Shown here: piece after piece, positions 1 to 54,861 of the stretch
Position numbering within the stretch: position 1 is the stretch's first letter
Layout: every line of letters begins with the position of its first letter
DNA from: a virus
Lineage: Duplodnaviria > Caudoviricetes
Virus record (IMG/VR): IMGVR_UViG_3300037963_004246
Location: 1 to 54,861 of that record
Length of the DNA: 54,861 nucleotides
Direction: 5' to 3' (one strand)
Notes under the pieces: model-generated
Databases searched by the model: none
The model's input: the letters and a program-made list of their open reading frames with translations, nothing else
Told to the model about the DNA's origin: nothing
Program-made: the position numbers and the translations under genes

Positions 1-3000
1 TGCATCATCAGATATGGCTGTGTGGCTACTCGGTATTGTGCTATTGCTTGTTCCCAATCCAGGTGTTAAATCTGAACCTGTGTTGTTAATGATAGTATAT
101 TGTTGTCCTATTTCTGCTGTTGCAGGTAGGGTGGGCGCACCACTACCTGTTACATACACATACGAGCCTGATTGTTCGTCAGTTAGTGTTGTTGTGGTTG
201 TTATGGCTACTACACTAATTTTGTTTGCTACTAATCCGTTAGCATTCCCCTTAAACCAAGTAACTCCACCATCACCGGAAGTTATCAATAATTGGTCGTC
301 ACCTGTGGGGTCAGAAACATCACCGCTACCAATTACGAGGTTGTTAGACCCTGTGGTAATGTTGTCGCCCGATTGTGTCCCGATGCAGATATTGTAGTCG
401 CCGCTACTAACCAAGTAAGCAGCCTGGTAGCCTATTCCTGTGTTGTAATCTGAACCATCATCTGGAGTATATAGAGCCTGTCTTCCAATACCTATGTTAT
501 AGTTAGCACTTCCATTGATTGCATACATAGCACTATCGCCAATACCGATATTGTAATCTCCCTCAAATGTCCCATCACCACCATAAGTCGGCATATCCCC
601 TATGAATACATTTTTCGTAGCACTCGCAGTTCCTCTTGCACCGGCCGCATAACCAATACAAACTGAGTTAGTGGACAAAGACCAAATGCCAGCCCAAAAC
701 CCAACTGCGGTTGAACCGAATCCTATATTTTTACCAGCAGAAGAGCCAATAGCGACAACCCTACTATCTGTGCTATTAGTCGTTCCGGCTTGTTTTCCGA
801 TAAACACACCATCTGTTGCTGTTGATACTGCCGTTGCAGCAGACCACCCCATAGCAGTGTTACTCGTTCCGCTCGATAATGCGTCTAATGCCCCTATTCC
901 TACACCTGTATTATACACTGCACTACTTAGTGTTCCGGTGGTTTGATGACCCAATAACAAACTGCCTGTAAAATCAGTCCCACCGGATTTACCATCTGTT
1001 AAATCATCTATGCCGCCCGCAACCCCACTTGGTCCTGTCGGACCGGTCGAACCACCTGGTCCGGTCGGTCCTGTTGGGCCGGTAGGTCCTGTGGGTCCGG
1101 TAGGACCGGTAGCACCATCTGAACCGTCAGCCCCGTCAGAACCAGCGGGTCCTGTTGGTCCTGGAGGTCCTGTTACTCCAATAGTGCCTTGAGAACCAGG
1201 AGGACCTGTTGGTCCTGTTGGTCCTGGAGGCCCTGCCCCACCATCAGACCCGTCTGAACCATCATTTCCAGGCGGTCCTGCTGAGCCGGTTGGACCAGGA
1301 GGGCCAGCTGGTCCCGTCGGCCCTGGAGGTCCTGCAGAACCATCTGAACCATCGCTACCATCAGAACCAGGAGGACCTGCAGGCCCTTGAGCACCAGAAG
1401 GTCCTGGAGGACCGGCAACTCCTACTGTCCCTTGAGAACCAGGAGGACCTGTGGGGCCAGGAGGTCCTGCTGAACCTGTTGAACCTGTATCTCCTTTGTC
1501 GCCCGTTCTTGCGAAGGTGACGAAAACATCTTCTCCATCACTAAATGGTGCTGATGCTGAAGAATCTACTGTGCTTATTGTAATATCGAAATACCCTGTT
1601 TCTTCTGTTATGGAAGATATAGTGTGTAATGTAAATTGTGAAGAATCAGATAAGTTACTGATTTTGATATGGCCCTTTATGGTTGAAGTCGAATCGTCAA
1701 TGGTGCGAAGGAAGGACTGAATATCTGTGCCGTCAAGGTCGCTATCATCAATATAAATACCGGTCGCAGAACTTTGTGTTGAGTTGTCTAACCTTATCTT
1801 GCCTGCTCCTGGGTCTGCCTTTGATGTTGTAGTGCTAAAGTCATACTTAAACGAAGCACCACCAAATACACCTTGAGGCCCTTGTGGCCCTGTCGGTCCA
1901 GGAGGTCCTGCTGAACCTGGAGGGCCTGTGGGTCCAGACCCTCCCGTTGAGCCTGGAGGACCAGAAGGTCCTGCTGGTCCGGCTGGTCCTGTCGGTCCAG
2001 GAGGTCCGGCACTACCATCTGAGCCGTCATCACCGGCTGGTCCGGTTGGCCCTGCTGGGCCTGGAGGTCCCGATGGACCTGTTGCACCATCACTACCAGG
2101 AGGCCCACTTGGGCCTGTTGGTCCTGCTGGCCCACTTGGTCCTGCTGGTCCGGTAGCACCTGCTGGAATACTAAATGCAAATACCTTAGCCGTGTCTGGA
2201 CCTGATGATGTGATACCAATTGGGCCTGTAGTAGCAGTTGGCGTTCCAAAACCTGCTGCAGCACCTGTGCTTCCTGTGGGGCCGGAAGGTCCGGCAGGAC
2301 CTGTTGCGCCTTGTGGTCCGTCTGGGCCTTCTGGTCCGGTTGGACCTGTGGGTCCAGATGAACCTGTTGGGCCTGCTGGTCCGGTAGGTCCGGTTGCACC
2401 AGATGGGATTGTGAATGCGAATACTTTTGCTGTATCAGGGCCGCTTGCTGTTACTCCGATAGGGCCGGTGCTTGCAGAAGGAGTGCCGAAACCTGCAGCA
2501 GTTCCGGTTGGGCCTGTTGGACCCGACGGACCTGAAGGTCCTGTTGGACCCGTAGGGCCAGCCACAGTTGAATCCGCTCCGGTTGGTCCGGTTGGACCCG
2601 TAGGGCCGGTTGGCCCAGATGGTCCGGTCGGTCCAGATGGTCCTGTTGGGCCTGTGTCTCCTTTATCACCTGTTCGAGCAAAAGTTATTGTTACATCTTC
2701 GCCATCAGAAAAGGGAGATGTAGCCGATGAATCAACGGCACTTACTGTAATATCGAAATAACCGCTATTTTCAGTTAGAGAAGAAATTGTGAATAATAAG
2801 AATTGAGAAGTATCTGTTAAATTTGTTATTTTTACATGACCCTTGATTGTCGAGGTTGAGTCATCAATTGTTCTCATGTATGATTGAATGTCTGTTCCGT
2901 CTAAATCAGAATCGTCAATGTAAATACCTGTTGCGGCATTTTGTGTGGAATTATCGAGCCTTAATTTCCCTGAGCCAGGGTCTGAATCTGTTGTAGTGGT

Positions 3001-4569
3001 GCTAAAATCATATTTGAAAGTAGCACCTCCGAAATTCCCTTGAGGTCCCGTAGGTCCTGTTGGACCAGACGGTCCAGACGGCCCCGTAGGTCCGGTAGGA
3101 CCTGTGCTACCCGTAGGTCCTGCAGGTCCCGTTGGGCCTGTTGCTCCTTGAGGAATTGAAAACGCAAACACTTTAGCGGTGTCCGGCCCACTACCTGTTA
3201 CTCCTATTGGTCCGGTAGTGGCGGTAGGGGTTCCGAATCCGGCTGCTGCACCCGTTGGGCCGGTCGGACCTGTTGCGCCTGTTGAACCTGTTGGCCCATC
3301 TGGACCATCCGGTCCTGTGGGGCCAGAAGGCCCTGTTGGTCCTGTGGGTCCTGAAGGTCCGGTCGGTCCTGCTGGACCAGGAGGTCCTGCAACACTTGAA
3401 TCTGCACCCGTAGGACCTGTCGGTCCTGTCGGGCCGGTGGGGCCTGTCGGGCCAGCCGGTCCTTGTAATCCTGTTGGTCCGGTAGGGCCTGTCGGCCCCG
3501 TTGGGCCAGCTGCACCCGTAGGACCTGTAGGGCCTGTTGCACCTCTATCTCCTGAAGTGGAAAAATTAACAACGAGTGGTAGGTTATTAGAAGGTAAAGA
3601 TGCTGATAAAGAATTTACAACATCAACCTCAACGTGGTCTGATTGGCTGGTTAAACCATCAACTCTAAACACCATAAGATTAGTGCCGTCTGCTTTGCAG
3701 ATAGTCAAATACCCCTTCTTACCTACATTGGTTGAGTCATCCCATGATTCAACCCAAGATTCTATCGTATTGCCGTCACTGTCTTCGTGTGAAAAATAAA
3801 CCTTTGTTACTGATGCGACGGTGGCGTTGTTGAACATAAGGTCGCCATCATCAAGATTTGAGCTCGGTGAAGATGTGCTCGTATTGAAGAGTAATTTCAT
3901 ACCACCAAGCCTACCGTCTGGACCTGTTCCTCCCGTAGGGCCTGTTGGACCTGAAGGCCCTGTAGGACCGGTTGGTCCTGGAGGTCCAGCAACAGAAGAT
4001 GCGGGTCCTGTCGGACCTGTAGGTCCTGCCGGTCCTGTGGGACCAGCGGGACCTGTCGGACCAGCGGGACCGGTTGGGCCTGTGGGTCCTGTTGAGCCTG
4101 TCGGACCGCTTGCACTGTTTTGATATGCAACCCAAGTATCTGTTCCGTATTTTCTAACATAGGATTTCTCGAATTGACCTAAAGATTTAGCGAATGCGCT
4201 ACCATTTACTGTTACTCCGGTATCACCTTGAATAGTTACTGTGCCTGACCCCATATTCAAAATACGTAATTCAGTCAAATCAACCGGATAAGGAACGCTT
4301 GAATTGGTGGGGATTGTAATTGTTACTCCACTACCAGAACTTACGAGGACTAATTGCCCCTCGTGAGTGCGTGTTAGAGTAGTGTTTGAGGTTATGGTTG
4401 TTGAATTGGGGCGTATATCCATAGAACGCCCACCGGCAGTTGACCCGTCACCTATGAAAGTCATACCGCTTGTAGTATCTCTGAAAATTTGAGCACCATC
4501 TGGAGTAACAGATATTCTATTTGCTTGAGTATCCGTCAGCAAATTCTTAGCATCTGTTAGTGTCGGCAT
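1..4569 (-). CDS. Collagen-like tail fibre/adhesin, C-terminus beyond window start
   Basis: Read by hand from ATG at 4569 ([11 protein letters not shown]..., GAGGA RBS upstream); frame checked at several points and open at base 1. Long Gly-Pro-X tracts alternate with globular domains; the distal part has N-T-x-x-G repeats like those of trimeric adhesins. Missing from the ORF track because it has no stop in the window. Confidence 0.85.
1487..3035 (-). repeat. Internal duplication of a ~125-aa domain in the fibre (about 1487-1868 and 2654-3035)
   Basis: Both copies read FGGA(S/T)[52 protein letters not shown]...FARTGDKGD; offset 1167 bp, in frame. Confidence 0.85.
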
Positions 4570-4595
4570 GGTAATTCCTCATTTCTCATTCTTAC

Positions 4596-5810
4596 TTAAA
4601 GGGTCAGGTCTCCAAAAACAATAGACGTAACATTTCCTGTAACAGTTAAAGGCCCAATGTCTATCGTGGATTTAGAGGCCACTTCAGTACTGATTGTTCC
4701 CCACTTAGGGATACCATCAACAACCTTTAGTGCAGTATCATTATTACCTATTTTTGGTGGAAGTGTTGTGTAATTTTTTGGTGCGGAATGATATATTCCC
4801 CCACCTATCTCATAGAAGTCCCAGGAACCGGCAACAGTTGGCTTAGAATTGACCTTCAAGATATTGCCGTTGGTATTGTTTTGCGGTCTAAGAGAAGATT
4901 TGACTTCAAGGGAGTTACAAACAAGCGTTAGTCCATCAGTAATATATACATAGTTATTGGTGGATTGGTCGCCACCGATAATGAGGTTATGCCAATTTGC
5001 TGTAAAGTTAGAAGAACCATCACCAAAGTTAGTGTCGCCTGTAACAGGTAATCTTCGACCGCCGGAAGTAGCACGTATCTCCCAAGTGGTTTCTCCAGCA
5101 TCAAATGATGCGTAGTTAATATCAAAGTCAGTCCTGACTATGTATTTCCAATTTCTGTTGTTAAGTGGGTCATTTAGTGCTAATGTAGCACCATCCATGA
5201 CTAAAGAATCTATATCAACTGCTTCATAGTTAGGGTCTACTGTGGCTGTTGCAGCAACATACCCAACATTTAGTCGGGGAGTGCCTGTTCCAGTAACCCC
5301 TATGAATAAATCTGGGTATATACCCTTTTCTAATTTGAATTGGCTATCTGCGTGTGCTTCTGCTTCAGTAGATTCAATATACCAATTAGGCCCACCAGGA
5401 TTTGTATATTCAGCCAATTCCCCGAATGTTATCAATACGGGGTTTGAACTGCTGGTAACGAATTTGAAATTTTGATTAACCATATTCAATTTGCAGTTAA
5501 ATTTGAACACTCCCGAAAATGTGACTGTGGTAGTGTTTATTTCTAATGTTCTTGCTGATTCTGTGGTTGCGTTGTAAAAACCGTAATCAACACCAGGAAC
5601 AGCATTCTCTGTTGCTGGTAATTCGCAAATTATAGAACCTATGCTTGTGATAGTCCAGACACAGTCGCTGGTTGAATTACTATCGAAGTATGCTGTGTCC
5701 CCCGCACCTGGAACTGATGCACCTGTTGAACCACCGGAAGTGGTGCTCCAATTGGCTGTGCTGCTGCTTGCGTTAGAAGCACTCCCACCAATCCAATATC
5801 TGTTAGCCAT
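4596..5810 (-). CDS. Virion structural protein, beta-rich
   Basis: 404 aa, S/T/G/N-rich, N-terminal RYWIGG...ANWSTTSGG..GASVPG..DTAYFD motif; lies in the structural operon. Confidence 0.55.
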   Translation of the reverse strand: MANRYWIGGSASNASSSTANWSTTSGGSTGASVPGAGDTAYFDSNSTSDCVWTITSIGSIICELPATENAVPGVDYGFYNATTESARTLEINTTTVTFSGVFKFNCKLNMVNQNFKFVTSSSNPVLITFGELAEYTNPGGPNWYIESTEAEAHADSQFKLEKGIYPDLFIGVTGTGTPRLNVGYVAATATVDPNYEAVDIDSLVMDGATLALNDPLNNRNWKYIVRTDFDINYASFDAGETTWEIRATSGGRRLPVTGDTNFGDGSSNFTANWHNLIIGGDQSTNNYVYITDGLTLVCNSLEVKSSLRPQNNTNGNILKVNSKPTVAGSWDFYEIGGGIYHSAPKNYTTLPPKIGNNDTALKVVDGIPKWGTISTEVASKSTIDIGPLTVTGNVTSIVFGDLTL

Positions 5811-5811
5811 A

Positions 5812-6201
5812 TCACTTCAGCCTCGTAGCAGTTTTACCTTCGGCATAAGCAGTTGAACCTGCTTCCGCTATGTTTGCTACAAGGTCGTCTGCTCTTTTCT
5901 TGAAAACATCTAATTGCGCTCGCAATCTAATGTCGTTCTCTCTTTGCTGTTCTGTGGGGACATACGTTGGGATTGTGTCTAATAAAACCGTTAGGCAATC
6001 AACGGCGACAAGAGCCTTCACCGCAGCATCTTTCTCTGCAGTAGATACTACGTATGCGCTCGAGTCGTTTAAGTAAAGACTGCCTCTGGCTATTTTGTTA
6101 ATTTGTGCTTCTCTAACGCTTATGTATTCGGTTATCGTTCCCGAATTCAAGCCTTTAGGGAAGTTAAGCAAGTCACGGATATTTTGCTCAGAGACTGCCA
6201 T
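5812..6201 (-). CDS. Putative head-tail adaptor/completion protein
   Basis: About 129 aa, helical, downstream of the capsid gene; start MAVSEQ. Function from position only. Confidence 0.45.
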   Translation of the reverse strand: MAVSEQNIRDLLNFPKGLNSGTITEYISVREAQINKIARGSLYLNDSSAYVVSTAEKDAAVKALVAVDCLTVLLDTIPTYVPTEQQRENDIRLRAQLDVFKKRADDLVANIAEAGSTAYAEGKTATRLK

Positions 6202-6568
6202 TCCAACCCTCCGGCACATCGAGCATGATTGCTTTACCTGGAACCTCGCTCATTCGCCGGACAACTGTTAGTTTCTTAGTCAAAATTAACTCTTCAGCCC
6301 ATTTTGAGTTTGGAAGCCAATAAAGTTTAGAAGGCATGATTCCTGCCTGCTTCAGTTTGGGGTGTTGTCTATACATTCTAACAACCCAACCTGGGCCTGG
6401 TATCCAATGCTTTTTTCTGTGTTGCATAGCCTCAAGGGAAGCGTCTTCTGGAACGGGGATTCCCATAGCGTTCAATTCAGAAGCGAGAGAAGCCTTAGTG
6501 GACTTCTTAGGTGCTGCCTTTTTCTTAGGTGCTGCCTTTTTCTTACTCGCTTTCTTCTTTTCCGCCAT
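6188..6568 (-). CDS. Hypothetical protein with Lys/Ala-rich N-terminus
   Basis: MAEKKKASKKKAAPKKKAAPKK; overlaps neighbours. Confidence 0.6.
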   Translation of the reverse strand: MAEKKKASKKKAAPKKKAAPKKSTKASLASELNAMGIPVPEDASLEAMQHRKKHWIPGPGWVVRMYRQHPKLKQAGIMPSKLYWLPNSKWAEELILTKKLTVVRRMSEVPGKAIMLDVPEGWNGSL

Positions 6569-6758
6569 CTTTCTTCACCGTCTTTTTCGGAGTTGGCTTC
6601 TTATCAACCTTTGCTTCAGGTTGTGCTGCAACCCACTTAGCCATAGCAGACTTAGTGGGCTGCAGTCCCTCGGGCCAGATAGAAGGGATTGGTTTTCCCG
6701 CTGCCTTACAAAGAGCAGCGAGAAGAACCATTCTTCGTGCTTGGCCTATTCGAGCCAT
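6543..6758 (-). CDS. Small basic hypothetical protein
   Basis: 71 aa, GGTGA RBS just after the capsid stop. Confidence 0.55.
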   Translation of the reverse strand: MARIGQARRMVLLAALCKAAGKPIPSIWPEGLQPTKSAMAKWVAAQPEAKVDKKPTPKKTVKKDGGKEESE

Positions 6759-6770
6759 CTATAATCACCT

Positions 6771-7694
6771 TCAGGAGCGGACTCCGGTCAGCTTAACAAT
6801 CCTGTTGTTTGTGCCGGATGACGCTCCATCTTGGTGTTCGTGGATTACAGTTCCCATGTAGCCTGTTAGTAGCCAATCGAAGCCGACACCAGGTAGTCTG
6901 GTTAATTCGGTTTCTTGGAAGCCTGCACCATTGTATGTAAAGAATTCAGCGGTTTCCGAGCCAGGAATTAGAAGTAGTGCATCGTTTCCGAGTGCGCTGC
7001 TTGAGCCGTAATCTCTGGTGTAAAGAATTGATACGTTAGCGATTCTTCGTAGGTGTTCGCCGAGGGACTCCACGACGTTTCCGTATAGTGTTGTGTTTAG
7101 AATTGCACTTCTCTTATCGGCAGGTAGCACAAGGGATACTCCCTCGTCACCCGATACACGAGCGTTAGCAAAGAGTAAGTCCATCATTCCCAAAATGTCG
7201 CCTTCTTCGTCAGCGGAACCGCTACCGAATACAGCAGTAGCAGCAGCCGATTGACCAGCGCCACCGTGTAGTTTTGTTAGAATGTGGTTATCAATGAGGT
7301 CTGCGCGAGCGCGAACAATTCCCAACTGCTGTCGGTCAATGTTTTCAAAGGACTCACCGCGTAGGCGAACAGTATCGAGGAATACAACTCGACCCTGACC
7401 CTTCTCTAACTTGACGGTGTAGTTAGCAGTTCCAACCTTTGTTGGGTCAACGACTGCAGCGTCATCTATTGGGTAGGTAAATGTTCCATTCACGCCAGTA
7501 TACCACTTGAATTCAAGCCAGGGGACTGAGCGAGTGCCTACAAGGTCTGTTGCGATAGCAATTGTGTTAGATTGCAACTGAATGAAATCTCTTAGTGTTT
7601 GCTCAAGGACTGCATCTGGTGGTGCAACAGGTCCTGTGGAAGCAAACCATGTGTTGTCGTTCTTAGTCAAAATTTGGTCTAATGTGTCGTTCAT
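6771..7694 (-). CDS. Major capsid protein (probable HK97 fold)
   Basis: About 307 aa with GGAGATGA RBS before MNDTLDQIL; order portal-protease-decoration-capsid; size and composition fit. Confidence 0.75.
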   Translation of the reverse strand: MNDTLDQILTKNDNTWFASTGPVAPPDAVLEQTLRDFIQLQSNTIAIATDLVGTRSVPWLEFKWYTGVNGTFTYPIDDAAVVDPTKVGTANYTVKLEKGQGRVVFLDTVRLRGESFENIDRQQLGIVRARADLIDNHILTKLHGGAGQSAAATAVFGSGSADEEGDILGMMDLLFANARVSGDEGVSLVLPADKRSAILNTTLYGNVVESLGEHLRRIANVSILYTRDYGSSSALGNDALLLIPGSETAEFFTYNGAGFQETELTRLPGVGFDWLLTGYMGTVIHEHQDGASSGTNNRIVKLTGVRS

Positions 7695-7709
7695 CTTAAT
7701 CATCTCCAA

Positions 7710-8114
7710 TCAGCAAGAAACTGGTATTAGGTCTCCTGTAGCAATAGCGGTTTCGTCGCCAAAGTAATATCCTACGAATACAGCGGAGTTGGATGAATCG
7801 TCATCCACATATCCGTCTGTGTCGGAGGTTTGTGATACGTAAATAGGTAGTCCGAATTTAGGGGAAGCAATAGCCATGCTTCTTAGGTAGCAGATACCGT
7901 CAAGAGGCAGAATTGATACTGTTCCTGTTCCAGCCGCTTCAAGGGCTTGGTCAGCATCTCTGCTCGATTCTTGCATTGTGTAACCAATTGGTGTATCGGT
8001 TACTGAAGCGGTGGATTGGATACCGTTTGCATGGTATTTTACCAATAAGCCGCTTTCTGCAAAAGTGTTCTGTATATCAACCACATGGGCTGGGTCATTT
8101 CCTGAGTATAGCAT
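7710..8114 (-). CDS. Putative capsid decoration/cement protein
   Basis: 134 aa, Gly/Ala-rich beta pattern, between protease and capsid. Confidence 0.5.
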   Translation of the reverse strand: MLYSGNDPAHVVDIQNTFAESGLLVKYHANGIQSTASVTDTPIGYTMQESSRDADQALEAAGTGTVSILPLDGICYLRSMAIASPKFGLPIYVSQTSDTDGYVDDDSSNSAVFVGYYFGDETAIATGDLIPVSC

Positions 8115-8116
8115 TT

Positions 8117-9841
8117 CTAAATCATCCTCCTATCTTTGAGTTCTGCGAAGGTCAAAGCCCTCATGTCGTCATCCTTCATGTGACTGTTCCATTGGTCAGC
8201 CCATAGGTTATATGCGACTTCATAAATCGCTGTTGGGGTTTCAACCTTTTCGCCGTTGAGGTAGTTTGCCACTACCGCACCTGAATCTGCTTGAGGGGCT
8301 TCTGTTGCTTCAACATCAGTCGATGCTTCAACAGGCTTCATCTCGACCGGAGTTGGCTCAGGGTGAGCGGCCTCCCAAGATGCAATTAGTCCTTCAAGAG
8401 TTTCAGTAGTCAGTTCTTCGTGTCCCTTCATACCGAGTTCGGTTGCCTTCTCCACAAGGGAAATTCGCTCTTCTTCAGCTGCTGCTGCTTCACGAGCATG
8501 GAACTCATCAACTGTTGCATTCGCAAGGATGAGTTGCGCCTTTAGGTCTTCCATTTCAGCATGAAGCTCACTGTTATCGCTTGCTTCAATCTCTATGTCG
8601 TCAGTCATAATAGTCACCGTTTGACGACCTGACGAAGTGCTCGTGCTACCTATAAACCCTGCGGTCTGCTTCACCCTTTCGACTTCTGTTATACGAGCCT
8701 TTGAGTATGCTGGCTTATGAACGATTGCTAAATGGTCTATATTGAATTGCGTTCCAAAAACCATGATATTCTTACCGTCTTCGCTGCTCTTAACGACTTC
8801 AGGCTTACCTGTTCCACCGATACTCACACCATAGCCTTTTCTCAGCCAAAGGCCGGATTCTAATGCTTCAAACAGTTCTGTTCTCACAACATCGGCTTCA
8901 AATCTAACCAACCAACCGTCTTCGTCTTCATCCATATATGCAGATGTGACGTATCCGACAATCGCTTCTTCTACTCCACCATCCATATTTCGTGAAAAAC
9001 CAGACCCTACTTCATTTGTCTTAGGGTGTAGTAATGTGAGGTCAGTCCCAACGAAGTTATCAACAACATTTTCAGCGCCCGCTCGAGTGAGCGACCATCT
9101 GTTCTTATTTACTCCTTCGTGGAATGCTATACCTTTGATTCTAATAACTGTTTTTCCGGTTGTTGCTTCAAGTATTGATTCCGCTTCTTCGATTTCTAAA
9201 TCGAGTTCGACTGATACTTTTACACACATACCGTCTTTCTTTTCATAACCTTCTTTACAACCATAAGAAGCCTTTTTCTTTTCGTCGTCGTCATAATAAC
9301 CTTCGACTTCTTCTTTCTTGAAAGTGTGTCCTTCGTGGGCTTTCATACACTGTTCTTTGGTATAACCCGCCTTTTGGCAACGAGACATATATTCTTCGTG
9401 AGTTTCATTATTTTTAGGTGTAGGTTCAGCCGCTTCTGCTACTTCCTTTTTACAGTTTTGTTCATCCATACATTCACCTTCTTTACAGTCGCAGGGGGAT
9501 TCTGAACCTTCGACTTTTGCTCCTGACCTCCATTGTCTGCAAGACCAATAACGGGCTTTCCATTTTGGGCCAGGGCTACTGCAGTTATGTCTGCTTCTGA
9601 AAGATTTTCTCCTTGCGGGGTCATCTCTTTTGATTTCCATGTTAGGGTCGCCGAATCTTACAAGAACGACATTACCCTTTTCATTTTTAGTATAGACACC
9701 AAATTTCTTAGGACCTCCAGATGTTCTGAATGGTTTGTTAAGAGTTACTTTACGACCTTTGTATTCCGCCGCTTCAACATCTTCTTCATCCCATTCTTCA
9801 TAGGCGACTACTTCTCCGCCGCAACCACAACCGCAACCCAT
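8117..9841 (-). CDS. Prohead protease-scaffold polyprotein with extra N-terminal modules
   Basis: Central domain IKGIAFHEGVNKN...LTLLH...IVGYV...GVSIG...HLAIVHKPAY typical of HK97-type maturation proteases; acidic coiled-coil C-terminus. Confidence 0.75.
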   Translation of the reverse strand: MGCGCGCGGEVVAYEEWDEEDVEAAEYKGRKVTLNKPFRTSGGPKKFGVYTKNEKGNVVLVRFGDPNMEIKRDDPARRKSFRSRHNCSSPGPKWKARYWSCRQWRSGAKVEGSESPCDCKEGECMDEQNCKKEVAEAAEPTPKNNETHEEYMSRCQKAGYTKEQCMKAHEGHTFKKEEVEGYYDDDEKKKASYGCKEGYEKKDGMCVKVSVELDLEIEEAESILEATTGKTVIRIKGIAFHEGVNKNRWSLTRAGAENVVDNFVGTDLTLLHPKTNEVGSGFSRNMDGGVEEAIVGYVTSAYMDEDEDGWLVRFEADVVRTELFEALESGLWLRKGYGVSIGGTGKPEVVKSSEDGKNIMVFGTQFNIDHLAIVHKPAYSKARITEVERVKQTAGFIGSTSTSSGRQTVTIMTDDIEIEASDNSELHAEMEDLKAQLILANATVDEFHAREAAAAEEERISLVEKATELGMKGHEELTTETLEGLIASWEAAHPEPTPVEMKPVEASTDVEATEAPQADSGAVVANYLNGEKVETPTAIYEVAYNLWADQWNSHMKDDDMRALTFAELKDRRMI

Positions 9842-10417
9842 CTATTTTTTGCCTCCTTTTTTACTTCTTGGGTGACCCTTCGGTAGCAAGTCATTGTCCT
9901 GCTTGTAATTAGGGTTACTCGGTCTGCCATTCCTCAAGAGATATAAGAATGCTTTGACTCTTGCTACACCCCAACCCCCACGACTCATTTTGGGGTGGTG
10001 GCTTCGACTAAATGCACCTGCACCTCTTCTATAAACAGATTTTAATTGCCCCATAGTGGCTCGGAATTTGGGTTTCTTTGCGTTATGCTTACGCATCAAT
10101 TCTCTTAGAGTGGATTCTGTCCCCTTTCCTGTCTTTATGTTCTTATTAGGCTTTTTGGCTGAACCTGGTTTATTTCTTTTTGAGCCCTTACGCCTTTCAC
10201 TTGGTTTTGCGGGAGTCTTTCGTGGGTCTTTTTTTCCAGGTTTTCCGTATTGTAGTGCTTCAACAGTTTCATCTGCTTTTTCAGCACCGTCTTTGAAGTA
10301 TCGGTTGCATACTGCGTATCTTTGTGCTGGATTCCCGAATTCATCCACCATTTTACTATCGCCCATACACCTACGCAAAAAGTCAGGCTTTGATTCGTTT
10401 TCTTTTGGGTTCGGCAT
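9842..10417 (-). CDS. Basic hypothetical virion-module protein
   Basis: 191 aa, K/R-rich, motif VYRRGAGAF..SH.P...W..ARV.AF; N-terminus resembles an internal repeat of the protease. Confidence 0.65.
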   Translation of the reverse strand: MPNPKENESKPDFLRRCMGDSKMVDEFGNPAQRYAVCNRYFKDGAEKADETVEALQYGKPGKKDPRKTPAKPSERRKGSKRNKPGSAKKPNKNIKTGKGTESTLRELMRKHNAKKPKFRATMGQLKSVYRRGAGAFSRSHHPKMSRGGWGVARVKAFLYLLRNGRPSNPNYKQDNDLLPKGHPRSKKGGKK

Positions 10418-10418
10418 A

Positions 10419-10790
10419 TCACACGCTCCAATTATCTAAGAACTGTCTGATTCGCTCTATATCAATGTATTCACAGGTTATACCTGAATAGTTATCCCCA
10501 ACATCGAAGGATTCATACGTATGTTTGGAAACAGATAAATTGTATCCTTGTGGGGATATTGAGTCGTTAAACCAAACGTAAAGTCTTCTGTCTCCTGTAT
10601 CGTCTGTTATTTGTTTGTGTAATACTTCACCGTGTAAATCGTAGCACTTATACGGGACTGCTGGTTCTTGAAAGGGGGAAAAGTGGTTATGTGCTGTCAT
10701 AACCATTATAGCCAAAAGGACTGCTAATAAATTTGCTGTTCTTCCATCATCAGGTCTTGAGTCGCTGAACGTGTATGGTTCAACAATCAT
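10419..10790 (-). CDS. Hypothetical protein with one transmembrane segment
   Basis: LLAVLLAIMVMTA hydrophobic stretch; ATGA-coupled to the upstream gene. Confidence 0.55.
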   Translation of the reverse strand: MIVEPYTFSDSRPDDGRTANLLAVLLAIMVMTAHNHFSPFQEPAVPYKCYDLHGEVLHKQITDDTGDRRLYVWFNDSISPQGYNLSVSKHTYESFDVGDNYSGITCEYIDIERIRQFLDNWSV

Positions 10791-11125
10791 CTCCGCCCCC
10801 CAAAGTATTCAACTGCATGGCCTTCTTCTATCAATTTAGCATTTACATTTATTGACCCGACTTTTAGTTCTCCTAAACATCTGCCAAATTTACCTACACC
10901 ATGAGATTTCAAAACGACTGTTTTTCCACCTACCAACTGTTCGAGCCTTTCTTTTGCGGCAAGCCCACGAATCTTCTCTTCTTTATCGCGTGTGCGAGAT
11001 TCAGGTGCGTTGATTCCGTGTAGCCTCACACGGACACTGTAATGAACCTTGAAACCTAAATCAATCCGCGCATCCACAGTGTCGCCATCAACGACTCGTA
11101 AGATTTCTGCTTGATATTCCCACAT
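10787..11125 (-). CDS. Thermonuclease (SNase-family) nuclease
   Basis: RVVDGDT, RVRLHGINAPE, GKFGRCLG, NAKLIEEGHA motifs; start MWEYQ after GGGGTGA. Confidence 0.85.
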   Translation of the reverse strand: MWEYQAEILRVVDGDTVDARIDLGFKVHYSVRVRLHGINAPESRTRDKEEKIRGLAAKERLEQLVGGKTVVLKSHGVGKFGRCLGELKVGSINVNAKLIEEGHAVEYFGGRR

Positions 11126-11264
11126 TAGACAATCACCCCAAAGAAGCGGAGAACGGACACCCATATAGGGTGGCCGTCATATCGCACTCACTCACCATCC
11201 GTTATGATTTTACAATCTATACAATTTCCAAGTGTGCAAAAGGAGCAGAAAATACTGTTATTCA

Positions 11265-11576
11265 TCAAGCATCAACTCCGTCTGTGAAACCTGTTTGAGT
11301 TTTTAGATTTAGATAACATAACTTTAGTAGGTTGTTTTGGTCTGCTTCATTTGTTACATCGAGGTTAAATTGGTAATTAAATCCACCCACAGGTGATTTA
11401 TTCGCTGTATATTTTGACTCATCCACATAGACTAAACCACTGTATGTAATAACGAATGATTTATTCCCTTCTTCGTCATATATTTTGTTCATTACAAACT
11501 CTTTTATTACTGCGTGTGCAGTATTAAACGATACACCAATTCCTGTATCAAGACTAATTGTGAGAGCCATAATCAT
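11265..11576 (-). CDS. Hypothetical protein
   Basis: 103 aa, coupled to the upstream gene. Confidence 0.55.
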   Translation of the reverse strand: MIMALTISLDTGIGVSFNTAHAVIKEFVMNKIYDEEGNKSFVITYSGLVYVDESKYTANKSPVGGFNYQFNLDVTNEADQNNLLKLCYLNLKTQTGFTDGVDA

Positions 11577-11986
11577 TCACCCTTTTTAGGCTTTTTACTT
11601 GTGATTTGGTAGGCTTCCATGTCGAGGCTGTGTTGCTTTTGCATTTCTTCTAATTTCAAGTCGTGAATTATTCTCAACTCTTCCATCTTGCGGGTGTGAT
11701 TTTCTAATGCGTCATGGGAAGCAACATCACCTGCTAATTGTTCCGGCAAGATGTTAATTTTAGCACCTTCTTTGCCCTTGAACAATTCAAGAACCGATGT
11801 GATTATCAGTAGTGCAGGACCACCCAATAACCCAATTACGGTTAATTGACTATCTGTTATATCTCTTTCTGCAACGATGGAGTAGTATGATGCGATAGCG
11901 GCTATCATCACCCACATAATTACAACCATAAACCCAAATACGAGCATTAGATACTCGTTGGGGTTGCCTAATTTCATCCTCGACAT
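11573..11986 (-). CDS. Two-TM membrane protein with coiled-coil tail (holin-like candidate)
   Basis: Two hydrophobic helices; TTTATAG box about 25 nt upstream of ATG. Confidence 0.55.
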   Translation of the reverse strand: MSRMKLGNPNEYLMLVFGFMVVIMWVMIAAIASYYSIVAERDITDSQLTVIGLLGGPALLIITSVLELFKGKEGAKINILPEQLAGDVASHDALENHTRKMEELRIIHDLKLEEMQKQHSLDMEAYQITSKKPKKGE

Positions 11987-12019
11987 GATATTTTGGCTTG
12001 AGTTCGCCTGCTATAAACA

Positions 12020-12268
12020 TTACATCATGTTTATTGCGCCTGCACCACCTACTGCAGCAACTGCAAACATCATTAGAAGGCGTTTTAGTAGGTCAAAACC
12101 TTGTTGTAGTAATTCGTTGGTTTGCTCATTTACTGCAACCATGCTTGCGTGTGAAGTCTTTAGTTCAGTTAGCACTTCAGACATATTTTCAAGCACTTCT
12201 TCGTGCTTATCCAATCTATTCTCGAGTCTCTCTATTCTGAACTGTGTTATTTCTTCGTTGGTCGCCAT
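12020..12268 (-). CDS. Coiled-coil protein with C-terminal membrane anchor
   Basis: MATNEEITQFRIERLENRLDKHEE...LLMMFAVAAVGGAGAINMM; overlaps the portal 3' end. Confidence 0.5.
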   Translation of the reverse strand: MATNEEITQFRIERLENRLDKHEEVLENMSEVLTELKTSHASMVAVNEQTNELLQQGFDLLKRLLMMFAVAAVGGAGAINMM

Positions 12269-13613
12269 CTCTTGTGCTCTCCATTTCAACGATTTCTCTT
12301 GCTTCGTTGAGGCTGAGAATGCCTGCATTAAAGCCTTTGGTTGCGCGTTCCATCTTTTCGCTTGGAGATTCATCAACCAAATGGTTGAATACTAAGTGCG
12401 GAATATCGGACATAGTGTGTGCAATCCCCAACATCTCTAAGTGCTTTGAGAATAATTCTTTAGCGTGTGTAGCAACCACTACTTGAAGCCTCTTTATGCT
12501 TTGGAAAGACCAAATGTTAGCGTTGTATGTTGCGGCGAAGGTTGAACCTCGCTCTTGACCTGCTGCTACTCGGGGGACTTGCATTACAGCACTTATGTCT
12601 GCGTTTATACTATCTAAGAATCCGGTATTGTCGGGTATTGTGTTTGCTAAGTCTATGTGGTGCATTTCGACATAGTGAGGCAAAATTGGGATTTGGTCGC
12701 CACGCAGACTTCCTAATAGAGTCCCCACTTTGCTAATAATGTGTGAAAGCCTTTCTTGCTGTTCTCCTGGGTCTTGAATGTGTGCTGTAGCGTCTGAATG
12801 AATTGTTATGTATTGCTTTGTAAGGCTGTCTTCAAGGCTAATTCTATTATTTAGTGAGTTATACTTGGCTCTAATTGCTTGTTTTAGTGAACTGAATCTT
12901 GAACCACCCCAAACACCGTATGACTTTCTCCCCATAGTATCAGTAAACCAATTGCTACGGTAGTCTATTCTTAAATGCCAGATTTCATCGTTAGCCCATG
13001 CTTTCTGAGTATATTTTTGTTCTCTTAGGACATAGTAAGCAGGATTGATAATTGGGTTGGCTTCGTCTGCTACGAATGGGTATGTAGCACCGTCTGCTGT
13101 AAATCTTGAACGCTCATCAACGATTGTAATTTGCTTTACGGGGAGGTTTTGTATGTCTGTAATACCTTTACCCATAGTGCCTACAATTTTGTTAATGTCG
13201 TTTCCATAGACCATGAGGTTTCGCATGGCGTTAATCAATATATCATCGAAGTCTAATCTTTCTTCGACCAACTCTTTTATCGCCCTTCGTATTTTGCGAT
13301 TTTTACCCTTAGTGTAGTCAATCATCCAATCATTCGCAGAAAGGCTTACTGCACGAACAGCACCGTTCAATTCGGGGTCTAACTTTAGCATATCATCGTA
13401 AAGGTCGAAGTCGTTATCGTAGTTAGCGTTGAGTTGGAATTGTTCAGTATCACTAACTAAGTCTTTTACGCCAGCGATAGCAGCCATCCCACCTTCAACC
13501 TTTGAACCCACTATGTTTAGGGTAGTCCCATCTTCTATTTCTTGTGTTGCTTCAACTTCAACATCTAAGGTCTTGTATTTCGTCATTTTACGGCAGCTCC
13601 ATTTTGCTCGCAT
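12216..13613 (-). CDS. Portal protein
   Basis: About 460 aa; LMVYGN, EIWHLR..YGVWG.S, C-terminal GILSLNEARE typical of HK97-like portals; start may be 13586. Confidence 0.8.
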   Translation of the reverse strand: MRAKWSCRKMTKYKTLDVEVEATQEIEDGTTLNIVGSKVEGGMAAIAGVKDLVSDTEQFQLNANYDNDFDLYDDMLKLDPELNGAVRAVSLSANDWMIDYTKGKNRKIRRAIKELVEERLDFDDILINAMRNLMVYGNDINKIVGTMGKGITDIQNLPVKQITIVDERSRFTADGATYPFVADEANPIINPAYYVLREQKYTQKAWANDEIWHLRIDYRSNWFTDTMGRKSYGVWGGSRFSSLKQAIRAKYNSLNNRISLEDSLTKQYITIHSDATAHIQDPGEQQERLSHIISKVGTLLGSLRGDQIPILPHYVEMHHIDLANTIPDNTGFLDSINADISAVMQVPRVAAGQERGSTFAATYNANIWSFQSIKRLQVVVATHAKELFSKHLEMLGIAHTMSDIPHLVFNHLVDESPSEKMERATKGFNAGILSLNEAREIVEMESTRDGDQRRNNTVQNRETRE

Positions 13614-13658
13614 TTCTGCGTTAATTCTCCGTTTTCAGCTGGTGTGTTTAAGGGTTTC

Positions 13659-13710
13659 GTTTATTCTTTCAATTCTTTACTTTCTCGGATGAAGAAAATA
13701 AACGCAGCAC
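13659..13710 (-). promoter_or_regulatory. 52-bp dispersed element, copy 1
   Basis: GTGCTGCGTTTATTTTCTT-N-AAAGAATTGAAAGAATAAAC, upstream of the structural operon; related copies at 28797 and 31643. Confidence 0.55.
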
Positions 13711-13908
13711 TAAGGGGAATTTGTCTTAATTTTGTTTTTTCCATTAGGGCGTAGTTAAGCAATTCCTTTCTAAAGGTCTTATGGGAAAAGAAAGAATTAC
13801 AACAGACCGCAGCATTGCGACACATTATTTTTTTCGTGAGGCTGCATAAGAAATTAAAATAATTCATTTAAGAAAATCTTTAAGTAGGCTTCAGACTACC
13901 CTGTGTTA

Positions 13909-15282
13909 ATGCGGAAGGAAAGGGCCATTGAATTAGTGCTCAAGCACGAAGAAGAACACAAAACGGATGCGAGTCTTGCGAGATTCCTATTTTCGGAATA
14001 CGGAGAGAAGACTTTTGATGGGTGGAGATGTCTAATAAGCAGACATAGAGTCGAAAATAAGGAAAATCAAAATACATACGACTCCAAAAACGATATTTAC
14101 TACACTTATCTGAAAACTGCAAGCAGATTAGTAGCAGTTAGCGGTGAAGTCCATCGAGGAATGATGCTTGATTATTCGGATAGTATAGGAAATGGTCTTA
14201 CAGCGGCAGAAGTGTGTGCAAAACACGACTTCCCCACTCCCTGGTTTGGAGAATACCGTAGCATTCATGGTTGGAGTCATTCAATGCTACCTATAACTGA
14301 AGAGGAATTAGAAAATAGCACAGAAGAAGAGTTAATTGAATTGATGTTCAAGAAAAAGTCGTCTGTAACTCAAAAATTTGAATTGGAAAGTCAGAAAAGG
14401 GACAAGCAAGACGCTGAAAGGTGGAGAAATCTTCAAAATTCGATTCTAAAGCATATAAATACGCTTAAAGTGTCTAACAAAACACCAAAACCTGCTTTGA
14501 AGGCTAACAAAAACAAGAGGGACTACGCTTTAGTGGTTTCTCCTACTGATTTTCACTATGGAATGTTCGGTTGGGAAGATGAAACCGGAGAACCTTACAA
14601 TTTACAAGAGGCTGAAACCCGTTTAATGGAAAAAACCGAAAGATTGGTTGAAATGCTTACACATAAACCAGATAAGGTGATTGCTACTGTCGGTTCTGAT
14701 TGGTTTCACGTTGATAATCACTTAGGGACTACTACTAAAGGCACTACACAAGACATGGCAGGGACTCCAGCACAAATTTTGATGGGTGGGTTCGACCTCG
14801 CTCGCAGACACATAGAATTATTGCGTTGTATAGCACCTGTTGAACTCATTTGTATGCCTGGAAATCACGATAGACATTCCACCTTAGCCCTAATGATGTA
14901 TCTCCAAGCAGCATTCAACCATTGTGACGATGTTTCTGTGATTGTTGATGCAAAACCACGCCAATACTGCTACTACGGCAGCACATTGATAGGATTTACG
15001 CATGGTGACGGAAAATCGCTTAGAACACTTCCTCAAATCATGGCTACAGAACAAAGAAAGGAATGGGGGGAACACCGATACCACATTTGGTTTCACGGAC
15101 ACCTTCACCACAGAAAGTCTGAAGAAAGAGGCGGTTGTATGATTATCCAAATGCCGAGCCTATCAGGTGAAGACCGTTGGCACTCATTAAATGGTTATGT
15201 GACTAATTCTGCTGGTCTTGCAGCATATATCATTGATAAGGAAGAAGGTTTAGTATCTTCACTGTTCGCTCCGGTGGCTTAA
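13909..15282 (+). CDS. Calcineurin-like metallophosphoesterase with N-terminal extension
   Basis: DFHYG, GSDWFH, GNHD, FTHGD, HGHLHH motifs. Confidence 0.85.
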   Translation: MRKERAIELVLKHEEEHKTDASLARFLFSEYGEKTFDGWRCLISRHRVENKENQNTYDSKNDIYYTYLKTASRLVAVSGEVHRGMMLDYSDSIGNGLTAAEVCAKHDFPTPWFGEYRSIHGWSHSMLPITEEELENSTEEELIELMFKKKSSVTQKFELESQKRDKQDAERWRNLQNSILKHINTLKVSNKTPKPALKANKNKRDYALVVSPTDFHYGMFGWEDETGEPYNLQEAETRLMEKTERLVEMLTHKPDKVIATVGSDWFHVDNHLGTTTKGTTQDMAGTPAQILMGGFDLARRHIELLRCIAPVELICMPGNHDRHSTLALMMYLQAAFNHCDDVSVIVDAKPRQYCYYGSTLIGFTHGDGKSLRTLPQIMATEQRKEWGEHRYHIWFHGHLHHRKSEERGGCMIIQMPSLSGEDRWHSLNGYVTNSAGLAAYIIDKEEGLVSSLFAPVA

Positions 15283-15405
15283 ATGTTTGAAAGTAGCGTA
15301 AGGTGTAAAGAGTGTGGCTGGTATGCTAAAAGAATGCTACGAGAGAAAGTGCTAAAAGGAGAATGCCCCCACTGTGGAGCATACAAAGGGTTGAAGCCAT
15401 GCTAA
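15283..15405 (+). CDS. Zn-ribbon microprotein
   Basis: 40 aa read by hand, CKECG...CPHCG; fills the gap before the terminase. Confidence 0.6.
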   Translation: MFESSVRCKECGWYAKRMLREKVLKGECPHCGAYKGLKPC

Positions 15406-16877
15406 CCGGATTTAATTTAGAGCGCTCAAAGAGAGACATTCGTTTTTTCTATGAGTGGTGCGGCTATACGTGGGGCGACCACATAGGCGAATGGATGGAT
15501 ATGTTCGGCGATAGAAAAGGTGCTGAAGTGCATCGTGTTTGTATTATTGCACCTCGTGACCACTCAAAATCAACAACTCTTAGAATGAAGATACTTCACC
15601 ACGTTTTATTCGATAAGTGGCGTGATAAGCCCTTTACAGTTTGGTTATTTTCAGCATCTAAGGATTTGGCTGCAAGAAGGCTCGAAGAAATGAAAGAGGA
15701 CTTGAAGCGACATGAAGAATTGCGTAAATTCTTGCATCCCCGTCTTGGGACTAAATTAGAATTGAGGCTTACAAATGGTGCTGTAGTTAGAGCGACGGGT
15801 GTTGGTGCTGCTATTCGTGGTGAGCACCCCGCTGCAATTATTCTTGATGACGTATTAGACGACATGGGCGATATGAACCACGAGGGAATCAGACATTGGT
15901 TTAGAAAGAAAGTGACCCCGATGCTATCCCCCCAAACCAGCATTTATTGTGTTGGAACACCAATGAGCCTAAATGACCTATACCACACCGAAATGTTGGA
16001 AAATAAAACATGGAAATCGGGAACATGGTCTGCTTTGCCTAATTGGGAAGAGCATAGGTCAGACCCATCTGTGGAATTAAAATGTTTGTGGCCTGAATAC
16101 AGGCCCTTGAATTTCTTGCTTGAACAAAAAGAGGCTATGGGTGAATTGGCTTTTGTGCAGGAATATTTGTGTAAGGTGGTTGATGATGAATCTGCTGTCT
16201 ATAAACGTGAGCACTTGCGTAAAAATATGGATATGGAAAAAACAATTGCTTGGGATTCACAAGAAGGGGGGAAGTATGTTATTGGTTTTGACCCAGCACA
16301 AGGTTTGGGTCGTGACTATTCGGTTATGGTCGTTCTTAGGCAGGATGAACAAGGCCAAATACACTTCGTCAATATGTGGCGACGTAATGACTTCAACCCT
16401 GATAAACAGTGTCAGGTAATAGGTGAATGGGTAAATAAATTCGGCAAGTGTCCTCTCGCTGCTGAAGACGTAGGTTTTCAAAGACTTTATCAAAGTCTGT
16501 TAGAAAGAATGGGCTATGTAATAGAATACAGACCGAGCAAGGTAGGGAACAAAGGGCTAAAACAAGGATTGTTGAATAGGGTTCGTGTTTGGTTCGAGCA
16601 GGGAAAGGTTCATTGGCCTTATGGGGATATTGAAACCCGTAATGTGGTAAATCAATTGCTCGATGAGTTCGATGCTCATGTTTGGAAGGCTGGCGATATT
16701 CACGATGTAGGAAAACACAACGATACTGTTATGGCTTTTGCTCACGCCATAGACCAATTCGATTCATTGAAGGGAGAAACAGTAACCTTCGCAAGTAGTA
16801 TAGATAAAGGAGAATGGATGGGTGGAAGACAAGCGCAACCCAGCCGAAACAACTCCCGCTACCCAGGATTATTTTAG
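15399..16877 (+). CDS. terL: Terminase large subunit
   Basis: Walker A-like APRDHSKST, Walker B IILDD, VGTP motif, nuclease IGFDPA and HNDTVMA. Confidence 0.92.
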   Translation: MLTGFNLERSKRDIRFFYEWCGYTWGDHIGEWMDMFGDRKGAEVHRVCIIAPRDHSKSTTLRMKILHHVLFDKWRDKPFTVWLFSASKDLAARRLEEMKEDLKRHEELRKFLHPRLGTKLELRLTNGAVVRATGVGAAIRGEHPAAIILDDVLDDMGDMNHEGIRHWFRKKVTPMLSPQTSIYCVGTPMSLNDLYHTEMLENKTWKSGTWSALPNWEEHRSDPSVELKCLWPEYRPLNFLLEQKEAMGELAFVQEYLCKVVDDESAVYKREHLRKNMDMEKTIAWDSQEGGKYVIGFDPAQGLGRDYSVMVVLRQDEQGQIHFVNMWRRNDFNPDKQCQVIGEWVNKFGKCPLAAEDVGFQRLYQSLLERMGYVIEYRPSKVGNKGLKQGLLNRVRVWFEQGKVHWPYGDIETRNVVNQLLDEFDAHVWKAGDIHDVGKHNDTVMAFAHAIDQFDSLKGETVTFASSIDKGEWMGGRQAQPSRNNSRYPGLF

Positions 16878-17409
16878 TGTGTCGAGCAGCACTGTGGGAT
16901 AAGCCGAAGGGGGGAAGGTAATATGCTGCCCGACTATTACAGCGTGTGCTGCAGACTACTTAAGCATTTTCTTATATAGTAGCCAAGAAAAAATTTTCTC
17001 AAAAATTCCTGCAGGCTGTGGGCGTTGTAAGATACGTCGGTTTTTCGATTTTTGGCGACTTACTATATAAGGTTGACGCCACCAACCTTAATAAGGGGCA
17101 TCCCCATTTTCACTTTGCCCCGCTACGGACGGGGAAGTGGTAGGCGTGTAGTATAACTATACGTTGTATTGGGTGAAAACCTTCGTGAAGGGTTAGTATT
17201 CCATGTATGGGTTGAATCGGCTTCGCAATGAATCGCTAACATTTCATTCCGAAGATAAAATGCGGGTCGGTGTTTGTGGTCGCGAATGAAATAAACGTCA
17301 ATACTTCGGCGGGATTTCCCAACAAAAAATCCACCGGAAGGGTCTTCGGATGCGACAAAAAAATAGACAAAACCACAAACGAATAAAAGGTAAAATGGAA
17401 GTGGAAATC

Positions 17410-17811
17410 ATGGTTGACTATACCAAACAATTGATTGAAACCCCAAAACATGAACCAAAGGCTAAGGGTAGTAAAAGCCGTCAAAGCGCGCAAAGAACCC
17501 CTTATTCGACGCAAAAAATGTTCTACAACAATTTGCGACGAACATACGTGGCCTATCGGGACAATGTGGAAGATTGCGAAAAGGCGAAAGCCGAAGCCGC
17601 AAAGGTGAAGGGTGCGAAAGCCGAAATCACCTTGTCGAAAGACATGAAATCCCACATGACGGCCGCCCTTCAAGGTGCGCTAATGTCCCTAAATGGTGCA
17701 TACACCCGCCCCGATAAGGCCGGTGTTCGAATCCAAAACCTTAGCAATAAGCAATTGGACAAGACGATTCGGGAAGTGAATGACCTTTGCACCCGAATTG
17801 AAGCACTATGA
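17410..17811 (+). CDS. Basic helical hypothetical protein (island gene 1)
   Basis: MVDYTKQL..., 133 aa; Glu only GAA, Gln only CAA. Confidence 0.65.
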   Translation: MVDYTKQLIETPKHEPKAKGSKSRQSAQRTPYSTQKMFYNNLRRTYVAYRDNVEDCEKAKAEAAKVKGAKAEITLSKDMKSHMTAALQGALMSLNGAYTRPDKAGVRIQNLSNKQLDKTIREVNDLCTRIEAL

Positions 17812-18129
17812 TGGTTCGACCATTGGGATGACTTTCAAATGCACCCCACGATAGATTAGACACGGTGGGGGTGTGGGTAGTGGTGGATGGGACACCACAT
17901 GGGGACACCCACACGATAAAGGCGAAGGAACGGAATACGTAAGGGTCGGGGGGGTATATCCCCCCCGATACCGATAAACCACCAACAAGATGGCGTGAAG
18001 GGTTGATGCCCTAAACACCGGATTGGGGTTGCCCCTACGGGGCATTTGTGCTACCATAGCGAATAGGGCCAATGAACGGTTAGAATACCAAACAAGCCAA
18101 ACACAACAAGCGTAGCGACCCAACCGGAA

Positions 18130-18402
18130 ATGTTTGCCGGAAGCGGATATAGCAATGACGATATAGACAACAATGACGACACCAAACCGAACCACCACTT
18201 CATGCGGCTTAATTGGCCGTGTGTAAATTGCGGAACACAAGTCAAGGACACCGAAGGGGATTACTTCGGAAGGCTTGGCTTCCTACCGGAAGGCGCATAC
18301 GATGAAATGTATGAACACTACTTTAACGGTAGGGTGTGGTGTGTAGGGTGCATGGCTAAAAGCGGACTATTCAAGAACCATAACGGGGGTGATAAACAAT
18401 GA
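18130..18402 (+). CDS. Zn-finger hypothetical protein (island gene 2)
   Basis: CVNCG...WCVGC; start uncertain. Confidence 0.6.
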   Translation: MFAGSGYSNDDIDNNDDTKPNHHFMRLNWPCVNCGTQVKDTEGDYFGRLGFLPEGAYDEMYEHYFNGRVWCVGCMAKSGLFKNHNGGDKQ

Positions 18403-18527
18403 TTAGGAACAAGTGTAGCAAGTGTGGGGGATGGGATTCATCCGTCCCCCACAAGTGGCGGGTGATAAACGGCCAATACATCAAATCCATAGGCGTGTGC
18501 CGACAATGCGAAAAGGGGGTGAATTGA
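18399..18527 (+). CDS. Zn-finger microprotein (island gene 3)
   Basis: MIRNKCSKCGG...GVCRQCEKGVN, GGGGGTGA RBS, ATGA overlap. Confidence 0.65.
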   Translation: MIRNKCSKCGGWDSSVPHKWRVINGQYIKSIGVCRQCEKGVN

Positions 18528-18646
18528 TAACCAAGTGTAGGAATGATGTGTGCAACCGACACGGCACTAATACCGACAAGAATGGTAATATGTGGTGTGA
18601 CGATTGCGTAATGCTAATAGCATTCGGTGTAATCGAATTCCATTGA
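18524..18646 (+). CDS. Zn-finger microprotein (island gene 4)
   Basis: TTG start after GGGGGTGA; CRNDVC...WCDDC. Confidence 0.55.
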   Translation: MITKCRNDVCNRHGTNTDKNGNMWCDDCVMLIAFGVIEFH

Positions 18647-18681
18647 TTTCCAAACAATGGGGTTAGGTTCGGACTACGTAA

Positions 18682-18741
18682 GGGGGGTTGGGGGGTCGAA
18701 AGACCGCCCTTCCCCCCGCAAATTTTTTATTTCTTTTTTTT
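18682..18741 (+). terminator. GC-rich hairpin plus T-tract ending the island transcript
   Basis: GGGGGGTTGGGGGGTC-GAAA-GACCGCCCTTCCCCCC followed by TTTTTTATTTCTTTTTTTT. Confidence 0.65.
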
Positions 18742-18850
18742 GAGCACTGAGCCTGCGCAGCCTGAGGCTGACAGCAGAAGCTGTCTGAGAAAAAACTGTG
18801 CAGAAAAACTGTGCAGAAACGCTGACCCAGAAAAACTGACCTAAAGAGTT
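18742..18850. repeat. SAG-dense A-tract cluster 1
   Basis: GCAGCCTGAGGCTG and tandem AAAAACTGTGCAG units; gives T-tracts on the minus strand downstream of a minus-strand gene. Confidence 0.7.
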
Positions 18851-19024
18851 TCACTCTTTCGTGTAGGTCGCATCAACCCTGAGTTTTTTACCGCACACTG
18901 GGCACTGTATTTCGTCGCCGAAGTGGTATGTGCTGAAAGATTCATCTGGTTGAAGAACTGCTAAATTTATTCTGGTGCGTCCTGAACTGCTTTTAAGCAA
19001 ACAACATCTGACATATAATCTCAT
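18851..19024 (-). CDS. Small Cys-containing protein
   Basis: 57 aa by hand, MRLYVRCC...QCPVCGKKL; ATGA overlap. Confidence 0.55.
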   Translation of the reverse strand: MRLYVRCCLLKSSSGRTRINLAVLQPDESFSTYHFGDEIQCPVCGKKLRVDATYTKE

Positions 19025-19371
19025 CTAATCGCCTCTGCCCCTTCTTTCTGCATCTTCCATTCCTCAAAATCGAATTCTGGTAGGCTTGCCTCGATTGGTA
19101 TCTCGTCAATTACTGCACTTGCGAATACTGTATTACAAGCACCCCTGATTCCAAAATGTCTGCATATTATAAATTCCTGAAGTGCCGGCGCTGGCGGGTA
19201 AAACCTCGTTGTGTATAGCACCATTGGGTAATCCTCATTACCGTGTGCGTTGGGGTCGCTGCACCCGCAACTGAATTGCACTTCTCCAACCGACTTCTGG
19301 TTGACGTTCACTGTTATTGGCTTCTGGGAATGAATCTCCCATATCATGGCCTCAAAGTCTTTTTGCTCCAT
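19021..19371 (-). CDS. Hypothetical protein
   Basis: Start MEQKDF about 25 nt below a TATA box (leaderless-type). Confidence 0.6.
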   Translation of the reverse strand: MEQKDFEAMIWEIHSQKPITVNVNQKSVGEVQFSCGCSDPNAHGNEDYPMVLYTTRFYPPAPALQEFIICRHFGIRGACNTVFASAVIDEIPIEASLPEFDFEEWKMQKEGAEAIR

Positions 19372-19388
19372 GTTACTGAATTCTCCAC

Positions 19389-19448
19389 CTACTATATAAG
19401 GGTAGCGACCCTGCAGACTAAAGCCTGCAGAATACCAACTATTATAAG
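19389..19448. promoter_or_regulatory. Divergent promoter pair, each CTGCAG-N10-TATA
   Basis: Minus: CAG GGTCGCTACC CTTATATAGTAG; plus: CAG AATACCAACT ATTATAAG. Confidence 0.75.
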
Positions 19449-19517
19449 CCCCTATGCGGATGGGGACTTGAAGCGGGGACATCGCTATGGTGGTAGGTCG
19501 GTAAGGGAGGCTGAAAA

Positions 19518-20027
19518 ATGTCAGAAAAAACTAAAGTTAGTAGACCGGCCAGACTGCATGATTACCGTAAGAAGGTTGAGGTTGTCGGGACACGGTGTAT
19601 CCGTTCAGCGTATTTCGCAACCGGACACCCAAGCACCGCCGTTGAGGCTGCATTAACAAAGTGGTTAGATGAGATTGAAGAATTAGTAGCGGACTTCGAG
19701 GCTCCTTCATGGGCTAAGAAGATACGAGACTGCGAACCACTATGTGTGTCTACAGGCGGATATAGTTCAGTACACACGCTTGCACTATGGCAAGTGGCAG
19801 GGTATGCCAATCAGATTTCCGATGGGTGCTTCCCTATTCGCAGCGATATTCACGCAATGATACTTTCAATCAGCGTGAAGGGTGCAGCCTCCGACTACGC
19901 ATGGATAGCATTCCAGCATGGGGATGCGATTAAGTGGGTTGAGACTTGCACACGTATGCTTACATTGCTACACGGACAACCGCAGCTTCTTACCGGTATA
20001 GACCCATTTTCAGAGTGCGGCCCTTGA
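19518..20027 (+). CDS. Hypothetical protein
   Basis: 169 aa with GGAGG RBS and upstream TATA. Confidence 0.6.
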   Translation: MSEKTKVSRPARLHDYRKKVEVVGTRCIRSAYFATGHPSTAVEAALTKWLDEIEELVADFEAPSWAKKIRDCEPLCVSTGGYSSVHTLALWQVAGYANQISDGCFPIRSDIHAMILSISVKGAASDYAWIAFQHGDAIKWVETCTRMLTLLHGQPQLLTGIDPFSECGP

Positions 20028-20138
20028 TTGAATAATCAGGGATATTCGGTCAGATTTACGTAACCCCCCTATTGGATTGCAGGCTGGTAGGCGGGGGATA
20101 AATTCATACCCTGAAATACAACTCGTATTAAGGTAACC

Positions 20139-20205
20139 TCTCAAAAGAGACTGAGTAAAAAGAGCCTGAGAAAAGAGAATCTGAAAAAAGAGACTGTAAA
20201 ATCAG
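20139..20205. repeat. SAG-dense A-tract cluster 2
   Basis: Degenerate AAAAGAG(A)..CTG units of about 14 bp between convergent genes. Confidence 0.65.
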
Positions 20206-20375
20206 GTGCTTATTGAATCAGCCACATATCGAGATTTACATTCATGAGAGCAAAAATACAGCGTTAAGAAAATATTCTCATCAACAAAACTGATATCTGT
20301 GCTGACCAATTCAGCCCTGCACATAAAGCAGTATATCGGGCGAGTCTTCAAGTTAAACTGTTCAATCAGATTCAT
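20202..20375 (-). CDS. TRASH/YHS-like Zn-finger microprotein
   Basis: 57 aa by hand; YCFMC...YFCSHEC. Confidence 0.6.
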   Translation of the reverse strand: MNLIEQFNLKTRPIYCFMCRAELVSTDISFVDENIFLTLYFCSHECKSRYVADSIST

Positions 20376-20377
20376 AA

Positions 20378-20668
20378 TCAGCCCTCCAATTCCAGGTTGT
20401 CTTCCCAGACTTTAGCACAGCAGGCTAAGAATAACAGCTTGTTTTCGGGAAACTCACCATCCAGCATACCTTCAAGCAGCATCATAAGAACAGCGGTTGT
20501 TTCGTTATCCTGTTCATTATCAGTTACATATCCTTGAGGGGGTCGCCACAGGTTTAACATAGGAGTTACCCAATCGAGAGGCTCTTTGGAGCCAGCCAAG
20601 ATAGTCCTGGACTTTTCGAGCGCTTCGTAATTCCAGTCATTCGGTGAGACTTCTCTATACGCGGGCAT
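20378..20668 (-). CDS. Hypothetical protein
   Basis: Start MPAYRE, 2 nt after the upstream stop. Confidence 0.55.
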   Translation of the reverse strand: MPAYREVSPNDWNYEALEKSRTILAGSKEPLDWVTPMLNLWRPPQGYVTDNEQDNETTAVLMMLLEGMLDGEFPENKLLFLACCAKVWEDNLELEG

Positions 20669-20670
20669 AA

Positions 20671-20871
20671 TCAGAGCCCCCCTTCCCAATCTCGCTTCAA
20701 ACAGTCGTTGCATTGAGTATTCCAATACGCAGCGGCGTTACCGCAGAATTCAAAGGAGTCGCAAGGTATTGAGTTACAAAGGCAGAGAGAAGTCCCAGAG
20801 GCCGGATTGCAGCACCCACACCAGATTGTGTGTGAGCACTTGTCGCAGATTTTTTGTTCACAGTCGGACAT
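20671..20871 (-). CDS. Cys-rich microprotein
   Basis: MSDCEQKICDKC...; 12 Cys in 66 aa. Confidence 0.55.
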   Translation of the reverse strand: MSDCEQKICDKCSHTIWCGCCNPASGTSLCLCNSIPCDSFEFCGNAAAYWNTQCNDCLKRDWEGGL

Positions 20872-20996
20872 CAGCATCCCCCGTTGAGTTTCCAAGTGAG
20901 GCATCGGGCCGAGCAAAATCGGCCAGACACATCAATCAGATTAGTGCAGTCAGGGTGTCGGCATCGGGGGCGGGCTACGGGTGCAGCTTTTTCCAT
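20871..20996 (-). CDS. Zn-finger microprotein
   Basis: MEKAAPVARPRCRHPDC...FCSARC; ATG about 25 nt below TATA. Confidence 0.55.
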   Translation of the reverse strand: MEKAAPVARPRCRHPDCTNLIDVSGRFCSARCLTWKLNGGC

Positions 20997-21014
20997 AGAC
21001 AGCCTATATTTCAT

Positions 21015-21039
21015 CTACTATATAAGGGTTGGTATCCTG
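21015..21039 (-). promoter_or_regulatory. CAG-N10-TATA promoter
   Basis: CAG GATACCAACC CTTATATAGTAG. Confidence 0.75.
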
Positions 21040-21110
21040 AAGCCTGAGCCTGCAGTTTACCAAAGACTATAAACCCGCATCCCATCTTATAGGCGGGGTT
21101 CGTTTCCAAC

Positions 21111-21290
21111 CAGCCTGGAGGCTGCAGCCTGAGGCTGGAGGCTGAAAAAAGCAGCCTGGTAGAAAAAACCTGCGTAAAAAATGCTGCAGAAAAACCTGGC
21201 AGGAGCATTCTGCCGAGAAAAAGCTCAAAAAGCAGCCTCGCCTGGCAGGTCGGCGTTTTAAACAGCAACCTGACTCAGCGGGCCGAGAAA
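21111..21290. repeat. SAG-dense A-tract cluster 3
   Basis: Contains the exact GCAGCCTGAGGCTG of cluster 1, then A5-6 tracts separated by CAG/CTG/GAG/CTC. Confidence 0.7.
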
Positions 21291-21372
21291 ATATCTCATA
21301 GACCAGCGCAGGGTAGGTATCCTCACAGTTATCCGCTGTTAGAGGACACACTCGCTGGTGCAGACCGTATCG

Positions 21373-21534
21373 CTAAATCTGTCTGAAAGAGGGCCGCAGC
21401 CATGCTGGCTCACGAGCGCTACCAGATGTGAGTTCCTTCTGAATCTCCTTCTCAAGAGCACGATTTAGCAGGAGTTTATTTAGCCCCTCACAGGCAGTGA
21501 ATTTGAATTCAGGCATTCTGATACCGCTGTTCAT
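21373..21534 (-). CDS. Small hypothetical protein
   Basis: 53 aa by hand; ATGA overlap. Confidence 0.45.
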   Translation of the reverse strand: MNSGIRMPEFKFTACEGLNKLLLNRALEKEIQKELTSGSAREPAWLRPSFRQI

Positions 21535-22187
21535 TCCGACTCCTCCCCAGGAAATCTGATGTCGTATTTACTCATACACTTACTGCAATAGAACTGACTG
21601 TGATGAGCAGCACGATTACAGCAGGTCGGTTGTGAAAAGCCTGGCCTGTTCATCTCACACATACGCTCGACATCAACATCTCGTATGAAGCGACTGTAAT
21701 CTACACCGCTGGGGACTCCAGGCCACTCATGAGGGTCATATATCCACCCTCGTGTTAGAGCATGGAGTGCAGCCCTCGGCTTATGCAGGTCGTATTCTTT
21801 ACTGCCTGGAATTTCAGCATAACCTATGAAAGTCCAATGCGAGCCTGGCTGACCCCACTCGTTGAACAGACCCATTGATTGTTCTGTTTCACGCCTGAGT
21901 TGTTCAGGAGGCATACACATATTCGCTGGGTTTTCTTCAGCCCACCATTTTTCCTCATCTTCAGCAGAATAATTTTCAAGGGGCTCATCCCATGTTTCTG
22001 GGGAACAGCGAGCATAACGAGAAGCAGGGTCGTGAAACTGCTCATACTTTTTCTGGTGGTCAGCCCACCATTCTTCAGTATTGATTACAGTATGTTCCCT
22101 GTTGCTGGTAGGGGAGATGAAAGTCCACTCCCAATTGAACATCTGTTTTCGCATCTGCTCGACAGTCATAACTATGGTTCTCATCAA
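21531..22187 (-). CDS. Hypothetical protein
   Basis: 218 aa, Trp-rich, C-terminal Cys cluster. Confidence 0.6.
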   Translation of the reverse strand: MMRTIVMTVEQMRKQMFNWEWTFISPTSNREHTVINTEEWWADHQKKYEQFHDPASRYARCSPETWDEPLENYSAEDEEKWWAEENPANMCMPPEQLRRETEQSMGLFNEWGQPGSHWTFIGYAEIPGSKEYDLHKPRAALHALTRGWIYDPHEWPGVPSGVDYSRFIRDVDVERMCEMNRPGFSQPTCCNRAAHHSQFYCSKCMSKYDIRFPGEESE

Positions 22188-22558
22188 GCATCACCTGCCT
22201 TCCATAACTCATCGTGCAGTATTATTTCGGAGGAAAACATCCAGAAGAATAAGTCCCACTCGATAGCACCACCCTGACCTTGCGAGTTATATTCTTCATA
22301 ACTCGGATTATTCAGGCAATACATTGAGTCTAACGAATGAGCACTCGTGCCGGAGACTCTTGTAAAGTATGTGGGGTTCAGGCATAATTGGTCGAGTATA
22401 GGTTCATCTGTAAAGGGATTCTGCGGGTGCGAGTATAGCATTTTATCCTGCATAACAGCGGGCTTTTCAGTTTCCCATGTGCGTCTGATTGTTCTCAGTC
22501 TCATGGGTCGGGTTAAAAATTCAGGGCGTTGGTTTTCAGTTTGTTTTTGTTGAGTCAT
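22184..22558 (-). CDS. Hypothetical protein
   Basis: 124 aa with GGAGA RBS. Confidence 0.6.
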   Translation of the reverse strand: MTQQKQTENQRPEFLTRPMRLRTIRRTWETEKPAVMQDKMLYSHPQNPFTDEPILDQLCLNPTYFTRVSGTSAHSLDSMYCLNNPSYEEYNSQGQGGAIEWDLFFWMFSSEIILHDELWKAGDA

Positions 22559-22576
22559 ATTAAATTCTCCAATTGG

Positions 22577-22745
22577 TGGAGTGAGGCGGAATCTGCAAGG
22601 TTGCAGGTATCCTTCGTGAAGGGGTTTTGCTGATGCTGGGATGTATCAGTCTTGTGCAGTTTTAACCACCTCACTCCTTAATGTATTCTGCCCCCGTAGA
22701 GTTTCCCCTACGGGAGCATTACGTAAATCAGCAGATCTCATTGCA
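22577..22745 (-). ncRNA. Candidate structured intergenic RNA
   Basis: Stem GCTCCCGTAG/CTACGGGGGC and long stem GGAGTGAGGTGG/CCGCCTCACTCC enclosing further hairpins; no family recognised. Confidence 0.4.
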
Positions 22746-22756
22746 GGGTAACCCAA

Positions 22757-23236
22757 TCAGGATTTCTTTGCAACAGGCTTCTTAGCAGTCTTAGCCTTAG
22801 CAGGAGTCTTTGCAGACTTCTTAGCCGCAGGTTTCTTAGCCGCAGGCTTCTTAGCCTTAGCCTCAGATGGGGTCTTCTCCTTCTTTGGCTCGGTCTTGAC
22901 TACTCCGAATTCAGCAACAACTTTGTTAGCCTCAATGATAGGCAGGGATGCACCCAGACCGTAAGACTCAGATGTTGAAACCACCTTAAGTCGGCGGCTC
23001 ACGGCAGCAGTAGTAGCGCGCTTGCTGGATTTGTATTCCTCACGGTTGAGGATAATATCCATAGAGTGCAAGTGCTGCAGTGCATCTACGAGGTGTTGCT
23101 TAACTCTCGCTTGGTCAGCCTTAGTTAGCGTCTCCAATTGAGCTTTGTATTGTCCCAGCACGAATGCGTCTGTAGCGAATTGCTGCACACGGTTAATGCT
23201 GTTAGCACACTGTTTCGATAGAGTTTGGTTCTTCAC
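22757..23236 (-). CDS. Basic protein with histone-H1-like K/A/P tail
   Basis: C-terminal KAKKPAAKKPAAKKSAKTPAKAKTAKKPVAKKS; GGTGA RBS. Confidence 0.65.
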   Translation of the reverse strand: MKNQTLSKQCANSINRVQQFATDAFVLGQYKAQLETLTKADQARVKQHLVDALQHLHSMDIILNREEYKSSKRATTAAVSRRLKVVSTSESYGLGASLPIIEANKVVAEFGVVKTEPKKEKTPSEAKAKKPAAKKPAAKKSAKTPAKAKTAKKPVAKKS

Positions 23237-23336
23237 AGAACATCACCAACCCTGCCTTTCGCTGAGTCGTATCCCAGAACGAGTGCGAGGGATGGGTCGG
23301 CGTTCCCAGATTTTCGCATGGTGAGGGTAGCAAGTC

Positions 23337-23361
23337 CTACTATATATACTATGGCATTCTG
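23337..23361 (-). promoter_or_regulatory. CAG-N10-TATA promoter
   Basis: CAG AATGCCATAG TATATATAGTAG. Confidence 0.7.
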
Positions 23362-23389
23362 AAGGCTGCAGCCGCCAGATTGGATTCTG

Positions 23390-23749
23390 TCAGATTGCAT
23401 TTTGAACCTCCTGTATAGAGTAAATAACTTCCTCAAAAGAATGCTCCAATTCACATTCCTCACAAAATAAACCTGATGAGGTGGGGATAAGACGAGATAC
23501 TTTACCGTCAGCAGAAAATACTTTAACCTGATGAGCGGGCTTACCATAGGAGTCTGGATAATGACCCTGCTTTATTAAAGCAGTCTCCACCGAAGAGAAT
23601 TGATACACATACTGAACCCTATCGCTGACGAAATCATCTGGGAGTATTCTCCAAGTCCACAGTTTCTTATGTGGGTCTGGCCAGCGAATCTCCCAAAAAA
23701 CAAATTTATTTACAGCACCGCAAAGAGAACACTCCGTTTGAAATCTCAT
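23390..23749 (-). CDS. Hypothetical Zn-binding protein
   Basis: Likely start MRFQTECSLCG; second CEEC pair. Confidence 0.55.
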   Translation of the reverse strand: MRFQTECSLCGAVNKFVFWEIRWPDPHKKLWTWRILPDDFVSDRVQYVYQFSSVETALIKQGHYPDSYGKPAHQVKVFSADGKVSRLIPTSSGLFCEECELEHSFEEVIYSIQEVQNAI

Positions 23750-23950
23750 AGGTTCGTGCTCCTCGGGTTGGGGCATCGGCAGTATTGGTCTGTTCCATGC
23801 TCTTCCAGACACCACTTACAACCTCTCCAATCATATACGCTCATTCTTCTTCCTCCCACTCTATATCGTTAATGCTCGCATCACCGTTTCTGACCTGTTG
23901 CCAGAACTCCTTACATATCGTTGCGGAGACTCGTATGAAGGAGTCTGGGT

Positions 23951-24877
23951 TCATTCTTCCTCCTCCGATTCAGCATATTCCATAACACGCCTTACAGCCT
24001 TTCCGGTGTCGCCTGATACTTTGACTATGTAATTCTTATCTCCTTTAAGAGCCTTAAGCCAAGAGCCTATGTATGCAGTTAAATTATTACGAGAAGTATA
24101 ATCAACACCAAATTGAGCACAAATAAGAGCAGCACCCATCTCAGCAATTAATTCTTCCTGTGCGTATTCCCTGTCGCCAAAGACTCCCATCTTACGCTTA
24201 AAGTGAGGACCTGTTGAATGTATTACTTCGTGAGCCCAAGTATTCATACGCTCTTCGACAGAAGTAAATCTTGAGTCTTTCGGCATATTTATTAAATTAC
24301 GAGATGGGGAATAGAACGCTGAATCGCCGCCCCTCTTGATTGTAATATCATTATCTTCACAGTATTTGTAAATGACTGATAACATAGCCTCTTCACTTTC
24401 AGTAATAGGAATATCAGGGTGGTCGTGTTCGAGTGGCGGCATCCCTGTTTGGTCGCGGTTAAATACAGCCCACCACTTCTTCCAGAATATACGCTTGAGC
24501 GGGTATGTTCCGTCTGCTTGCTTAGGCTGGTCTTTATCAGGAACCTCTTTAGTATTCCAAAAGAAAACCATAGAAGAAGTCTCGCCGGACTTCACTCCAT
24601 ACCATTCAGTATTTTCGCCAATCTGACCTAATGCTTTGTTGTGTTGAGCAGACGCATCCGACCAGTTTTTGTATGTCCCCCATTGGTTGGAGTCATAAGA
24701 TTGAGAAGCGGCAATCAGTGGTAATATGAATTGATTATTACCAGAATATTCGTTCCCAGAATCTATATTATAATGTCTTCCGAGTATAACCCAGCCTCGT
24801 TCCCAGGGTGGGCATCCAGATTCTAATTCAGTAATCAGATGTTGAGTTAATTCTTGTTCATAGTCCCGTTTCGGCAT
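23951..24877 (-). CDS. ardC: ArdC-like antirestriction protein (ssDNA-binding domain plus zincin-like domain)
   Basis: PPWERGW, YSGNN, WGTYKNW, VFNRDQT, AFYSP..I.MP, HEVIHSTG, YAQEELIAE, YIGSWL motifs. Confidence 0.85.
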   Translation of the reverse strand: MPKRDYEQELTQHLITELESGCPPWERGWVILGRHYNIDSGNEYSGNNQFILPLIAASQSYDSNQWGTYKNWSDASAQHNKALGQIGENTEWYGVKSGETSSMVFFWNTKEVPDKDQPKQADGTYPLKRIFWKKWWAVFNRDQTGMPPLEHDHPDIPITESEEAMLSVIYKYCEDNDITIKRGGDSAFYSPSRNLINMPKDSRFTSVEERMNTWAHEVIHSTGPHFKRKMGVFGDREYAQEELIAEMGAALICAQFGVDYTSRNNLTAYIGSWLKALKGDKNYIVKVSGDTGKAVRRVMEYAESEEEE

Positions 24878-24903
24878 TTCGCATCAAAGTGAGCAAATCA
24901 TAA

Positions 24904-24928
24904 CTACTATATAAGACCTATTACCCTG
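24904..24928 (-). promoter_or_regulatory. CAG-N10-TATA promoter of ardC
   Basis: CAG GGTAATAGGT CTTATATAGTAG. Confidence 0.75.
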
Positions 24929-24952
24929 CAGATTGCGCCCTGTAATCTGGTA

Positions 24953-25294
24953 TCACCATTCTCCTTCTAATTGCGCTCTATCGGAGTGGATATCTCCTGA
25001 CAGGTATGTATCGCTCCATACCCCACATTCTTTACAGCGAAGAGACGCAGCAAAAACCAGACGAGGTTGCTTAGACAGTAAATTATTTTGTATGTGAAAA
25101 ACATACGGCTCATGCTCTATCCTGATTTCCCAATCGTGCGGATAAACCTGCATCTTGTGCTGGTGAGGTGGAAATGGTATTCTTGCTCCTCTTTGAGTAA
25201 AGACTAATGTAGTCTCTAACCATGTTTGAGCCTCACACACCTCCCAGATGCTCTTCGCGTTCGGTATTATGTCCTCATATTTCAGGCTGTTCAT
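24953..25294 (-). CDS. Hypothetical protein
   Basis: 113 aa, GGAGG upstream, CKECG motif. Confidence 0.55.
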   Translation of the reverse strand: MNSLKYEDIIPNAKSIWEVCEAQTWLETTLVFTQRGARIPFPPHQHKMQVYPHDWEIRIEHEPYVFHIQNNLLSKQPRLVFAASLRCKECGVWSDTYLSGDIHSDRAQLEGEW

Positions 25295-25360
25295 TTCTTC
25301 TCAGTCCTCCCTTCGCGGAGCAGCAGGACCGCCCCGCCTAAAGAGAAATAAATCACCAAG

Positions 25361-25418
25361 AATATAAAGCCTTCGATTCTGCAGCGTATAGTATTCAGAT
25401 TACTAATGTTTATAGACC
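25361..25418. promoter_or_regulatory. Divergent promoter pair, each CAG-N10-TATA
   Basis: Minus: CAG AATCGAAGGC TTTATATT; plus: CAG ATTACTAATG TTTATAGACC. Confidence 0.75.
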
Positions 25419-25438
25419 GACCGGACAAGTCCTGTTCA

Positions 25439-25729
25439 ATGTCGGATTTGACGATTGACGATGTGAAGAATTGGATGCAAACTGCTTCCTATGAAGACCT
25501 GACGGGCCTCGTTTCTACATATAATATATGTATGAAAAACGCTCGTAATCTTCAAGGGCAGTTAAATAGAATGGCTTTATCTGTTGGAGATAGAGTTTGG
25601 TTAGCCCATAGCAAAAGAGGGGCTATCGAAGTAGTTATCGAAGACCTGCGAAGGACTAAGGCTACTGTAAGAGAAGATTGCGGACAAGGCTGGACTTGCC
25701 CTATCGCCTCGCTTTCCCCTATGGAGTGA
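25439..25729 (+). CDS. Hypothetical protein, SH3-like C-terminus
   Basis: LSVGDRVW...KATV...W pattern; ATG just below TATA. Confidence 0.6.
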   Translation: MSDLTIDDVKNWMQTASYEDLTGLVSTYNICMKNARNLQGQLNRMALSVGDRVWLAHSKRGAIEVVIEDLRRTKATVREDCGQGWTCPIASLSPME

Positions 25730-25735
25730 TTATGA

Positions 25736-25945
25736 GTGAGTAAGAAACATCATCAAGTGTTCTGCCCCTCTTGCGGCCATAGAGCCAGATACATTCAAGT
25801 TAAGACACCAAAAAGAGGCTGTCCTTATACTACTTGCGACAGGTTCAAACAAACCCTAACAGTATATTCTCACACCGAGAAGAAAGCGTGGGTCTGGCCT
25901 TGTAATCCTCGCGCACCTAATGGGACAGGGAGGATATGGGCATGA
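25736..25945 (+). CDS. Small Zn-ribbon protein
   Basis: CPSCG...CPYTTC; GGAGTGA RBS. Confidence 0.55.
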   Translation: MSKKHHQVFCPSCGHRARYIQVKTPKRGCPYTTCDRFKQTLTVYSHTEKKAWVWPCNPRAPNGTGRIWA

Positions 25946-26697
25946 CTGAAAACCACAAACCACCTCGTTATGGGTTTAAGTTATCAGCACAATACATAAT
26001 ATATCCTTTGATTGAATCTGAGCCAGGAAAAATGGAAATCAGGTGTGAAAGAATCATTGATAACTCAGGAGATTTATTGCCTAATGTATCTTTTGAGCAC
26101 ATGAAATCATCTATGGGTTGCGAGTTGGCTGAAATTGTAGTCGAGCACCCCTCCTTTTGGTATCTTAGCCCTAATACTGACCAACAAGAAGCAGAACATA
26201 CCTGCAACAATGTATTTTGGTGTGATGAGGAGTATCTTCTTAAGTATTCAGGTCCAGACAAAACAATAAAAGAGGAAGTTATGGATACTAATTGGGTAAT
26301 GATGAGGCTTATCGGTATATCAAACAGACTCGTTCAAAGATTAGAATTACCTTACAGGCTCGCTGACGAAAGTAATATGGTTAGAGGACCTGCTGTTATA
26401 GAATTATGTTCTGAAGAGGAAACACAAGCAGGGTTTATGGTGGAATGCCAGCAATTAGAGCATATTATAGCGAGTGCAGTATTACAACAATACATAACAA
26501 TTCAGATGTGGGGGTTAGACCCTAACTGTCAGGCCCTCTTTGACGAGGTAGAAAACGGAGAAGAAATAGAAATAACAACATCTTTCAGGAATTTCACCCA
26601 GCAACCGACATTGGAGAATCATTCGGACCTCGTTAAGAAGATAAACGAATTATCTAATACTCAAGGCACAGGTGATATTAAGGAGGAATTGGGTTGA
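25936..26697 (+). CDS. Acidic hypothetical protein
   Basis: 253-aa ORF coupled to the upstream gene. Confidence 0.6.
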   Translation: MGMTENHKPPRYGFKLSAQYIIYPLIESEPGKMEIRCERIIDNSGDLLPNVSFEHMKSSMGCELAEIVVEHPSFWYLSPNTDQQEAEHTCNNVFWCDEEYLLKYSGPDKTIKEEVMDTNWVMMRLIGISNRLVQRLELPYRLADESNMVRGPAVIELCSEEETQAGFMVECQQLEHIIASAVLQQYITIQMWGLDPNCQALFDEVENGEEIEITTSFRNFTQQPTLENHSDLVKKINELSNTQGTGDIKEELG

Positions 26698-26791
26698 GCC
26701 GTAAAACAATCTGTAAAATTTCACACCCTCGCATAGCCGGAGAAACAAAGTGCCGTGTCTGCGGTCAGCGTTATTCAGAGGAGGAAGAGTG

Positions 26792-27022
26792 ATGGCTCAC
26801 GAGTGCGACCATTGGGACTGTCCTGATTGCCTAAGTCTAAGTCCTCTTTTTGGCTCTATTAGACCCTGTTATTTTTGTTCCCATGAGTTTTACCTCAAAA
26901 AGATGTTTGAGGTGGTGGATACAGAAAATAATTTAGATGTGCTCGCCTGTAAAGAGTGCGCCGACATACTGCTTTCTGAGAAATCAGAATCAAAAGGTAT
27001 ATTAACCGATGGAACGAGATGA
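26792..27022 (+). CDS. Cys-rich hypothetical protein
   Basis: Three CxxC pairs; GAGGAGG RBS. Confidence 0.55.
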   Translation: MAHECDHWDCPDCLSLSPLFGSIRPCYFCSHEFYLKKMFEVVDTENNLDVLACKECADILLSEKSESKGILTDGTR

Positions 27023-27329
27023 TTTTATGGCGTGGAACGACAGACCCAATAGAATATCAGGCAAAAAGTCCAAGAGGCGTAATGACGGCCTAAGAATCAG
27101 ACTTGTTAAAATACTACGGGAACACCCAGACGGTCTGCTTACCAGCCAAGTAGTGTATTGGCTCAAAGAATCAGGTTGGAAGCGTGTAGGCTCTATTCAT
27201 CAGATAGGTAATGTGTTAAGACTCACTCCAGGTATCGTTAGTGAGGATACCGGAAACCACCAAGCAAAATGTCTGTGGAAGATTGCAGACGAGGAAGCAT
27301 GGAATGAATACATCGAGGAATTACTATGA
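27009..27329 (+). CDS. Winged-helix protein (paralog family)
   Basis: LRIRLVKILREHPDGLLTSQV...GSIHQIGNVLRLTPGI. Confidence 0.6.
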   Translation: MERDDFMAWNDRPNRISGKKSKRRNDGLRIRLVKILREHPDGLLTSQVVYWLKESGWKRVGSIHQIGNVLRLTPGIVSEDTGNHQAKCLWKIADEEAWNEYIEELL

Positions 27330-27553
27330 GATACAAAATAATATGTAAATGCAATGGAGTAAATACCATACGCTCAGACGAAAGATTACACAACTCCTTT
27401 GCAGTGTTTGCTGCAGGCCCTAAAGATATAGACTACGACTCGGATTCTGAAAGACAATACAATAGCACAATTGAGGGTTATTTTTGCGAGAAATGCTTCA
27501 AGTCTTTTTCTTATTCTGAGGTATTAAGTATGATTAAGGAGGATAAAGAGTGA
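27326..27553 (+). CDS. Small hypothetical protein
   Basis: CKC...CEKC; coupled. Confidence 0.5.
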   Translation: MRYKIICKCNGVNTIRSDERLHNSFAVFAAGPKDIDYDSDSERQYNSTIEGYFCEKCFKSFSYSEVLSMIKEDKE

Positions 27554-28080
27554 ATATATTTGTATTATCTGAAGACCCTATAACTGCAGCCAAAATGCTG
27601 TGCGACAAGCACATACCAAAAATGACTGTCGAGTCCTACCAAATGTTAGGCAGCGCAGCCAGACGACACGGTGCTACTGATGACCAGATGCCGCTCACAA
27701 AATCAGGCAAACCGCTCATCGGTGGATACCCTCACCACCCATGCACTCGCTGGGCTGGAGATAGCAGGGATAACTACTTATGGTTGGCTCACCACGCAGC
27801 CGCTCAAGCAGAAGAATATGAAAAGCGGTTCGGTAAAGAGCATTTCTGTGCAGAACCAATAGAACAATTATACTCTCTCGCACATCTAATACCAGAAGAT
27901 TACTCCACCCTAACCCCTTTTGCTCTCGCTATGCCCGACGAGTATAAAGAGTTTGACGGTTATGTTTATGATACTGCGTGGTCTGAAATGGCTGTTTTAG
28001 CATACAGGGCTTATTATCACTCAAAGACCTTCGCCAGATGGGAAAGAGGGCGAAATGCCCCTGCGTGGTGGTCAGCATGA
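27550..28080 (+). CDS. Pyrimidine-dimer DNA glycosylase/endonuclease V-like protein
   Basis: MNIF.L..DP..AA...CDKH..KM..E..QML, HPCT.W, NY.WL, EY..RFGK.H, AMP..YK, AYR.YY. Confidence 0.75.
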   Translation: MNIFVLSEDPITAAKMLCDKHIPKMTVESYQMLGSAARRHGATDDQMPLTKSGKPLIGGYPHHPCTRWAGDSRDNYLWLAHHAAAQAEEYEKRFGKEHFCAEPIEQLYSLAHLIPEDYSTLTPFALAMPDEYKEFDGYVYDTAWSEMAVLAYRAYYHSKTFARWERGRNAPAWWSA

Positions 28081-28901
28081 TGGTTAGAGTATTATCCCAC
28101 GAGGGGGAAACATTTGTTCTGTTCAAGGCCTGTGCGGAGGACTTGCTGTTCGCTACGCCTCACACCATGCACGATAAGTCAAGGCAGGGTAAATATCATT
28201 CTCGGCTCGTATTCAAACACTTCACCATAACAGGCAGACAAAACATGGTTGATTTTATGACTAACTTTGAGCCTTCAGTCCCCTGGAATGAGGAATGGAG
28301 GGCTTTCGTGACCTGCTTACAGCATGATTGGACTGATTTTGTTAAGAGGTTTATGTTGGCCGAACCGAGATGGATGCTCGGAAAGGTAAAAAATGTGCAT
28401 GAGCCGTTCCCAGAAATAACTAAGATATATGTCTGCAAAAATCATTTCCCAGACAGGGAAAAATTTGGTGTATTACCTGCAGTCGAGATGTGTCCGTTCC
28501 CTGTGAGGCGGCGTGGGGGAGAAGTAAAGTTAGTGGATTCTCTCGTCAAGAGAGAAACAAAACATGAGGTGTCTGTTTTTACCACAGAAATATCGAGATG
28601 GATTACCTTTAGGAGAGATTTCTGCAAACCACAAAACGCAGACCTTTATGATGACTTTATAGCATTAAGAATACCTGAGGCAGGTTTGCCTTATGATTCA
28701 GACTACCCTCCATGCTTCACACCTCTTCTCGACCCACTATATGAGGACAGCGACACCCATGAAATCATAGAGTTATTGTCCTCAACCTTCCACACTAATA
28801 ATTATTTCAATTCTTTATCTAACAGTCAAAAAGAAATAATCGCAGCACAGCGGGGCGATTACGATAATTATTTCAATTCTCATAAGGGGTATTTACGATG
28901 A
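28077..28901 (+). CDS. Hypothetical protein
   Basis: About 274 aa; ATGA overlap. Confidence 0.6.
   Translation: MMVRVLSHEGETFVLFKACAEDLLFATPHTMHDKSRQGKYHSRLVFKHFTITGRQNMVDFMTNFEPSVPWNEEWRAFVTCLQHDWTDFVKRFMLAEPRWMLGKVKNVHEPFPEITKIYVCKNHFPDREKFGVLPAVEMCPFPVRRRGGEVKLVDSLVKRETKHEVSVFTTEISRWITFRRDFCKPQNADLYDDFIALRIPEAGLPYDSDYPPCFTPLLDPLYEDSDTHEIIELLSSTFHTNNYFNSLSNSQKEIIAAQRGDYDNYFNSHKGYLR
28797..28848 (-). promoter_or_regulatory. 52-bp dispersed element, copy 2 (inside a CDS 3' end)
   Basis: Reverse strand GTGCTGCGATTATTTCTTTTTGA-N-AAAGAATTGAAATAATTA. Confidence 0.5.
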
Positions 28902-29004
28902 AATGTCCGATGTGCAACAGACATAGATTAACTGCGTGTAAGACAGACACATTTACGAGGGTTACCTGTTTAGATTGTTGTTGGAGCGAAGACCTATGAA
29001 TTAT

Positions 29005-29027
29005 CAGATTACCAATGTTTATAGACC
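29005..29027 (+). promoter_or_regulatory. CAG-N10-TATA promoter
   Basis: CAG ATTACCAATG TTTATAGACC, one mismatch from 25396-25418. Confidence 0.75.
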
Positions 29028-29047
29028 CCTTAAATTTAGGTGATATT

Positions 29048-29380
29048 ATGGCTGGAAGCCCCCAAATGAAGATAGACTACCACATGACTGAAGAAGACGA
29101 TGAGTTGCTTGAAGAAATTATTTCATCAAGCAGCAATATCAATTTGCATATATATCCCACTCATTGGTGGATTGCTGTTTATATTAAATTACCTCTTGTA
29201 AATACACAGGCCTGCTACTACCCTAAGAATTGCATATTTAATTCTGACAGGGAAAACGAAGTGTATAATATGCTTCTCGAAACAAACGCTCGCATTACTG
29301 TTTTCCCATCAACAGACTGCTCACCCAACCCCAATCTATTGATGCTCGCACACGATTGGGAACAGGAGGAAGAAGAATGA
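29048..29380 (+). CDS. Hypothetical protein
   Basis: GGTGA RBS, start MAGSPQ. Confidence 0.55.
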   Translation: MAGSPQMKIDYHMTEEDDELLEEIISSSSNINLHIYPTHWWIAVYIKLPLVNTQACYYPKNCIFNSDRENEVYNMLLETNARITVFPSTDCSPNPNLLMLAHDWEQEEEE

Positions 29381-29451
29381 ATGAAACAATCGCTCAAAAA
29401 TTGCAGAAACAATTAGATGCTATGATTAAAAGAATAGAGGAGGAGGAATGA

Positions 29452-29682
29452 ATGGGTAATACATGGAAAAGCAGACAACCACACAGGGATAAACACGCCC
29501 TGAAAAGAATCAGATTGCGTTATGATAATTGGAAATCTAAATACTCAAGCAATCACTCTAATAGAATAGATTCTCCTAACTACAAGTGGGATGAGGATAG
29601 AGTAAAGAAGTGGTTTGAATCTTTACCTCGCACTATCGCTGACCGTGAGAAATCTTTTGTAAAAGGTGGTAAATTTGAGTAA
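29452..29682 (+). CDS. Small basic hypothetical protein
   Basis: GGAGGAGG RBS. Confidence 0.5.
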   Translation: MGNTWKSRQPHRDKHALKRIRLRYDNWKSKYSSNHSNRIDSPNYKWDEDRVKKWFESLPRTIADREKSFVKGGKFE

Positions 29683-29793
29683 AAGTAAAGCAGAAAGAAT
29701 AGCCAGAAGAAAAGGCAAGACTGAAAGAAAAGCAGAAAGAAGAAGGCTCGCTTATATCGAGAAGAAAAATAACAGAGGTAGTAAGTGGTAATT

Positions 29794-30132
29794 ATGAGTC
29801 GAGCATGGTATCATTCAACATCAGGCGACCCTGCCGAAGACTATTCCCCTCATTGGATAGACGACTACCCTCGATGCCCTCATTGTGATAGGGCAGATAC
29901 TATGGAGTGGCCGACAACCAATTTTTCTGATTACGGAGTCGAGGAATGTAATTGTATGATTATAGAGTTTGCAGATGGAACGTGGGCTAACGAGAATGAC
30001 TTGATGCACCTGAAGGTTGCTTGCACTCGCTGCCACAAAACACTTCCCCCTCATACATACAAACAACATCTTGACCCTGATGACCCAATCCACCAATGCC
30101 CTCACGAAGGAGATGAGATTAATGAAGATTAG
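29794..30132 (+). CDS. Zn-binding hypothetical protein
   Basis: CPHC and CTRC motifs. Confidence 0.55.
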   Translation: MSRAWYHSTSGDPAEDYSPHWIDDYPRCPHCDRADTMEWPTTNFSDYGVEECNCMIIEFADGTWANENDLMHLKVACTRCHKTLPPHTYKQHLDPDDPIHQCPHEGDEINED

Positions 30133-30225
30133 AATTATCTGTAAAGACTGTGGTTATGAAGCCACATTAGAAGAATGGAGTCACGGCCCTGCTGCTGGCC
30201 GTTGTGATTGTATGGAGTGCTGGGC

Positions 30226-30645
30226 ATGAAAGATTATAGAATAACTGACGAATCGAATGAACCGTATGAAGGAGAAGGTGCTGAACAAAAACCAGCAAAG
30301 TATAGATTTGAGGAAATAGAAATACTTTATTCAGACCCTCAAGACCCTTTTTTACATTGGGTTGCTCAAGAATTGATTTCTGAAAAACAAGAGAGATTTA
30401 GACATAAAGTAATTTTGGTTCAAAGTCAGCCAATGCTGCCCTATGATATGGGCTGGGAATCTAAAACGGTTGAGGTTGATGATACAGCACCAAAAGACGT
30501 TTTGTCTGATTATGATGTGGGGGATATAGTGCCTGTGATTACTATTACTGTCCTCGATGAAATAAGAAAGAGAAACAAAGAATTTTCTCGCTTATCATTT
30601 ACTGCCGGAAATATGATGTGGGAGGTGATTGCAGATGAGTTATGA
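30226..30645 (+). CDS. Acidic hypothetical protein
   Basis: Coupled ORF in the operon. Confidence 0.55.
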   Translation: MKDYRITDESNEPYEGEGAEQKPAKYRFEEIEILYSDPQDPFLHWVAQELISEKQERFRHKVILVQSQPMLPYDMGWESKTVEVDDTAPKDVLSDYDVGDIVPVITITVLDEIRKRNKEFSRLSFTAGNMMWEVIADEL

Positions 30646-31105
30646 ACGCCCTACTGATAGAGAGAATGGTAATTGGTGGGTCGGCGACCCCTGTTATGCT
30701 ATACCTGATTCCCGTTGGGAAGAGTTCTGCAATTTACTATTCGCAAAGTCTGATTACAAAAACGATGATTGGCCTGTATTTCTGGATTGGGAACATGACG
30801 GAGATACATATTGTTTAGAAATCTGGAATTCTCCTGGCGGTGATGGTGTTTGGCGTTTCCCCTGGGGAGTTAATCTTGGTGTTGATGCTGGGTTATTATC
30901 TGTATTACCTGAAGATGTGGTGATACCGGCTGATTATGGAGGGTATTGGTTCGTGAAGCAACCATCATTAGAAACCAGCAGTTATGATTACAAAGTATAT
31001 CTCAATGGAAGAGTGGATGATTCATGGGCTGAATGTTATAACTGTGGAGATGAAGTCCAAGCAGATAGTCTCGATGATTCTTGCTATTGTGAGGAGTGTG
31101 CATAG
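30635..31105 (+). CDS. Conserved-type viral hypothetical protein
   Basis: GDPCY...GDG...VDAGLL motif set; GGAGGTGA RBS; C-terminal Zn ribbon. Confidence 0.6.
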   Translation: MSYERPTDRENGNWWVGDPCYAIPDSRWEEFCNLLFAKSDYKNDDWPVFLDWEHDGDTYCLEIWNSPGGDGVWRFPWGVNLGVDAGLLSVLPEDVVIPADYGGYWFVKQPSLETSSYDYKVYLNGRVDDSWAECYNCGDEVQADSLDDSCYCEECA

Positions 31106-31106
31106 T

Positions 31107-31460
31107 ATGAAGACTGAATATCTTAATGTTATAACTATAAGAGAAAAACATGAAAGAGAAGACACAATAGACTCTTTCTTAGAATTTCTAATGGATATGA
31201 GCAGCACTAATTCAGTTCATAGACTATCAATTACTAAAGTCAGGAAAGGTAATGCGCTTTGGTCAGCAACCTATCACCTCAATTTCACAATAAGATTATG
31301 GGGAACGAGCCAATACATTCAGTATAACTATATATTTAATAGGGAGTCAGAAAATTTTTCTAAAAATTTCGCTGCTATTGCTGTTGCGTATGGTAATTGT
31401 GCCGAAGATAAAATGTCTGATTCCGTCAGTATTTTTTTGAGAATGGAGGAAGAAGAGTGA
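31107..31460 (+). CDS. Hypothetical protein
   Basis: Start MKTEYL right after the upstream stop. Confidence 0.5.
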   Translation: MKTEYLNVITIREKHEREDTIDSFLEFLMDMSSTNSVHRLSITKVRKGNALWSATYHLNFTIRLWGTSQYIQYNYIFNRESENFSKNFAAIAVAYGNCAEDKMSDSVSIFLRMEEEE

Positions 31461-31642
31461 AATACTATACTTGTTCTGAATGCCGAAGAAAAATAAAAGC
31501 GTATCTGAAATGCAAAACATCATCACGTTGCGCTCGATGTGCGAGATTGAATCCGATAGCGAATAACTATCCCCCCTCGCCTATTAGTATTAATGAAAAA
31601 AATCCCATAGTGAAAAAACATAATTAGCGGAGATGGGGCGCG

Positions 31643-31694
31643 GTGCTGTGGTTTATTCTTTTTTGAGGTCATTGAAAGAATTGAAAGAATTAAC
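31643..31694 (+). promoter_or_regulatory. 52-bp dispersed element, copy 3
   Basis: GTGCTGTGGTTTATTCTTTTTTGA-N-AAAGAATTGAAAGAATTAAC, upstream of the replication operon. Confidence 0.55.
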
Positions 31695-31738
31695 GTCTGG
31701 TCGAAGTGTTAATAAAGTAGTGAATCTTAGGTGGTTTT

Positions 31739-33088
31739 ATGAGTGATTTAGATATATACGATGAAGTCCTCGACTTCGCCACAAAGAATCACCTCATAGA
31801 TGTTGAAGACAAATTACCTGTGTTTATTTGTTCCATTGGAGCACATTTATTCAATGCAGTTAATAAGTGTTCAATGTGCGACTTTGACCCAGATGATTAC
31901 GAAGACGAGCCAAACGCCTTTACGATACCATACTGCCCTCTAAGACACGAAAACAGACCTATATACACACCAATGTCGAAATTGCCTGATACACGCATTC
32001 ACATCTTAATGAGGGGTATCAAGGGTTCAGGTAAGTCTGTCCTTGTTGATTTCTTTCTGGCTGAACGAAGCGGTTTGCTTTGGTCGGCGAGGGCTTTAGA
32101 AGGCATAGGATTTAATACAGCAATTGGGCCTAACTCTATTACCGAAGCGGGTATGTTTGGCTCAGTTGATGAAGACGGCAATATAACGGGCAGACCTCTT
32201 GCACGAGAGATGTGTGGTGGGTTCTTAGGATTTGAAGAATTTTCTGCATTAACTGATTCAATGGGTAAAGACCATTCAGTTGATATGAAAAATCAGATGC
32301 TAACTTCAACCGATAACGGCAGGGTTAATAAAGCCATGCGTAGCGGCTGGGTTAGATATAATACTCGATATACGATTTGGGCTGGGACACAACCTTCTCG
32401 GTTTGAATTGGAATCTGGACTTGACCGCAGGTTCTTCATTATTGAAATTGATATGGATTCTGAGAAAGAATTTATATTCAAAGCGGCTCAAGCCCGACAA
32501 TCTAATATGAATACTGACGATAGAATACATCTTGCTGAACAGTCAAGTCGTATCAAAGATTGGTTCGTTCAGCGACAGATTGAAGTTATGTGCGACCCAC
32601 CAACAGGTGTTTATTTTTCAGACAACCTTAGTGAATGGCTTGCACGACCTGAAGTGCGTTCCTTTGAATCAGACCTATTCCGTAGGCTCGCACTTGGATA
32701 CCACATGATGCAGCCTAAGTGGGAGTGGGGTGGTAAAATTATGCTCGTTGATTTAGACGATAGGCTTACTGACCTGTTAAATTCATCATTGCGTATGAGG
32801 CGTAATGTTATGGATGCCGACCTTCAACTCATCAGGACTACTTTCTGGATGAAGGATATGCCTAAATCCACTCTTGTTAAAGAAGTGGCTCGTATGGTGA
32901 CTATGGGAGATTATCAATCGGCTCGCCGTTGGATAGAAGAAACATTAGTAGGGCAGCCCTGGTATTCCGAATTCACGCCTCAAAAAGAAGGTAGGGGCAG
33001 ACGTGGTATAACTTGCAGGTTTGGCCCTAAGACTACTCCAAAAGAAGCGGCGGCTAAGAAGCAGATTAAGTGGGGTGAGCAACAATGA
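31739..33088 (+). CDS. MCM-like AAA+ ATPase/helicase
   Basis: HILMRGIKGSGKS Walker A, ITEAGMFGSV, LGFEEF Walker B, GLDRRF arginine finger. Confidence 0.7.
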   Translation: MSDLDIYDEVLDFATKNHLIDVEDKLPVFICSIGAHLFNAVNKCSMCDFDPDDYEDEPNAFTIPYCPLRHENRPIYTPMSKLPDTRIHILMRGIKGSGKSVLVDFFLAERSGLLWSARALEGIGFNTAIGPNSITEAGMFGSVDEDGNITGRPLAREMCGGFLGFEEFSALTDSMGKDHSVDMKNQMLTSTDNGRVNKAMRSGWVRYNTRYTIWAGTQPSRFELESGLDRRFFIIEIDMDSEKEFIFKAAQARQSNMNTDDRIHLAEQSSRIKDWFVQRQIEVMCDPPTGVYFSDNLSEWLARPEVRSFESDLFRRLALGYHMMQPKWEWGGKIMLVDLDDRLTDLLNSSLRMRRNVMDADLQLIRTTFWMKDMPKSTLVKEVARMVTMGDYQSARRWIEETLVGQPWYSEFTPQKEGRGRRGITCRFGPKTTPKEAAAKKQIKWGEQQ

Positions 33089-33253
33089 ACGAGTTTATAG
33101 GTGGTTGGTGGATATATACCCAACTCAATGACCCTGCAAGTAGGATAGTGGGATACGTTCAGTCAAATATGATACACCCGCCTGAACTGTTCGGGGAAGC
33201 GTTGCCTTTAGATAGAGTAATACTCATTGAAGAGTTAGATATTAGGAGTTGGA

Positions 33254-33643
33254 ATGTTGTTCGATGATGACGATTGGGATACAGAAGACAGTCCATTATA
33301 TGAAGAAGCATTTTATTCTGATTTACCGCAAGAGTTAGAATTCATACTAACAACAGAACCAGACTATGAAGGTTTTTGTGTTGATGTGTATAATACTGAA
33401 TATACTATTACCTTTGATGAAGACGGAGTTAAAACAATACCTTCGGGTTGTCTGGTGATAACTAAGGATAGGGCTATATCCCTGTCTATGTATAGAATGC
33501 TCAAGATTGGTTTTGGTGTATCGGAAAAATTCCAATACAGAACAGTTTCTCAAGATGTTGCTAATGTCTGGATTAAGTGGGATATGGATTTGCGACAGGA
33601 CATACACGATGGAGTCCTGAAAGACGATGGGGATATAGTATGA
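33254..33643 (+). CDS. Acidic hypothetical protein
   Basis: 129 aa with AGGAG RBS. Confidence 0.55.
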   Translation: MLFDDDDWDTEDSPLYEEAFYSDLPQELEFILTTEPDYEGFCVDVYNTEYTITFDEDGVKTIPSGCLVITKDRAISLSMYRMLKIGFGVSEKFQYRTVSQDVANVWIKWDMDLRQDIHDGVLKDDGDIV

Positions 33644-34254
33644 AGAACAGGGAACAAATCAGAGAAAGAATGGTATCTGAAGAAGACGATTCCATAGTCG
33701 AGGCCTTAATGTGGGTTCTCGAGGATGACGGTTGCGCTTTTTGTTCTCACCCACAAAGAAGGGATATTGAGATGCGTATTAGGTCTGGTCAATCAACAGG
33801 CACATTCATAGAAACCAAATTGCGCTGGCCTACAGGAACTGTGCGTAGCCACATGGATTCTCACTTAGGGGCAGACCCTGTTGAAGAAGCCTATGTTGAA
33901 AATATGAGGAAAGAAACAATCAATACGCTAAATTCAGCCGAAGCCGTTGTTGAGAGAATACAATCTTATCTCGATGAATGGGAAGAGCAAAAAGACATTC
34001 ACGGTATGGATGCTGAGTGGGTTGCTATGGCTACGAGCCTCACAAGAGAACTCAAGGGTGGTCTAAAGTTAGTCGGACAACTCAAGAAGGAAATAGGAGT
34101 CGAATCTCAAATACTTTTGATGCGTGGGCGGCAGGATGCCCTCATGCGTATATTGATTCACGAATTAGAGGGATACCCTAACGTATTAGATAACATACAC
34201 AGGGAAATGTTGATGCTGGAAGCACCAATAGATGTCGAGGGGACTGTTCTATGA
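33640..34254 (+). CDS. Zn/HTH plus coiled-coil protein (terminase small subunit candidate)
   Basis: CAFCSHPQR..IE...G....TVRSHM..H followed by helices; function is inference. Confidence 0.45.
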   Translation: MKNREQIRERMVSEEDDSIVEALMWVLEDDGCAFCSHPQRRDIEMRIRSGQSTGTFIETKLRWPTGTVRSHMDSHLGADPVEEAYVENMRKETINTLNSAEAVVERIQSYLDEWEEQKDIHGMDAEWVAMATSLTRELKGGLKLVGQLKKEIGVESQILLMRGRQDALMRILIHELEGYPNVLDNIHREMLMLEAPIDVEGTVL

Positions 34255-34511
34255 TGAAGCGTAAAAGACGACTCGTGGCTCGGTATATCCATAAGACTGA
34301 ATATCCTAAATTGATTCAAGAAATGTCTGATGATGGCCTAATCTGCCTAATTACTCCGAAAGGCTTAAGGTGGTATTCAGGCCGATACGTTGTGAATGCT
34401 AAAGAGGTGTATAGCGTATGGGGTCTGACGAAAGCGCAATATGCGAGGCTAAGAGATTACATTATAGCCAGAAATCCCTGGGGGTCTATGGATGACTTCA
34501 TCACCGGATGA
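34251..34511 (+). CDS. Hypothetical protein
   Basis: Coupled ORF. Confidence 0.5.
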   Translation: MMKRKRRLVARYIHKTEYPKLIQEMSDDGLICLITPKGLRWYSGRYVVNAKEVYSVWGLTKAQYARLRDYIIARNPWGSMDDFITG

Positions 34512-34684
34512 GGGTTTTGAGGTGGTGCAAGGGTTGTATGAGGAATTCGTTAGGTCTGCTCTTGAAGAAAACCCATCCTTCTTCCTCGAGCACAAAGATG
34601 CTAACGATGTTGCCTCAACCTTTTGGTTCTGGATGGAAAATTTTGTTGTGAGAGATTTAGGGCAGGTTATGTTGGAGTGATAAC

Positions 34685-35356
34685 ATGGGTATAATCATAT
34701 TTACTGCTGACGATAAGAATTTCCGTAAAGGAGATTTTGTTGTTATGCACAACGAATTGTCCTCACCACCAACAGCACCAGACACCACATACATACTACA
34801 CAGCAACACCTTCAAGGATGCTGATGTGACTGTGTGGCTACCTGTCGTATCACATAGACTTGTTGTTGTCTGCAACAAAGCACCCACCATTTCAGTAAAG
34901 AATCAAGATTCTGTAATCATAGACAGCAACCTAACGGTGCGTAAAGAATCCTATACTCGACAGATAAAGGCTTGGTATAATTGGACTGATAGGTTGCGAG
35001 TGCTACCTATGGTTCGCCAAGTCCCAATCCCCCTGATGTTGGCTTTCTTCAGAAGAAACCACATATCCGAAATAGAGGCTGCTCGACTAATCGCTGACGC
35101 ATCTTTTCAGTTACCTGATTTGTATGTCGAGTCTGTATTATCTTATCATTTACCTGCAAAGACGGGTAGGGTTGAATACCCTGCAAAGACAATCAAACCG
35201 TCTGACCCACCATTTCAGTTTAGGTCAAGCGACCTCTATGCCGATACACTACTTCGACACGCTCCTGAAGTGCAAAATATGATAAGGGCTCACGACGCAG
35301 CAGAATTACCGAAGGGAATCCCGAAGACCCCTAAGAATCTGCTGGAATGGTTGTAA
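34685..35356 (+). CDS. Hypothetical protein
   Basis: 223 aa, GGAGTGA RBS. Confidence 0.6.
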   Translation: MGIIIFTADDKNFRKGDFVVMHNELSSPPTAPDTTYILHSNTFKDADVTVWLPVVSHRLVVVCNKAPTISVKNQDSVIIDSNLTVRKESYTRQIKAWYNWTDRLRVLPMVRQVPIPLMLAFFRRNHISEIEAARLIADASFQLPDLYVESVLSYHLPAKTGRVEYPAKTIKPSDPPFQFRSSDLYADTLLRHAPEVQNMIRAHDAAELPKGIPKTPKNLLEWL

Positions 35357-35541
35357 TGGACTTATGGATACCTGTTCTCCTTTTGATGCTACTATCATTT
35401 TGGGCTGGTCTTCAAGCAGGATATTTGCTTTCATCTTTCAATCCTAAGAAATATGACGCACAACATCTATCACCGAAGAGGTCTGAGCCGTCTGAATCTA
35501 ATGACGGTATGTTCTGGGCATCAATGTTCCAACAGACTTAA
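35347..35541 (+). CDS. Small membrane protein
   Basis: N-terminal hydrophobic helix. Confidence 0.5.
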   Translation: MVVMDLWIPVLLLMLLSFWAGLQAGYLLSSFNPKKYDAQHLSPKRSEPSESNDGMFWASMFQQT

Positions 35542-35565
35542 GGATACTGAGTTCTCCGAAGGGTC

Positions 35566-36000
35566 GTGGCGAAACCATACAAGCGAAAGGCCTCGAGTTC
35601 ATGTGGTAATAATTCTCGTTTGAGAAGAATGATATTAGAGATTCTGTTTTACTATGGGCCTATGACTCGATATGAGATAATGTCTAAATTATCTTATTGG
35701 GATAACAAAGTGCAGCCCAGCGCACAAGTGCTTTCCAGCCTTCTAACAAAGACTCAAGCCATTGTTCAGGTTGGAACAGACAAAGTAGCATCAAATACAG
35801 GTCGCATGAAAACAAAACCTACTTTCGATATAGACAGGAGATACATAGAAGAAACCAGCGATATAATATATTGTCTGCCTAAGTCATCTCTTTATGCCTA
35901 TGAAAAGAGTAGAGCCGTGATGTGTAATTCATGTAAGAGATTCAGAATCCCCTGGGAAGATGAAACCTGCCTACGTTGTATCAGAACGGATGATTTATAG
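35566..36000 (+). CDS. Winged-helix protein with C-terminal Zn ribbon
   Basis: RLRRMILEILFYYGPMTRYEI...PSAQVLSSLL; CNSC...CLRC. Confidence 0.6.
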   Translation: MAKPYKRKASSSCGNNSRLRRMILEILFYYGPMTRYEIMSKLSYWDNKVQPSAQVLSSLLTKTQAIVQVGTDKVASNTGRMKTKPTFDIDRRYIEETSDIIYCLPKSSLYAYEKSRAVMCNSCKRFRIPWEDETCLRCIRTDDL

Positions 36001-36022
36001 ACCTATGAAAAGACGAAGCCAC

Positions 36023-36574
36023 ATGGAAATCGTGGGCCTTTGCGGAAACATGAAGTCTGGAAAAACGACAATCGCTAATATGCTGAAGTATAATTATCCT
36101 GATAAGATAATAATAATGTCCTTTGCCTATGCCGTTAGACAACAGGTAGCGTCTGGTATGGGAATAACATACAATGAATTGCTGGATATACCTAAGAATA
36201 CTATCAGACCTATTCTTCAAGCATGGGGCAACCAGATGAGGGAAATATGGGGCGAAGATTATTGGGTTGAGGCTCTTCAACAAGAAATAGAATACTTATC
36301 ACCAACAGGCAATGTAGTGTATGTAATAGATGATGTGAGATACATTAACGAAGTCGAGTGGATTATAGATAACGGCGGTTATGTATTCCACCTCAATTGT
36401 GATGAAGAAACACGAGTAGCAAGAGGCGCTGACCCCCAACATTTGCACCATAAATCAGAAACAGACTTAGACAATTTTTATTCATACCACCTCGAATTAG
36501 ATACTGCTAACACCCCACCGGAGTTAGTCTATCTGAAAATACTTGAGGTGCTAAAGGATGGGGAAATCGTCTGA
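36023..36574 (+). CDS. Deoxynucleoside monophosphate kinase-like protein
   Basis: IVGLCGNMKSGKTT P-loop, SFA, R.ILQ.WG...R, IDDVRY.NE, H.SE; TTTATAGACC upstream. Confidence 0.8.
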   Translation: MEIVGLCGNMKSGKTTIANMLKYNYPDKIIIMSFAYAVRQQVASGMGITYNELLDIPKNTIRPILQAWGNQMREIWGEDYWVEALQQEIEYLSPTGNVVYVIDDVRYINEVEWIIDNGGYVFHLNCDEETRVARGADPQHLHHKSETDLDNFYSYHLELDTANTPPELVYLKILEVLKDGEIV

Positions 36575-36706
36575 TTGGTGCGGGTATTGTAGCAGGTGTA
36601 AGAAATGGAGGCACGAAGACCACGTTATAGAGAATGTGGTATCGAGCACATTGTATTGTTGTTTTTGTGGGACAGCACTATCAGAGAAGCCAGGAGGTTT
36701 TAAGGC

Positions 36707-37618
36707 ATGGTAAAACAATTATGGGTTGAAAAATACAGACCAGAGAAAGTCGAAGAAGTATTGGGTCAAGAGCAAATAGTAGCGGAAATACGCTCATTGA
36801 TAGAATCAGATAATATGCAACATTTCATATTCTATTCTCCAGAACCAGGAACAGGTAAGACTTCTATGGCTCACGCTATCGCTAAGGAGTTAGATTACCA
36901 AGTCCATAGGTTTAATGCCTCTTCCAAGAAACAGCGTGGTATAGAATTCGTTGAAGAGGACATAGCACCTTTATCTCGACTCGGACAATGGGAAACCATA
37001 TTCCTTCTTGACGAGGCCGATAGGATTACTGTTCAAGCCCAAGATGCTCTCAAGGGTGTTATAGAGGATGCTCAAGGTTATTTCATTCTTACCTGCAACG
37101 ACCTAAGCAGGGTTAGCACATGGCTTCAGTCTCGTTGCCAAGTGAGGCACTTCAAGCCAATAGGTCAAGAAATCATCTCCAAACAGTTAGCAAAGATTGC
37201 TGCTTCGGAAGGTGTCGAGGTAAATGATAGTGATATACGAGCCATAGCCAAACACCATGATGGCGACCTGCGAAATGCTATTTCAGCATTACAATCATAC
37301 TCTTGTTTGCCCCCAACCGAAGCGGAACAATTCATACGCTCGCTGTATGTATCATCTATTGATTGTGCTAAATTCCTTAAACTCGCTTTCAAGGAGAAGG
37401 CTATGGAATCAGCCTACTCCATGTTAGACCTAACATCTCCCCGTAAGTCAATACAGGCTATCTTTGAATTCGGAGTAACATCTCCGTCTTCTCACGATGC
37501 TAAACTCACTTTGATTGAATCTTCAATCATTGCTGAAAGGGATTTGATTAACGGGGTCGAGCCGACCATTGCTCTATGGAATTATGTGCGACTCTTAACG
37601 GAATCAAAGCATTTATAG
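36707..37618 (+). CDS. rfcS: Replication factor C small subunit (clamp loader)
   Basis: WVEKYRP, PGTGKTS, NAS..RG, LDEAD, QSRC, GDLR.AI. Confidence 0.92.
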   Translation: MVKQLWVEKYRPEKVEEVLGQEQIVAEIRSLIESDNMQHFIFYSPEPGTGKTSMAHAIAKELDYQVHRFNASSKKQRGIEFVEEDIAPLSRLGQWETIFLLDEADRITVQAQDALKGVIEDAQGYFILTCNDLSRVSTWLQSRCQVRHFKPIGQEIISKQLAKIAASEGVEVNDSDIRAIAKHHDGDLRNAISALQSYSCLPPTEAEQFIRSLYVSSIDCAKFLKLAFKEKAMESAYSMLDLTSPRKSIQAIFEFGVTSPSSHDAKLTLIESSIIAERDLINGVEPTIALWNYVRLLTESKHL

Positions 37619-37659
37619 ACCTAAAAGTGTTGGCTCAAAATAGCCCAAAGGGGGCGTGA

Positions 37660-38859
37660 TTGAATATGTCGAATCTGGAAAACGTAGCAAAACAAATTGG
37701 GGTTTCAACAGACTCCTTGAATGCAAGAATCGCTGAAGTCCTTGATAGTCAAGGCTCAGCATGGACTGCGGCGGGCCGCAATAGTGATGAACAAAACACT
37801 ATGGCTCTCCGAGTTGCCGCAAGGCAATTATCAAGCGAGCGTGCTCGCATACAATCTTCCGGTTGTTCTCGGATAGATGGTATGTTTGTCGCTGTTCCGC
37901 CTAAGAAGGATTGGGCGAGCATGGCTTATAGAAAGATGGCCGTTACTCTAAACGGTAATTCTGATATGCGGGATAATCTCGTATCATCTGGTGAAATCAT
38001 TTACTACATCAATAACGGTGATGGCTCTTTCACAAAGAACCACAACCCTACTCTAACACTAAAGCAACCATTTGAAGCAGACATGGATTCAACAACCGTT
38101 GATAAAGTGCCTGAGCGTTCCGTTGAATTAGACAACGGGGATTACTTCTCTTTGGTATGGGAAAAGGGAGTGCCGACTTTACCATCTGGTGACTCCAATT
38201 GGAAATACGGTGCGCCTCGCCCACTTAACGAACCCGAAAGGAGTTGTAAATTCTTAGGAGTCGTTGATGGCGGCGAATTAACTATGTTCAGCGTTAGACT
38301 TCAAGGCGACTTAGCCTCAAAGTCATACCCAACATTTACTCCAGGTTATATTGCTGCAAAGGTCGGTAAAAACGATACTCTATGGGGCAAAGCCGGAGTC
38401 ACCTCATTTGAACCAGATGCTAATGTAGCATCTATATTCCCAGGACCTCCGCTGTCTATCGGTGAAAACGGACCTGAAGGTATCATCCCTCAAATGGTTA
38501 CTGAATTTATCGGCGGTTTGGGTGATATGAGAACATACCATGATGCTCACCGTGAAGATGAGGATTGGTGGGGACAGACCATTGCTACTATCGTTGAAGT
38601 AGTCCAGATTGACCCTCGAGAGAATGGTGGTTGGACTGTAACTGTTGGTGATTTAGATATTCTGTCTGAAGCACCGACTATGGATATCTGGCTACCAAAG
38701 GGTGACCTCGACTTTGGCGTAGGTTCTGAAATGGTAATCATGGGTGCTCCCTGGAAAACCAGAGATACCGACGAAATGCGACTTTCACTACATGGCTGGT
38801 GGGTCAGCGATTCTATCGCACCTACTCCGTCAGATGACCTTGCGGGGTGGGATGAGTGA
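37660..38859 (+). CDS. Putative ssDNA-binding (RPA-like, OB-fold) protein
   Basis: Beta-rich, acidic-aromatic tail DDLAGWDE, position in the replication module. Confidence 0.5.
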   Translation: MNMSNLENVAKQIGVSTDSLNARIAEVLDSQGSAWTAAGRNSDEQNTMALRVAARQLSSERARIQSSGCSRIDGMFVAVPPKKDWASMAYRKMAVTLNGNSDMRDNLVSSGEIIYYINNGDGSFTKNHNPTLTLKQPFEADMDSTTVDKVPERSVELDNGDYFSLVWEKGVPTLPSGDSNWKYGAPRPLNEPERSCKFLGVVDGGELTMFSVRLQGDLASKSYPTFTPGYIAAKVGKNDTLWGKAGVTSFEPDANVASIFPGPPLSIGENGPEGIIPQMVTEFIGGLGDMRTYHDAHREDEDWWGQTIATIVEVVQIDPRENGGWTVTVGDLDILSEAPTMDIWLPKGDLDFGVGSEMVIMGAPWKTRDTDEMRLSLHGWWVSDSIAPTPSDDLAGWDE

Positions 38860-39803
38860 GTTGGGGAACAAAGGCCGTTGAATCGGCCAACCCTGACTCA
38901 GGTTCTCAATACAATAAGGACTACTACAGGACCCTCTTTGAAAAGAAGAAGGCGGCTCAAACCAATATCCCTGTTAGATTAGCATTGGTCGGGACTGAAA
39001 ATACGGCCAAAACAGGTCTGGGTGTGTCTATCATCAGACAAAACAACCCTGACGGACTAATCACTATCTTTGATTTCGATAACAGCGCTGCTGCTACTAT
39101 CGGACACAATTTCCCCGATGATGAGAACATTAGGATTATCCCTATCTATGATGAGGCAGACGAATCCTTGTTCAACGAAGACAATACAGTTAAGTGGCAC
39201 TCAGTCATAGAGAAGGTTGGCTACTTTGCTAATCTATTGGCTGAAGATATTAGAGAGAATCCAGAAGACCATGCGGGAGTTATCTTTGACGGTGCATCCA
39301 CCTTTATGAAGTGGTGCGAGTTTGCTATGAATTATATGCTAATGAATCGCTCAAAGAACAAAATCAATGTTGATGATGGAGATAGATTCAATCAGGCTGA
39401 ATGGCGATTCCGTAATCAAATGTTCCGTGATATACTCAACCGTGTTCATTCACTACCTGTTCAATACGGAATCTTCACCTTCCACTTGAAGGAGAAGAAA
39501 CAGTATGTTGATGGTGGCGGAGGCCAGAAGGTTCTAATGACTGTCGGTCACAAAGCAGATTGGGTTGATGGGACTCAACGTGTTATGAATGCTCAAGTCT
39601 TCCTTAACAGATACATGAAGAAGCCAGACCCTGCGGCTGGCGTTCTTGGTGATAAATCTCTCGGTGATAACGAATGGGAAATTCGAGGTGTTGTCGAAGA
39701 GATGAAGGGTAAGAACATGGAGTTACTCGGCAAAGAGTTCACAATACTGAATGTAAATAATGGGAAGGTGTCGTGGAATGGTATCCCAGACCTCGTTTGG
39801 TGA
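38856..39803 (+). CDS. RecA/AAA-like ATPase (recombinase candidate)
   Basis: GTENTAKTG degenerate Walker A, IFDFD, VIFDG Walker B. Confidence 0.6.
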   Translation: MSWGTKAVESANPDSGSQYNKDYYRTLFEKKKAAQTNIPVRLALVGTENTAKTGLGVSIIRQNNPDGLITIFDFDNSAAATIGHNFPDDENIRIIPIYDEADESLFNEDNTVKWHSVIEKVGYFANLLAEDIRENPEDHAGVIFDGASTFMKWCEFAMNYMLMNRSKNKINVDDGDRFNQAEWRFRNQMFRDILNRVHSLPVQYGIFTFHLKEKKQYVDGGGGQKVLMTVGHKADWVDGTQRVMNAQVFLNRYMKKPDPAAGVLGDKSLGDNEWEIRGVVEEMKGKNMELLGKEFTILNVNNGKVSWNGIPDLVW

Positions 39804-39804
39804 T

Positions 39805-39963
39805 ATGGATTGGGACTGTCCTGTTTGCGACGGCAACATGACTCACACGCATTCAGACCTTTATGACGTTCACTATGCCTGCGAAGTCTGCGGTTCAAGA
39901 TTAGTCGTTGATTCGGCTGTTTTGAATAGCCCGAAGGTTAATGAACCGCAACGTAGGAGTTGA
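39805..39963 (+). CDS. Zn-ribbon microprotein
   Basis: CPVCDG...CEVCG; GGTGA RBS. Confidence 0.55.
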   Translation: MDWDCPVCDGNMTHTHSDLYDVHYACEVCGSRLVVDSAVLNSPKVNEPQRRS

Positions 39964-39967
39964 TATT

Positions 39968-40795
39968 ATGGGAATCAAGGCGAATACATTTTCACTTAGA
40001 AGACTTCTGGAATTAACTCAGCGAAAGCAAAACGTGGGCGGTAAAGCACAAGAACAGGTTATTGCCTGTGTCCTTAGATATAATGATGGTTATATCTCCA
40101 CCACCTCTTTAGTCCGTGATGGTAAAACATCGTTAGGCAGATTCATAATTCAAGGTGAATTAACAGGCGACAACCCCGCTATTTGTATTCCAGACATTAA
40201 CCGGTTCTTAGGAGTCCTTTCTTCTCACGGTAAAGAAGTGACCGTTGAGTCTGAAAATACTAAATTACGAATCAAATCTGGAAAGAAGCAAACCACATTA
40301 GCAGGCGGTATGACCGGATTAGCATTCCCACATTCTCCTGAAACAATCGGGGAGTGGGAAGCAAAGTCAGTTGATTTGGCTGGTAAGTTAGACCTGACCG
40401 ATGGGGCATACATAATGCGAGATGGCTCAAAGCGTATGCCTATAATGTCTATTACTGTTGAAGCGGTTGAATTGTTTGAAGGTCTGCGTTGCGACAACAT
40501 GAACAACCAGAAACTCAACCGATATACGTTCAACATTTCAGACGAAGATGATTCATTATTAGTGTCTGTTGGAGATGAATTGAAGGGTCGCACATTGACT
40601 GAAATAGAATACACATCAACAGGCAAAGAACACTTTGAGGTTACATTTGAGGGTGGTTTGGATAACATACTCAAACCATATTCAGGTGATTGCACTATCC
40701 ACTTCTTAGACTTCAGACCTGAAGGTCAAGGCATTCGTGCTATATTCATACTACCTGACGACTCATGGGTATTCCAAGCGGGGGTTCTTGACTGA
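39968..40795 (+). CDS. PCNA-like sliding clamp
   Basis: About 275 aa, two-domain beta-alpha pattern, near RFC and PolB; divergent sequence. Confidence 0.55.
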   Translation: MGIKANTFSLRRLLELTQRKQNVGGKAQEQVIACVLRYNDGYISTTSLVRDGKTSLGRFIIQGELTGDNPAICIPDINRFLGVLSSHGKEVTVESENTKLRIKSGKKQTTLAGGMTGLAFPHSPETIGEWEAKSVDLAGKLDLTDGAYIMRDGSKRMPIMSITVEAVELFEGLRCDNMNNQKLNRYTFNISDEDDSLLVSVGDELKGRTLTEIEYTSTGKEHFEVTFEGGLDNILKPYSGDCTIHFLDFRPEGQGIRAIFILPDDSWVFQAGVLD

Positions 40796-41019
40796 TGGCC
40801 TCTGGTCGTAATATCAGAATACGCAAACGTATTCTCGATGTTATGGAAGTCGGAGAAACATATACTACGAGAGAAATATGGGAAAAACTGTATTATGACG
40901 AAAGAGGGACAAGACGCTTCTTAGGGTCTGTCCTTCAATTATCAATGGTAATGTCCAGAACTCCTGGAATACAAAGAATGGGAAAGAAGAGGCAAGAAAA
41001 GAGGTGGCGACGTGATTAG
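40795..41019 (+). CDS. Winged-helix protein (paralog family)
   Basis: RIRKRILDVM..GETYTTREI...GSVLQLSMVMSRTPGI. Confidence 0.6.
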   Translation: MASGRNIRIRKRILDVMEVGETYTTREIWEKLYYDERGTRRFLGSVLQLSMVMSRTPGIQRMGKKRQEKRWRRD

Positions 41020-42157
41020 ATTAGAAACAGATATTATCCATGACGAATATACAGCAATTGCTGAAAAGATGTTCGATGTGCCTCTTGAAGAACGGATGGT
41101 TACTGAAATACTAAACAACGTATCCCCACCTCAAGAGTGGTCTATTGGTTGTATCTATGGGCCATCAGGTGCAGGTAAGACTACCCTGCTAACTACTAAC
41201 TTCGGTGAGCCATACGAACACGATTGGAAACGAGGCGAAGCAATCATCTCATCCATTGGTTGTATTGGTCTTTTCCCAGAACAGGCTGCAAGTATCCTAT
41301 CATCGGTTGGTCTGTCGTCTGTCCCTTCGTGGTGCAGACCATACAATACACTTTCAAACGGTGAGCAATTCCGAGCCGATTTAGCGGCGGCAGTTGCTCA
41401 TGGTATAGTCAATGGTGGTATTATCTGCATTGACGAATTTACCTCAGTCGTTGATAGAAATGTGGCTAAGGCAGCATCATACGCCTTGCAGAAGCACATA
41501 AGAAAGTCTGATGCTAAGGTGGTTGTAGCCTCCTGCCATGAAGACATATTAGAGTGGTTGATGCCCGATTGGGTGTATAACCCTCTTGAGGGTAAAACCA
41601 TCCATGCAGACGTCGGGGGGTGGTCTTTTCAACGACCTCCAATTGAACTCGAAGTATTCAGGGCGGAATATGAAGCGTGGGACCTGTTCAAAGCACATCA
41701 CTATTTGACTGAGGAATTGAACAAGGCGGCTAAAATTTTCATGGCCTGTTGGAATGGGAAACCCGTAGCAGTAACCTGCATACTACCATTCCCTAACGGC
41801 GGCATACAGAATGGCTGGCGAGCAACCCGTAGTGTTGTTTTGCCGGATTATCAGGGTTTAGGTATAGGTGTTAGATTGTCTGACTTTGTAGCATCTATGT
41901 GTAAGGCAGGTGGTGGTCGCTACTTTAGCAGACACTCACACTTTGCCTTCGCTAAACATAGATTCGATAATCCAGATTGGAAGGAAACAGCCGTATCTCG
42001 TAAAGTGCATACGCATTCAGGCAATGAAGAATGGGGTTGGAAACAGAACCTAAGAGAATGTTATTCGTTTGAATACATAGGTGCTGAAGCACCTGCGGAA
42101 GTAGCAGAATTGTTTTGGGGTTGGAAGGTTGATGCTGGCGGAGTGGAGTGGATATAG
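41012..42157 (+). CDS. ABC-type ATPase fused to Mom-like GNAT acyltransferase (putative DNA-modifying enzyme)
   Basis: GPSGAGKTT, LSNGEQFR signature, ICIDEF, SCH; C-terminal FKAHHYL and RSVVLPDYQGLGIG acyl-CoA motif; no TM segments. Confidence 0.8.
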   Translation: MIRLETDIIHDEYTAIAEKMFDVPLEERMVTEILNNVSPPQEWSIGCIYGPSGAGKTTLLTTNFGEPYEHDWKRGEAIISSIGCIGLFPEQAASILSSVGLSSVPSWCRPYNTLSNGEQFRADLAAAVAHGIVNGGIICIDEFTSVVDRNVAKAASYALQKHIRKSDAKVVVASCHEDILEWLMPDWVYNPLEGKTIHADVGGWSFQRPPIELEVFRAEYEAWDLFKAHHYLTEELNKAAKIFMACWNGKPVAVTCILPFPNGGIQNGWRATRSVVLPDYQGLGIGVRLSDFVASMCKAGGGRYFSRHSHFAFAKHRFDNPDWKETAVSRKVHTHSGNEEWGWKQNLRECYSFEYIGAEAPAEVAELFWGWKVDAGGVEWI

Positions 42158-42158
42158 A

Positions 42159-42512
42159 ATGGGAAAAGAAACAGGATTTAATGGAAGAAATTACTCGAGA
42201 ACGATAGGCAGGGCTTACGAATACATACAGGAAAATGGGCCGTCTGAGCCACACGTAATACACAAATACTTAGTGACTCGCAAGAGGTTCTATAATGATA
42301 GGACTGCTCAAGACACGGCATCGTCTTGCTCAAAGATGAGTCAAATTATGCGTATGTCTCCTGTCTTTAGGTATGAAGGTGGTCTGTTTTTCACGAAGCC
42401 GTTAGAAGAAGTGGCTCGCAAATGGATGAGTTACGCTCACCCCATCAAACCATTCCATAGGCTGCCGGAAATTCTTCAAGATGAAATAAGGCGATTAGAA
42501 GCCATTGAATAG
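42159..42512 (+). CDS. Winged-helix-like protein
   Basis: RAYEYIQENGP....IHKYL...SKMSQIMRMSPVF. Confidence 0.5.
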   Translation: MGKETGFNGRNYSRTIGRAYEYIQENGPSEPHVIHKYLVTRKRFYNDRTAQDTASSCSKMSQIMRMSPVFRYEGGLFFTKPLEEVARKWMSYAHPIKPFHRLPEILQDEIRRLEAIE

Positions 42513-42661
42513 GGCGGTAGTAGGTTGATGGCTAAAGACAAAACAGGTCGCTTAGACGGCTTCCATAGGGTCATTTTTGACGTATTCCAAACCTATGAAG
42601 TCAAGGCGATTTCAAACCAAGTCAGCCCAACCTTTATAGAAGCATCAGGAGACGAATAGTC

Positions 42662-42937
42662 ATGCAGACAGAGATTGTCGGTAATGTGGAATTGGAAATT
42701 GCTGAAGAACGCTTGACTCGCTACTTGGAGATGGCTGATGGTCGAAAGATTAAGGTTATAACTCAAATAGTGAAGTCTGAACAACAATATAGAGATAGGG
42801 ATTGGCTCGCCGAACAATATACAGTCAAAGATATGTCTATGCAAGAGATTGCAGACATCTGTGATGTATCGGCTATGACTATCAACCTGTGGCTGAACAA
42901 ATACGACATACCAACCCGTTCAAGGGGCAGACGATAA
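42662..42937 (+). CDS. HTH DNA-binding protein
   Basis: YRDRDWL...Y...MSMQEIADICDVSAMTI..WL.KY.I..R. Confidence 0.75.
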   Translation: MQTEIVGNVELEIAEERLTRYLEMADGRKIKVITQIVKSEQQYRDRDWLAEQYTVKDMSMQEIADICDVSAMTINLWLNKYDIPTRSRGRR

Positions 42938-42969
42938 TATTCATAAACCGAAATAATCCCCCTATTATT

Positions 42970-45207
42970 ATGATAGTGGATAGGCTTCGGGGCAGGTCGG
43001 TGCTAATACGGCATCGGAATCCAGCCACATTAGAACGAGTGGAAACTCGTATCAATGACGTTATGCCCTATTGCTTCGTTGAGACTCAATATGCAGACAT
43101 GGTGTCCTGTATAGCCAAAGAAGAGGGTTATGTGGGTGTCTATGGTGAGCCACTAACTAAGTGTATATTCCCAGACCCTTCTGATGTGGGGAAACTCAAG
43201 GGTTCTTTCAAGACATGGGAGGCTAACATACCATTCGTAAATAGAGTGCTATGTGATAAGAAGAGCAATTTCCCTAACTACAAACACCGTATCTGGTATT
43301 TAGATATGGAGTGGTCTATGGAAACAGGGACTATCACCGCAATTACAGTCTATGATAACTATACCGAGAGAGTCTTTACTTGGTTCTTATGCAATGACTC
43401 TTGGCCGTTAGCAGGTCCGGTATCGTCAATGCCCTGCAAAGACCATCCAGACGGATTAGATACTGTGGAATTCGATACTCCCGCTATCGCCTTTATGACT
43501 GAAAAGCAAATGCTTCAGCACTTCGTAAATCACCTCATCAAACATGACCCCGATGTAATTACAGGTTGGTTTGTTGTCGGTGCTGATATACGGGTTCTTG
43601 CTGAGCGTCTTGACTATTGGGGAATAGGTGCTAAAACGCTGTCGCCTCTTAACCGTCATAGATACGAATACAAAGACGATTGGTCTCAGCCAATTCCTGG
43701 TCGCTTGTGTATTGACCTGATGGTGGCGTGGTCTAAGTTGTGGCAGTTAAAGAACGGTAAATTACCTAACCTGAAATTAGACACGGCGGCATACGAAGGT
43801 CTGAATGAACGAAAGATACCATTACCTGACGGACACGATACATATTATTCTGATATAGGGACATACATTCACTATAACAGGGTTGATGTGGAATTGATGC
43901 CTCGACTGAATTCACTCAACAATGCGATAGAACATTTCTTGGCTGTTCAGCACTTAGTCCAATGTGATATTAGGACTACTCCATTCGTGACTAAGATATT
44001 CAGCCTCTTGGCTATGCGTGACCCTGAATTTGAATATCGAATCCCATCCAGACCTCAATTTTCTAAGGTGGATTACGAAGGTGCTGATATAATGGAACCT
44101 GAACCCGACATATATGAGAACATTGGTATCTTCGATGTGCGAGCCATGTATCACTCAAATGTTGCTAAGTATGGTATCTCATGGGAAACAATAGATGCTG
44201 ACGGTGATGATATAGGCAACGGTCTGTGTTTTAATCGTAGCAAAACAGGTGTTTTACAGCGACAAATGGATATGATGACTAACCTGCGAAACGAATACAA
44301 AGCCAAGATGAAAGAGTCCAAGACCGATGAAGAGCGCAGACGATATGATTCCCTGCAATATGCTACTAAGTCGCTTGTGGCCTCTATGTATGGCGTATGT
44401 GGTGACTCAAAGTATGGTTTGTATCACCCAGATGTTGCTGCTGCTATCACATTCACGTCAAGGAGAACATTAGGGGAATTGAAAGACCATTGCGAAGAGC
44501 GAGGTTGTGAAGTGATTTACGGCCACACCGATTCAGTATTCGTAAGAGTCCCCGACCCCGAACAGGGCCTATCTATGATAACTGAAATCAATGGTCTAAT
44601 GAAACCTATTATTACTGAATTTGAAAAGTGGTGCTCATCTATGCTAATAGTAGCGAAGAACAGGTATGCTTGTAGGGTATCTTGGACTGATGGTGAACAC
44701 CATGAGCCGCAAACATACATCAAGGGAATAGAGATGAAACAATCCCGAATGCCTCAAGTGATGAAAGATGCTATGGAGAACGTCATTGATGGTCTGCTTG
44801 ATGGGTATTCGCCTCAATACATTACTAACATTACTACTCAACTCATAGAAGATGTGATGAGTGGTGATAGGCATTGGGAAGACCTGTGTTTGCGAGGCAA
44901 ATTAGAGCGTGATTTATCTGAATACAAAGTCCTGTCCGAAGCAAGGGCGGCTGCTGATTGGGCTAACAGAACGCTCGGCAAAGATTATAGAGCAGGCTCT
45001 TCCTTCTATGTATGTCTTGACGAATCAGGTAAATATATCGCCTTCGATGATGTATCTGAATTAGAGGGCCACGCAACAATAGGATACAGGGATATTGCGG
45101 AACGATTTATCTGTAAGAAAATAGAGCCATACTTCAACATGATGGGAGAAGACCCTATCGTATTGAGTAACGCTATCAACGGTTTGGGTGGTATGGAATG
45201 GCTGTAG
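42970..45207 (+). CDS. polB: Family B DNA polymerase
   Basis: Exo I YLDME, FDVRAMYHS, KSLVASMYG, YGHTDS, KNRY, KGIE; start MIVDR. Confidence 0.95.
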   Translation: MIVDRLRGRSVLIRHRNPATLERVETRINDVMPYCFVETQYADMVSCIAKEEGYVGVYGEPLTKCIFPDPSDVGKLKGSFKTWEANIPFVNRVLCDKKSNFPNYKHRIWYLDMEWSMETGTITAITVYDNYTERVFTWFLCNDSWPLAGPVSSMPCKDHPDGLDTVEFDTPAIAFMTEKQMLQHFVNHLIKHDPDVITGWFVVGADIRVLAERLDYWGIGAKTLSPLNRHRYEYKDDWSQPIPGRLCIDLMVAWSKLWQLKNGKLPNLKLDTAAYEGLNERKIPLPDGHDTYYSDIGTYIHYNRVDVELMPRLNSLNNAIEHFLAVQHLVQCDIRTTPFVTKIFSLLAMRDPEFEYRIPSRPQFSKVDYEGADIMEPEPDIYENIGIFDVRAMYHSNVAKYGISWETIDADGDDIGNGLCFNRSKTGVLQRQMDMMTNLRNEYKAKMKESKTDEERRRYDSLQYATKSLVASMYGVCGDSKYGLYHPDVAAAITFTSRRTLGELKDHCEERGCEVIYGHTDSVFVRVPDPEQGLSMITEINGLMKPIITEFEKWCSSMLIVAKNRYACRVSWTDGEHHEPQTYIKGIEMKQSRMPQVMKDAMENVIDGLLDGYSPQYITNITTQLIEDVMSGDRHWEDLCLRGKLERDLSEYKVLSEARAAADWANRTLGKDYRAGSSFYVCLDESGKYIAFDDVSELEGHATIGYRDIAERFICKKIEPYFNMMGEDPIVLSNAINGLGGMEWL

Positions 45208-45228
45208 GAAACAATTATAAGCCCATGA

Positions 45229-45507
45229 ATGGTGGCTGATACTATGACCGATATATTAGATGGCGACCAACACGTAACTCGTTCTGAAGTAGGTCCTGTA
45301 TTCAATGAATTATATGAAAACCTGCAAGAATTATTGCACAGGGTTAATGGAATCTATGTTAGATTGGGCTGGAGTAGGTTTGTTGTCTGTGATACTTGTT
45401 TTAATGGTATCATGCAGGCTCTCGATGAAGAAGGCAACCCAAAGGATGAAACCTGCCCTAACGAAGATTGCGGCGGGTTGCTGTTTTTACCCGAAGAAGA
45501 GGAATGA
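45229..45507 (+). CDS. Hypothetical Zn-ribbon protein
   Basis: CDTC...CPNEDCG; TATA upstream. Confidence 0.55.
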   Translation: MVADTMTDILDGDQHVTRSEVGPVFNELYENLQELLHRVNGIYVRLGWSRFVVCDTCFNGIMQALDEEGNPKDETCPNEDCGGLLFLPEEEE

Positions 45508-46328
45508 ATATGATACCTGACTCAAGTTATAATCCGAATGGTTCTATACTTAGAGTCAGCAAGTCATCCTTGATGTGCTACCTCAAGTGTCCCCGTCAGT
45601 ATTGGTGGAGATATGTCGGTATGCCGGATATACGAGCACCACCGACACCTGAAATGGTTAGAGGTTCTGATGTGCATGAGTCAATAGATAAGTATTTTGA
45701 AACAGGGGAAATTGATACCTTAGACGGGGATGCTGGAATAGAAGCATTCTTGGAAATCAGTAATGAATTGGAATCGTTATACCCTCAATTGTCTGTTGTC
45801 GAACATGAGAACAAATACGAAGTGCATTATCAGTTTGAAGATGAAGACGGTAAATTCGAGGCTGTATTAGTCGGTGTTGTTGATTTCCTGATGAATGCCT
45901 TTGAAGAGGAAGAATATGTTATCGGCGAAACCAAAACAGGCAACATGGCTTCTTCCAAGTTAAACAGAACACGGCAGGAGTTAGCATTTTATCATATACT
46001 ACTTAGCCTAACAGAACAGCACAGCGACACTAATTTTACTCACTTTGCATACTTAGCACCTGACTCCCAAGACGCTAAGGTGTATGTAGCGGAGTCAGCC
46101 AAGCGGAATAAGCACTTACTATCAGGCTCAACACAAGGTCTTTTACTCGTTGAAAAGATTAACAAAAGAAGTCTGAATTCTATGGAGAAGAAATTAAGAG
46201 CGGCCATCAAAGCAATATATGCTGAGCAGTGGCCTATGAAGTGGTCGGAATACTATTGTCCTCAGTGGTGCGATTTTTGTTTGAATTGTGATAGTGAGAT
46301 GAATGGATTAACCGAGCCGGTGGTCTGA
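45504..46328 (+). CDS. Cas4-like PD-(D/E)XK exonuclease
   Basis: SKSS...CPRQY, G..VH, GVVD...ETKTG, QELAFY, CPQWCDF...C. Confidence 0.8.
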   Translation: MNMIPDSSYNPNGSILRVSKSSLMCYLKCPRQYWWRYVGMPDIRAPPTPEMVRGSDVHESIDKYFETGEIDTLDGDAGIEAFLEISNELESLYPQLSVVEHENKYEVHYQFEDEDGKFEAVLVGVVDFLMNAFEEEEYVIGETKTGNMASSKLNRTRQELAFYHILLSLTEQHSDTNFTHFAYLAPDSQDAKVYVAESAKRNKHLLSGSTQGLLLVEKINKRSLNSMEKKLRAAIKAIYAEQWPMKWSEYYCPQWCDFCLNCDSEMNGLTEPVV

Positions 46329-46473
46329 ATGATGCAATGTGATGAATGTGACTCAAATATGGTGAAGATGGTTGATTACGGATATATGGTGAGCGGAGAA
46401 GAAGGTTCTGAAAGTAGGTTTTTTGAGCAGTATAGGTGTATGTTATGTGGAAATATTTTCAAGGTGGTTACTG

Positions 46474-46481
<8 letters not shown>
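46329..46481 (+). CDS. Zn-ribbon microprotein
   Basis: 50 aa by hand; CDEC...RCMLCG. Confidence 0.55.
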
Positions 46482-49302
<2,821 letters not shown>

Positions 49303-49322
49303 CCTGCAGACGACAGTAATAT

Positions 49323-50024
49323 ATGGCCGTGTTGTTGATAGATGATAGAGAGAACCCGAAGGTAATAAATCAGTTACTCATGAACATGGGTGATAGAAGT
49401 CTGGATAATAAGGGTCAGGCAAAGGTTTGCCGCATGGAATCTGCTGATTATGTTATCGGGGAATTAGGAATCGAGGCCAAAGAAATAAATGACCTTTACA
49501 ACTCAATAGTGGGAAGAGGTCGCAACCGAACAATCAACGACCAACTCATAGACTTGGAAAACTCATACAAGAAGGCAATGCTGGTTGTGTATGGGACTGA
49601 ATTAAAACCATTCATTAGAGGCAAAGCGACACGACAAATGTATGCTCAACAAATACAACGGATGAAGCAGGTTATTCTTAACTACAAGATGGAGTTCCAT
49701 AAGAGATTCCCAAACATTCAGTATATGCAATTCGATACTATGGATGAGTTCACTACATTTCTTCACAAGGCTGCAATGACTGAAAGCGTATCATCAGTAG
49801 CATCAAGCCGACTACCAAAAAAGAGTTCAGACCCAAGAATACAAGCGTTGTCTTCTCTGCCTGGAATCTCAGTAAAAATAGCAAAAGACCTCTTGCACCA
49901 CTTCGGCAGCATACCACGAATGATGCGCTCAAGAGTCACACAATCTGAATTTATGAAGGTGAAGGGTATAGGCAGACAAAAGGCTCGAATGCTAATGAGG
50001 CTTCGTGAATCATATTTGGAATGA
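49323..50024 (+). CDS. ERCC4/XPF-family nuclease with HhH motifs
   Basis: IDDRE, ADY, IEAK...DL..SI..R, LPGIS...A..LL..FGS, VKGIG..KA. Confidence 0.85.
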   Translation: MAVLLIDDRENPKVINQLLMNMGDRSLDNKGQAKVCRMESADYVIGELGIEAKEINDLYNSIVGRGRNRTINDQLIDLENSYKKAMLVVYGTELKPFIRGKATRQMYAQQIQRMKQVILNYKMEFHKRFPNIQYMQFDTMDEFTTFLHKAAMTESVSSVASSRLPKKSSDPRIQALSSLPGISVKIAKDLLHHFGSIPRMMRSRVTQSEFMKVKGIGRQKARMLMRLRESYLE

Positions 50025-51131
50025 ATCAGTATCATTGAATCGGCGTGAATCCGCCTTCTTGACTGATACCTGCAATGAATGGACTTGCAGACTAACATGA
50101 CCTAAAGTATCAATTGTCCCGTCTGGGTATCTGTAAATTACTAACTTAGCAACACTTCCACGCTCGGATGCTCCTGGTAGGTTTTCAGAATCAAACAATC
50201 TAACTCTTGACCTAACTATCTCGCTTTCTTCACCACGCATATTACTAAACATCACATCTGACCTCGCTTCGGGTAATTCTTCTGCTTCTCCTACATCGTC
50301 AGCAGCCTGTGAATGTCTTTTAATTTTCTTGCTGGAGGTTTTCTTGTAATTTTCATCTCCTATAATACTGATTTCCGAATACAAAACGGCTTCGGAAGTG
50401 CTGCTACCTATCTCGTCATTACGACCAAGACTGACTATTGCATCCACCGTTATACCCGTTCCTATCATACCTGTCGGAAGTGGAATCAGCATAACGTGTT
50501 CTGATATTACTGCGTTGCCGGAACTCACTCCAGGGAATGTTATGCCGTCAGGCCCTTCTATCGTGCTACCTGTAATATGACTACCGAAGCCCAAAGCATC
50601 AACAGTATGCTCATCCTGCCTACCACCTGTTGTAGTAGCAGTAAATACATTACCACCAGCATTATACCCACCACCTTGAGGTAGTGGGGGTGTGCCTTGA
50701 CTTTGCCCTCCTTGTGCTTGAGTAAATGATTGGCTTCCTTGAGTGCCTGTATTTTGCGCCTGTGTGCTACTCGGTTGAGTATCTTCGGTGTAAGTATCGG
50801 TTGAATAATCAACAGAACCATCTGCTGCTTGTTGCGATTCCCCATCTCCTACCATACCACTAAGCAGGCTAAATCCTTCGTTTGTGAAGGTATCACTAAC
50901 TGCTTGACCTGGCCTAATAAACCCTACAAAACTGAATGTGTGCTTCGACTCGTCTTCTTCGAGGTCTAATGTTACTGCTTCGTGTTGGTGCTTATCTATA
51001 TTCCAAACCACCTTCTTTACAGATAGTGCTGTTTCGGCGGAATAACCTGCTTGTGCGTCTTGGTATTGTAGTGAGGTGTTAGGTAAAAATGCGAAGTCCT
51101 TTACGACTTGCAGTTTCGGTGCGTTTCTCAT
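50010..51131 (-). CDS. Putative tail-associated protein
   Basis: 373 aa with Q/G/T-rich linker; ATGA-coupled to the large tail gene; converges on the replication operon. Confidence 0.5.
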   Translation of the reverse strand: MRNAPKLQVVKDFAFLPNTSLQYQDAQAGYSAETALSVKKVVWNIDKHQHEAVTLDLEEDESKHTFSFVGFIRPGQAVSDTFTNEGFSLLSGMVGDGESQQAADGSVDYSTDTYTEDTQPSSTQAQNTGTQGSQSFTQAQGGQSQGTPPLPQGGGYNAGGNVFTATTTGGRQDEHTVDALGFGSHITGSTIEGPDGITFPGVSSGNAVISEHVMLIPLPTGMIGTGITVDAIVSLGRNDEIGSSTSEAVLYSEISIIGDENYKKTSSKKIKRHSQAADDVGEAEELPEARSDVMFSNMRGEESEIVRSRVRLFDSENLPGASERGSVAKLVIYRYPDGTIDTLGHVSLQVHSLQVSVKKADSRRFNDTDSFQI

Positions 51132-54100
51132 AGTATAGAGTTCCCAAGCGGGAAGATGCTGTTAGGGTTGTATGGCCCGCTATCCTGAACTCCGTTTAAC
51201 CAAACCATGTTGTGAGCATTTCTAAGCCGGTTCGTGTCCCCATCGTCATAGTAGCAGCGATACTTTAGCAAGTCTTTCAGGTATTCGTAATTCACACTTA
51301 TTGTAATCCTACTGTCAGCACTGAATTGTGATGTGCTGGAATAGTAGGTGGTCGGGACAGCGATTTCGTGGTATCCGTTCTTATTAACAGTAACCTTAGT
51401 CCAACCATTGTTTTCCGTAGTATTTTGTGGGCTGGCTGCTTTGTAGGTCGAATCGGTAGCAACGTCTGTTAGGACAACATAAAATTCTGCTGTGTCTATT
51501 GCCGATGCACCGCCCGATTGAGCTGTCTTTAGGGCTACTGTGACTCTTAATTCGTTGCCTGTCGTATCGCTAACAAGAGGTAAATGGTGAGGTAAATTGA
51601 CTATTTCTACTGCTTGAGATACACTTCTCGAACCATGCCAATAAAACCAATCATACCAATTAGCAGACTCACCTGTAATACTACGATTTGTATCTCCGTC
51701 TGGGGATGCGTCATTGTAGGCATCGTAACTGTTTCCGTCGAAATTACCGAAGAGTGTTGAAGTAGTCCAACGAGGCAAGTCGCCAGCACCATTACCGTGA
51801 TTGGTTACTCCGTGAGCGTCAAGGTTGCCGTCAAAGGCATTAACCATTCCTGGAAACAGCATAGATGCTCTCGGTAGTGCAGACCTACTATGTGCTGACC
51901 AATTGTTACCTCTTCCGTATGTGCATTGAGTAACGTCTGCTATGTAGCCATATCTCCCGTTTGCTAACATGAGGTCATTAGTGTTACCATCACGAATAGG
52001 TTTAACCTGTATTTTGTGTGCGGTATTTCTCAATTTTTCGTATTCAGCCTTTGCTATTGCCGTCGCCTCGCTGTCAGATGCAACCTTTCCCATATCTAAA
52101 ACCTTGAAAGATATTGAGCCTGTTGTCGTGCTTGGGTCAGGATAATCAACAAATGACCCACCACCGGCATAAAACACTCTAACATTGGTAAATTTATCTC
52201 GAGAAGAATACTTGTGTTCTGAAACCTTTGTGTTAGTCCTGTTTAACACAATACCTGTGTTATACACAGGTCTTATGTCTATTACGCCGTCACGACCGAA
52301 TGAGTAATTGAAGTTAATTTTGTTACCTGAAGTCCCCACCCTTGAACCGGAAGACAGGTTTTTTACTATACTTAGAATACTTTTGTTTCTAACGTCTGTT
52401 ACTGCACCGAATGAATCTGATGTTGAGCCGTCAATGTAAAAGTCCTTTGTTATTGGAGATTTTATCAACGCAGGCAAAGAATATGTTTGCATCCAATTCT
52501 TTGTTAGTGAAAGAGCATTCAAAAACCTAACTTGGTCGTGTAATTGAGATGTTCCGCTGTTATTCGACTTTACAAAACCGTTCATAGTCATTGTGAGCCT
52601 TAACGGGTATTCATCAGAAATGCTGCTTGTGACTTGTATAGATTCATAGGTGGTGTCGTCTTTGTCTGTGGAAAGCAAAAGCAGTTCAGTTGCCGAACCA
52701 GCAGTAGGATAAGTGGCAGAATCATAAGCCATGTGTCCTAACATTAAATCTCTAAAGTCAGTCCAATCCATACCTCTATAAGCCCATGCGTTAGGGCCGT
52801 TTGCTGCTTGTTCAAATTGATTTAGAAGTGTAGCCTTAGATATAGTCTGTATGTTGTTTAGAGCATCTTCGCCATCAATACCCACACCTGTGCTCTTCCC
52901 AACCCATGCTATATAGTGGTCTTCCACCATTTCTTCTCCATTGAAAGCCTTTAACCTACCAAAGCCTGAATGAGGAAAGTCAGTTACATCTGCCACATAT
53001 AATGTAGTGTCGTTAATTAGTATGTTCTTTGTTACTGATGTTACTGTAACATTCCAAAAGTGGTAATTTTCATTCATTGTGTAATTACTTTGAATACCTG
53101 GGTCTATTAGATTGGTTGCAGCCTGTTTCCAATAGTTATCAACCAATGCAGCATATCCGGCACTGCTGGTAATAAAATCTCCGAGTTCTTTTTTACCACC
53201 CGATGAAAAGCCTATTTGTCCCCCTGTTGCTTCTGTGTTTAGATTGAAAAATTTGCTAAAATCTAAGACTACAAATGCGCCTGCTTCATCTTCCCAATTG
53301 TCGTATTTCGACATTTGCGAGGCGGAATAGTTATTAGACCAAGCGTTGTCCGATATGGGCTGGCTTCTGGAGTTGAACGACCATATATCCAAATCTTCTC
53401 CAGGTTCAAATGATAACCAAGAATCAGTTGCGCCTTCGACTGTTTGGTCAGTAAACATCAGGTCTATTGTATAATTTTCTACTGTCGGCAATAAAAGTCC
53501 AAAGTCAGTCTTTCTTTCGCCGCCGTCTGCATCGCCTGTCCCATCGTTTCGCATATCAGCCCACAACACCCAACAGTGCTTGAAGTCATCTTCGGTATCC
53601 CTGACTTTTAGTATAGAGCCAACGGGTATATCCTGCTTAGGTGCAAATTCACCATCAAGAGTCAAATCCACCCTACCATACTTTACAACTGTTCCAGCCC
53701 TTGTAGGTGACGACTGCGTTAGGTCTGTGGCAGTGCTTGGTGCTGGAGGACAGGTTGATGCTGTAACATCTTGCCCTAATTCAGACCAAGTCACGTGCTG
53801 CTTTGAGCCTGGTCTTCGCAAGAAAAAGCAATTGGTTAAGTCTGCACTTCTCGCAGTAAATGGTGCGTGGTTATCTGTATCTCCTATATTGTTAGTGCCG
53901 TTAAATGACCTCCAACCAAACCATCTATTTTTTCCTGAAGTCAGATTCAAATTGTATTTTTCCCCGTCAGCATTTTTACCAATCATCATTGTGTCTTTTA
54001 CTCTTTCAAGAACAAATGCCCCGTTGTATTTCCCGCCATCAATACCTGTAATACCTAATTCAGAATCAAAACCTGATAAAATAACTGAAAACCCACTCTT

Positions 54101-54859
54101 AGGTGTTCCGAAGGTATCATCGTTTAGTCTTATTATTACTCTTTTATCCCATCTATCATGGCTAAATGAGCCATGACCGTAAAACCCCTTTAGGTAGTAA
54201 TCCGATTGAGTATAACCAAAGGCTGCTTTTATTAAATCAACATCACCATAAGAGTGGCTATGGGTGGAATGTATTTTATCAATATCTTTACCTGCGCCTC
54301 CAAGCCAACCCAAAGTGCTACTTGAAGTGTTGCTATCGGAAACTGCAGTAATAATACCAGAACCAAGTAGTGAACCTGATGTTGAATGGAATTCACAAAT
54401 GAGGTCTTTACCAACGCTGGTATGTAGTGCTTTAATCATCGCTGAATTAGTATCCATACGTAGTGAATATGTTGATGGGGCAGGGTCACTCACAGTCAAT
54501 GCGTGACTCATCCTACCGTTTAGGTTGCCTGTCCCAGATGGTGCATAATCACCCCAACCTGTTAGGGGGATTTCCTTTATTATTCCAAACCTCTTTCTAA
54601 ACCAAGAGTTGTCTGCCAAATCTTTCATCCAAAGAGCGTGTTTTCTTGAATGCTGTATTGTGTCGGTATTTGCATAGTCAGCATTACCCTGCAAATATGT
54701 TAATTTTAATTCATCAACGTCAGTTGAACCACTTGAGCCTGAGCCTCCAGGCATACCAAACCAGGGAGCATCTAAATATATCCTTGTTTGGTTAGCGTCA
54801 AAGACTTCATGCACACCAAAAACCTTCCAAATACCCGTATAGTTAAATGATTGAGTGGC
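51128..54859 (-). CDS. Large tail/baseplate protein, N-terminus beyond window end
   Basis: Frame stays open upstream of the track start (ATQSFNYTGIWKVFGVHE...); more than 1240 aa, S/T/G/D/N-rich, with hub-like segment FTNVRVFY...SEATAIAKAEY. Confidence 0.65.
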   Translation of the reverse strand, partial: ATQSFNYTGIWKVFGVHEVFDANQTRIYLDAPWFGMPGGSGSSGSTDVDELKLTYLQGNADYANTDTIQHSRKHALWMKDLADNSWFRKRFGIIKEIPLTGWGDYAPSGTGNLNGRMSHALTVSDPAPSTYSLRMDTNSAMIKALHTSVGKDLICEFHSTSGSLLGSGIITAVSDSNTSSSTLGWLGGAGKDIDKIHSTHSHSYGDVDLIKAAFGYTQSDYYLKGFYGHGSFSHDRWDKRVIIRLNDDTFGTPKSGFSVILSGFDSELGITGIDGGKYNGAFVLERVKDTMMIGKNADGEKYNLNLTSGKNRWFGWRSFNGTNNIGDTDNHAPFTARSADLTNCFFLRRPGSKQHVTWSELGQDVTASTCPPAPSTATDLTQSSPTRAGTVVKYGRVDLTLDGEFAPKQDIPVGSILKVRDTEDDFKHCWVLWADMRNDGTGDADGGERKTDFGLLLPTVENYTIDLMFTDQTVEGATDSWLSFEPGEDLDIWSFNSRSQPISDNAWSNNYSASQMSKYDNWEDEAGAFVVLDFSKFFNLNTEATGGQIGFSSGGKKELGDFITSSAGYAALVDNYWKQAATNLIDPGIQSNYTMNENYHFWNVTVTSVTKNILINDTTLYVADVTDFPHSGFGRLKAFNGEEMVEDHYIAWVGKSTGVGIDGEDALNNIQTISKATLLNQFEQAANGPNAWAYRGMDWTDFRDLMLGHMAYDSATYPTAGSATELLLLSTDKDDTTYESIQVTSSISDEYPLRLTMTMNGFVKSNNSGTSQLHDQVRFLNALSLTKNWMQTYSLPALIKSPITKDFYIDGSTSDSFGAVTDVRNKSILSIVKNLSSGSRVGTSGNKINFNYSFGRDGVIDIRPVYNTGIVLNRTNTKVSEHKYSSRDKFTNVRVFYAGGGSFVDYPDPSTTTGSISFKVLDMGKVASDSEATAIAKAEYEKLRNTAHKIQVKPIRDGNTNDLMLANGRYGYIADVTQCTYGRGNNWSAHSRSALPRASMLFPGMVNAFDGNLDAHGVTNHGNGAGDLPRWTTSTLFGNFDGNSYDAYNDASPDGDTNRSITGESANWYDWFYWHGSRSVSQAVEIVNLPHHLPLVSDTTGNELRVTVALKTAQSGGASAIDTAEFYVVLTDVATDSTYKAASPQNTTENNGWTKVTVNKNGYHEIAVPTTYYSSTSQFSADSRITISVNYEYLKDLLKYRCYYDDGDTNRLRNAHNMVWLNGVQDSGPYNPNSIFPLGNSIL

Positions 54860-54861
54860 TG

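What the first reader, a model, noticed from the sequence alone, without database searches (positions are those of the whole stretch)
17019..18741. 1.72-kb island with no SAG trinucleotide on either strand
Seen: no CAG, GAG, CTG or CTC between 17019 and 18741. Four of 64 trinucleotides would give roughly 100 hits at even composition, and they are common elsewhere in the window. The exclusion covers coding and non-coding DNA: Glu is always GAA, Gln always CAA, and RBSs read GGGGGTGA rather than GGAGGTGA. Both borders are sharp and the right one abuts a SAG-dense cluster. SAC, AAG and TAG are not excluded. Inference: the segment must stay free of a SAG-directed modification, or evade a SAG-recognising host factor. 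It may be the first-entering or first-transcribed DNA, conceptually like the first-step-transfer region of phage T5. I do not know of a described trinucleotide exclusion zone like this.
Basis: partly seen in the sequence, partly recalled or inferred. Interest (0 to 1): 0.95.

Follow-up and report, generated by a model that had tools for sequence, protein, structure and literature searches.

The report
Trinucleotide-free early gene cassette in marine virus
A 1.7-kb gene cassette just after the packaging gene of an uncultured marine virus contains not one copy of the three-letter word SAG on either DNA strand, related viruses keep the same blank zone around unrelated genes, and this points to an unknown DNA-cutting or DNA-marking activity that the virus must dodge there.

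Summary
No CAG, GAG, CTG or CTC occurs across a 1726-bp gap (17016-18742). The next largest gap in the 54.9-kb genome is 139 bp. About 103 sites are expected at the genome's rate, and CTS/SAG is the best of 6725 short motifs tested.

Four lineages carry a SAG-free zone at the same place, directly after terL: the window, L026/L027, L001/L028 and L002. Their contents are largely non-homologous. Only a roughly 55-bp left-border block is shared.

The ORFs encode normal amounts of Glu, Gln and Leu through other codons. About 154 sites are expected in 11 ORFs and none is seen. In the alignable parts, 157 substitutions created no site. This indicates continuing DNA-level selection, not chance, chimera or one-off hypermutation.

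The zone runs from a promoter-like border element to a hairpin plus T-run. It then abuts a SAG-dense repeat and palindrome cluster in 3 of 3 lineages with a right border.

The genome also avoids CTAG, GATC, GTAC and AGCT almost completely, so motif avoidance is this lineage's habit.

Best reading (about 45%): a hypervariable leading or pre-early region, like T5 FST or T7 early DNA, kept free of targets of an unidentified SAG-directed DNA activity. Physical ends, base modification and the agent remain untested.

The parts
15363..16877 (+). Large terminase subunit gene (terL), the left neighbour of the island
   Evidence: PHROGs phrog_38, terminase large subunit, E=7e-45. The 22 related loci were found with it.
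16971..17071 (.). Left-border element. Two 11-nt inverted arms (TATA-like) are centred on about 17021. They enclose the only non-coding block conserved among the three lineages (16983-17038). The last SAG site (CTG at 17016) lies inside that block.
   Evidence: Inverted repeat I1, 100% complementary. Conserved block from blastn and alignment. A pattern built on it recovered only island-bearing contigs.
17019..18741 (.). SAG/CTS-free island: no CAG, GAG, CTG or CTC on either strand
17061..17072 (+). Promoter-like TATA motif TACTATATAAGG facing into the island. Exact copies also lie at 19390 and 21016, with one-mismatch copies at 24905 (+) and 16970 (-).
   Evidence: Promoter function is inferred, not shown.
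17075..17394 (+). Non-coding leader, well conserved with L026/L027 from about 17120 onwards. It has GC hairpins and CUUCGG-type loops and matches no Rfam family.
   Evidence: 4 of 79 predicted pairs show compensatory change in only 3 sequences, 2 of them identical, so the structure is not established.
17395..17811 (+). ORF1, 138 aa (153 aa if started at 17350). It has a basic, disordered N-terminus and a three-helix bundle. It evolves fast and matches no family.
   Evidence: Only 23% identity to the L027 counterpart. No detectable homology to the first ORFs of L001 and L002. AlphaFold2 pLDDT 72.5, Foldseek best E=0.38.
17812..18129 (.). Intergenic stretch with three copies of CCCCACGATA-like repeats and a G7-TATAT-C7 palindrome (17948-17966)
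18130..18402 (+). ORF2, 90 aa, with two CxxC pairs (zinc-ribbon-like)
   Evidence: 73% identity to the L027 counterpart with pN/pS 0.50. Model pLDDT 66, no structural match.
18399..18527 (+). ORF3, 42 aa, CxxC...CxxC, overlapping the stop of ORF2. GGGGGTGA lies upstream.
18524..18646 (+). ORF4, about 40 aa and Cys-rich. The start is uncertain. GGGGGTGA lies upstream.
18682..18741 (+). G/C-run hairpin followed by a long T-rich run, a terminator-like right end of the island. L001 and L002 have the same arrangement.
   Evidence: My reading of the sequence; the consensus scan did not list it.
18742..18850 (.). SAG-dense cluster of direct repeats and palindromes (13-nt unit AAAAACTGTGCAG, 3.6 copies; palindrome CAGCCT.AGGCTG), between the island and the 3' end of the minus-strand genes
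   Evidence: Analogous dense clusters follow the islands of L001 and L002.

Best explanation
The island is a hypervariable early gene cassette placed directly after the terminase gene. It comprises a promoter, a leader, one fast-evolving helical protein and several tiny zinc-ribbon proteins, and it ends in a terminator. I read it as the leading (first-entering, first-expressed) part of the virion DNA, as in the T5 first-step-transfer region or the T7-type early region. It is kept wholly free of the double-stranded word SAG/CTS because, at that stage, a DNA-level activity that acts at SAG can still hit the DNA. Most likely this is a host nuclease, or a modification-dependent nuclease acting on SAG sites marked in the previous host. 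The rest of the genome, which has normal SAG content, would be either still outside the cell or protected by the cassette's products. The SAG-dense repeat and palindrome cluster at the inner border would be the stop or hand-over signal. What is shown: the exclusion, its conservation across non-homologous cassettes, selection at the nucleotide level, the border anatomy, and the lineage's general habit of motif avoidance. What is inferred: first entry, the nature of the SAG-directed agent, and the role of the dense cluster.
For: (1) The exclusion is absolute and strand-symmetric, and covers the promoter, leader, ORFs and intergenic DNA. (2) The same feature occurs at the same place in 2 of 22 TerL-related loci (L001, L002). 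It also occurs in all 4 further border-pattern hits that I measured (L025-L028). This gives four lineages whose island DNA is not alignable, or only partly alignable. (3) Selection is at the DNA level. The 11 ORFs recoded with the genome's codon usage would carry about 154 sites, with 0 observed. The window and L027 differ by 157 substitutions in alignable island DNA, where about 28 would be expected to create a site; none does. In the flank, 122 substitutions go with 35 private sites. The ribosome-binding-like GGGGGTGA replaces the GGAGG-type motif only here. (4) The island diverges far faster than its flank: up to 23% and 12.7% against 2.9%, though the 23% may be inflated by misalignment of its first 100 nt. 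ORF1 has been replaced. This is typical of leading, anti-defence regions (abstract of PMC12455610). (5) Position and anatomy fit. The conserved border block and TATA-like motif lie directly after terL. A hairpin and T-run close the island. The densest 100-bp SAG cluster of the genome then follows, with repeats and palindromes. [quoted passage not shown] (6) The genome avoids CTAG (0 against 138), GATC (1 against 171), GTAC (2 against 155) and AGCT (15 against 205). Related lineages avoid different sets, so target avoidance is this group's evasion strategy. (7) Outside the island SAG is not avoided: CAG/CTG O/E is 1.3-1.5. The same TATA-like motif also heads SAG-containing units. So what is special about the island is its place or timing, not its promoter class.
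Against: There is no evidence on physical termini or order of entry. All laid runs are contigs, and contigs from several samples run through both borders. The contig has no terminal overlap and no second copy of the island. No island protein matches a known anti-defence or any other family. I know of no prokaryotic nuclease or defence with a 3-bp SAG specificity, and none appeared in my literature searches. The host is unknown. Why the SAG-dense cluster should sit at the inner border is not explained by target avoidance alone. The 17 more distant relatives (TerL about 64%) with 1.2-10 kb of sequence downstream of terL have no such island for any 2-4-letter motif.
Confidence: 0.45

Rival explanations
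1. The virus (or its host) places a bulky or regulatory modification at SAG/CTS on viral DNA. The cassette must stay unmodified because modified sites would block its transcription or the binding of factors needed at once after entry. The dense cluster would then be a modification-dependent roadblock.
For: The exclusion is strand-symmetric and includes the promoter. A SAG-dense cluster closes the unit in 3 of 3 lineages with a right border. A dNMP-kinase-like gene and many unknown ORFs sit in the replication module.
Against: N6/N4, D12 and C5 methyltransferase, ThyA-like and TGT families all gave no match in six-frame searches, while the controls matched. No DNA-modification family turned up in the ORFs scanned; not every ORF was scanned with every library. 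SAG is not depleted in the other intergenic or promoter regions, where CAG/CTG O/E is 1.5. The same TATA-like motif drives SAG-containing units. The record is only 81% complete, so a gene could be missing.
Confidence: 0.2
2. This is a zone free of protospacer-adjacent motifs (PAMs). SAG or CTS would be the PAM of the host's CRISPR system. The first-injected end, where spacers are preferentially acquired, is kept without PAMs so that it can be neither sampled nor targeted.
For: This gives the same positional logic as the best explanation. PAMs are 2-3 bp and act on either strand. Preferential spacer acquisition from the injected end is recalled from the literature and not checked here.
Against: Absolute exclusion implies a strong cost per site, which a PAM without a matching spacer does not impose. 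SAG is not a PAM I can recall for any system. The host and its CRISPR type are unknown. No tool result bears on it directly.
Confidence: 0.07
3. This is a replication feature. CTS would be the trinucleotide start site of the replicative primase. The island, next to an iteron-like array that could be an origin, would be a zone where no lagging-strand primer can start.
For: Primases recognise trinucleotides; E. coli DnaG at CTG is recalled, not tested. Iteron-like repeats adjoin the island. The virus has its own PolB, clamp loader and clamp.
Against: No benefit of a primer-free zone is evident. Similar repeat arrays at 20143-20196 and 21111-21260 have no adjoining SAG-free zone. Cumulative GC and AT skew has its extremes at 13.6-13.8 kb and 49.7-50.1 kb, not at the island. 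No primase was identified.
Confidence: 0.06
4. A SAG-targeted mutator, or past hypermutation (A to G within SAG), erased the sites, rather than lineages with sites being removed by a lethal hit.
For: All four islands are enriched in GGG/CCC (1.9-2.6x) and CGG/CCG (2.1-4.6x), the products of SAG to SGG change. GGGGGTGA stands where GGAGGTGA would be expected.
Against: Given the island's dinucleotide make-up, GGG/CCC (96 against 88) and CGG/CCG (62 against 68) are as expected. The ORFs keep ordinary Glu, Gln and Leu content through GAA, CAA, TTR and CTW codons, where Gly, Arg or Pro replacements would be expected. The state is maintained through 157 later substitutions. There is no reverse transcriptase and no template copy.
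Confidence: 0.05
5. This is RNA-level avoidance. The cassette's transcripts must escape a sequence-specific endoribonuclease, as ACA-less mRNAs escape MazF.
For: All credible ORFs are on one strand, and the zone matches a promoter-to-terminator unit.
Against: Both complementary sets (CAG+GAG and CTG+CTC) are absent from the same strand, each with 20-50 expected. The zone begins about 45 bp upstream of the TATA-like motif, so it includes untranscribed DNA.
Confidence: 0.04
6. Artefact: an assembly chimera, synthetic DNA or a chance gap.
For: None found.
Against: -ln P is about 95, 43 and 94 in three lineages. Independent contigs from other samples and years span both borders. Natural sequence variants all remain SAG-free.
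Confidence: 0.01

Closest known systems
First-step-transfer (FST) region of phage T5
   Same: A discrete terminal segment carries small pre-early genes. It is bounded on the inner side by a non-coding stretch rich in repeats and palindromes (passage read in bioRxiv 10.64898/2026.04.02.716235). That T5 FST DNA lacks EcoRI sites is recalled from memory and was not seen in a call.
   Different: Here the avoided word is a degenerate 3-bp motif, about 100 expected sites, not a 6-bp site. The segment is 1.3-1.7 kb against about 10 kb. No homology to T5 genes was found. Two-step entry is not shown.
Leading (first-injected) region of Autographiviridae that decides sensitivity to a Type I R-M system (PMC12455610, abstract read)
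   Same: Absence of the target motif from the leading region alone is enough for escape, although the motif occurs elsewhere in the genome. Leading regions are highly variable and often carry anti-defence genes. In T7-type maps the terminase gene lies at the far end, so in a circular view terL is followed by the early region (recalled).
   Different: That motif is a long bipartite Type I site with a few copies. Here every one of about 100 expected trinucleotide sites is missing, and the cognate system is unknown.
Leading region of conjugative plasmids (PMC13478746, abstract read)
   Same: It is the first-entering DNA, is enriched in anti-defence genes, and is GC-richer than the rest. All four islands are likewise GC-richer than their flanks.
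   Different: That study found no consistent depletion of 4-8-bp palindromes in leading regions. Here depletion is total, and for a non-palindromic 3-bp word.
Genome-wide restriction-site (palindrome) avoidance in phages and archaeal viruses
   Same: The same genome lacks CTAG, GATC and GTAC almost entirely, and 30 of 64 hexamer palindromes.
   Different: The SAG exclusion is local with sharp borders. SAG is at or above expectation in the rest of the genome.
Chlorovirus frequent-cutting nickases and methyltransferases with 2-3-bp sites (for example R^AG and CCD types; recalled, not checked here)
   Same: They show that DNA enzymes with trinucleotide specificity exist in a virus-host conflict.
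   Different: No methyltransferase or nuclease of that kind was found in this genome. The motif differs. The hosts are eukaryotic algae.

Membership tests
Leading / first-step-transfer region with target-site avoidance | Lies at the virion DNA end that enters the cell first | not testable with these tools
   Only Logan contigs were available, with no read starts. The contig has no terminal overlap. IMG/VR classes the record as linear and 81% complete.
Leading / first-step-transfer region with target-site avoidance | Target motif absent locally but present in the rest of the genome | tested here: met
   0 sites in 1723 bp against 3268 in the genome. Outside the island CAG/CTG O/E is 1.3-1.5.
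Leading / first-step-transfer region with target-site avoidance | Hypervariable among close relatives | tested here: met
   Island DNA is not alignable between the window, L001 and L002. It is a mosaic against L027, with divergence of up to 23% (possibly inflated by misalignment) and 12.7%, against 2.9% in the flank.
Leading / first-step-transfer region with target-site avoidance | Encodes anti-defence or host-takeover proteins | tested here: inconclusive
   No match in PHROGs, the Atlas, viral contigs or Foldseek-PDB. Island proteins were not scanned against Pfam or PADLOC.
Leading / first-step-transfer region with target-site avoidance | Own promoter at the outer end and a stop signal (repeats, palindromes) at the inner end | tested here: inconclusive
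   Sequence features are present: a TATA-like motif, a hairpin with T-run, repeats, a palindrome and a SAG-dense cluster. Their function is not shown.
Virus-encoded short-motif DNA modification or R-M | A DNA methyltransferase or base-modification gene in the genome | tested here: not met
   PF01555, PF02086, PF00145, PF00303 and PF01702 gave no match while the controls matched. No DNA-modification family appeared in the ORFs scanned; libraries differed between ORFs. The record is 81% complete.
Virus-encoded short-motif DNA modification or R-M | Modified bases at the motif in virion DNA | not testable with these tools
   No native long-read data were available.
Diversity-generating retroelement / targeted hypermutation | Reverse transcriptase and a template/variable repeat pair | tested here: not met
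   No RVT_1 match. The island has no second copy; the only hit is 14 nt at E=0.34.
RNase-target-free transcript (MazF / ACA-less type) | Motif missing from the transcribed strand only | tested here: not met
   The motif and its complement are both absent, and untranscribed upstream DNA is included.
Direct terminal repeat | Second copy at the other genome end, or doubled read depth with read-start pile-ups | tested here: inconclusive
   There is no second copy in the contig. However, the contig is incomplete and repeats collapse in assemblies. Contig depth is uninformative.

The most novel reading that the evidence does not exclude
Marine, probably archaeal, tailed viruses deliver their genome in stages. 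A pre-early cassette of 1.3-1.7 kb is made invisible to a so far unknown DNA-targeting system with a three-base (SAG/CTS) specificity. A SAG-dense array acts as the gate for the rest of the genome. That would reveal both a new class of very-short-motif defence (or host-shutoff nuclease) and a T5-like two-step entry outside the T5 group.
Probability: 0.25. Interest if true: 0.92.

Novelty: new variant of a known kind. Interest (0 to 1): 0.82.

Why it matters
Local avoidance of a restriction target in first-entering DNA is known for rare 6-bp or bipartite sites. Here about 100 expected sites of a 3-bp word are all missing, and the blank zone is preserved while its genes are swapped for unrelated ones. 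That requires a cost per single site, so some DNA-level activity with trinucleotide specificity must exist in these virus-host pairs, and none is described for prokaryotes as far as I could find. The island also gives a sequence-only marker for the leading or early end of uncultured viral genomes. It is a compact source of candidate counter-defence proteins (the fast-evolving ORF1 and the zinc-ribbon proteins). The same scan, for motif-free islands next to terL, could be run across viral metagenomes to see how general the strategy is.

Tried and rejected
- DNA similarity to GenBank phages (near and distant modes): no match.
- Rfam on 16500-19500: only a sub-threshold match at the terminator hairpin, 20 bits against a gathering score of 80. 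There are no tRNAs. The sigma-70 promoter scan was below the shuffle expectation.
- ORF1 and ORF2: no PHROGs family, no Atlas look-alike for ORF1, and no relatives in viral contigs. AlphaFold2 models have pLDDT 72.5 and 66. Foldseek against PDB gave nothing better than E=0.38 (generic helical bundles) and E=2.5.
- Right-flank protein (19518-20027) as bait: only L002 was recovered.
- GroEL as bait in species genomes, to hint at a host: only 42-44% identity to FCB-group bacteria, which is uninformative.
- PDB sequence searches of four unknown large ORFs gave nothing usable.
- Laying runs: all four were contigs, so starts, ends, strand and depth could not be read. The RNA-labelled run is a viral metagenome and does not show transcription.
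- The records of L026 and of the 51-55-kb relatives (L004, L014, L021) are not held. L026 could not be extended, and gene content of island-bearing and island-less genomes could not be compared.
- A general scan for any 2-4-letter motif-free island in the 20 other TerL loci gave scores of 6-12, against 43-95 for the three islands.
- Cumulative skew shows nothing at the island.
- Supplementary files of papers were not consulted. They may hold terminus or motif data for the T5 and Murciavirus studies.
Full report
**1. The observation**

The window is a whole virus record of 54,861 bp, classed as linear and about 81% complete by CheckV. It holds 3268 SAG/CTS sites, one per 16.8 bp. There is a single gap of 1726 bp between the CTG at 17016 and the GAG at 18742, and the next longest gap is 139 bp.

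CAG/CTG and CTC/GAG each show the gap on their own, with nearly the same borders, at 60x and 44x their mean spacing. No other strand-paired trinucleotide exceeds 17x. About 103 sites are expected at the genome's rate, and about 51 from a first-order Markov model of the island's own composition. Of 6725 IUPAC words of 2-4 letters, CTS gives the most extreme gap, with -ln P about 95. AAG, TAG, CAC and GAC are at normal levels in the island.

- Glu is always GAA and Gln always CAA.
- The genome's only two GGGGGTGA both lie in the island. One has an ATG six bases downstream. The other lies just upstream of the start I assigned at 18524.
- The right border abuts the densest 100-bp SAG window of the genome, with 20 sites against a background of 6.1 +/- 2.2. 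With 200-bp windows, denser places exist at 21.1 kb and 1.2 kb.

**2. Not an artefact**

A Tara-type contig (L025) matches 16428-21412 at 99.8%. A 4366-bp contig from another sample spans 16807-21171, and a more divergent contig from a 2025 estuary sample crosses the left border.

**3. Relatives**

TerL recovered 22 loci from viral contigs. Two of them have a SAG-free zone immediately after terL: L001 (88% TerL identity) with 1294 bp, and L002 (76%) with 1454 bp. Here too CTS is the best-scoring word, with -ln P 43 and 94.

Of the other 20 loci, three end inside terL (L006, L021, L022). The remaining 17 have about 64% TerL identity and 1.2-10 kb of sequence downstream of terL. None has a SAG gap above 312 bp, or any other motif-free island; their scores are 6-12.

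The island DNA of the window, L001 and L002 does not align at all, although the flanks do at 72-76%. Only a block of about 55 bp at the left border (16983-17038) is shared. A pattern built on that block found only these contigs in viral contigs. In metagenome contigs it found six records: two with the same length and match position as L001 and L002, and four measured ones. In all four measured ones the SAG-free stretch starts at the block.

L026 and L027 are a fourth lineage. Their flank is 97% identical to the window, the leader up to 23% diverged (this figure may be inflated by misalignment of its first 100 nt), ORF1 is replaced by a 23%-identity homologue, and the next part is 12.7% diverged. 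All of it is still SAG-free. The first ORFs of L001 and L002 show no detectable homology to the window's ORF1.

**4. Selection, not accident**

The 11 plausible island ORFs of the four lineages encode ordinary proteins: Leu 6.1%, Glu 4.1% and Gln 3.4%. Recoding them with the genome's codon usage gives a summed mean of about 154 SAG sites, and 8 of the 11 ORFs were never site-free in 2000 trials. The real genes have none.

In alignable island DNA the window and L027 differ at 157 positions. Between 16% and 20% of random single changes would create a site, so about 28 were expected. None exists in either sequence. The flank's 122 substitutions go with 35 private sites. The substitutions that read laying listed for three other samples also create no site when applied together. 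That list was partial: 40 of 517 differences were shown.

ORF2 has pN/pS 0.50 against L027, as expected for a real, fast-evolving gene. All islands are rich in GG/CC and CpG and poor in AGA/TCT. Given the dinucleotide content, GGG/CCC and CGG/CCG are as expected. I read this as the consequence of building GC-rich stems and Arg/Ser codons without SAG, not as proof of an A-to-G mutator.

**5. Anatomy**

The left border lies at the centre of an 11-nt perfect inverted repeat whose arms are TATA-like, at 16971-16981 and 17061-17071. The arm facing the island, TACTATATAAGG, recurs exactly at 19390 and 21016, and with one mismatch at 24905, all on the plus strand. The island then contains, in order:
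- a leader of about 320 nt, conserved with L027, with no Rfam match;
- ORF1, with a basic tail and a three-helix bundle;
- a repeat- and palindrome-rich spacer;
- three overlapping small Cys-rich ORFs;
- a G/C-run hairpin with a long T-run.

Beyond the right border lie tandem 13-nt units and a CAGCCT.AGGCTG palindrome. The 3' ends of the minus-strand genes meet the island there. The first 100 bp beyond the islands of L001 and L002 are also SAG-dense, in the top 0.4% and top 3% of their loci, with lineage-specific repeats.

**6. The virus**

It encodes:
- terL, an Mre11-like exonuclease and a weak portal match;
- family-B polymerase, an RFC-like clamp loader, AAA_24, a PD-(D/E)XK nuclease and GroEL;
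- a PCNA-like clamp;
- an ERCC4 nuclease, an ArdC-like protein and a dNMP-kinase-like protein;
- an ABC-ATPase fused to GNAT.

GroEL is of the bacterial type. The polymerase's best matches among deposited viruses are haloarchaeal tailed viruses at 23-25% identity. TerL is at most 23% identical to any cultured phage. Magroviruses of marine group II archaea are reported to carry a bacterial-type GroEL inside the replication cluster and to resemble haloviruses (passages of PMC5434244). An archaeal host is therefore plausible but not shown. The runs that hold the sequence are marine, seawater and estuary metagenomes.

**7. What bears on mechanism**

- Both complementary sets are missing and untranscribed DNA is included, so the constraint is on double-stranded DNA, not RNA.
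- Outside the island SAG is not avoided. CAG/CTG is the most over-represented trinucleotide in intergenic DNA, with O/E 1.5. The same promoter-like motif also heads SAG-containing units. So the island's place or time is what is special, not its promoter class.
- No DNA methyltransferase, ThyA-like, TGT or reverse-transcriptase family is detectable.
- The genome almost completely lacks CTAG, GATC and GTAC, and largely lacks AGCT and CGCG. It also lacks 30 of 64 hexamer palindromes, with 237 palindromic hexamers seen against 526 expected. In the control, 400 non-palindromic hexamers gave 5644 against 5590.
- Related lineages avoid different sets: the 64% group lacks GATC, AGCT and CGCG but keeps CTAG and GTAC. 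Target avoidance is thus this group's general answer to DNA-cutting defences.
- A 3-bp word may be too frequent to clear from 55 kb. This last step is inference: clearing it only where the DNA is exposed first is the economical solution.

**8. Comparison with what is known**

The closest described cases are these:
- The T5 first-step-transfer region, whose inner boundary is a repeat- and palindrome-rich injection stop signal (passage).
- Murciaviruses, where absence of a Type I motif from the first-injected region alone gives escape, and where leading regions are hypervariable and carry anti-defence genes (abstract).
- Plasmid leading regions, which are GC-rich but not consistently motif-depleted (abstract).

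None of these involves a trinucleotide or an absolute exclusion of about 100 expected sites. Five of my literature searches targeted such a case and returned none. Membership in the leading-region kind rests on features I could test only in part. The defining one, first entry, is untested.

**9. Verdict**

The finding is real, conserved, under strong selection and unexplained by any annotated function. My best account, at about 0.45, is a leading or pre-early cassette cleared of targets of an unidentified SAG-directed DNA activity. The rivals are a virus- or host-placed SAG modification (0.2), a PAM-free zone (0.07), a primase-site-free zone (0.06), a SAG mutator (0.05), RNA-level avoidance (0.04) and artefact (0.01). 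I rate it a new variant of a known kind, with high interest.

Noticed in passing
window 1-54861; loci L001-L028: Genome-wide, lineage-specific near-total avoidance of 4-bp palindromes. In the window: CTAG 0 (138 expected), GATC 1 (171), GTAC 2 (155), AGCT 15 (205), CGCG 15 (64), and 30 of 64 hexamer palindromes absent. The TerL-64% relatives instead lack GATC, AGCT and CGCG but keep CTAG and GTAC. L001 lacks GATC and AGCT; L002 lacks CTAG and GATC.
   Followed up: partly
window 16949-25379: CTGCAG is the only clearly over-represented hexamer palindrome by base composition (26 against 10). 11 of its 26 copies lie in 16.9-25.4 kb, several about 15-20 nt downstream of the TATA-like motif TACTATATAAGG. 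It may be an operator or initiator box.
   Followed up: partly
window 17061, 19390, 21016, 24905 (+) and 16970 (-): There are five copies of one TATA-like motif (three exact). The four plus-strand copies point rightwards, although most ORFs between 18.85 and 25.3 kb are on the minus strand. The copy at 21016 faces a repeat array, not an ORF.
   Followed up: partly
window 20143-20196 and 21111-21260: Two further arrays of A-run plus SAG-rich repeats of 13-15 nt. The palindrome CAGCCT.AGGCTG occurs at 18758 and 21125 only. The stretch from 21.05 to 21.35 kb is the SAG-densest 200-bp region of the genome.
   Followed up: no
window 41012-42157: An ABC-type ATPase fused to a GNAT acetyltransferase domain (phrog_11143, E=1e-109, function unknown) sits in the replication module.
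   Followed up: no
window 46733-48286: A bacterial-type GroEL (E=1e-130 to an ancestral FCB-group chaperonin) lies inside the replication gene cluster, as reported for magrovirus groups B and C.
   Followed up: partly
window 23951-24877 (-): An ArdC-like protein (ssDNA-binding N-domain plus zincin-like metallopeptidase) among the minus-strand genes to the right of the island.
   Followed up: no
window 1031-4107: Long runs of 9-nt-period repeats (GGTCCTGTN type, collagen-like Gly-X-Y coding) in tail-fibre-like ORFs. The contig ends lie in this kind of sequence, which may be why the assembly stops there.
   Followed up: no
L002 3198-3536: L002 carries an extra 112-aa ORF between terL and the conserved border block that the window lacks. 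It lies outside the SAG-free zone.
   Followed up: no
window 18835-20400: One contig of run X20 joins 18835 to 20400 with 39 other letters between. This is a natural variant lacking the two genes just right of the island (tables 5c and 8).
   Followed up: no

Follow-up and report, generated by a model that had tools for sequence, protein, structure and literature searches.

In T4-type phages, promoter-early stem-loop (PeSL) cassettes, which consist of bacterial sigma-70 early promoters and a stem-loop terminator, mediate modular gene shuffling. The archaeal tailed virus HF2 carries intergenic promoter repeats whose BRE occupies -33 to -37, immediately 5' of TATA, and mutation of the upstream block alpha is described as leaving basal activity unchanged (PMC8707807). 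Virus-specific regulatory sequences of early genes, in SIRV2 and further archaeal viruses, have been used to predict anti-defence genes, and some of these motifs contain inverted repeats that have been proposed as regulator sites (PMC11065993). On SIRV1 promoters the host protein Sta1 is reported as an activator (PMC1635249).

The window analysed here comprises all 54,861 nucleotides of IMG/VR record IMGVR_UViG_3300037963_004246 and appears to be a metagenomic, marine, magrovirus-like archaeal tailed virus; the runs with matching contigs are marine. Magroviruses are described as viruses assigned to Marine Group II archaea (PMC5434244). Pfam matches identify PolB, an RFC-like ATPase, GroEL/ES, terminase, portal and an ERCC4-HhH nuclease, and the morphogenesis genes are halovirus-like, the replication block containing a chaperonin and a clamp-loader-like ATPase besides PolB. 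The magrovirus likeness is drawn from gene content and the printed description (PMC5434244), not from a named magrovirus sequence, and the host is an inferred one. Between the morphogenesis and replication modules lies a hypervariable region made up of short transcription units, each of one to several small genes, mostly orphans, headed by a promoter cassette and ended by oligo-T arrays.

Eight sites in this region have the trinucleotide CAG exactly 10 nucleotides before a TATA-containing 12-mer, and all eight listed in the earlier note were recovered as sequence matches at their coordinates: CAG-N10-CTTATATAGTAG at 19413, 21039 and 24928, CAG-N10-TATATATAGTAG at 23361 and CAG-N10-TTTATATTCTTG at 25381 on the minus strand, and CAG-N10-ATTATAAG at 19428 and CAG-N10-TTTATAGACC at 25396 and 29005 on the plus strand. 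Each includes an A/T-rich TATA box of about 8 bp (TTATATAG, TATATATA, TTTATATT, ATTATAAG or TTTATAGA). A clear downstream gene had been claimed for at least seven of them; an ORF follows all eight.

Divergent promoter pair A (19389 to 19448, both strands) runs from the minus-strand 12-mer CTTATATAGTAG at 19389-19400 through N10 (19401-19410), CTGCAG (19411-19416), N8 (19417-19424), a second CTGCAG (19425-19430) and N10 (19431-19440) to the plus-strand TATA box ATTATAAG at 19441-19448. On its minus side an ATG at 19371, 29 nucleotides after the start of the 12-mer (d = 29), opens a 116-aa ORF, and on its plus side the conserved leader of gene 19518-20027 starts about 26 nucleotides after the TATA box. 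This is the only conserved gene of the region; its product was modelled as an all-helical protein, for which no PDB match at E <= 0.001 was found. The minus-strand cassette at 21039 (21015 to 21073) has its 12-mer at 21015-21026, N10 at 21027-21036 and CTTCAG at 21037-21042, followed by a 7-nucleotide spacer, a distal CTGCAG (21050-21055) and a plus-strand TATA-like CTATAAA (21067-21073), after which there is no ORF. A Cys-rich ORF of 41 aa begins with the ATG at 20996 (d = 30), and 21012-21076 is 77% identical to 19386-19451.

Two further cassettes lie on the minus strand. That at 23361 (23337 to 23378) consists of the 12-mer TATATATAGTAG (23337-23348), N10, CTTCAG (23359-23364), an N8 that contains CTGCAG (23366-23371) and a degenerate distal hexamer (23373-23378); an ATG at 23319 (d = 29) opens a 28-aa ORF abutting a 159-aa ORF (22757-23236). 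That at 24928 (24904 to 24945) comprises its 12-mer (24904-24915), N10, CTGCAG (24926-24931), N8 and the distal hexamer TTACAG (24940-24945), and is the promoter cassette, with the ATG at d = 38, of the anti-restriction-like gene 23951-24877 (minus strand), which combines ArdC-N with a zincin peptidase. Divergent pair B (25357 to 25420, both strands) has the minus-strand 12-mer TTTATATTCTTG at 25357-25368, N10, CTGCAG at 25379-25384, N8, ATTCAG at 25393-25398, N10 and TTTATAGACCGA at 25409-25420. On its minus side, about 45 nucleotides of leader with GGGAGG precede gene 24953-25294, and its plus side leads to an ATG at 25439 (d = 30) and a 96-aa ORF. The plus-strand cassette at 29005 (29002 to 29029) is formed by TATCAG (29002-29007), N10 and TTTATAGACCCC (29018-29029), with no recognisable distal hexamer; an ATG at 29048 (d = 30) opens a 110-aa ORF. 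Positions 25395-25418 and 29004-29027 are 96% identical and constitute repeat family D20. A near-match on the minus strand at 27550 to 27594, CTGCAG-N9-CTTCAG-N10-TATATTCACTCT, falls within the start of a plus-strand DenV-like gene and has no ATG within 130 nucleotides downstream; it may be a relic or antisense cassette, or chance. Several contigs from relatives end at 27528-27636.

CAG belongs to a longer box, yTkCAGrrT, of which it forms the 3' half, and the unit of about 45 bp is formed by this box, 7 variable nucleotides, the TATA box and often GTAG. Both divergent pairs (n = 2) are built as TATA-N10-CTGCAG-N8-(C/A)T(G/T)CAG-N10-TATA, around the symmetric dyad CTGCAG-N8-CTGCAG. An information profile over 13 sites, from the window and its relatives L138 and L139, is high at T-x-CAG and TATA and low in the N7/N8 stretches, the invariance of CAG itself being due to selection of these sites by a scan that demanded CAG at N10. 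The last 6-7 nucleotides before TATA vary (accaacc, cgctacc, aataggt and others).

The motif CAG-N11-WTATA occurs 13 times in the window against 4.04 expected, a number reached in 0 of 100 shuffles; eight of these matches are the named intergenic sites and the other five read as lying inside ORFs. For YTKCAG-N11-WTATA there are 6 matches against 0.33 expected. The spacer-length profile for a strict TATA core ([CT]TTATA[TG]A) peaks at 10, and CAG at N10 accompanies this core at 5/14 sites in the window compared with 2/166 in 80 terminase-anchored relatives (Fisher p = 2.6e-5). An unbiased repeat search puts the cassettes first, as the top direct-repeat families D1-D3 and D20. The eight sites were originally picked by CAG itself; in a recount by TATA family, CAG stands at N10 of 4/5 intergenic TATAGTAG boxes (a sixth match, at 47701 on the minus strand, is within a gene), of 2/4 TTATAGACC boxes, with one more at N9 (35982, plus strand), and of 1/2 TTATAAGCC boxes. 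Among the promoter-like boxes inspected, those at 16971(+), 17072(-), 37612(+) and 45215(+) have no CAG box at N10, 16971(+) having CTGCAG at N16. The box marks only a subset of the promoter-like boxes in this virus, and the earlier statement that CAG is lacking at island-edge and later TATA boxes was borne out.

In six of the eight sites the ATG lies 29-31 nucleotides after the start of the 12-mer, which fits archaeal leaderless promoters; in the remaining two, leaders with GGAGG-type sites intervene. Archaeal TBP/TFB-dependent promoters start transcription about 25-27 nucleotides beyond the TATA centre, and the ATG distances and the conserved leader of 19518-20027 lend indirect support to such starts here. 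Most cassette-headed units are therefore predicted to start leaderless, and the eight sites look like archaeal TBP/TFB-type promoters. With the start site assumed at or next to the ATG, CAG would occupy about -44 to -42 within a box that spans roughly -47 to -39, and this box would border the BRE, which is read by TFB, on its upstream side. A CAG at fixed spacing next to the BRE had been proposed, and what is found is a conserved element in its own right that lies 5' of the BRE position and that, at N10 in 8/8 sites and on a subset of promoters only, has the fixed placement of a BRE-adjacent upstream element.

Two related lineages, L138 and L139, also carry the box. L138 has kept pair A, with CTGCAG and CTCCAG; seven changes separate the two versions between the TATA boxes, none of them in a CAG, and the left gene has been swapped for an unrelated one directly behind the promoter. 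In L139 the protein orthologous to that of 19518-20027 is only 31% identical and the CAG box is kept at the ortholog's promoter; three TATA-like boxes were found there by a scan demanding CAG at N10, and their spacers share 3/10 letters with those of the window. The promoter of the L030 ortholog is without the box. The expectation that CAG would be conserved in orthologous promoters thus held for L138 and L139, despite differing spacers, and failed for L030. No match to CAGRDT-N8-TTWWRTAG was found in four near-complete relatives (96-100% complete), and the CAG box does not appear to be a general consensus. A second cassette lineage (L039, L052, L053, L061 and L151) has the form ACGCTTGCGAAG-CAGAAT-N7-TATA-GTAG, with a context upstream of CAGAAT wholly different from that of the first. 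CAG is present in 17/26 copies and its G is replaced in 9/26 (CAT 5, CAA 3, CAC 1); as orthologous cassettes differ at this position, the G would not be essential there. The longer box, the CTGCAG-N8-CTGCAG dyad, the mobile repeated cassette and this G replacement go beyond the earlier note. Between the window and contig X3 (19200-21171) all six differences fall within 21030-21048, outside CTG and TATA; natural variants sparing CAG are too few for significance on their own. One contig of the RNA-library run crosses a divergent promoter and may for this reason be DNA.

The cassettes also act as recombination joints at which gene units are added, removed or swapped. In run X20 one contig links 24925 with 25379, the two sides sharing six letters at the join, so that this relative is without 24926-25378, which is exactly the segment between two CTGCAG boxes. 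With the gene replacement behind the promoter in L138, this gives both an indel and a swap from cassette to cassette. They serve as joints because the same cassette stands before unrelated genes, and the whole unit is, judged by its sequence, a repeated, mobile promoter cassette.

For the architecture, enrichment, geometry, partial conservation and deletion joint observed here, the reading that on balance we favour is that the box, borne on mobile promoter cassettes, is a cis element for a putative transcription factor and sets apart a class of co-regulated promoters. A sequence-specific factor, viral or host-encoded, would bind the box and help or gate the recruitment of TFB/TBP, and the cassette-headed units would thereby form a single expression class. 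In each divergent pair, two boxes at a distance of 14 bp would make up a dyad that serves both directions. What we infer are the places of transcription start, the binding of a factor, and the direction and timing of regulation. That the class is a temporal (early) one, switched on by island products, as the earlier note proposed, is conjectural. The box would then be a regulatory signal of a virus lineage, such as other archaeal viruses are already known to have. No such factor was found among the 70 ORFs scanned: the only HTH suggested by Pfam (42662-42937) scores below threshold and has orthologs in 3/4 of the relatives lacking the box, and no wHTH was found in the island.

It would seem unlikely that the box is an extra core-promoter contact of the basal machinery, made for instance by a particular TFB paralogue, of the host or the virus, or by some associated factor, with no separate regulator's operator and with the promoter class defined as by alternative sigma factors in bacteria. 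The phase to TATA is strictly fixed, at N10 in 8/8 sites and also in L138, L139 and the second lineage, the box is short and asymmetric (T-x-CAGrrT) with no long palindrome, and its occurrence in viruses with unrelated early genes suits a host-side reader. However, it lies at least 5 bp beyond the BRE, and TFB is not known to reach further; the scan of 70 ORFs returned no gene for TFB, TBP or TFE, and other promoter-like boxes of the virus, as well as the four near-complete relatives, are without the box. There is likewise only a small chance that CAG is functionless and the common letters are leftover ancestry among copies of one mobile promoter unit. The cassettes are indeed the top repeat families, with pairs 77-96% identical, recombination joints coincide with them, the X3 variant hints at conversion of one copy by another, and 9/26 cassettes of the second lineage have another base in place of the G. 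Decay is uneven, though: T-x-CAG and TATA stay while the spacers are nearly random, in L139 CAG stays at N10 although the spacers do not align with those of the window, and the two lineages share nothing upstream of CAGAAT.

That CTGCAG is the target of a PstI-like methyltransferase or restriction enzyme, with a methylated A tuning the promoters, is very improbable. The full palindrome is found at 7/13 proximal boxes and is over-represented in 16.9-29.1 kb (14/26 sites, binomial p = 4e-4), but only CAG is invariant, the other six boxes reading CTTCAG, ATTCAG, TATCAG, CTCCAG or GTGCAG. None of the 70 scanned ORFs matches a methyltransferase family, and CTGCAG is not avoided, with 26 sites observed against 30.7 expected from sub-words; a PstI-type site does not fit these results, and the earlier note's idea of a modified A is left unsupported. 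A bacterial host, in which these elements would be bacterial promoters and the CAG box a -35-like element, is scarcely credible. It could be argued from the chaperonin pair, which is of bacterial GroEL/GroES type, and from terminase relatives whose contigs belong to MAGs with the labels Rhodobiaceae and Opitutales, but GroEL is described in print for viruses of the magrovirus kind (PMC5434244). The best long PolB matches are to haloarchaeal tailed viruses, terminase and portal point the same way, and an RFC-like ATPase and ERCC4-HhH nuclease are present. Sigma-70-type sites are not enriched in 16.8-29.4 kb, where they number 19 and 20.7 are expected, and the eight CAG-TATA promoters are not among the 19 listed; this and the TATA-to-ATG distance of 29-31 nucleotides without a Shine-Dalgarno sequence, which fits archaeal leaderless starts, uphold the earlier assignment to archaeal-type promoters.

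As in the PeSL system of T4-type phages, a hyperplastic region of orphan genes has its own repeated promoter cassette for each unit, and recombination between cassettes adds or deletes units, as at the 24925-25379 joint. Unlike PeSLs, the promoters here are of archaeal TATA type and the units are ended by oligo-T arrays; membership in the PeSL family was rejected on the promoter type, and the cassettes only work like PeSLs.

The likeness to the class I and II intergenic repeats of HF2 is one of architecture, with no likeness of sequence noticed. In both archaeal tailed viruses promoter cassettes are repeated between genes as blocks of identical bases among variable positions, with a TATA block and a block (alpha in HF2) upstream of the BRE, and different cassette classes occupy different genome regions; those of HF2 are described as conserved in position in related viruses (PMC8707807); here L138 and, for the ortholog of 19518-20027, L139 keep the cassette and L030 lacks it. 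The HF2 repeats measure 56-58 bp, include a conserved start-site block and give transcripts with leaders (PMC8707807), whereas the virus studied here would be mostly leaderless, has two symmetric divergent pairs and has promoter activity that is predicted. As described for the early genes of SIRV2 and further archaeal viruses, the genes that share a motif in the BRE/TATA region are small, fast-evolving orphans, the motif differs between virus lineages, and the ArdC-N and zincin gene among the cassette-headed genes recalls their anti-defence sets (PMC11065993). Those are crenarchaeal viruses with expression data and a strong purine-rich BRE within the conserved part (PMC11065993); in the present virus it is the stretch before the BRE position that is conserved. 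The element A(N)TTTC, at -44 to -39 of UV-inducible promoters in Sulfolobus, the PF1088 (TFB-RF1) site and the ARA box differ from the present box in sequence. Like it, they are short elements in fixed phase next to the BRE on its upstream side, in the region of about -39 to -47; they occur on a subset of promoters and have been proposed to act through a TFB-recruiting factor (PMC5817253).

CAG stands exactly 10 nt ahead of the TATA-bearing 12-mer at 19413(-), 21039(-), 23361(-), 24928(-), 25381(-), 19428(+), 25396(+) and 29005(+), all eight as written in the earlier note. Among the boxes that had been described there as lacking it, 17072(-) and 37612(+) have none and 16971(+) carries a CTGCAG at N16. 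Over the whole window CAG-N11-WTATA was seen 13 times against 4.04 expected, a number that none of 100 shuffles reached; the eight named matches are intergenic, while the other five, approximately the chance number, read as intra-ORF. The hexamer version, YTKCAG-N11-WTATA, was found 6 times against 0.33 expected. With a strict TATA core, CAG is at N10 in 5 of 14 window sites compared with 2 of 166 in 80 relatives. The earlier interpretation is supported in part: a distinct promoter class with an upstream box in fixed phase has good support, but the proposed timing, reader and base modification do not. The CAG-to-TATA spacer has its main peak at 10, with a small second peak at 24. When repeats were sought without bias across 16.8-31.8 kb, the promoter cassettes came out as the top families: D1-D3 (32-34 nt, 4-5 copies) and D20, which pairs 25395-25418 with 29004-29027 (24 nt, 96% identity).

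The CAG forms the 3' end of a hexamer. Four of the eight window sites have CTGCAG here and the other four CTTCAG, ATTCAG or TATCAG; the rrT that follows is GGT, GAT, AAT or ATT. A distal hexamer, CTGCAG-like in 6/8, lies 8 nt (once 7 nt) upstream of the proximal one. The two promoters of a divergent pair share their hexamers, what is distal for one being proximal for its partner, and pairs A (19389-19448) and B (25357-25420) both have the layout TATA-N10-hexamer-N8-hexamer-N10-TATA. The distal hexamer of the single promoters is degenerate, and at 21039(-) the mirror position still shows a TATA-like CTATAAA that no ORF follows; from their sequences, the single promoters look like relics of former divergent pairs. 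Promoter 21039(-) is followed by two very Cys-rich ORFs of 41 and 77 aa (20671-20996). At 35982-36003, inside coding sequence, CAGAAC-N6-TTTATAGACC (CAG at N9) is followed 28 nt on by an ATG internal to the dNMP-kinase-like gene; it may be a further cassette one base shorter, or chance.

At six of the eight sites an ATG with an ORF is found 29-31 nt past the start of the 12-mer, or 25-27 nt past the TATA centre, a spacing typical of leaderless transcripts in archaea. At 24928(-), the promoter of the ArdC-like gene (ArdC-N plus zincin peptidase, 23951-24877), the ORF that begins with the ATG at 31 nt has only 8 aa, and the ArdC-like ORF starts at 38 nt. Promoters 25381(-) and 19428(+) have leaders of ~45-50 nt ending in GGGAGG. 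Downstream of 19428(+) an alignment of four lineages is conserved from ~26 nt past the TATA box, as would be expected if transcription starts there. Start sites inferred from this geometry would put the CAG near -44 to -42 and the box, just past the BRE, near -47 to -39. All sequencing runs consist of contigs, and coverage gaps in the RNA-library run X20 carry no meaning; since one X20 contig spans a divergent promoter, this library may contain DNA.

The region is hypervariable. Of 34 ORFs lying past the terminase gene and compared with 80 terminase-anchored loci, three had a homolog, in one locus each: 19518-20027 (47%, L030), the ArdC-like gene (30%, L045) and 30629-31105 (39%, L062). Using the invariant leader of 19518-20027 as query gave four further contigs (L138-L141), of which L140 is the same virus as the window. 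L138 retains pair A with seven changes between the TATA boxes: two fall in the N8 and four in the right N10, the remaining one turns the right hexamer from CTGCAG into CTCCAG, and no CAG is altered. Its left gene has been swapped for an unrelated gene, whose start is once more 31 nt past the 12-mer. In L139 and L141 the ortholog of 19518-20027 is just 31% identical, and its promoter reads CTGCAG-N10-TATATAAG with a spacer that matches the window at 3/10 letters; both sides of a second divergent pair there have CAG at N10, and a fourth box, read by eye, is at N11. L030, with the 47% ortholog, has a divergent pair with TATA boxes 10 bp closer, at which the CAG box was not found, and CAGRDT-N8-TTWWRTAG had no match on either strand in four relatives that are 96-100% complete. 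Conservation of the CAG in orthologous promoters, which the earlier note had proposed as a test, is seen in L138 and L139/L141 and fails in L030. Kept in the former and absent from L030 and the four relatives, the box is not confined to a single genome, nor is it a consensus general to the promoters of these viruses.

The ArdC-like protein had no relative in the viral contigs searched. An alignment of the 19518-20027 homologs recovered L030 alone from viral contigs and had no match among genome contigs, and 19518-20027 was unmatched in the phage collection. Single-copy hits in the viral collection to CAG-N10-CTTATATAGTAG (26) and CTGCAG-N8-YTKCAG-N11-WTATA (29) were in unrelated DNA except for L003, and were rejected as relatives.

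A second lineage (L039, L052, L053, L061 and L151) carries repeated ACGCTTGCGAAG-CAGAAT-N7-(T/C)TTAA(G/A)TAGTAG cassettes, in which CAGAAT and the spacing are those of three window sites; the GTAG after the TATA is also common to both. When these cassettes were chosen by their upstream block alone, 17/26 had CAG, 5 CAT, 3 CAA and 1 CAC, and the G position varies between orthologous cassettes. This counts against the CAG itself being indispensable; judged by sequence comparison, the conserved unit of the second lineage is the whole 18-mer.

A contig from X20 joins 24925 to 25379 with six letters (CTGCAG) fitting both sides; this relative is without the unit made up of gene 24953-25294 and its promoter, and the joint pairs the promoter of the ArdC-like gene with 25396(+), in the same layout as pairs A and B. 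A contig from run X3 equals the window over 19200-21171 bar six letters, all within 21030-21048: four fall in the N10, one in the spacer and one at the hexamer's first letter, with none in CTG or TATA. At further joints single small genes are dropped or swapped (20201-20399, 23427-23734 and 25733-25980). The cassettes therefore both head exchangeable units and serve as joints. The 3' ends of minus-strand units carry A5/T5-bearing tandem arrays of 13-15 nt (AAAAACTGTGCAG, AAAAGAGACTGAGA and CCTGGCAGAAAAA) at 18791-18841, 20143-20196 and 21155-21202, which are probably multiple oligo-T terminators since their minus-strand reading gives runs of T4-T6. CTG...CAG words, as in the promoter box, also occur inside these arrays, and comparable arrays are present in L138, L139 and L030. 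The DenV-like pyrimidine-dimer glycosylase gene at 27475-27805 appears to be shared with other viruses; its contig depth in run X8 is far higher (83, compared with 2-15 in other parts), and its edges are points where many contigs break.

Several other non-coding elements lie nearby. Two TATATAGTA-type boxes, 16971(+) and 17072(-), face each other (16971-17083), and between them is a ~40-nt element (16986-17040) ending in a hairpin and T5 at 17021-17045. This element, also found after the L030 terminase gene, may be a small RNA or other conserved non-coding signal. A non-coding stretch of ~350 nt (17051-17401) is 86% identical to L138:1-348 and has many short G/C hairpins; an Rfam scan of the whole window matched no family. 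In the leader of 19518-20027 (19467-19517), 27 nt (CTATGGTGGTAGGTCGGTAAGGGAGG plus one) are invariant in four lineages (window, L138, L139 and L030) whose proteins behind it are just 31-47% identical, and a 4-bp hairpin with one compensatory change precedes the block; the leader may be a translational or autoregulatory operator. At least two GGTTACAAAAAC...GTTTTTGTAACC palindromes are present in 10 of 81 sequences (the window plus the 80 loci), including L044, L090, L059, L060, L066 and L089. Their half-sites, up to 96 in 21 kb, are intergenic and ~20 nt upstream of TATA boxes, and may be bidirectional terminators or lineage-specific operators. For the TACAAAAAC palindromes of other relatives, bidirectional oligo-T terminators are at least as likely as analogous operators.

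The window is a whole IMG/VR virus record, linear, of 54,861 nt and with an estimated completeness of 81%. Pfam matches identify a portal (12216-13613, minus strand), large terminase (15363-16877, plus strand), RFC-like AAA+ ATPase (36707-37618), family-B DNA polymerase (PolB, 42889-45207) and Cpn10/Cpn60 pair (46423-48286), as well as a collagen-repeat protein of 1523 aa, PD-(D/E)XK and ERCC4-HhH nucleases and a dNMP-kinase-like protein. Weak zinc-ribbon matches were seen for small ORFs, among them 18851-19024, 29785-30132 and 39760-39963. Among deposited phages the longest PolB matches are to haloarchaeal tailed viruses. The runs containing window DNA are marine, seawater or estuary metagenomes, and many of the 487 terminase relatives in the viral collection are from ocean samples. 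Viruses of this group are abundant in the surface ocean, and both they and their hosts are uncultured. From its gene content, rather than from the sequence of a named magrovirus, we infer that the virus is magrovirus-like with an archaeal host. The gene content printed for magroviruses, which are assigned to Marine Group II archaea, fits that of the window (PMC5434244, in the part concerned). Two MAGs that carry the labels Rhodobiaceae and Opitutales have contigs with terminase relatives 58-59% identical (L143 and L144; one contig is 61 kb); the labels probably reflect mis-binning of viral contigs, and call for caution on host assignment.

The best explanation, and one we consider somewhat probable, is that the box is a predicted factor-binding element on mobile promoter cassettes. 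It seems unlikely that the box is an element of the basal machinery, and shared ancestry alone is equally doubtful. A methylation site is very improbable: the full CTGCAG is present in only 4/8 window sites, and none of 70 ORFs scanned matches a methyltransferase family, so the modified base proposed in the earlier note is not supported. Still less credence attaches to a bacterial promoter, as the region shows no excess of sigma-70-type sites (19 found, 20.7 expected).

As to what might bind the box, the same 70 ORFs gave no match to TFB or TBP families, and no HTH family passed the Pfam cut-off. Three candidates were set aside: 42662-42937, which is HTH_23-like below the cut-off and has orthologs in three of four relatives without the box; 19518-20027, modelled as all-helical (mean pLDDT 76.8) with no PDB match at E <= 0.001; and 25439-25729, which matched unnamed clusters only. 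A bolder and rather improbable reading is that CAGrrT would be a third element of the core promoter in Poseidoniales-type transcription; its reader would be a dedicated TFB paralogue or TFB-bound cofactor of host or virus that switches promoter classes. If true, a basal-factor switch would sort viral genes into classes, an archaeal counterpart of sigma-factor cascades, and mobile cassettes would enrol any newly acquired gene. Returning to the factor-binding element, the cassette offers a sequence handle for delimiting transcription units, predicts co-regulated genes, probably early or anti-defence and with the ArdC-like gene among them, explains the swapping of orphan genes between genomes, and, as a defined cis element, could serve as bait for a transcription factor from an archaeal system not in culture.

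Promoter cassettes of the T4 type are known to shuffle genes. Our literature search found nothing joining 'magrovirus' and 'promoter', and the magrovirus papers searched are without the word 'promoter'. Halovirus HF2 has promoter-bearing intergenic repeats in which a block upstream of the BRE is conserved, and the repeat classes differ between early-middle and late regions, as described in the relevant part of PMC8707807. A promoter-like CTTTAAGT box at 13878(+) and 4601(-), with the ATG 31-32 nt on, heads the gene before the terminase and the 1523-aa gene and recurs at the orthologous place in L029 (L029:5237); this 8-mer is the TATA-bearing core quoted there for HF2 class I repeats (PMC8707807). 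In SIRV2 and many other archaeal viruses, the early promoters that drive orphan or anti-defence genes are surrounded by shared virus-specific sequences (PMC11065993, in the part concerned). The UV-inducible promoters of Sulfolobus require a hexanucleotide at -44 to -39, and the PF1088 site and the ARA box are cited in the same context as elements upstream of weak BREs (both from a portion of PMC5817253). Lineage-specific regulatory boxes at early promoters are already known from haloarchaeal and crenarchaeal viruses, and the window cassettes add an instance from a virus group on which we found no promoter study. They work like the HF2 repeats, the SIRV2-type early motifs, the Sulfolobus upstream elements and the shuffling cassettes of the T4 type.

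What the first reader, a model, noticed from the sequence alone, without database searches (positions are those of the whole stretch)
41012..42157. ABC-ATPase/Mom-like GNAT fusion as candidate writer of a SAG adenine mark
Seen: soluble ABC ATPase fused to a GNAT domain with HHYL and QGLGIG motifs, between the clamp and PolB genes. Established: phage Mu Mom is a GNAT-fold enzyme that hypermodifies adenine in (C/G)A(C/G)N(C/T), and ABC-ATPase-fused Mom-like domains have been predicted to be viral DNA-modifying enzymes. SAG is half of the Mom SAS core. Inference: this enzyme modifies A in SAG during replication, which would explain the island (kept unmodified), the clusters (heavily modified) and the promoter CAGs as one writer-mark-reader system. 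The link is circumstantial.
Basis: partly seen in the sequence, partly recalled or inferred. Interest (0 to 1): 0.88.

Follow-up and report, generated by a model that had tools for sequence, protein, structure and literature searches.

The report
ABC-ATPase/GNAT fusion, not the SAG writer
A marine archaeal-type virus carries a conserved ATPase-acetyltransferase fusion gene that probably puts an acyl mark on nucleic acid, but a relative that lacks the gene keeps the same odd SAG-free DNA stretch, so the gene does not explain that pattern.

Summary
ORF 41012-42157 (+, 381 aa) is a soluble ABC ATPase with intact catalytic motifs, fused to a GNAT domain carrying HHYL and QGLGIG. It lies in the clamp-PolB replication module of a magrovirus-like virus.

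It matches phrog_11143 over its full length (E 1.4e-109). This is the GNAT+ABC-ATPase family that Aravind's group predicted to acylate a DNA nucleobase. I found no experimental characterisation.

It is not a Mom family member. It has no PF25680 hit, hhalign gives 0.6% probability, and the fold resembles acetyl-CoA GNATs.

New support for a DNA role:
- ParB_N fusions or upstream ParB_N genes in relatives.
- A DNA polymerase A fusion and a chromo-domain fusion.
- In relatives lacking the gene, the same slot holds a DNA methylase.

ASCH and NSUN2-like fusions keep RNA or cytosine targets open.

The SAG-free island (17016-18742) is real and striking. However, G002 (67.6 kb, CheckV 100%) has no ABC-GNAT gene and still has a 1679-bp SAG-free island after its terminase gene. 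Two complete phages that carry the gene have no such island.

Verdict: a new member of a known, uncharacterised family. Target base and motif are unknown.

The parts
41012..42157 (+). ABC-ATPase/GNAT fusion gene (381 aa, GTG start, TAG stop)
   Evidence: ORF. phrog_11143 E 1.4e-109. Models with pLDDT 85.6 and 90.1.
41012..41608 (+). ABC ATPase domain (aa 1-199): Walker A 41159-41182, signature LSNGEQ 41351-41368, Walker B 41420-41437, D-loop 41441-41455, H-loop 41531-41545
   Evidence: Motif positions, invariant. Foldseek top hits are ABC nucleotide-binding domains such as MJ0796, FbpC and MalK. NCBIfam hits all fall far below their cut-offs.
41609..42154 (+). GNAT domain (aa 200-381): HHYL 41696-41707, CoA-type motif QGLGIG 41852-41869
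   Evidence: Pfam Acetyltransf_1 E 1.2e-6 on the domain alone. Foldseek top hits are RimI, GCN5, Naa50 and other acetyl-CoA GNATs. H230, Y231, L232, Q281 and G282 are invariant.
40795..41019 (+). 74-aa basic ORF overlapping the start of the fusion gene; possible partner, function unknown
   Evidence: ORF. No Pfam, PHROG or PADLOC hit. Conserved directly upstream of the gene in G001 (E 6e-24), G005 and G006.
42129..42512 (+). 127-aa ORF overlapping the 3' end of the fusion gene, function unknown
   Evidence: ORF. No family hit.
39941..40795 (+). Sliding-clamp-like gene upstream
   Evidence: phrog_947 'DNA polymerase processivity factor' E 1.9e-5. Syntenic in relatives.
42889..45207 (+). Family B DNA polymerase downstream
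   Evidence: Pfam DNA_pol_B E 7.5e-35.
17016..18742 (.). SAG-free island.
   Evidence: Zero CAG/GAG/CTG/CTC over 1726 bp. Top motif of 510 tested. Equivalent islands occur in G007, G002, L011 and L012.

Best explanation
The gene encodes an ATP-dependent, acyl-CoA-using N-acyltransferase that acts on nucleic acid. The most likely substrate is the virus's own DNA, marked during or after replication to protect or label it. It would fill the same niche as a phage DNA methylase.

Shown here:
- An ABC ATPase with every catalytic motif intact.
- A canonical CoA-type GNAT domain.
- Membership in a very large, strongly conserved viral family.
- Placement in the replication module.

Inferred:
- ATP binding closes two ABC domains head-to-tail, as in other ABC ATPases. 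This would clamp or scan nucleic acid and present a base to the GNAT site.
- The invariant His-Tyr dyad and the Q-G-x-G-x-G loop would position the acceptor amine and the acyl-CoA.

The base (cytosine N4 or adenine N6), the acyl group and the sequence motif are all unknown. There is no evidence that the motif is SAG.
For: Family and literature:
- Full-length match to phrog_11143, E 1.4e-109.
- 45% identity to the Tenacibaculum phage pT24 protein, the phage named for the predicted DNA-nucleobase acyl-modification family (PMC7824862 passage).

Domains:
- All ABC motifs and the GNAT motifs are invariant.
- 63 of 70 members hit Acetyltransf_1 and 63 of 70 hit ABC_tran.

DNA-linked context:
- 8 of the 20 long representatives that I scanned carry a mutually homologous N-terminal ParB_N-like domain.
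- A separate ParB_N gene sits directly upstream in Streptococcus phage phiNIH1.1 (E 2.3e-11) and Pasteurella phage Pmp13 (E 1.7e-7). In both phages the pair lies just upstream of the terminase genes.
- ParB-like partners are experimentally shown to activate phage DNA base-modifying dioxygenases (PMC13229309 passages).
- One protein fuses DNA polymerase A to ABC-GNAT, and one fuses a chromo domain.
- In the Mu-like phage phiE255 the gene follows the tail-fibre genes and is followed by a formyltransferase gene.
- In relatives G002/L006 and L008, which keep the clamp-PolB synteny but lack the gene, the slot holds a PLP enzyme plus an N6/N4 DNA methylase (PF01555, E 7.9e-7). The window itself has no PF01555 methylase.
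Against: - No experiment on any family member turned up in searches.
- The closest folds are protein or small-molecule acetyltransferases (RimI, GCN5, Naa50). The aminoacyl-tRNA acetylating toxin AtaT also appears, at rank 45.
- Two fusions point towards RNA or cytosine: a C-terminal ASCH domain in P0254, and an NSUN2-like m5C methyltransferase plus pre-PUA in P0394.
- Some Gordonia phage records annotate the next gene as a tRNA methyltransferase.
- The window has no ParB_N gene.
- The ABC domain resembles transporter-type nucleotide-binding domains rather than the Rad50/SMC/UvrA types.
- The methylase-in-the-same-slot argument rests on one clade contrast.
Confidence: 0.5

Rival explanations
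1. RNA-directed acetyltransferase. Either an ATP-driven writer of N4-acetylcytidine on tRNA or rRNA, working like TmcA/NAT10 (ATPase + GNAT), or an acetylase of aminoacyl-tRNA like the GNAT toxins TacT/AtaT. The virus would use it to tune or take over translation.
For: - ASCH domain fused at the C-terminus of P0254 (Pfam E 9e-6). ASCH proteins such as E. coli YqfB hydrolyse N4-acetylcytidine (PMC6972931 and bioRxiv 10.64898/2026.02.27.708502; only the abstract starts in the search listing were seen. The EcoSal passage was read).
- P0394 fuses an NSUN2-like RNA m5C methyltransferase and a pre-PUA domain to ABC-GNAT.
- AtaT is among the fold hits.
- Gordonia phage records annotate the adjacent gene as a tRNA methyltransferase.
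- The TmcA precedent for a GNAT acylating an aromatic amine is cited in PMC13219725.
Against: - ParB_N fusions and neighbours, the DNA polymerase A fusion, the chromo fusion, and replacement of the slot by a DNA methylase all point to DNA.
- The TmcA GNAT family (PF13718; this accession is recalled, not taken from a call) is not among the 11 families listed at E<=0.1.
- The ATPase is an ABC type, not a helicase.
- Each RNA-type fusion is seen in a single protein.
Confidence: 0.2
2. Protein acetyltransferase. The GNAT domain acetylates a viral or host protein, such as a replisome or chromatin protein. The ABC domain would act as an ATP-gated recruitment or regulatory module.
For: - The best structural matches are protein N-acetyltransferases: RimI 5isv/2cnm, Naa50 in NatE 4xnh, GCN5, HP0935.
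- The gene sits among replisome genes.
- A chromo-domain fusion would also fit chromatin-protein acetylation.
Against: - Fold-level likeness among GNATs does not predict the substrate. Silva et al. say the same for Mom.
- The family-specific invariant HHY motif is not a general GNAT feature (my knowledge). In the one stretch hhalign aligned, it lines up with Mom's active-site H48-Y49.
- ParB_N coupling is typical of DNA-modification systems.
Confidence: 0.12
3. One reading: the enzyme hypermodifies adenine in SAG, and the SAG-free island, the SAG-rich clusters and the promoter CAGs form one writer-mark-reader system.
For: - The island is real and extreme.
- Both gene-carrying records that include the terminase region, G000 and G007, have an island.
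- The family's HHY aligns with Mom's H48-Y49 dyad in the only stretch hhalign aligned. That dyad is in Mom's active site.
Against: - G002 (67.6 kb, CheckV 100%) lacks the gene but has a 1679-bp SAG-free island plus a further 577-bp gap after its terminase gene. CTS/SAG is its top motif of 510 tested.
- Complete genomes of Nonlabens phage P12024S and Burkholderia phage phiE255 carry homologues and have no SAG-free or comparably anomalous island.
- 0 of 27 partial loci with more distant homologues show one.
- Genome-wide SAG is neither depleted nor enriched (observed/expected 1.03).
- Silva et al. report that simple acyl groups on adenine N6 are unstable (abstract).
- The protein is not in the Mom family.
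Confidence: 0.05

Closest known systems
GNAT + ABC-ATPase family of phages (phrog_11143; described by Iyer, Zhang, Burroughs & Aravind 2013 as cited in PMC7824862; example Tenacibaculum phage pT24)
   Same: Same two-domain architecture over the full length (E 1.4e-109). 45% identity to the pT24 homologue. Same invariant motifs.
   Different: This copy sits in a magrovirus-like archaeal-type virus, between the clamp and PolB genes, with no ParB_N partner in the record. The family's activity is only predicted. I could not read the original 2013 paper, which is not held.
Phage Mu Mom (PF25680, phrog_1384, PDB 8bv8)
   Same: GNAT fold acting, or predicted to act, on a nucleobase amine in viral DNA. 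An invariant His-Tyr dyad early in the domain aligns with Mom H48-Y49 in the only stretch hhalign aligned. In phiE255 the gene occupies a post-tail-fibre position, where Mu carries mom.
   Different: - No detectable sequence relationship.
- Mom uses Gly-tRNA(Gly) and has an essential HTH-like insertion.
- This protein has the canonical CoA loop QGLGIG, an ATPase domain that Mom lacks, and only a low-confidence loop where Mom has its insertion.
TmcA / NAT10 (ATPase + GNAT writers of N4-acetylcytidine in RNA)
   Same: The same logic: an NTPase fused to an acetyl-CoA GNAT that acylates an aromatic exocyclic amine of a base. TmcA is cited as precedent in PMC13219725.
   Different: The ATPase is an ABC type, not a helicase. 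No Pfam hit to the TmcA-type GNAT at E<=0.1. The context is viral DNA replication, not tRNA genes.
ParB-dependent phage DNA base-modifying enzymes (5mYOX T-dioxygenases, PMC13229309)
   Same: Family members are fused to, or preceded by, a ParB_N domain, as those dioxygenases are.
   Different: Different chemistry: acyl transfer rather than oxidation. The window's own copy has no ParB partner.
ABC transporter nucleotide-binding subunits (MJ0796/LolD, FtsE, SufC)
   Same: Closest folds and sequence hits for the N-terminal half.
   Different: All NCBIfam scores are far below their cut-offs (27.9 bits at best against 264.85). No permease gene lies nearby and the neighbours are replication genes. 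The domain is fused to a GNAT domain.

Membership tests
GNAT+ABC-ATPase viral family (phrog_11143) | Full-length profile match | tested here: met
   E 1.4e-109, residues 2-361 on profile positions 3-354 of 357.
GNAT+ABC-ATPase viral family (phrog_11143) | N-terminal ABC ATPase with Walker A, signature, Walker B and H-loop intact | tested here: met
   Foldseek hits are ABC nucleotide-binding domains.
GNAT+ABC-ATPase viral family (phrog_11143) | C-terminal GNAT domain with a CoA-binding Q/R-x-x-G-x-G/A loop | tested here: met
   QGLGIG at aa 281-286, with Q281 and G282 invariant. Acetyltransf_1 above its cut-off. The definition of the loop is from my own knowledge of GNATs.
GNAT+ABC-ATPase viral family (phrog_11143) | [quoted passage not shown] | not testable with these tools
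   This is only a prediction in the literature. The available runs are assembled contigs, which cannot show base modification.
Mom family (PF25680) | Match to the Mom profile | tested here: not met
   Not among hits at E<=0.1, and not among the 25 listed of the 43 families matched by the 70 members. Mu Mom itself scores 2.1e-75. hhalign of the family against a Mom alignment gives probability 0.6%.
Mom family (PF25680) | HTH-like insertion (Mom residues ~175-209), essential for activity | tested here: not met
   Described in PMC13219725 section 13. In the GNAT model, the stretch between the last core helix and the final strands is a low-confidence loop without helices (full-protein residues ~326-349). 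No structural superposition on 8bv8 could be run.
Mom family (PF25680) | Active-site His-Tyr dyad (H48/Y49, numbered H58/Y59 in Silva et al.) | tested here: inconclusive
   H230 and Y231 are invariant. They align with Mom's HY in the only stretch hhalign aligned, but that alignment is not significant (E 0.099, probability 0.6%).
Mom family (PF25680) | Essential R111, S124, D149 and R151; aminoacyl-tRNA as acyl donor | not testable with these tools
   No reliable alignment exists to map these residues. The canonical CoA loop argues for an acyl-CoA donor instead; this is inference.
TmcA/NAT10 ac4C writers | Helicase-type ATPase plus TmcA-type GNAT | tested here: not met
   The ATPase is an ABC type. 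No TmcA-type family is among the Pfam hits at E<=0.1.
ABC transporter ATP-binding subunit | Score above a curated equivalog cut-off; a partner permease | tested here: not met
   Best NCBIfam score is 27.9 bits against a cut-off of 264.85. Neighbouring ORFs are replication genes or small soluble ORFs.

The most novel reading that the evidence does not exclude
The ABC-GNAT enzyme and the DNA methylase that replaces it in the same clamp-PolB slot in G002-type relatives are alternative writers of a mark at the same short motif (SAG). The variable, always SAG-free cassette after the terminase gene would then be a stretch that must stay unmarked, for example an early-expressed or protein-recognised region. 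This would be an acyl-CoA- and ATP-dependent DNA base acylation system with a built-in unmodifiable island, in abundant marine archaeal viruses.
Probability: 0.07. Interest if true: 0.85.

Novelty: new member of a known kind. Interest (0 to 1): 0.4.

Why it matters
The family is very large: 2915 cluster representatives at 50% identity, found in 91 phage records from many hosts. It also reaches eukaryotic algae. It is strongly conserved, sometimes carries inteins, and still has no tested function.

If it acylates DNA bases using acyl-CoA and ATP, that would be a new enzymatic route to DNA hypermodification, distinct from the tRNA-dependent route of Mom. It could also be a source of restriction-resistant DNA.

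For this window the practical result is negative but useful. The striking SAG-free cassette needs an explanation other than this gene.

Tried and rejected
- Homodimer prediction (two copies plus two ATP): no verdict. Median score 0.41 against a mark of 0.42. This is not evidence either way.
- Iyer et al. 2013 (NAR) and Krishnan et al. 2020 (NAR) are not held. What I say about the family's original description is second-hand, from PMC7824862. Their supplements, and those of Silva et al. 2026, may hold architectures or motif data that I could not see.
- PADLOC gave only partial ABC hits (mad3 E 4e-8 over 70 residues). The protein is not a known defence component.
- Sequencing runs: all 24 listed runs are assembled contigs, so they carry no information on base modification, strand or expression. 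Contigs of two other studies (X3, X4) carry the island with three substitutions, at 17616-17620. By my reading, none of these creates a SAG.
- The A-to-G hypermutation reading of the island is not general. An excess of GGG/CCC and CGG/CCG appears in G000, L011, L012 and G007, but G002's island does not show it.
- Genome-wide SAG observed/expected is 0.90-1.04 in gene carriers and 0.70-0.93 in non-carriers. I rejected this as evidence because it is confounded by GC content and by phylogeny.
- The records behind L014, L024 and L031 (51-55 kb) were not held, so they could not be searched for the gene.
This resend adds that field and the accounts; nothing else is changed.

Full report
**What is there**

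ORF 41012-42157 (+ strand, 381 aa, GTG start) is real.
- The N-terminal ~200 residues carry every ABC-ATPase motif: Walker A GPSGAGKT, signature LSNGEQ, Walker B IICIDE, a D-loop and an H-loop.
- The C-terminal ~180 residues carry HHYL and the CoA-type loop QGLGIG.
- Pfam gives Acetyltransf_1 above its cut-off and ABC_tran just below it.
- NCBIfam gives only far sub-threshold transporter-subunit hits.
- PHROGs gives a full-length match to phrog_11143, annotated 'unknown function', at E 1.4e-109.
- AlphaFold models are confident: pLDDT 85.6 for the whole protein and 90.1 for the GNAT domain alone.
- The whole model matches ABC nucleotide-binding domains. The GNAT model matches acetyl-CoA GNATs such as RimI, GCN5 and Naa50.

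**The host virus**

The record is a 54.9-kb linear virus contig, 81% complete by CheckV. It encodes:
- a large terminase and an Mre11-like nuclease;
- an RFC-like clamp loader, a clamp-like protein and PolB;
- a PD-(D/E)XK nuclease;
- a chaperonin inside the replication cluster.

This matches what Philosof et al. describe for magroviruses of Marine Group II archaea (PMC5434244, passages). Near-identical sequence occurs in marine metagenome contigs of 12 studies.

**The family**

The protein has 5118 relatives with E<=0.001 among the 7999 candidates scored, and 2915 cluster representatives at 50% identity. Homologues occur in 91 phage records, including:
- Tenacibaculum phage pT24 and Nonlabens phage P12024S;
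- Gordonia phages and Aeromonas phage PX29;
- Streptococcus and Lactococcus temperate phages;
- the Mu-like Burkholderia phage phiE255.

[quoted passage not shown] The original 2013 paper is not held. My searches found no experimental work on the family.

**Is it Mom-like?**

As family membership, no.
- Mu Mom hits PF25680 at 2.1e-75 and phrog_1384.
- The window protein hits neither. PF25680 is not among the 25 listed of the 43 Pfam families matched by 70 family members.
- BLASTP against Mom gives E 6.9.
- hhalign of a 70-sequence family alignment against a 28-sequence Mom alignment gives 0.6% probability.
- Mom's structure 8bv8 is in the PDB but is not among the hits that searches list from the top 50 ranks, in either the PDB or the viral library.
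- Mom uses Gly-tRNA(Gly) and needs an HTH-like insertion (PMC13219725: abstract, section 13). This protein has a canonical CoA loop and no such insertion.

The only stretch hhalign aligned puts the invariant H230-Y231 on Mom's H48-Y49, and both Mom papers place that dyad in the active site. This is a lead, not evidence.

**What the context says about function**

For DNA:
- 8 of the 20 long representatives that I scanned carry a mutually homologous N-terminal ParB_N-like domain.
- A ParB_N gene directly precedes the gene in phiNIH1.1 and Pmp13, and the pair sits just before the terminase genes.
- ParB-like partners are shown to activate phage DNA base-modifying dioxygenases (PMC13229309, passages).
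- Single proteins fuse DNA polymerase A or a chromo domain to ABC-GNAT.
- In phiE255 the gene follows the tail-fibre genes, with a formyltransferase gene next.
- Relatives G002/L006 and L008 keep the RFC-clamp-HTH-PolB synteny but lack the gene. In them the slot holds a PLP enzyme and an N6/N4 DNA methylase. The window itself has no such methylase.

For RNA or cytosine:
- One ASCH fusion. ASCH proteins hydrolyse N4-acetylcytidine; I saw only the abstract starts and a passage.
- One NSUN2-like/pre-PUA fusion.

Silva et al. also report that simple N6-acyl groups on adenine are unstable, which argues against a plain acyl-adenine mark.

My weighting of the explanations:

| Explanation | Confidence |
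|---|---|
| DNA base acylation, base and motif unknown | ~0.5 |
| RNA target | ~0.2 |
| Protein target | ~0.12 |
| SAG-adenine writer | ~0.05 |

**The SAG link**

The island is real. The stretch 17016-18742 has no CAG, GAG, CTG or CTC, where about 106 would be expected. Of 510 degenerate trinucleotides tested, CTS/SAG is by far the most anomalous (score 98, against typical top scores of 5-20). Genome-wide SAG is not unusual (observed/expected 1.03).

Equivalent SAG-free islands lie directly after the terminase gene in four other records:

| Record | Island length |
|---|---|
| L011 | 1294 bp |
| L012 | 1454 bp |
| G007 | 1762 bp |
| G002 | 1679 bp, plus a further 577-bp gap |

The window's island shares no detectable sequence with those of L011 and L012 apart from a short element at the left edge. 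The motif TGGGCGTT recurs at that edge in G002 and G007.

The decisive case is G002. It is rated 100% complete and has no ABC-GNAT: 0 candidates in the profile search and a best tblastn E of 0.67. It nevertheless has the island.

The converse also fails:
- Complete genomes of P12024S and phiE255 carry homologues but have no such island.
- None of 27 partial loci with other homologues shows one.

Limits of the comparison:
- G001, G005 and G006 carry the gene but are fragments without the terminase region.
- 19 more distant terminase relatives show no island within the parts covered.

The one escape is that G002's methylase writes the same motif. That is untested and I rate it low.

**Verdict**

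The protein is a new member of a known but experimentally uncharacterised family. The 'Mom-like' label and the SAG-adenine writer model are not supported. The SAG-free cassette is a separate phenomenon that remains unexplained.

Noticed in passing
window 17016-18742; also G007:43033-44795, G002:31246-32925 and 33243-33820, L011:8424-9718, L012:3606-5060: A 1.3-1.8 kb cassette directly downstream of the large terminase gene has no CAG/GAG/CTG/CTC on either strand, in five related virus records. The window's cassette shares no detectable sequence with those of L011 and L012; the other pairs were not compared. The window's cassette encodes small zinc-ribbon-like ORFs and GC-rich hairpins. Its presence does not depend on the ABC-GNAT gene. 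No mechanism was established.
   Followed up: partly
window 17020-17035; G002 ~31225; G007 ~43035: A short conserved element (TGGGCGTT-like), followed by a TATA-like box, marks the left edge of the SAG-free cassette in the three records read. The last SAG sites, including CTGCAG, lie just before it.
   Followed up: no
window 18742-18841 and 21040-21250: SAG-dense intergenic repeats (units such as AAAAACTGTGCAG and CAGCCTGAGGCTG) sit next to TATA-like boxes. The windows 20751-22250 hold 49-63 SAG per 500 bp, against a mean of 29.8.
   Followed up: partly
L006:7678-9600 and L008:3422-5358: In relatives lacking the ABC-GNAT gene, the clamp-PolB slot holds a PLP-dependent enzyme (PALP, E 5.6e-12) and an N6/N4 DNA methylase (PF01555, E 7.9e-7).
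   Followed up: partly
proteins P0288, P0321, P0392, P0396: Some family members carry an intein inserted in the ABC domain: Hint plus LAGLIDADG domains, or the Intein_splicing domain.
   Followed up: no
proteins P0398, P0400, P0401, P0405, P0423: Homologues occur in eukaryotic algae and protists (Emiliania huxleyi, Hondaea, Aureococcus). Some are fused to a chromo domain or an FtsK-gamma-like domain.
   Followed up: no
L004:3872-5604 (Burkholderia phage phiE255 gp29-gp30): In this Mu-like phage the ABC-GNAT gene overlaps a downstream formyltransferase gene (Formyl_trans_N, E 2.9e-21). The pair lies after the tail-fibre genes, which is where Mu carries mom. This hints at a two-step modification.
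   Followed up: no
window 40795-41019 and 42129-42512: Two small basic ORFs with no family hit overlap the two ends of the fusion gene. The upstream one is conserved in the same position in G001, G005 and G006.
   Followed up: partly
L040:3233-3911: A 678-bp stretch free of GCS/SGC trinucleotides (score 43) lies in a contig carrying a distant ABC-GNAT homologue (34% identity). It may simply be an AT-rich spacer.
   Followed up: no
window 1866-2167: A 301-bp stretch without any WWW trinucleotide (score 42.5) lies inside the large minus-strand ORF 1-4569, in a GC-rich region (GC 0.53-0.61).
   Followed up: no
window 46733-48286: A chaperonin gene (phrog_5725, E 3.2e-129) lies within the replication cluster, as reported for magroviruses.
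   Followed up: no
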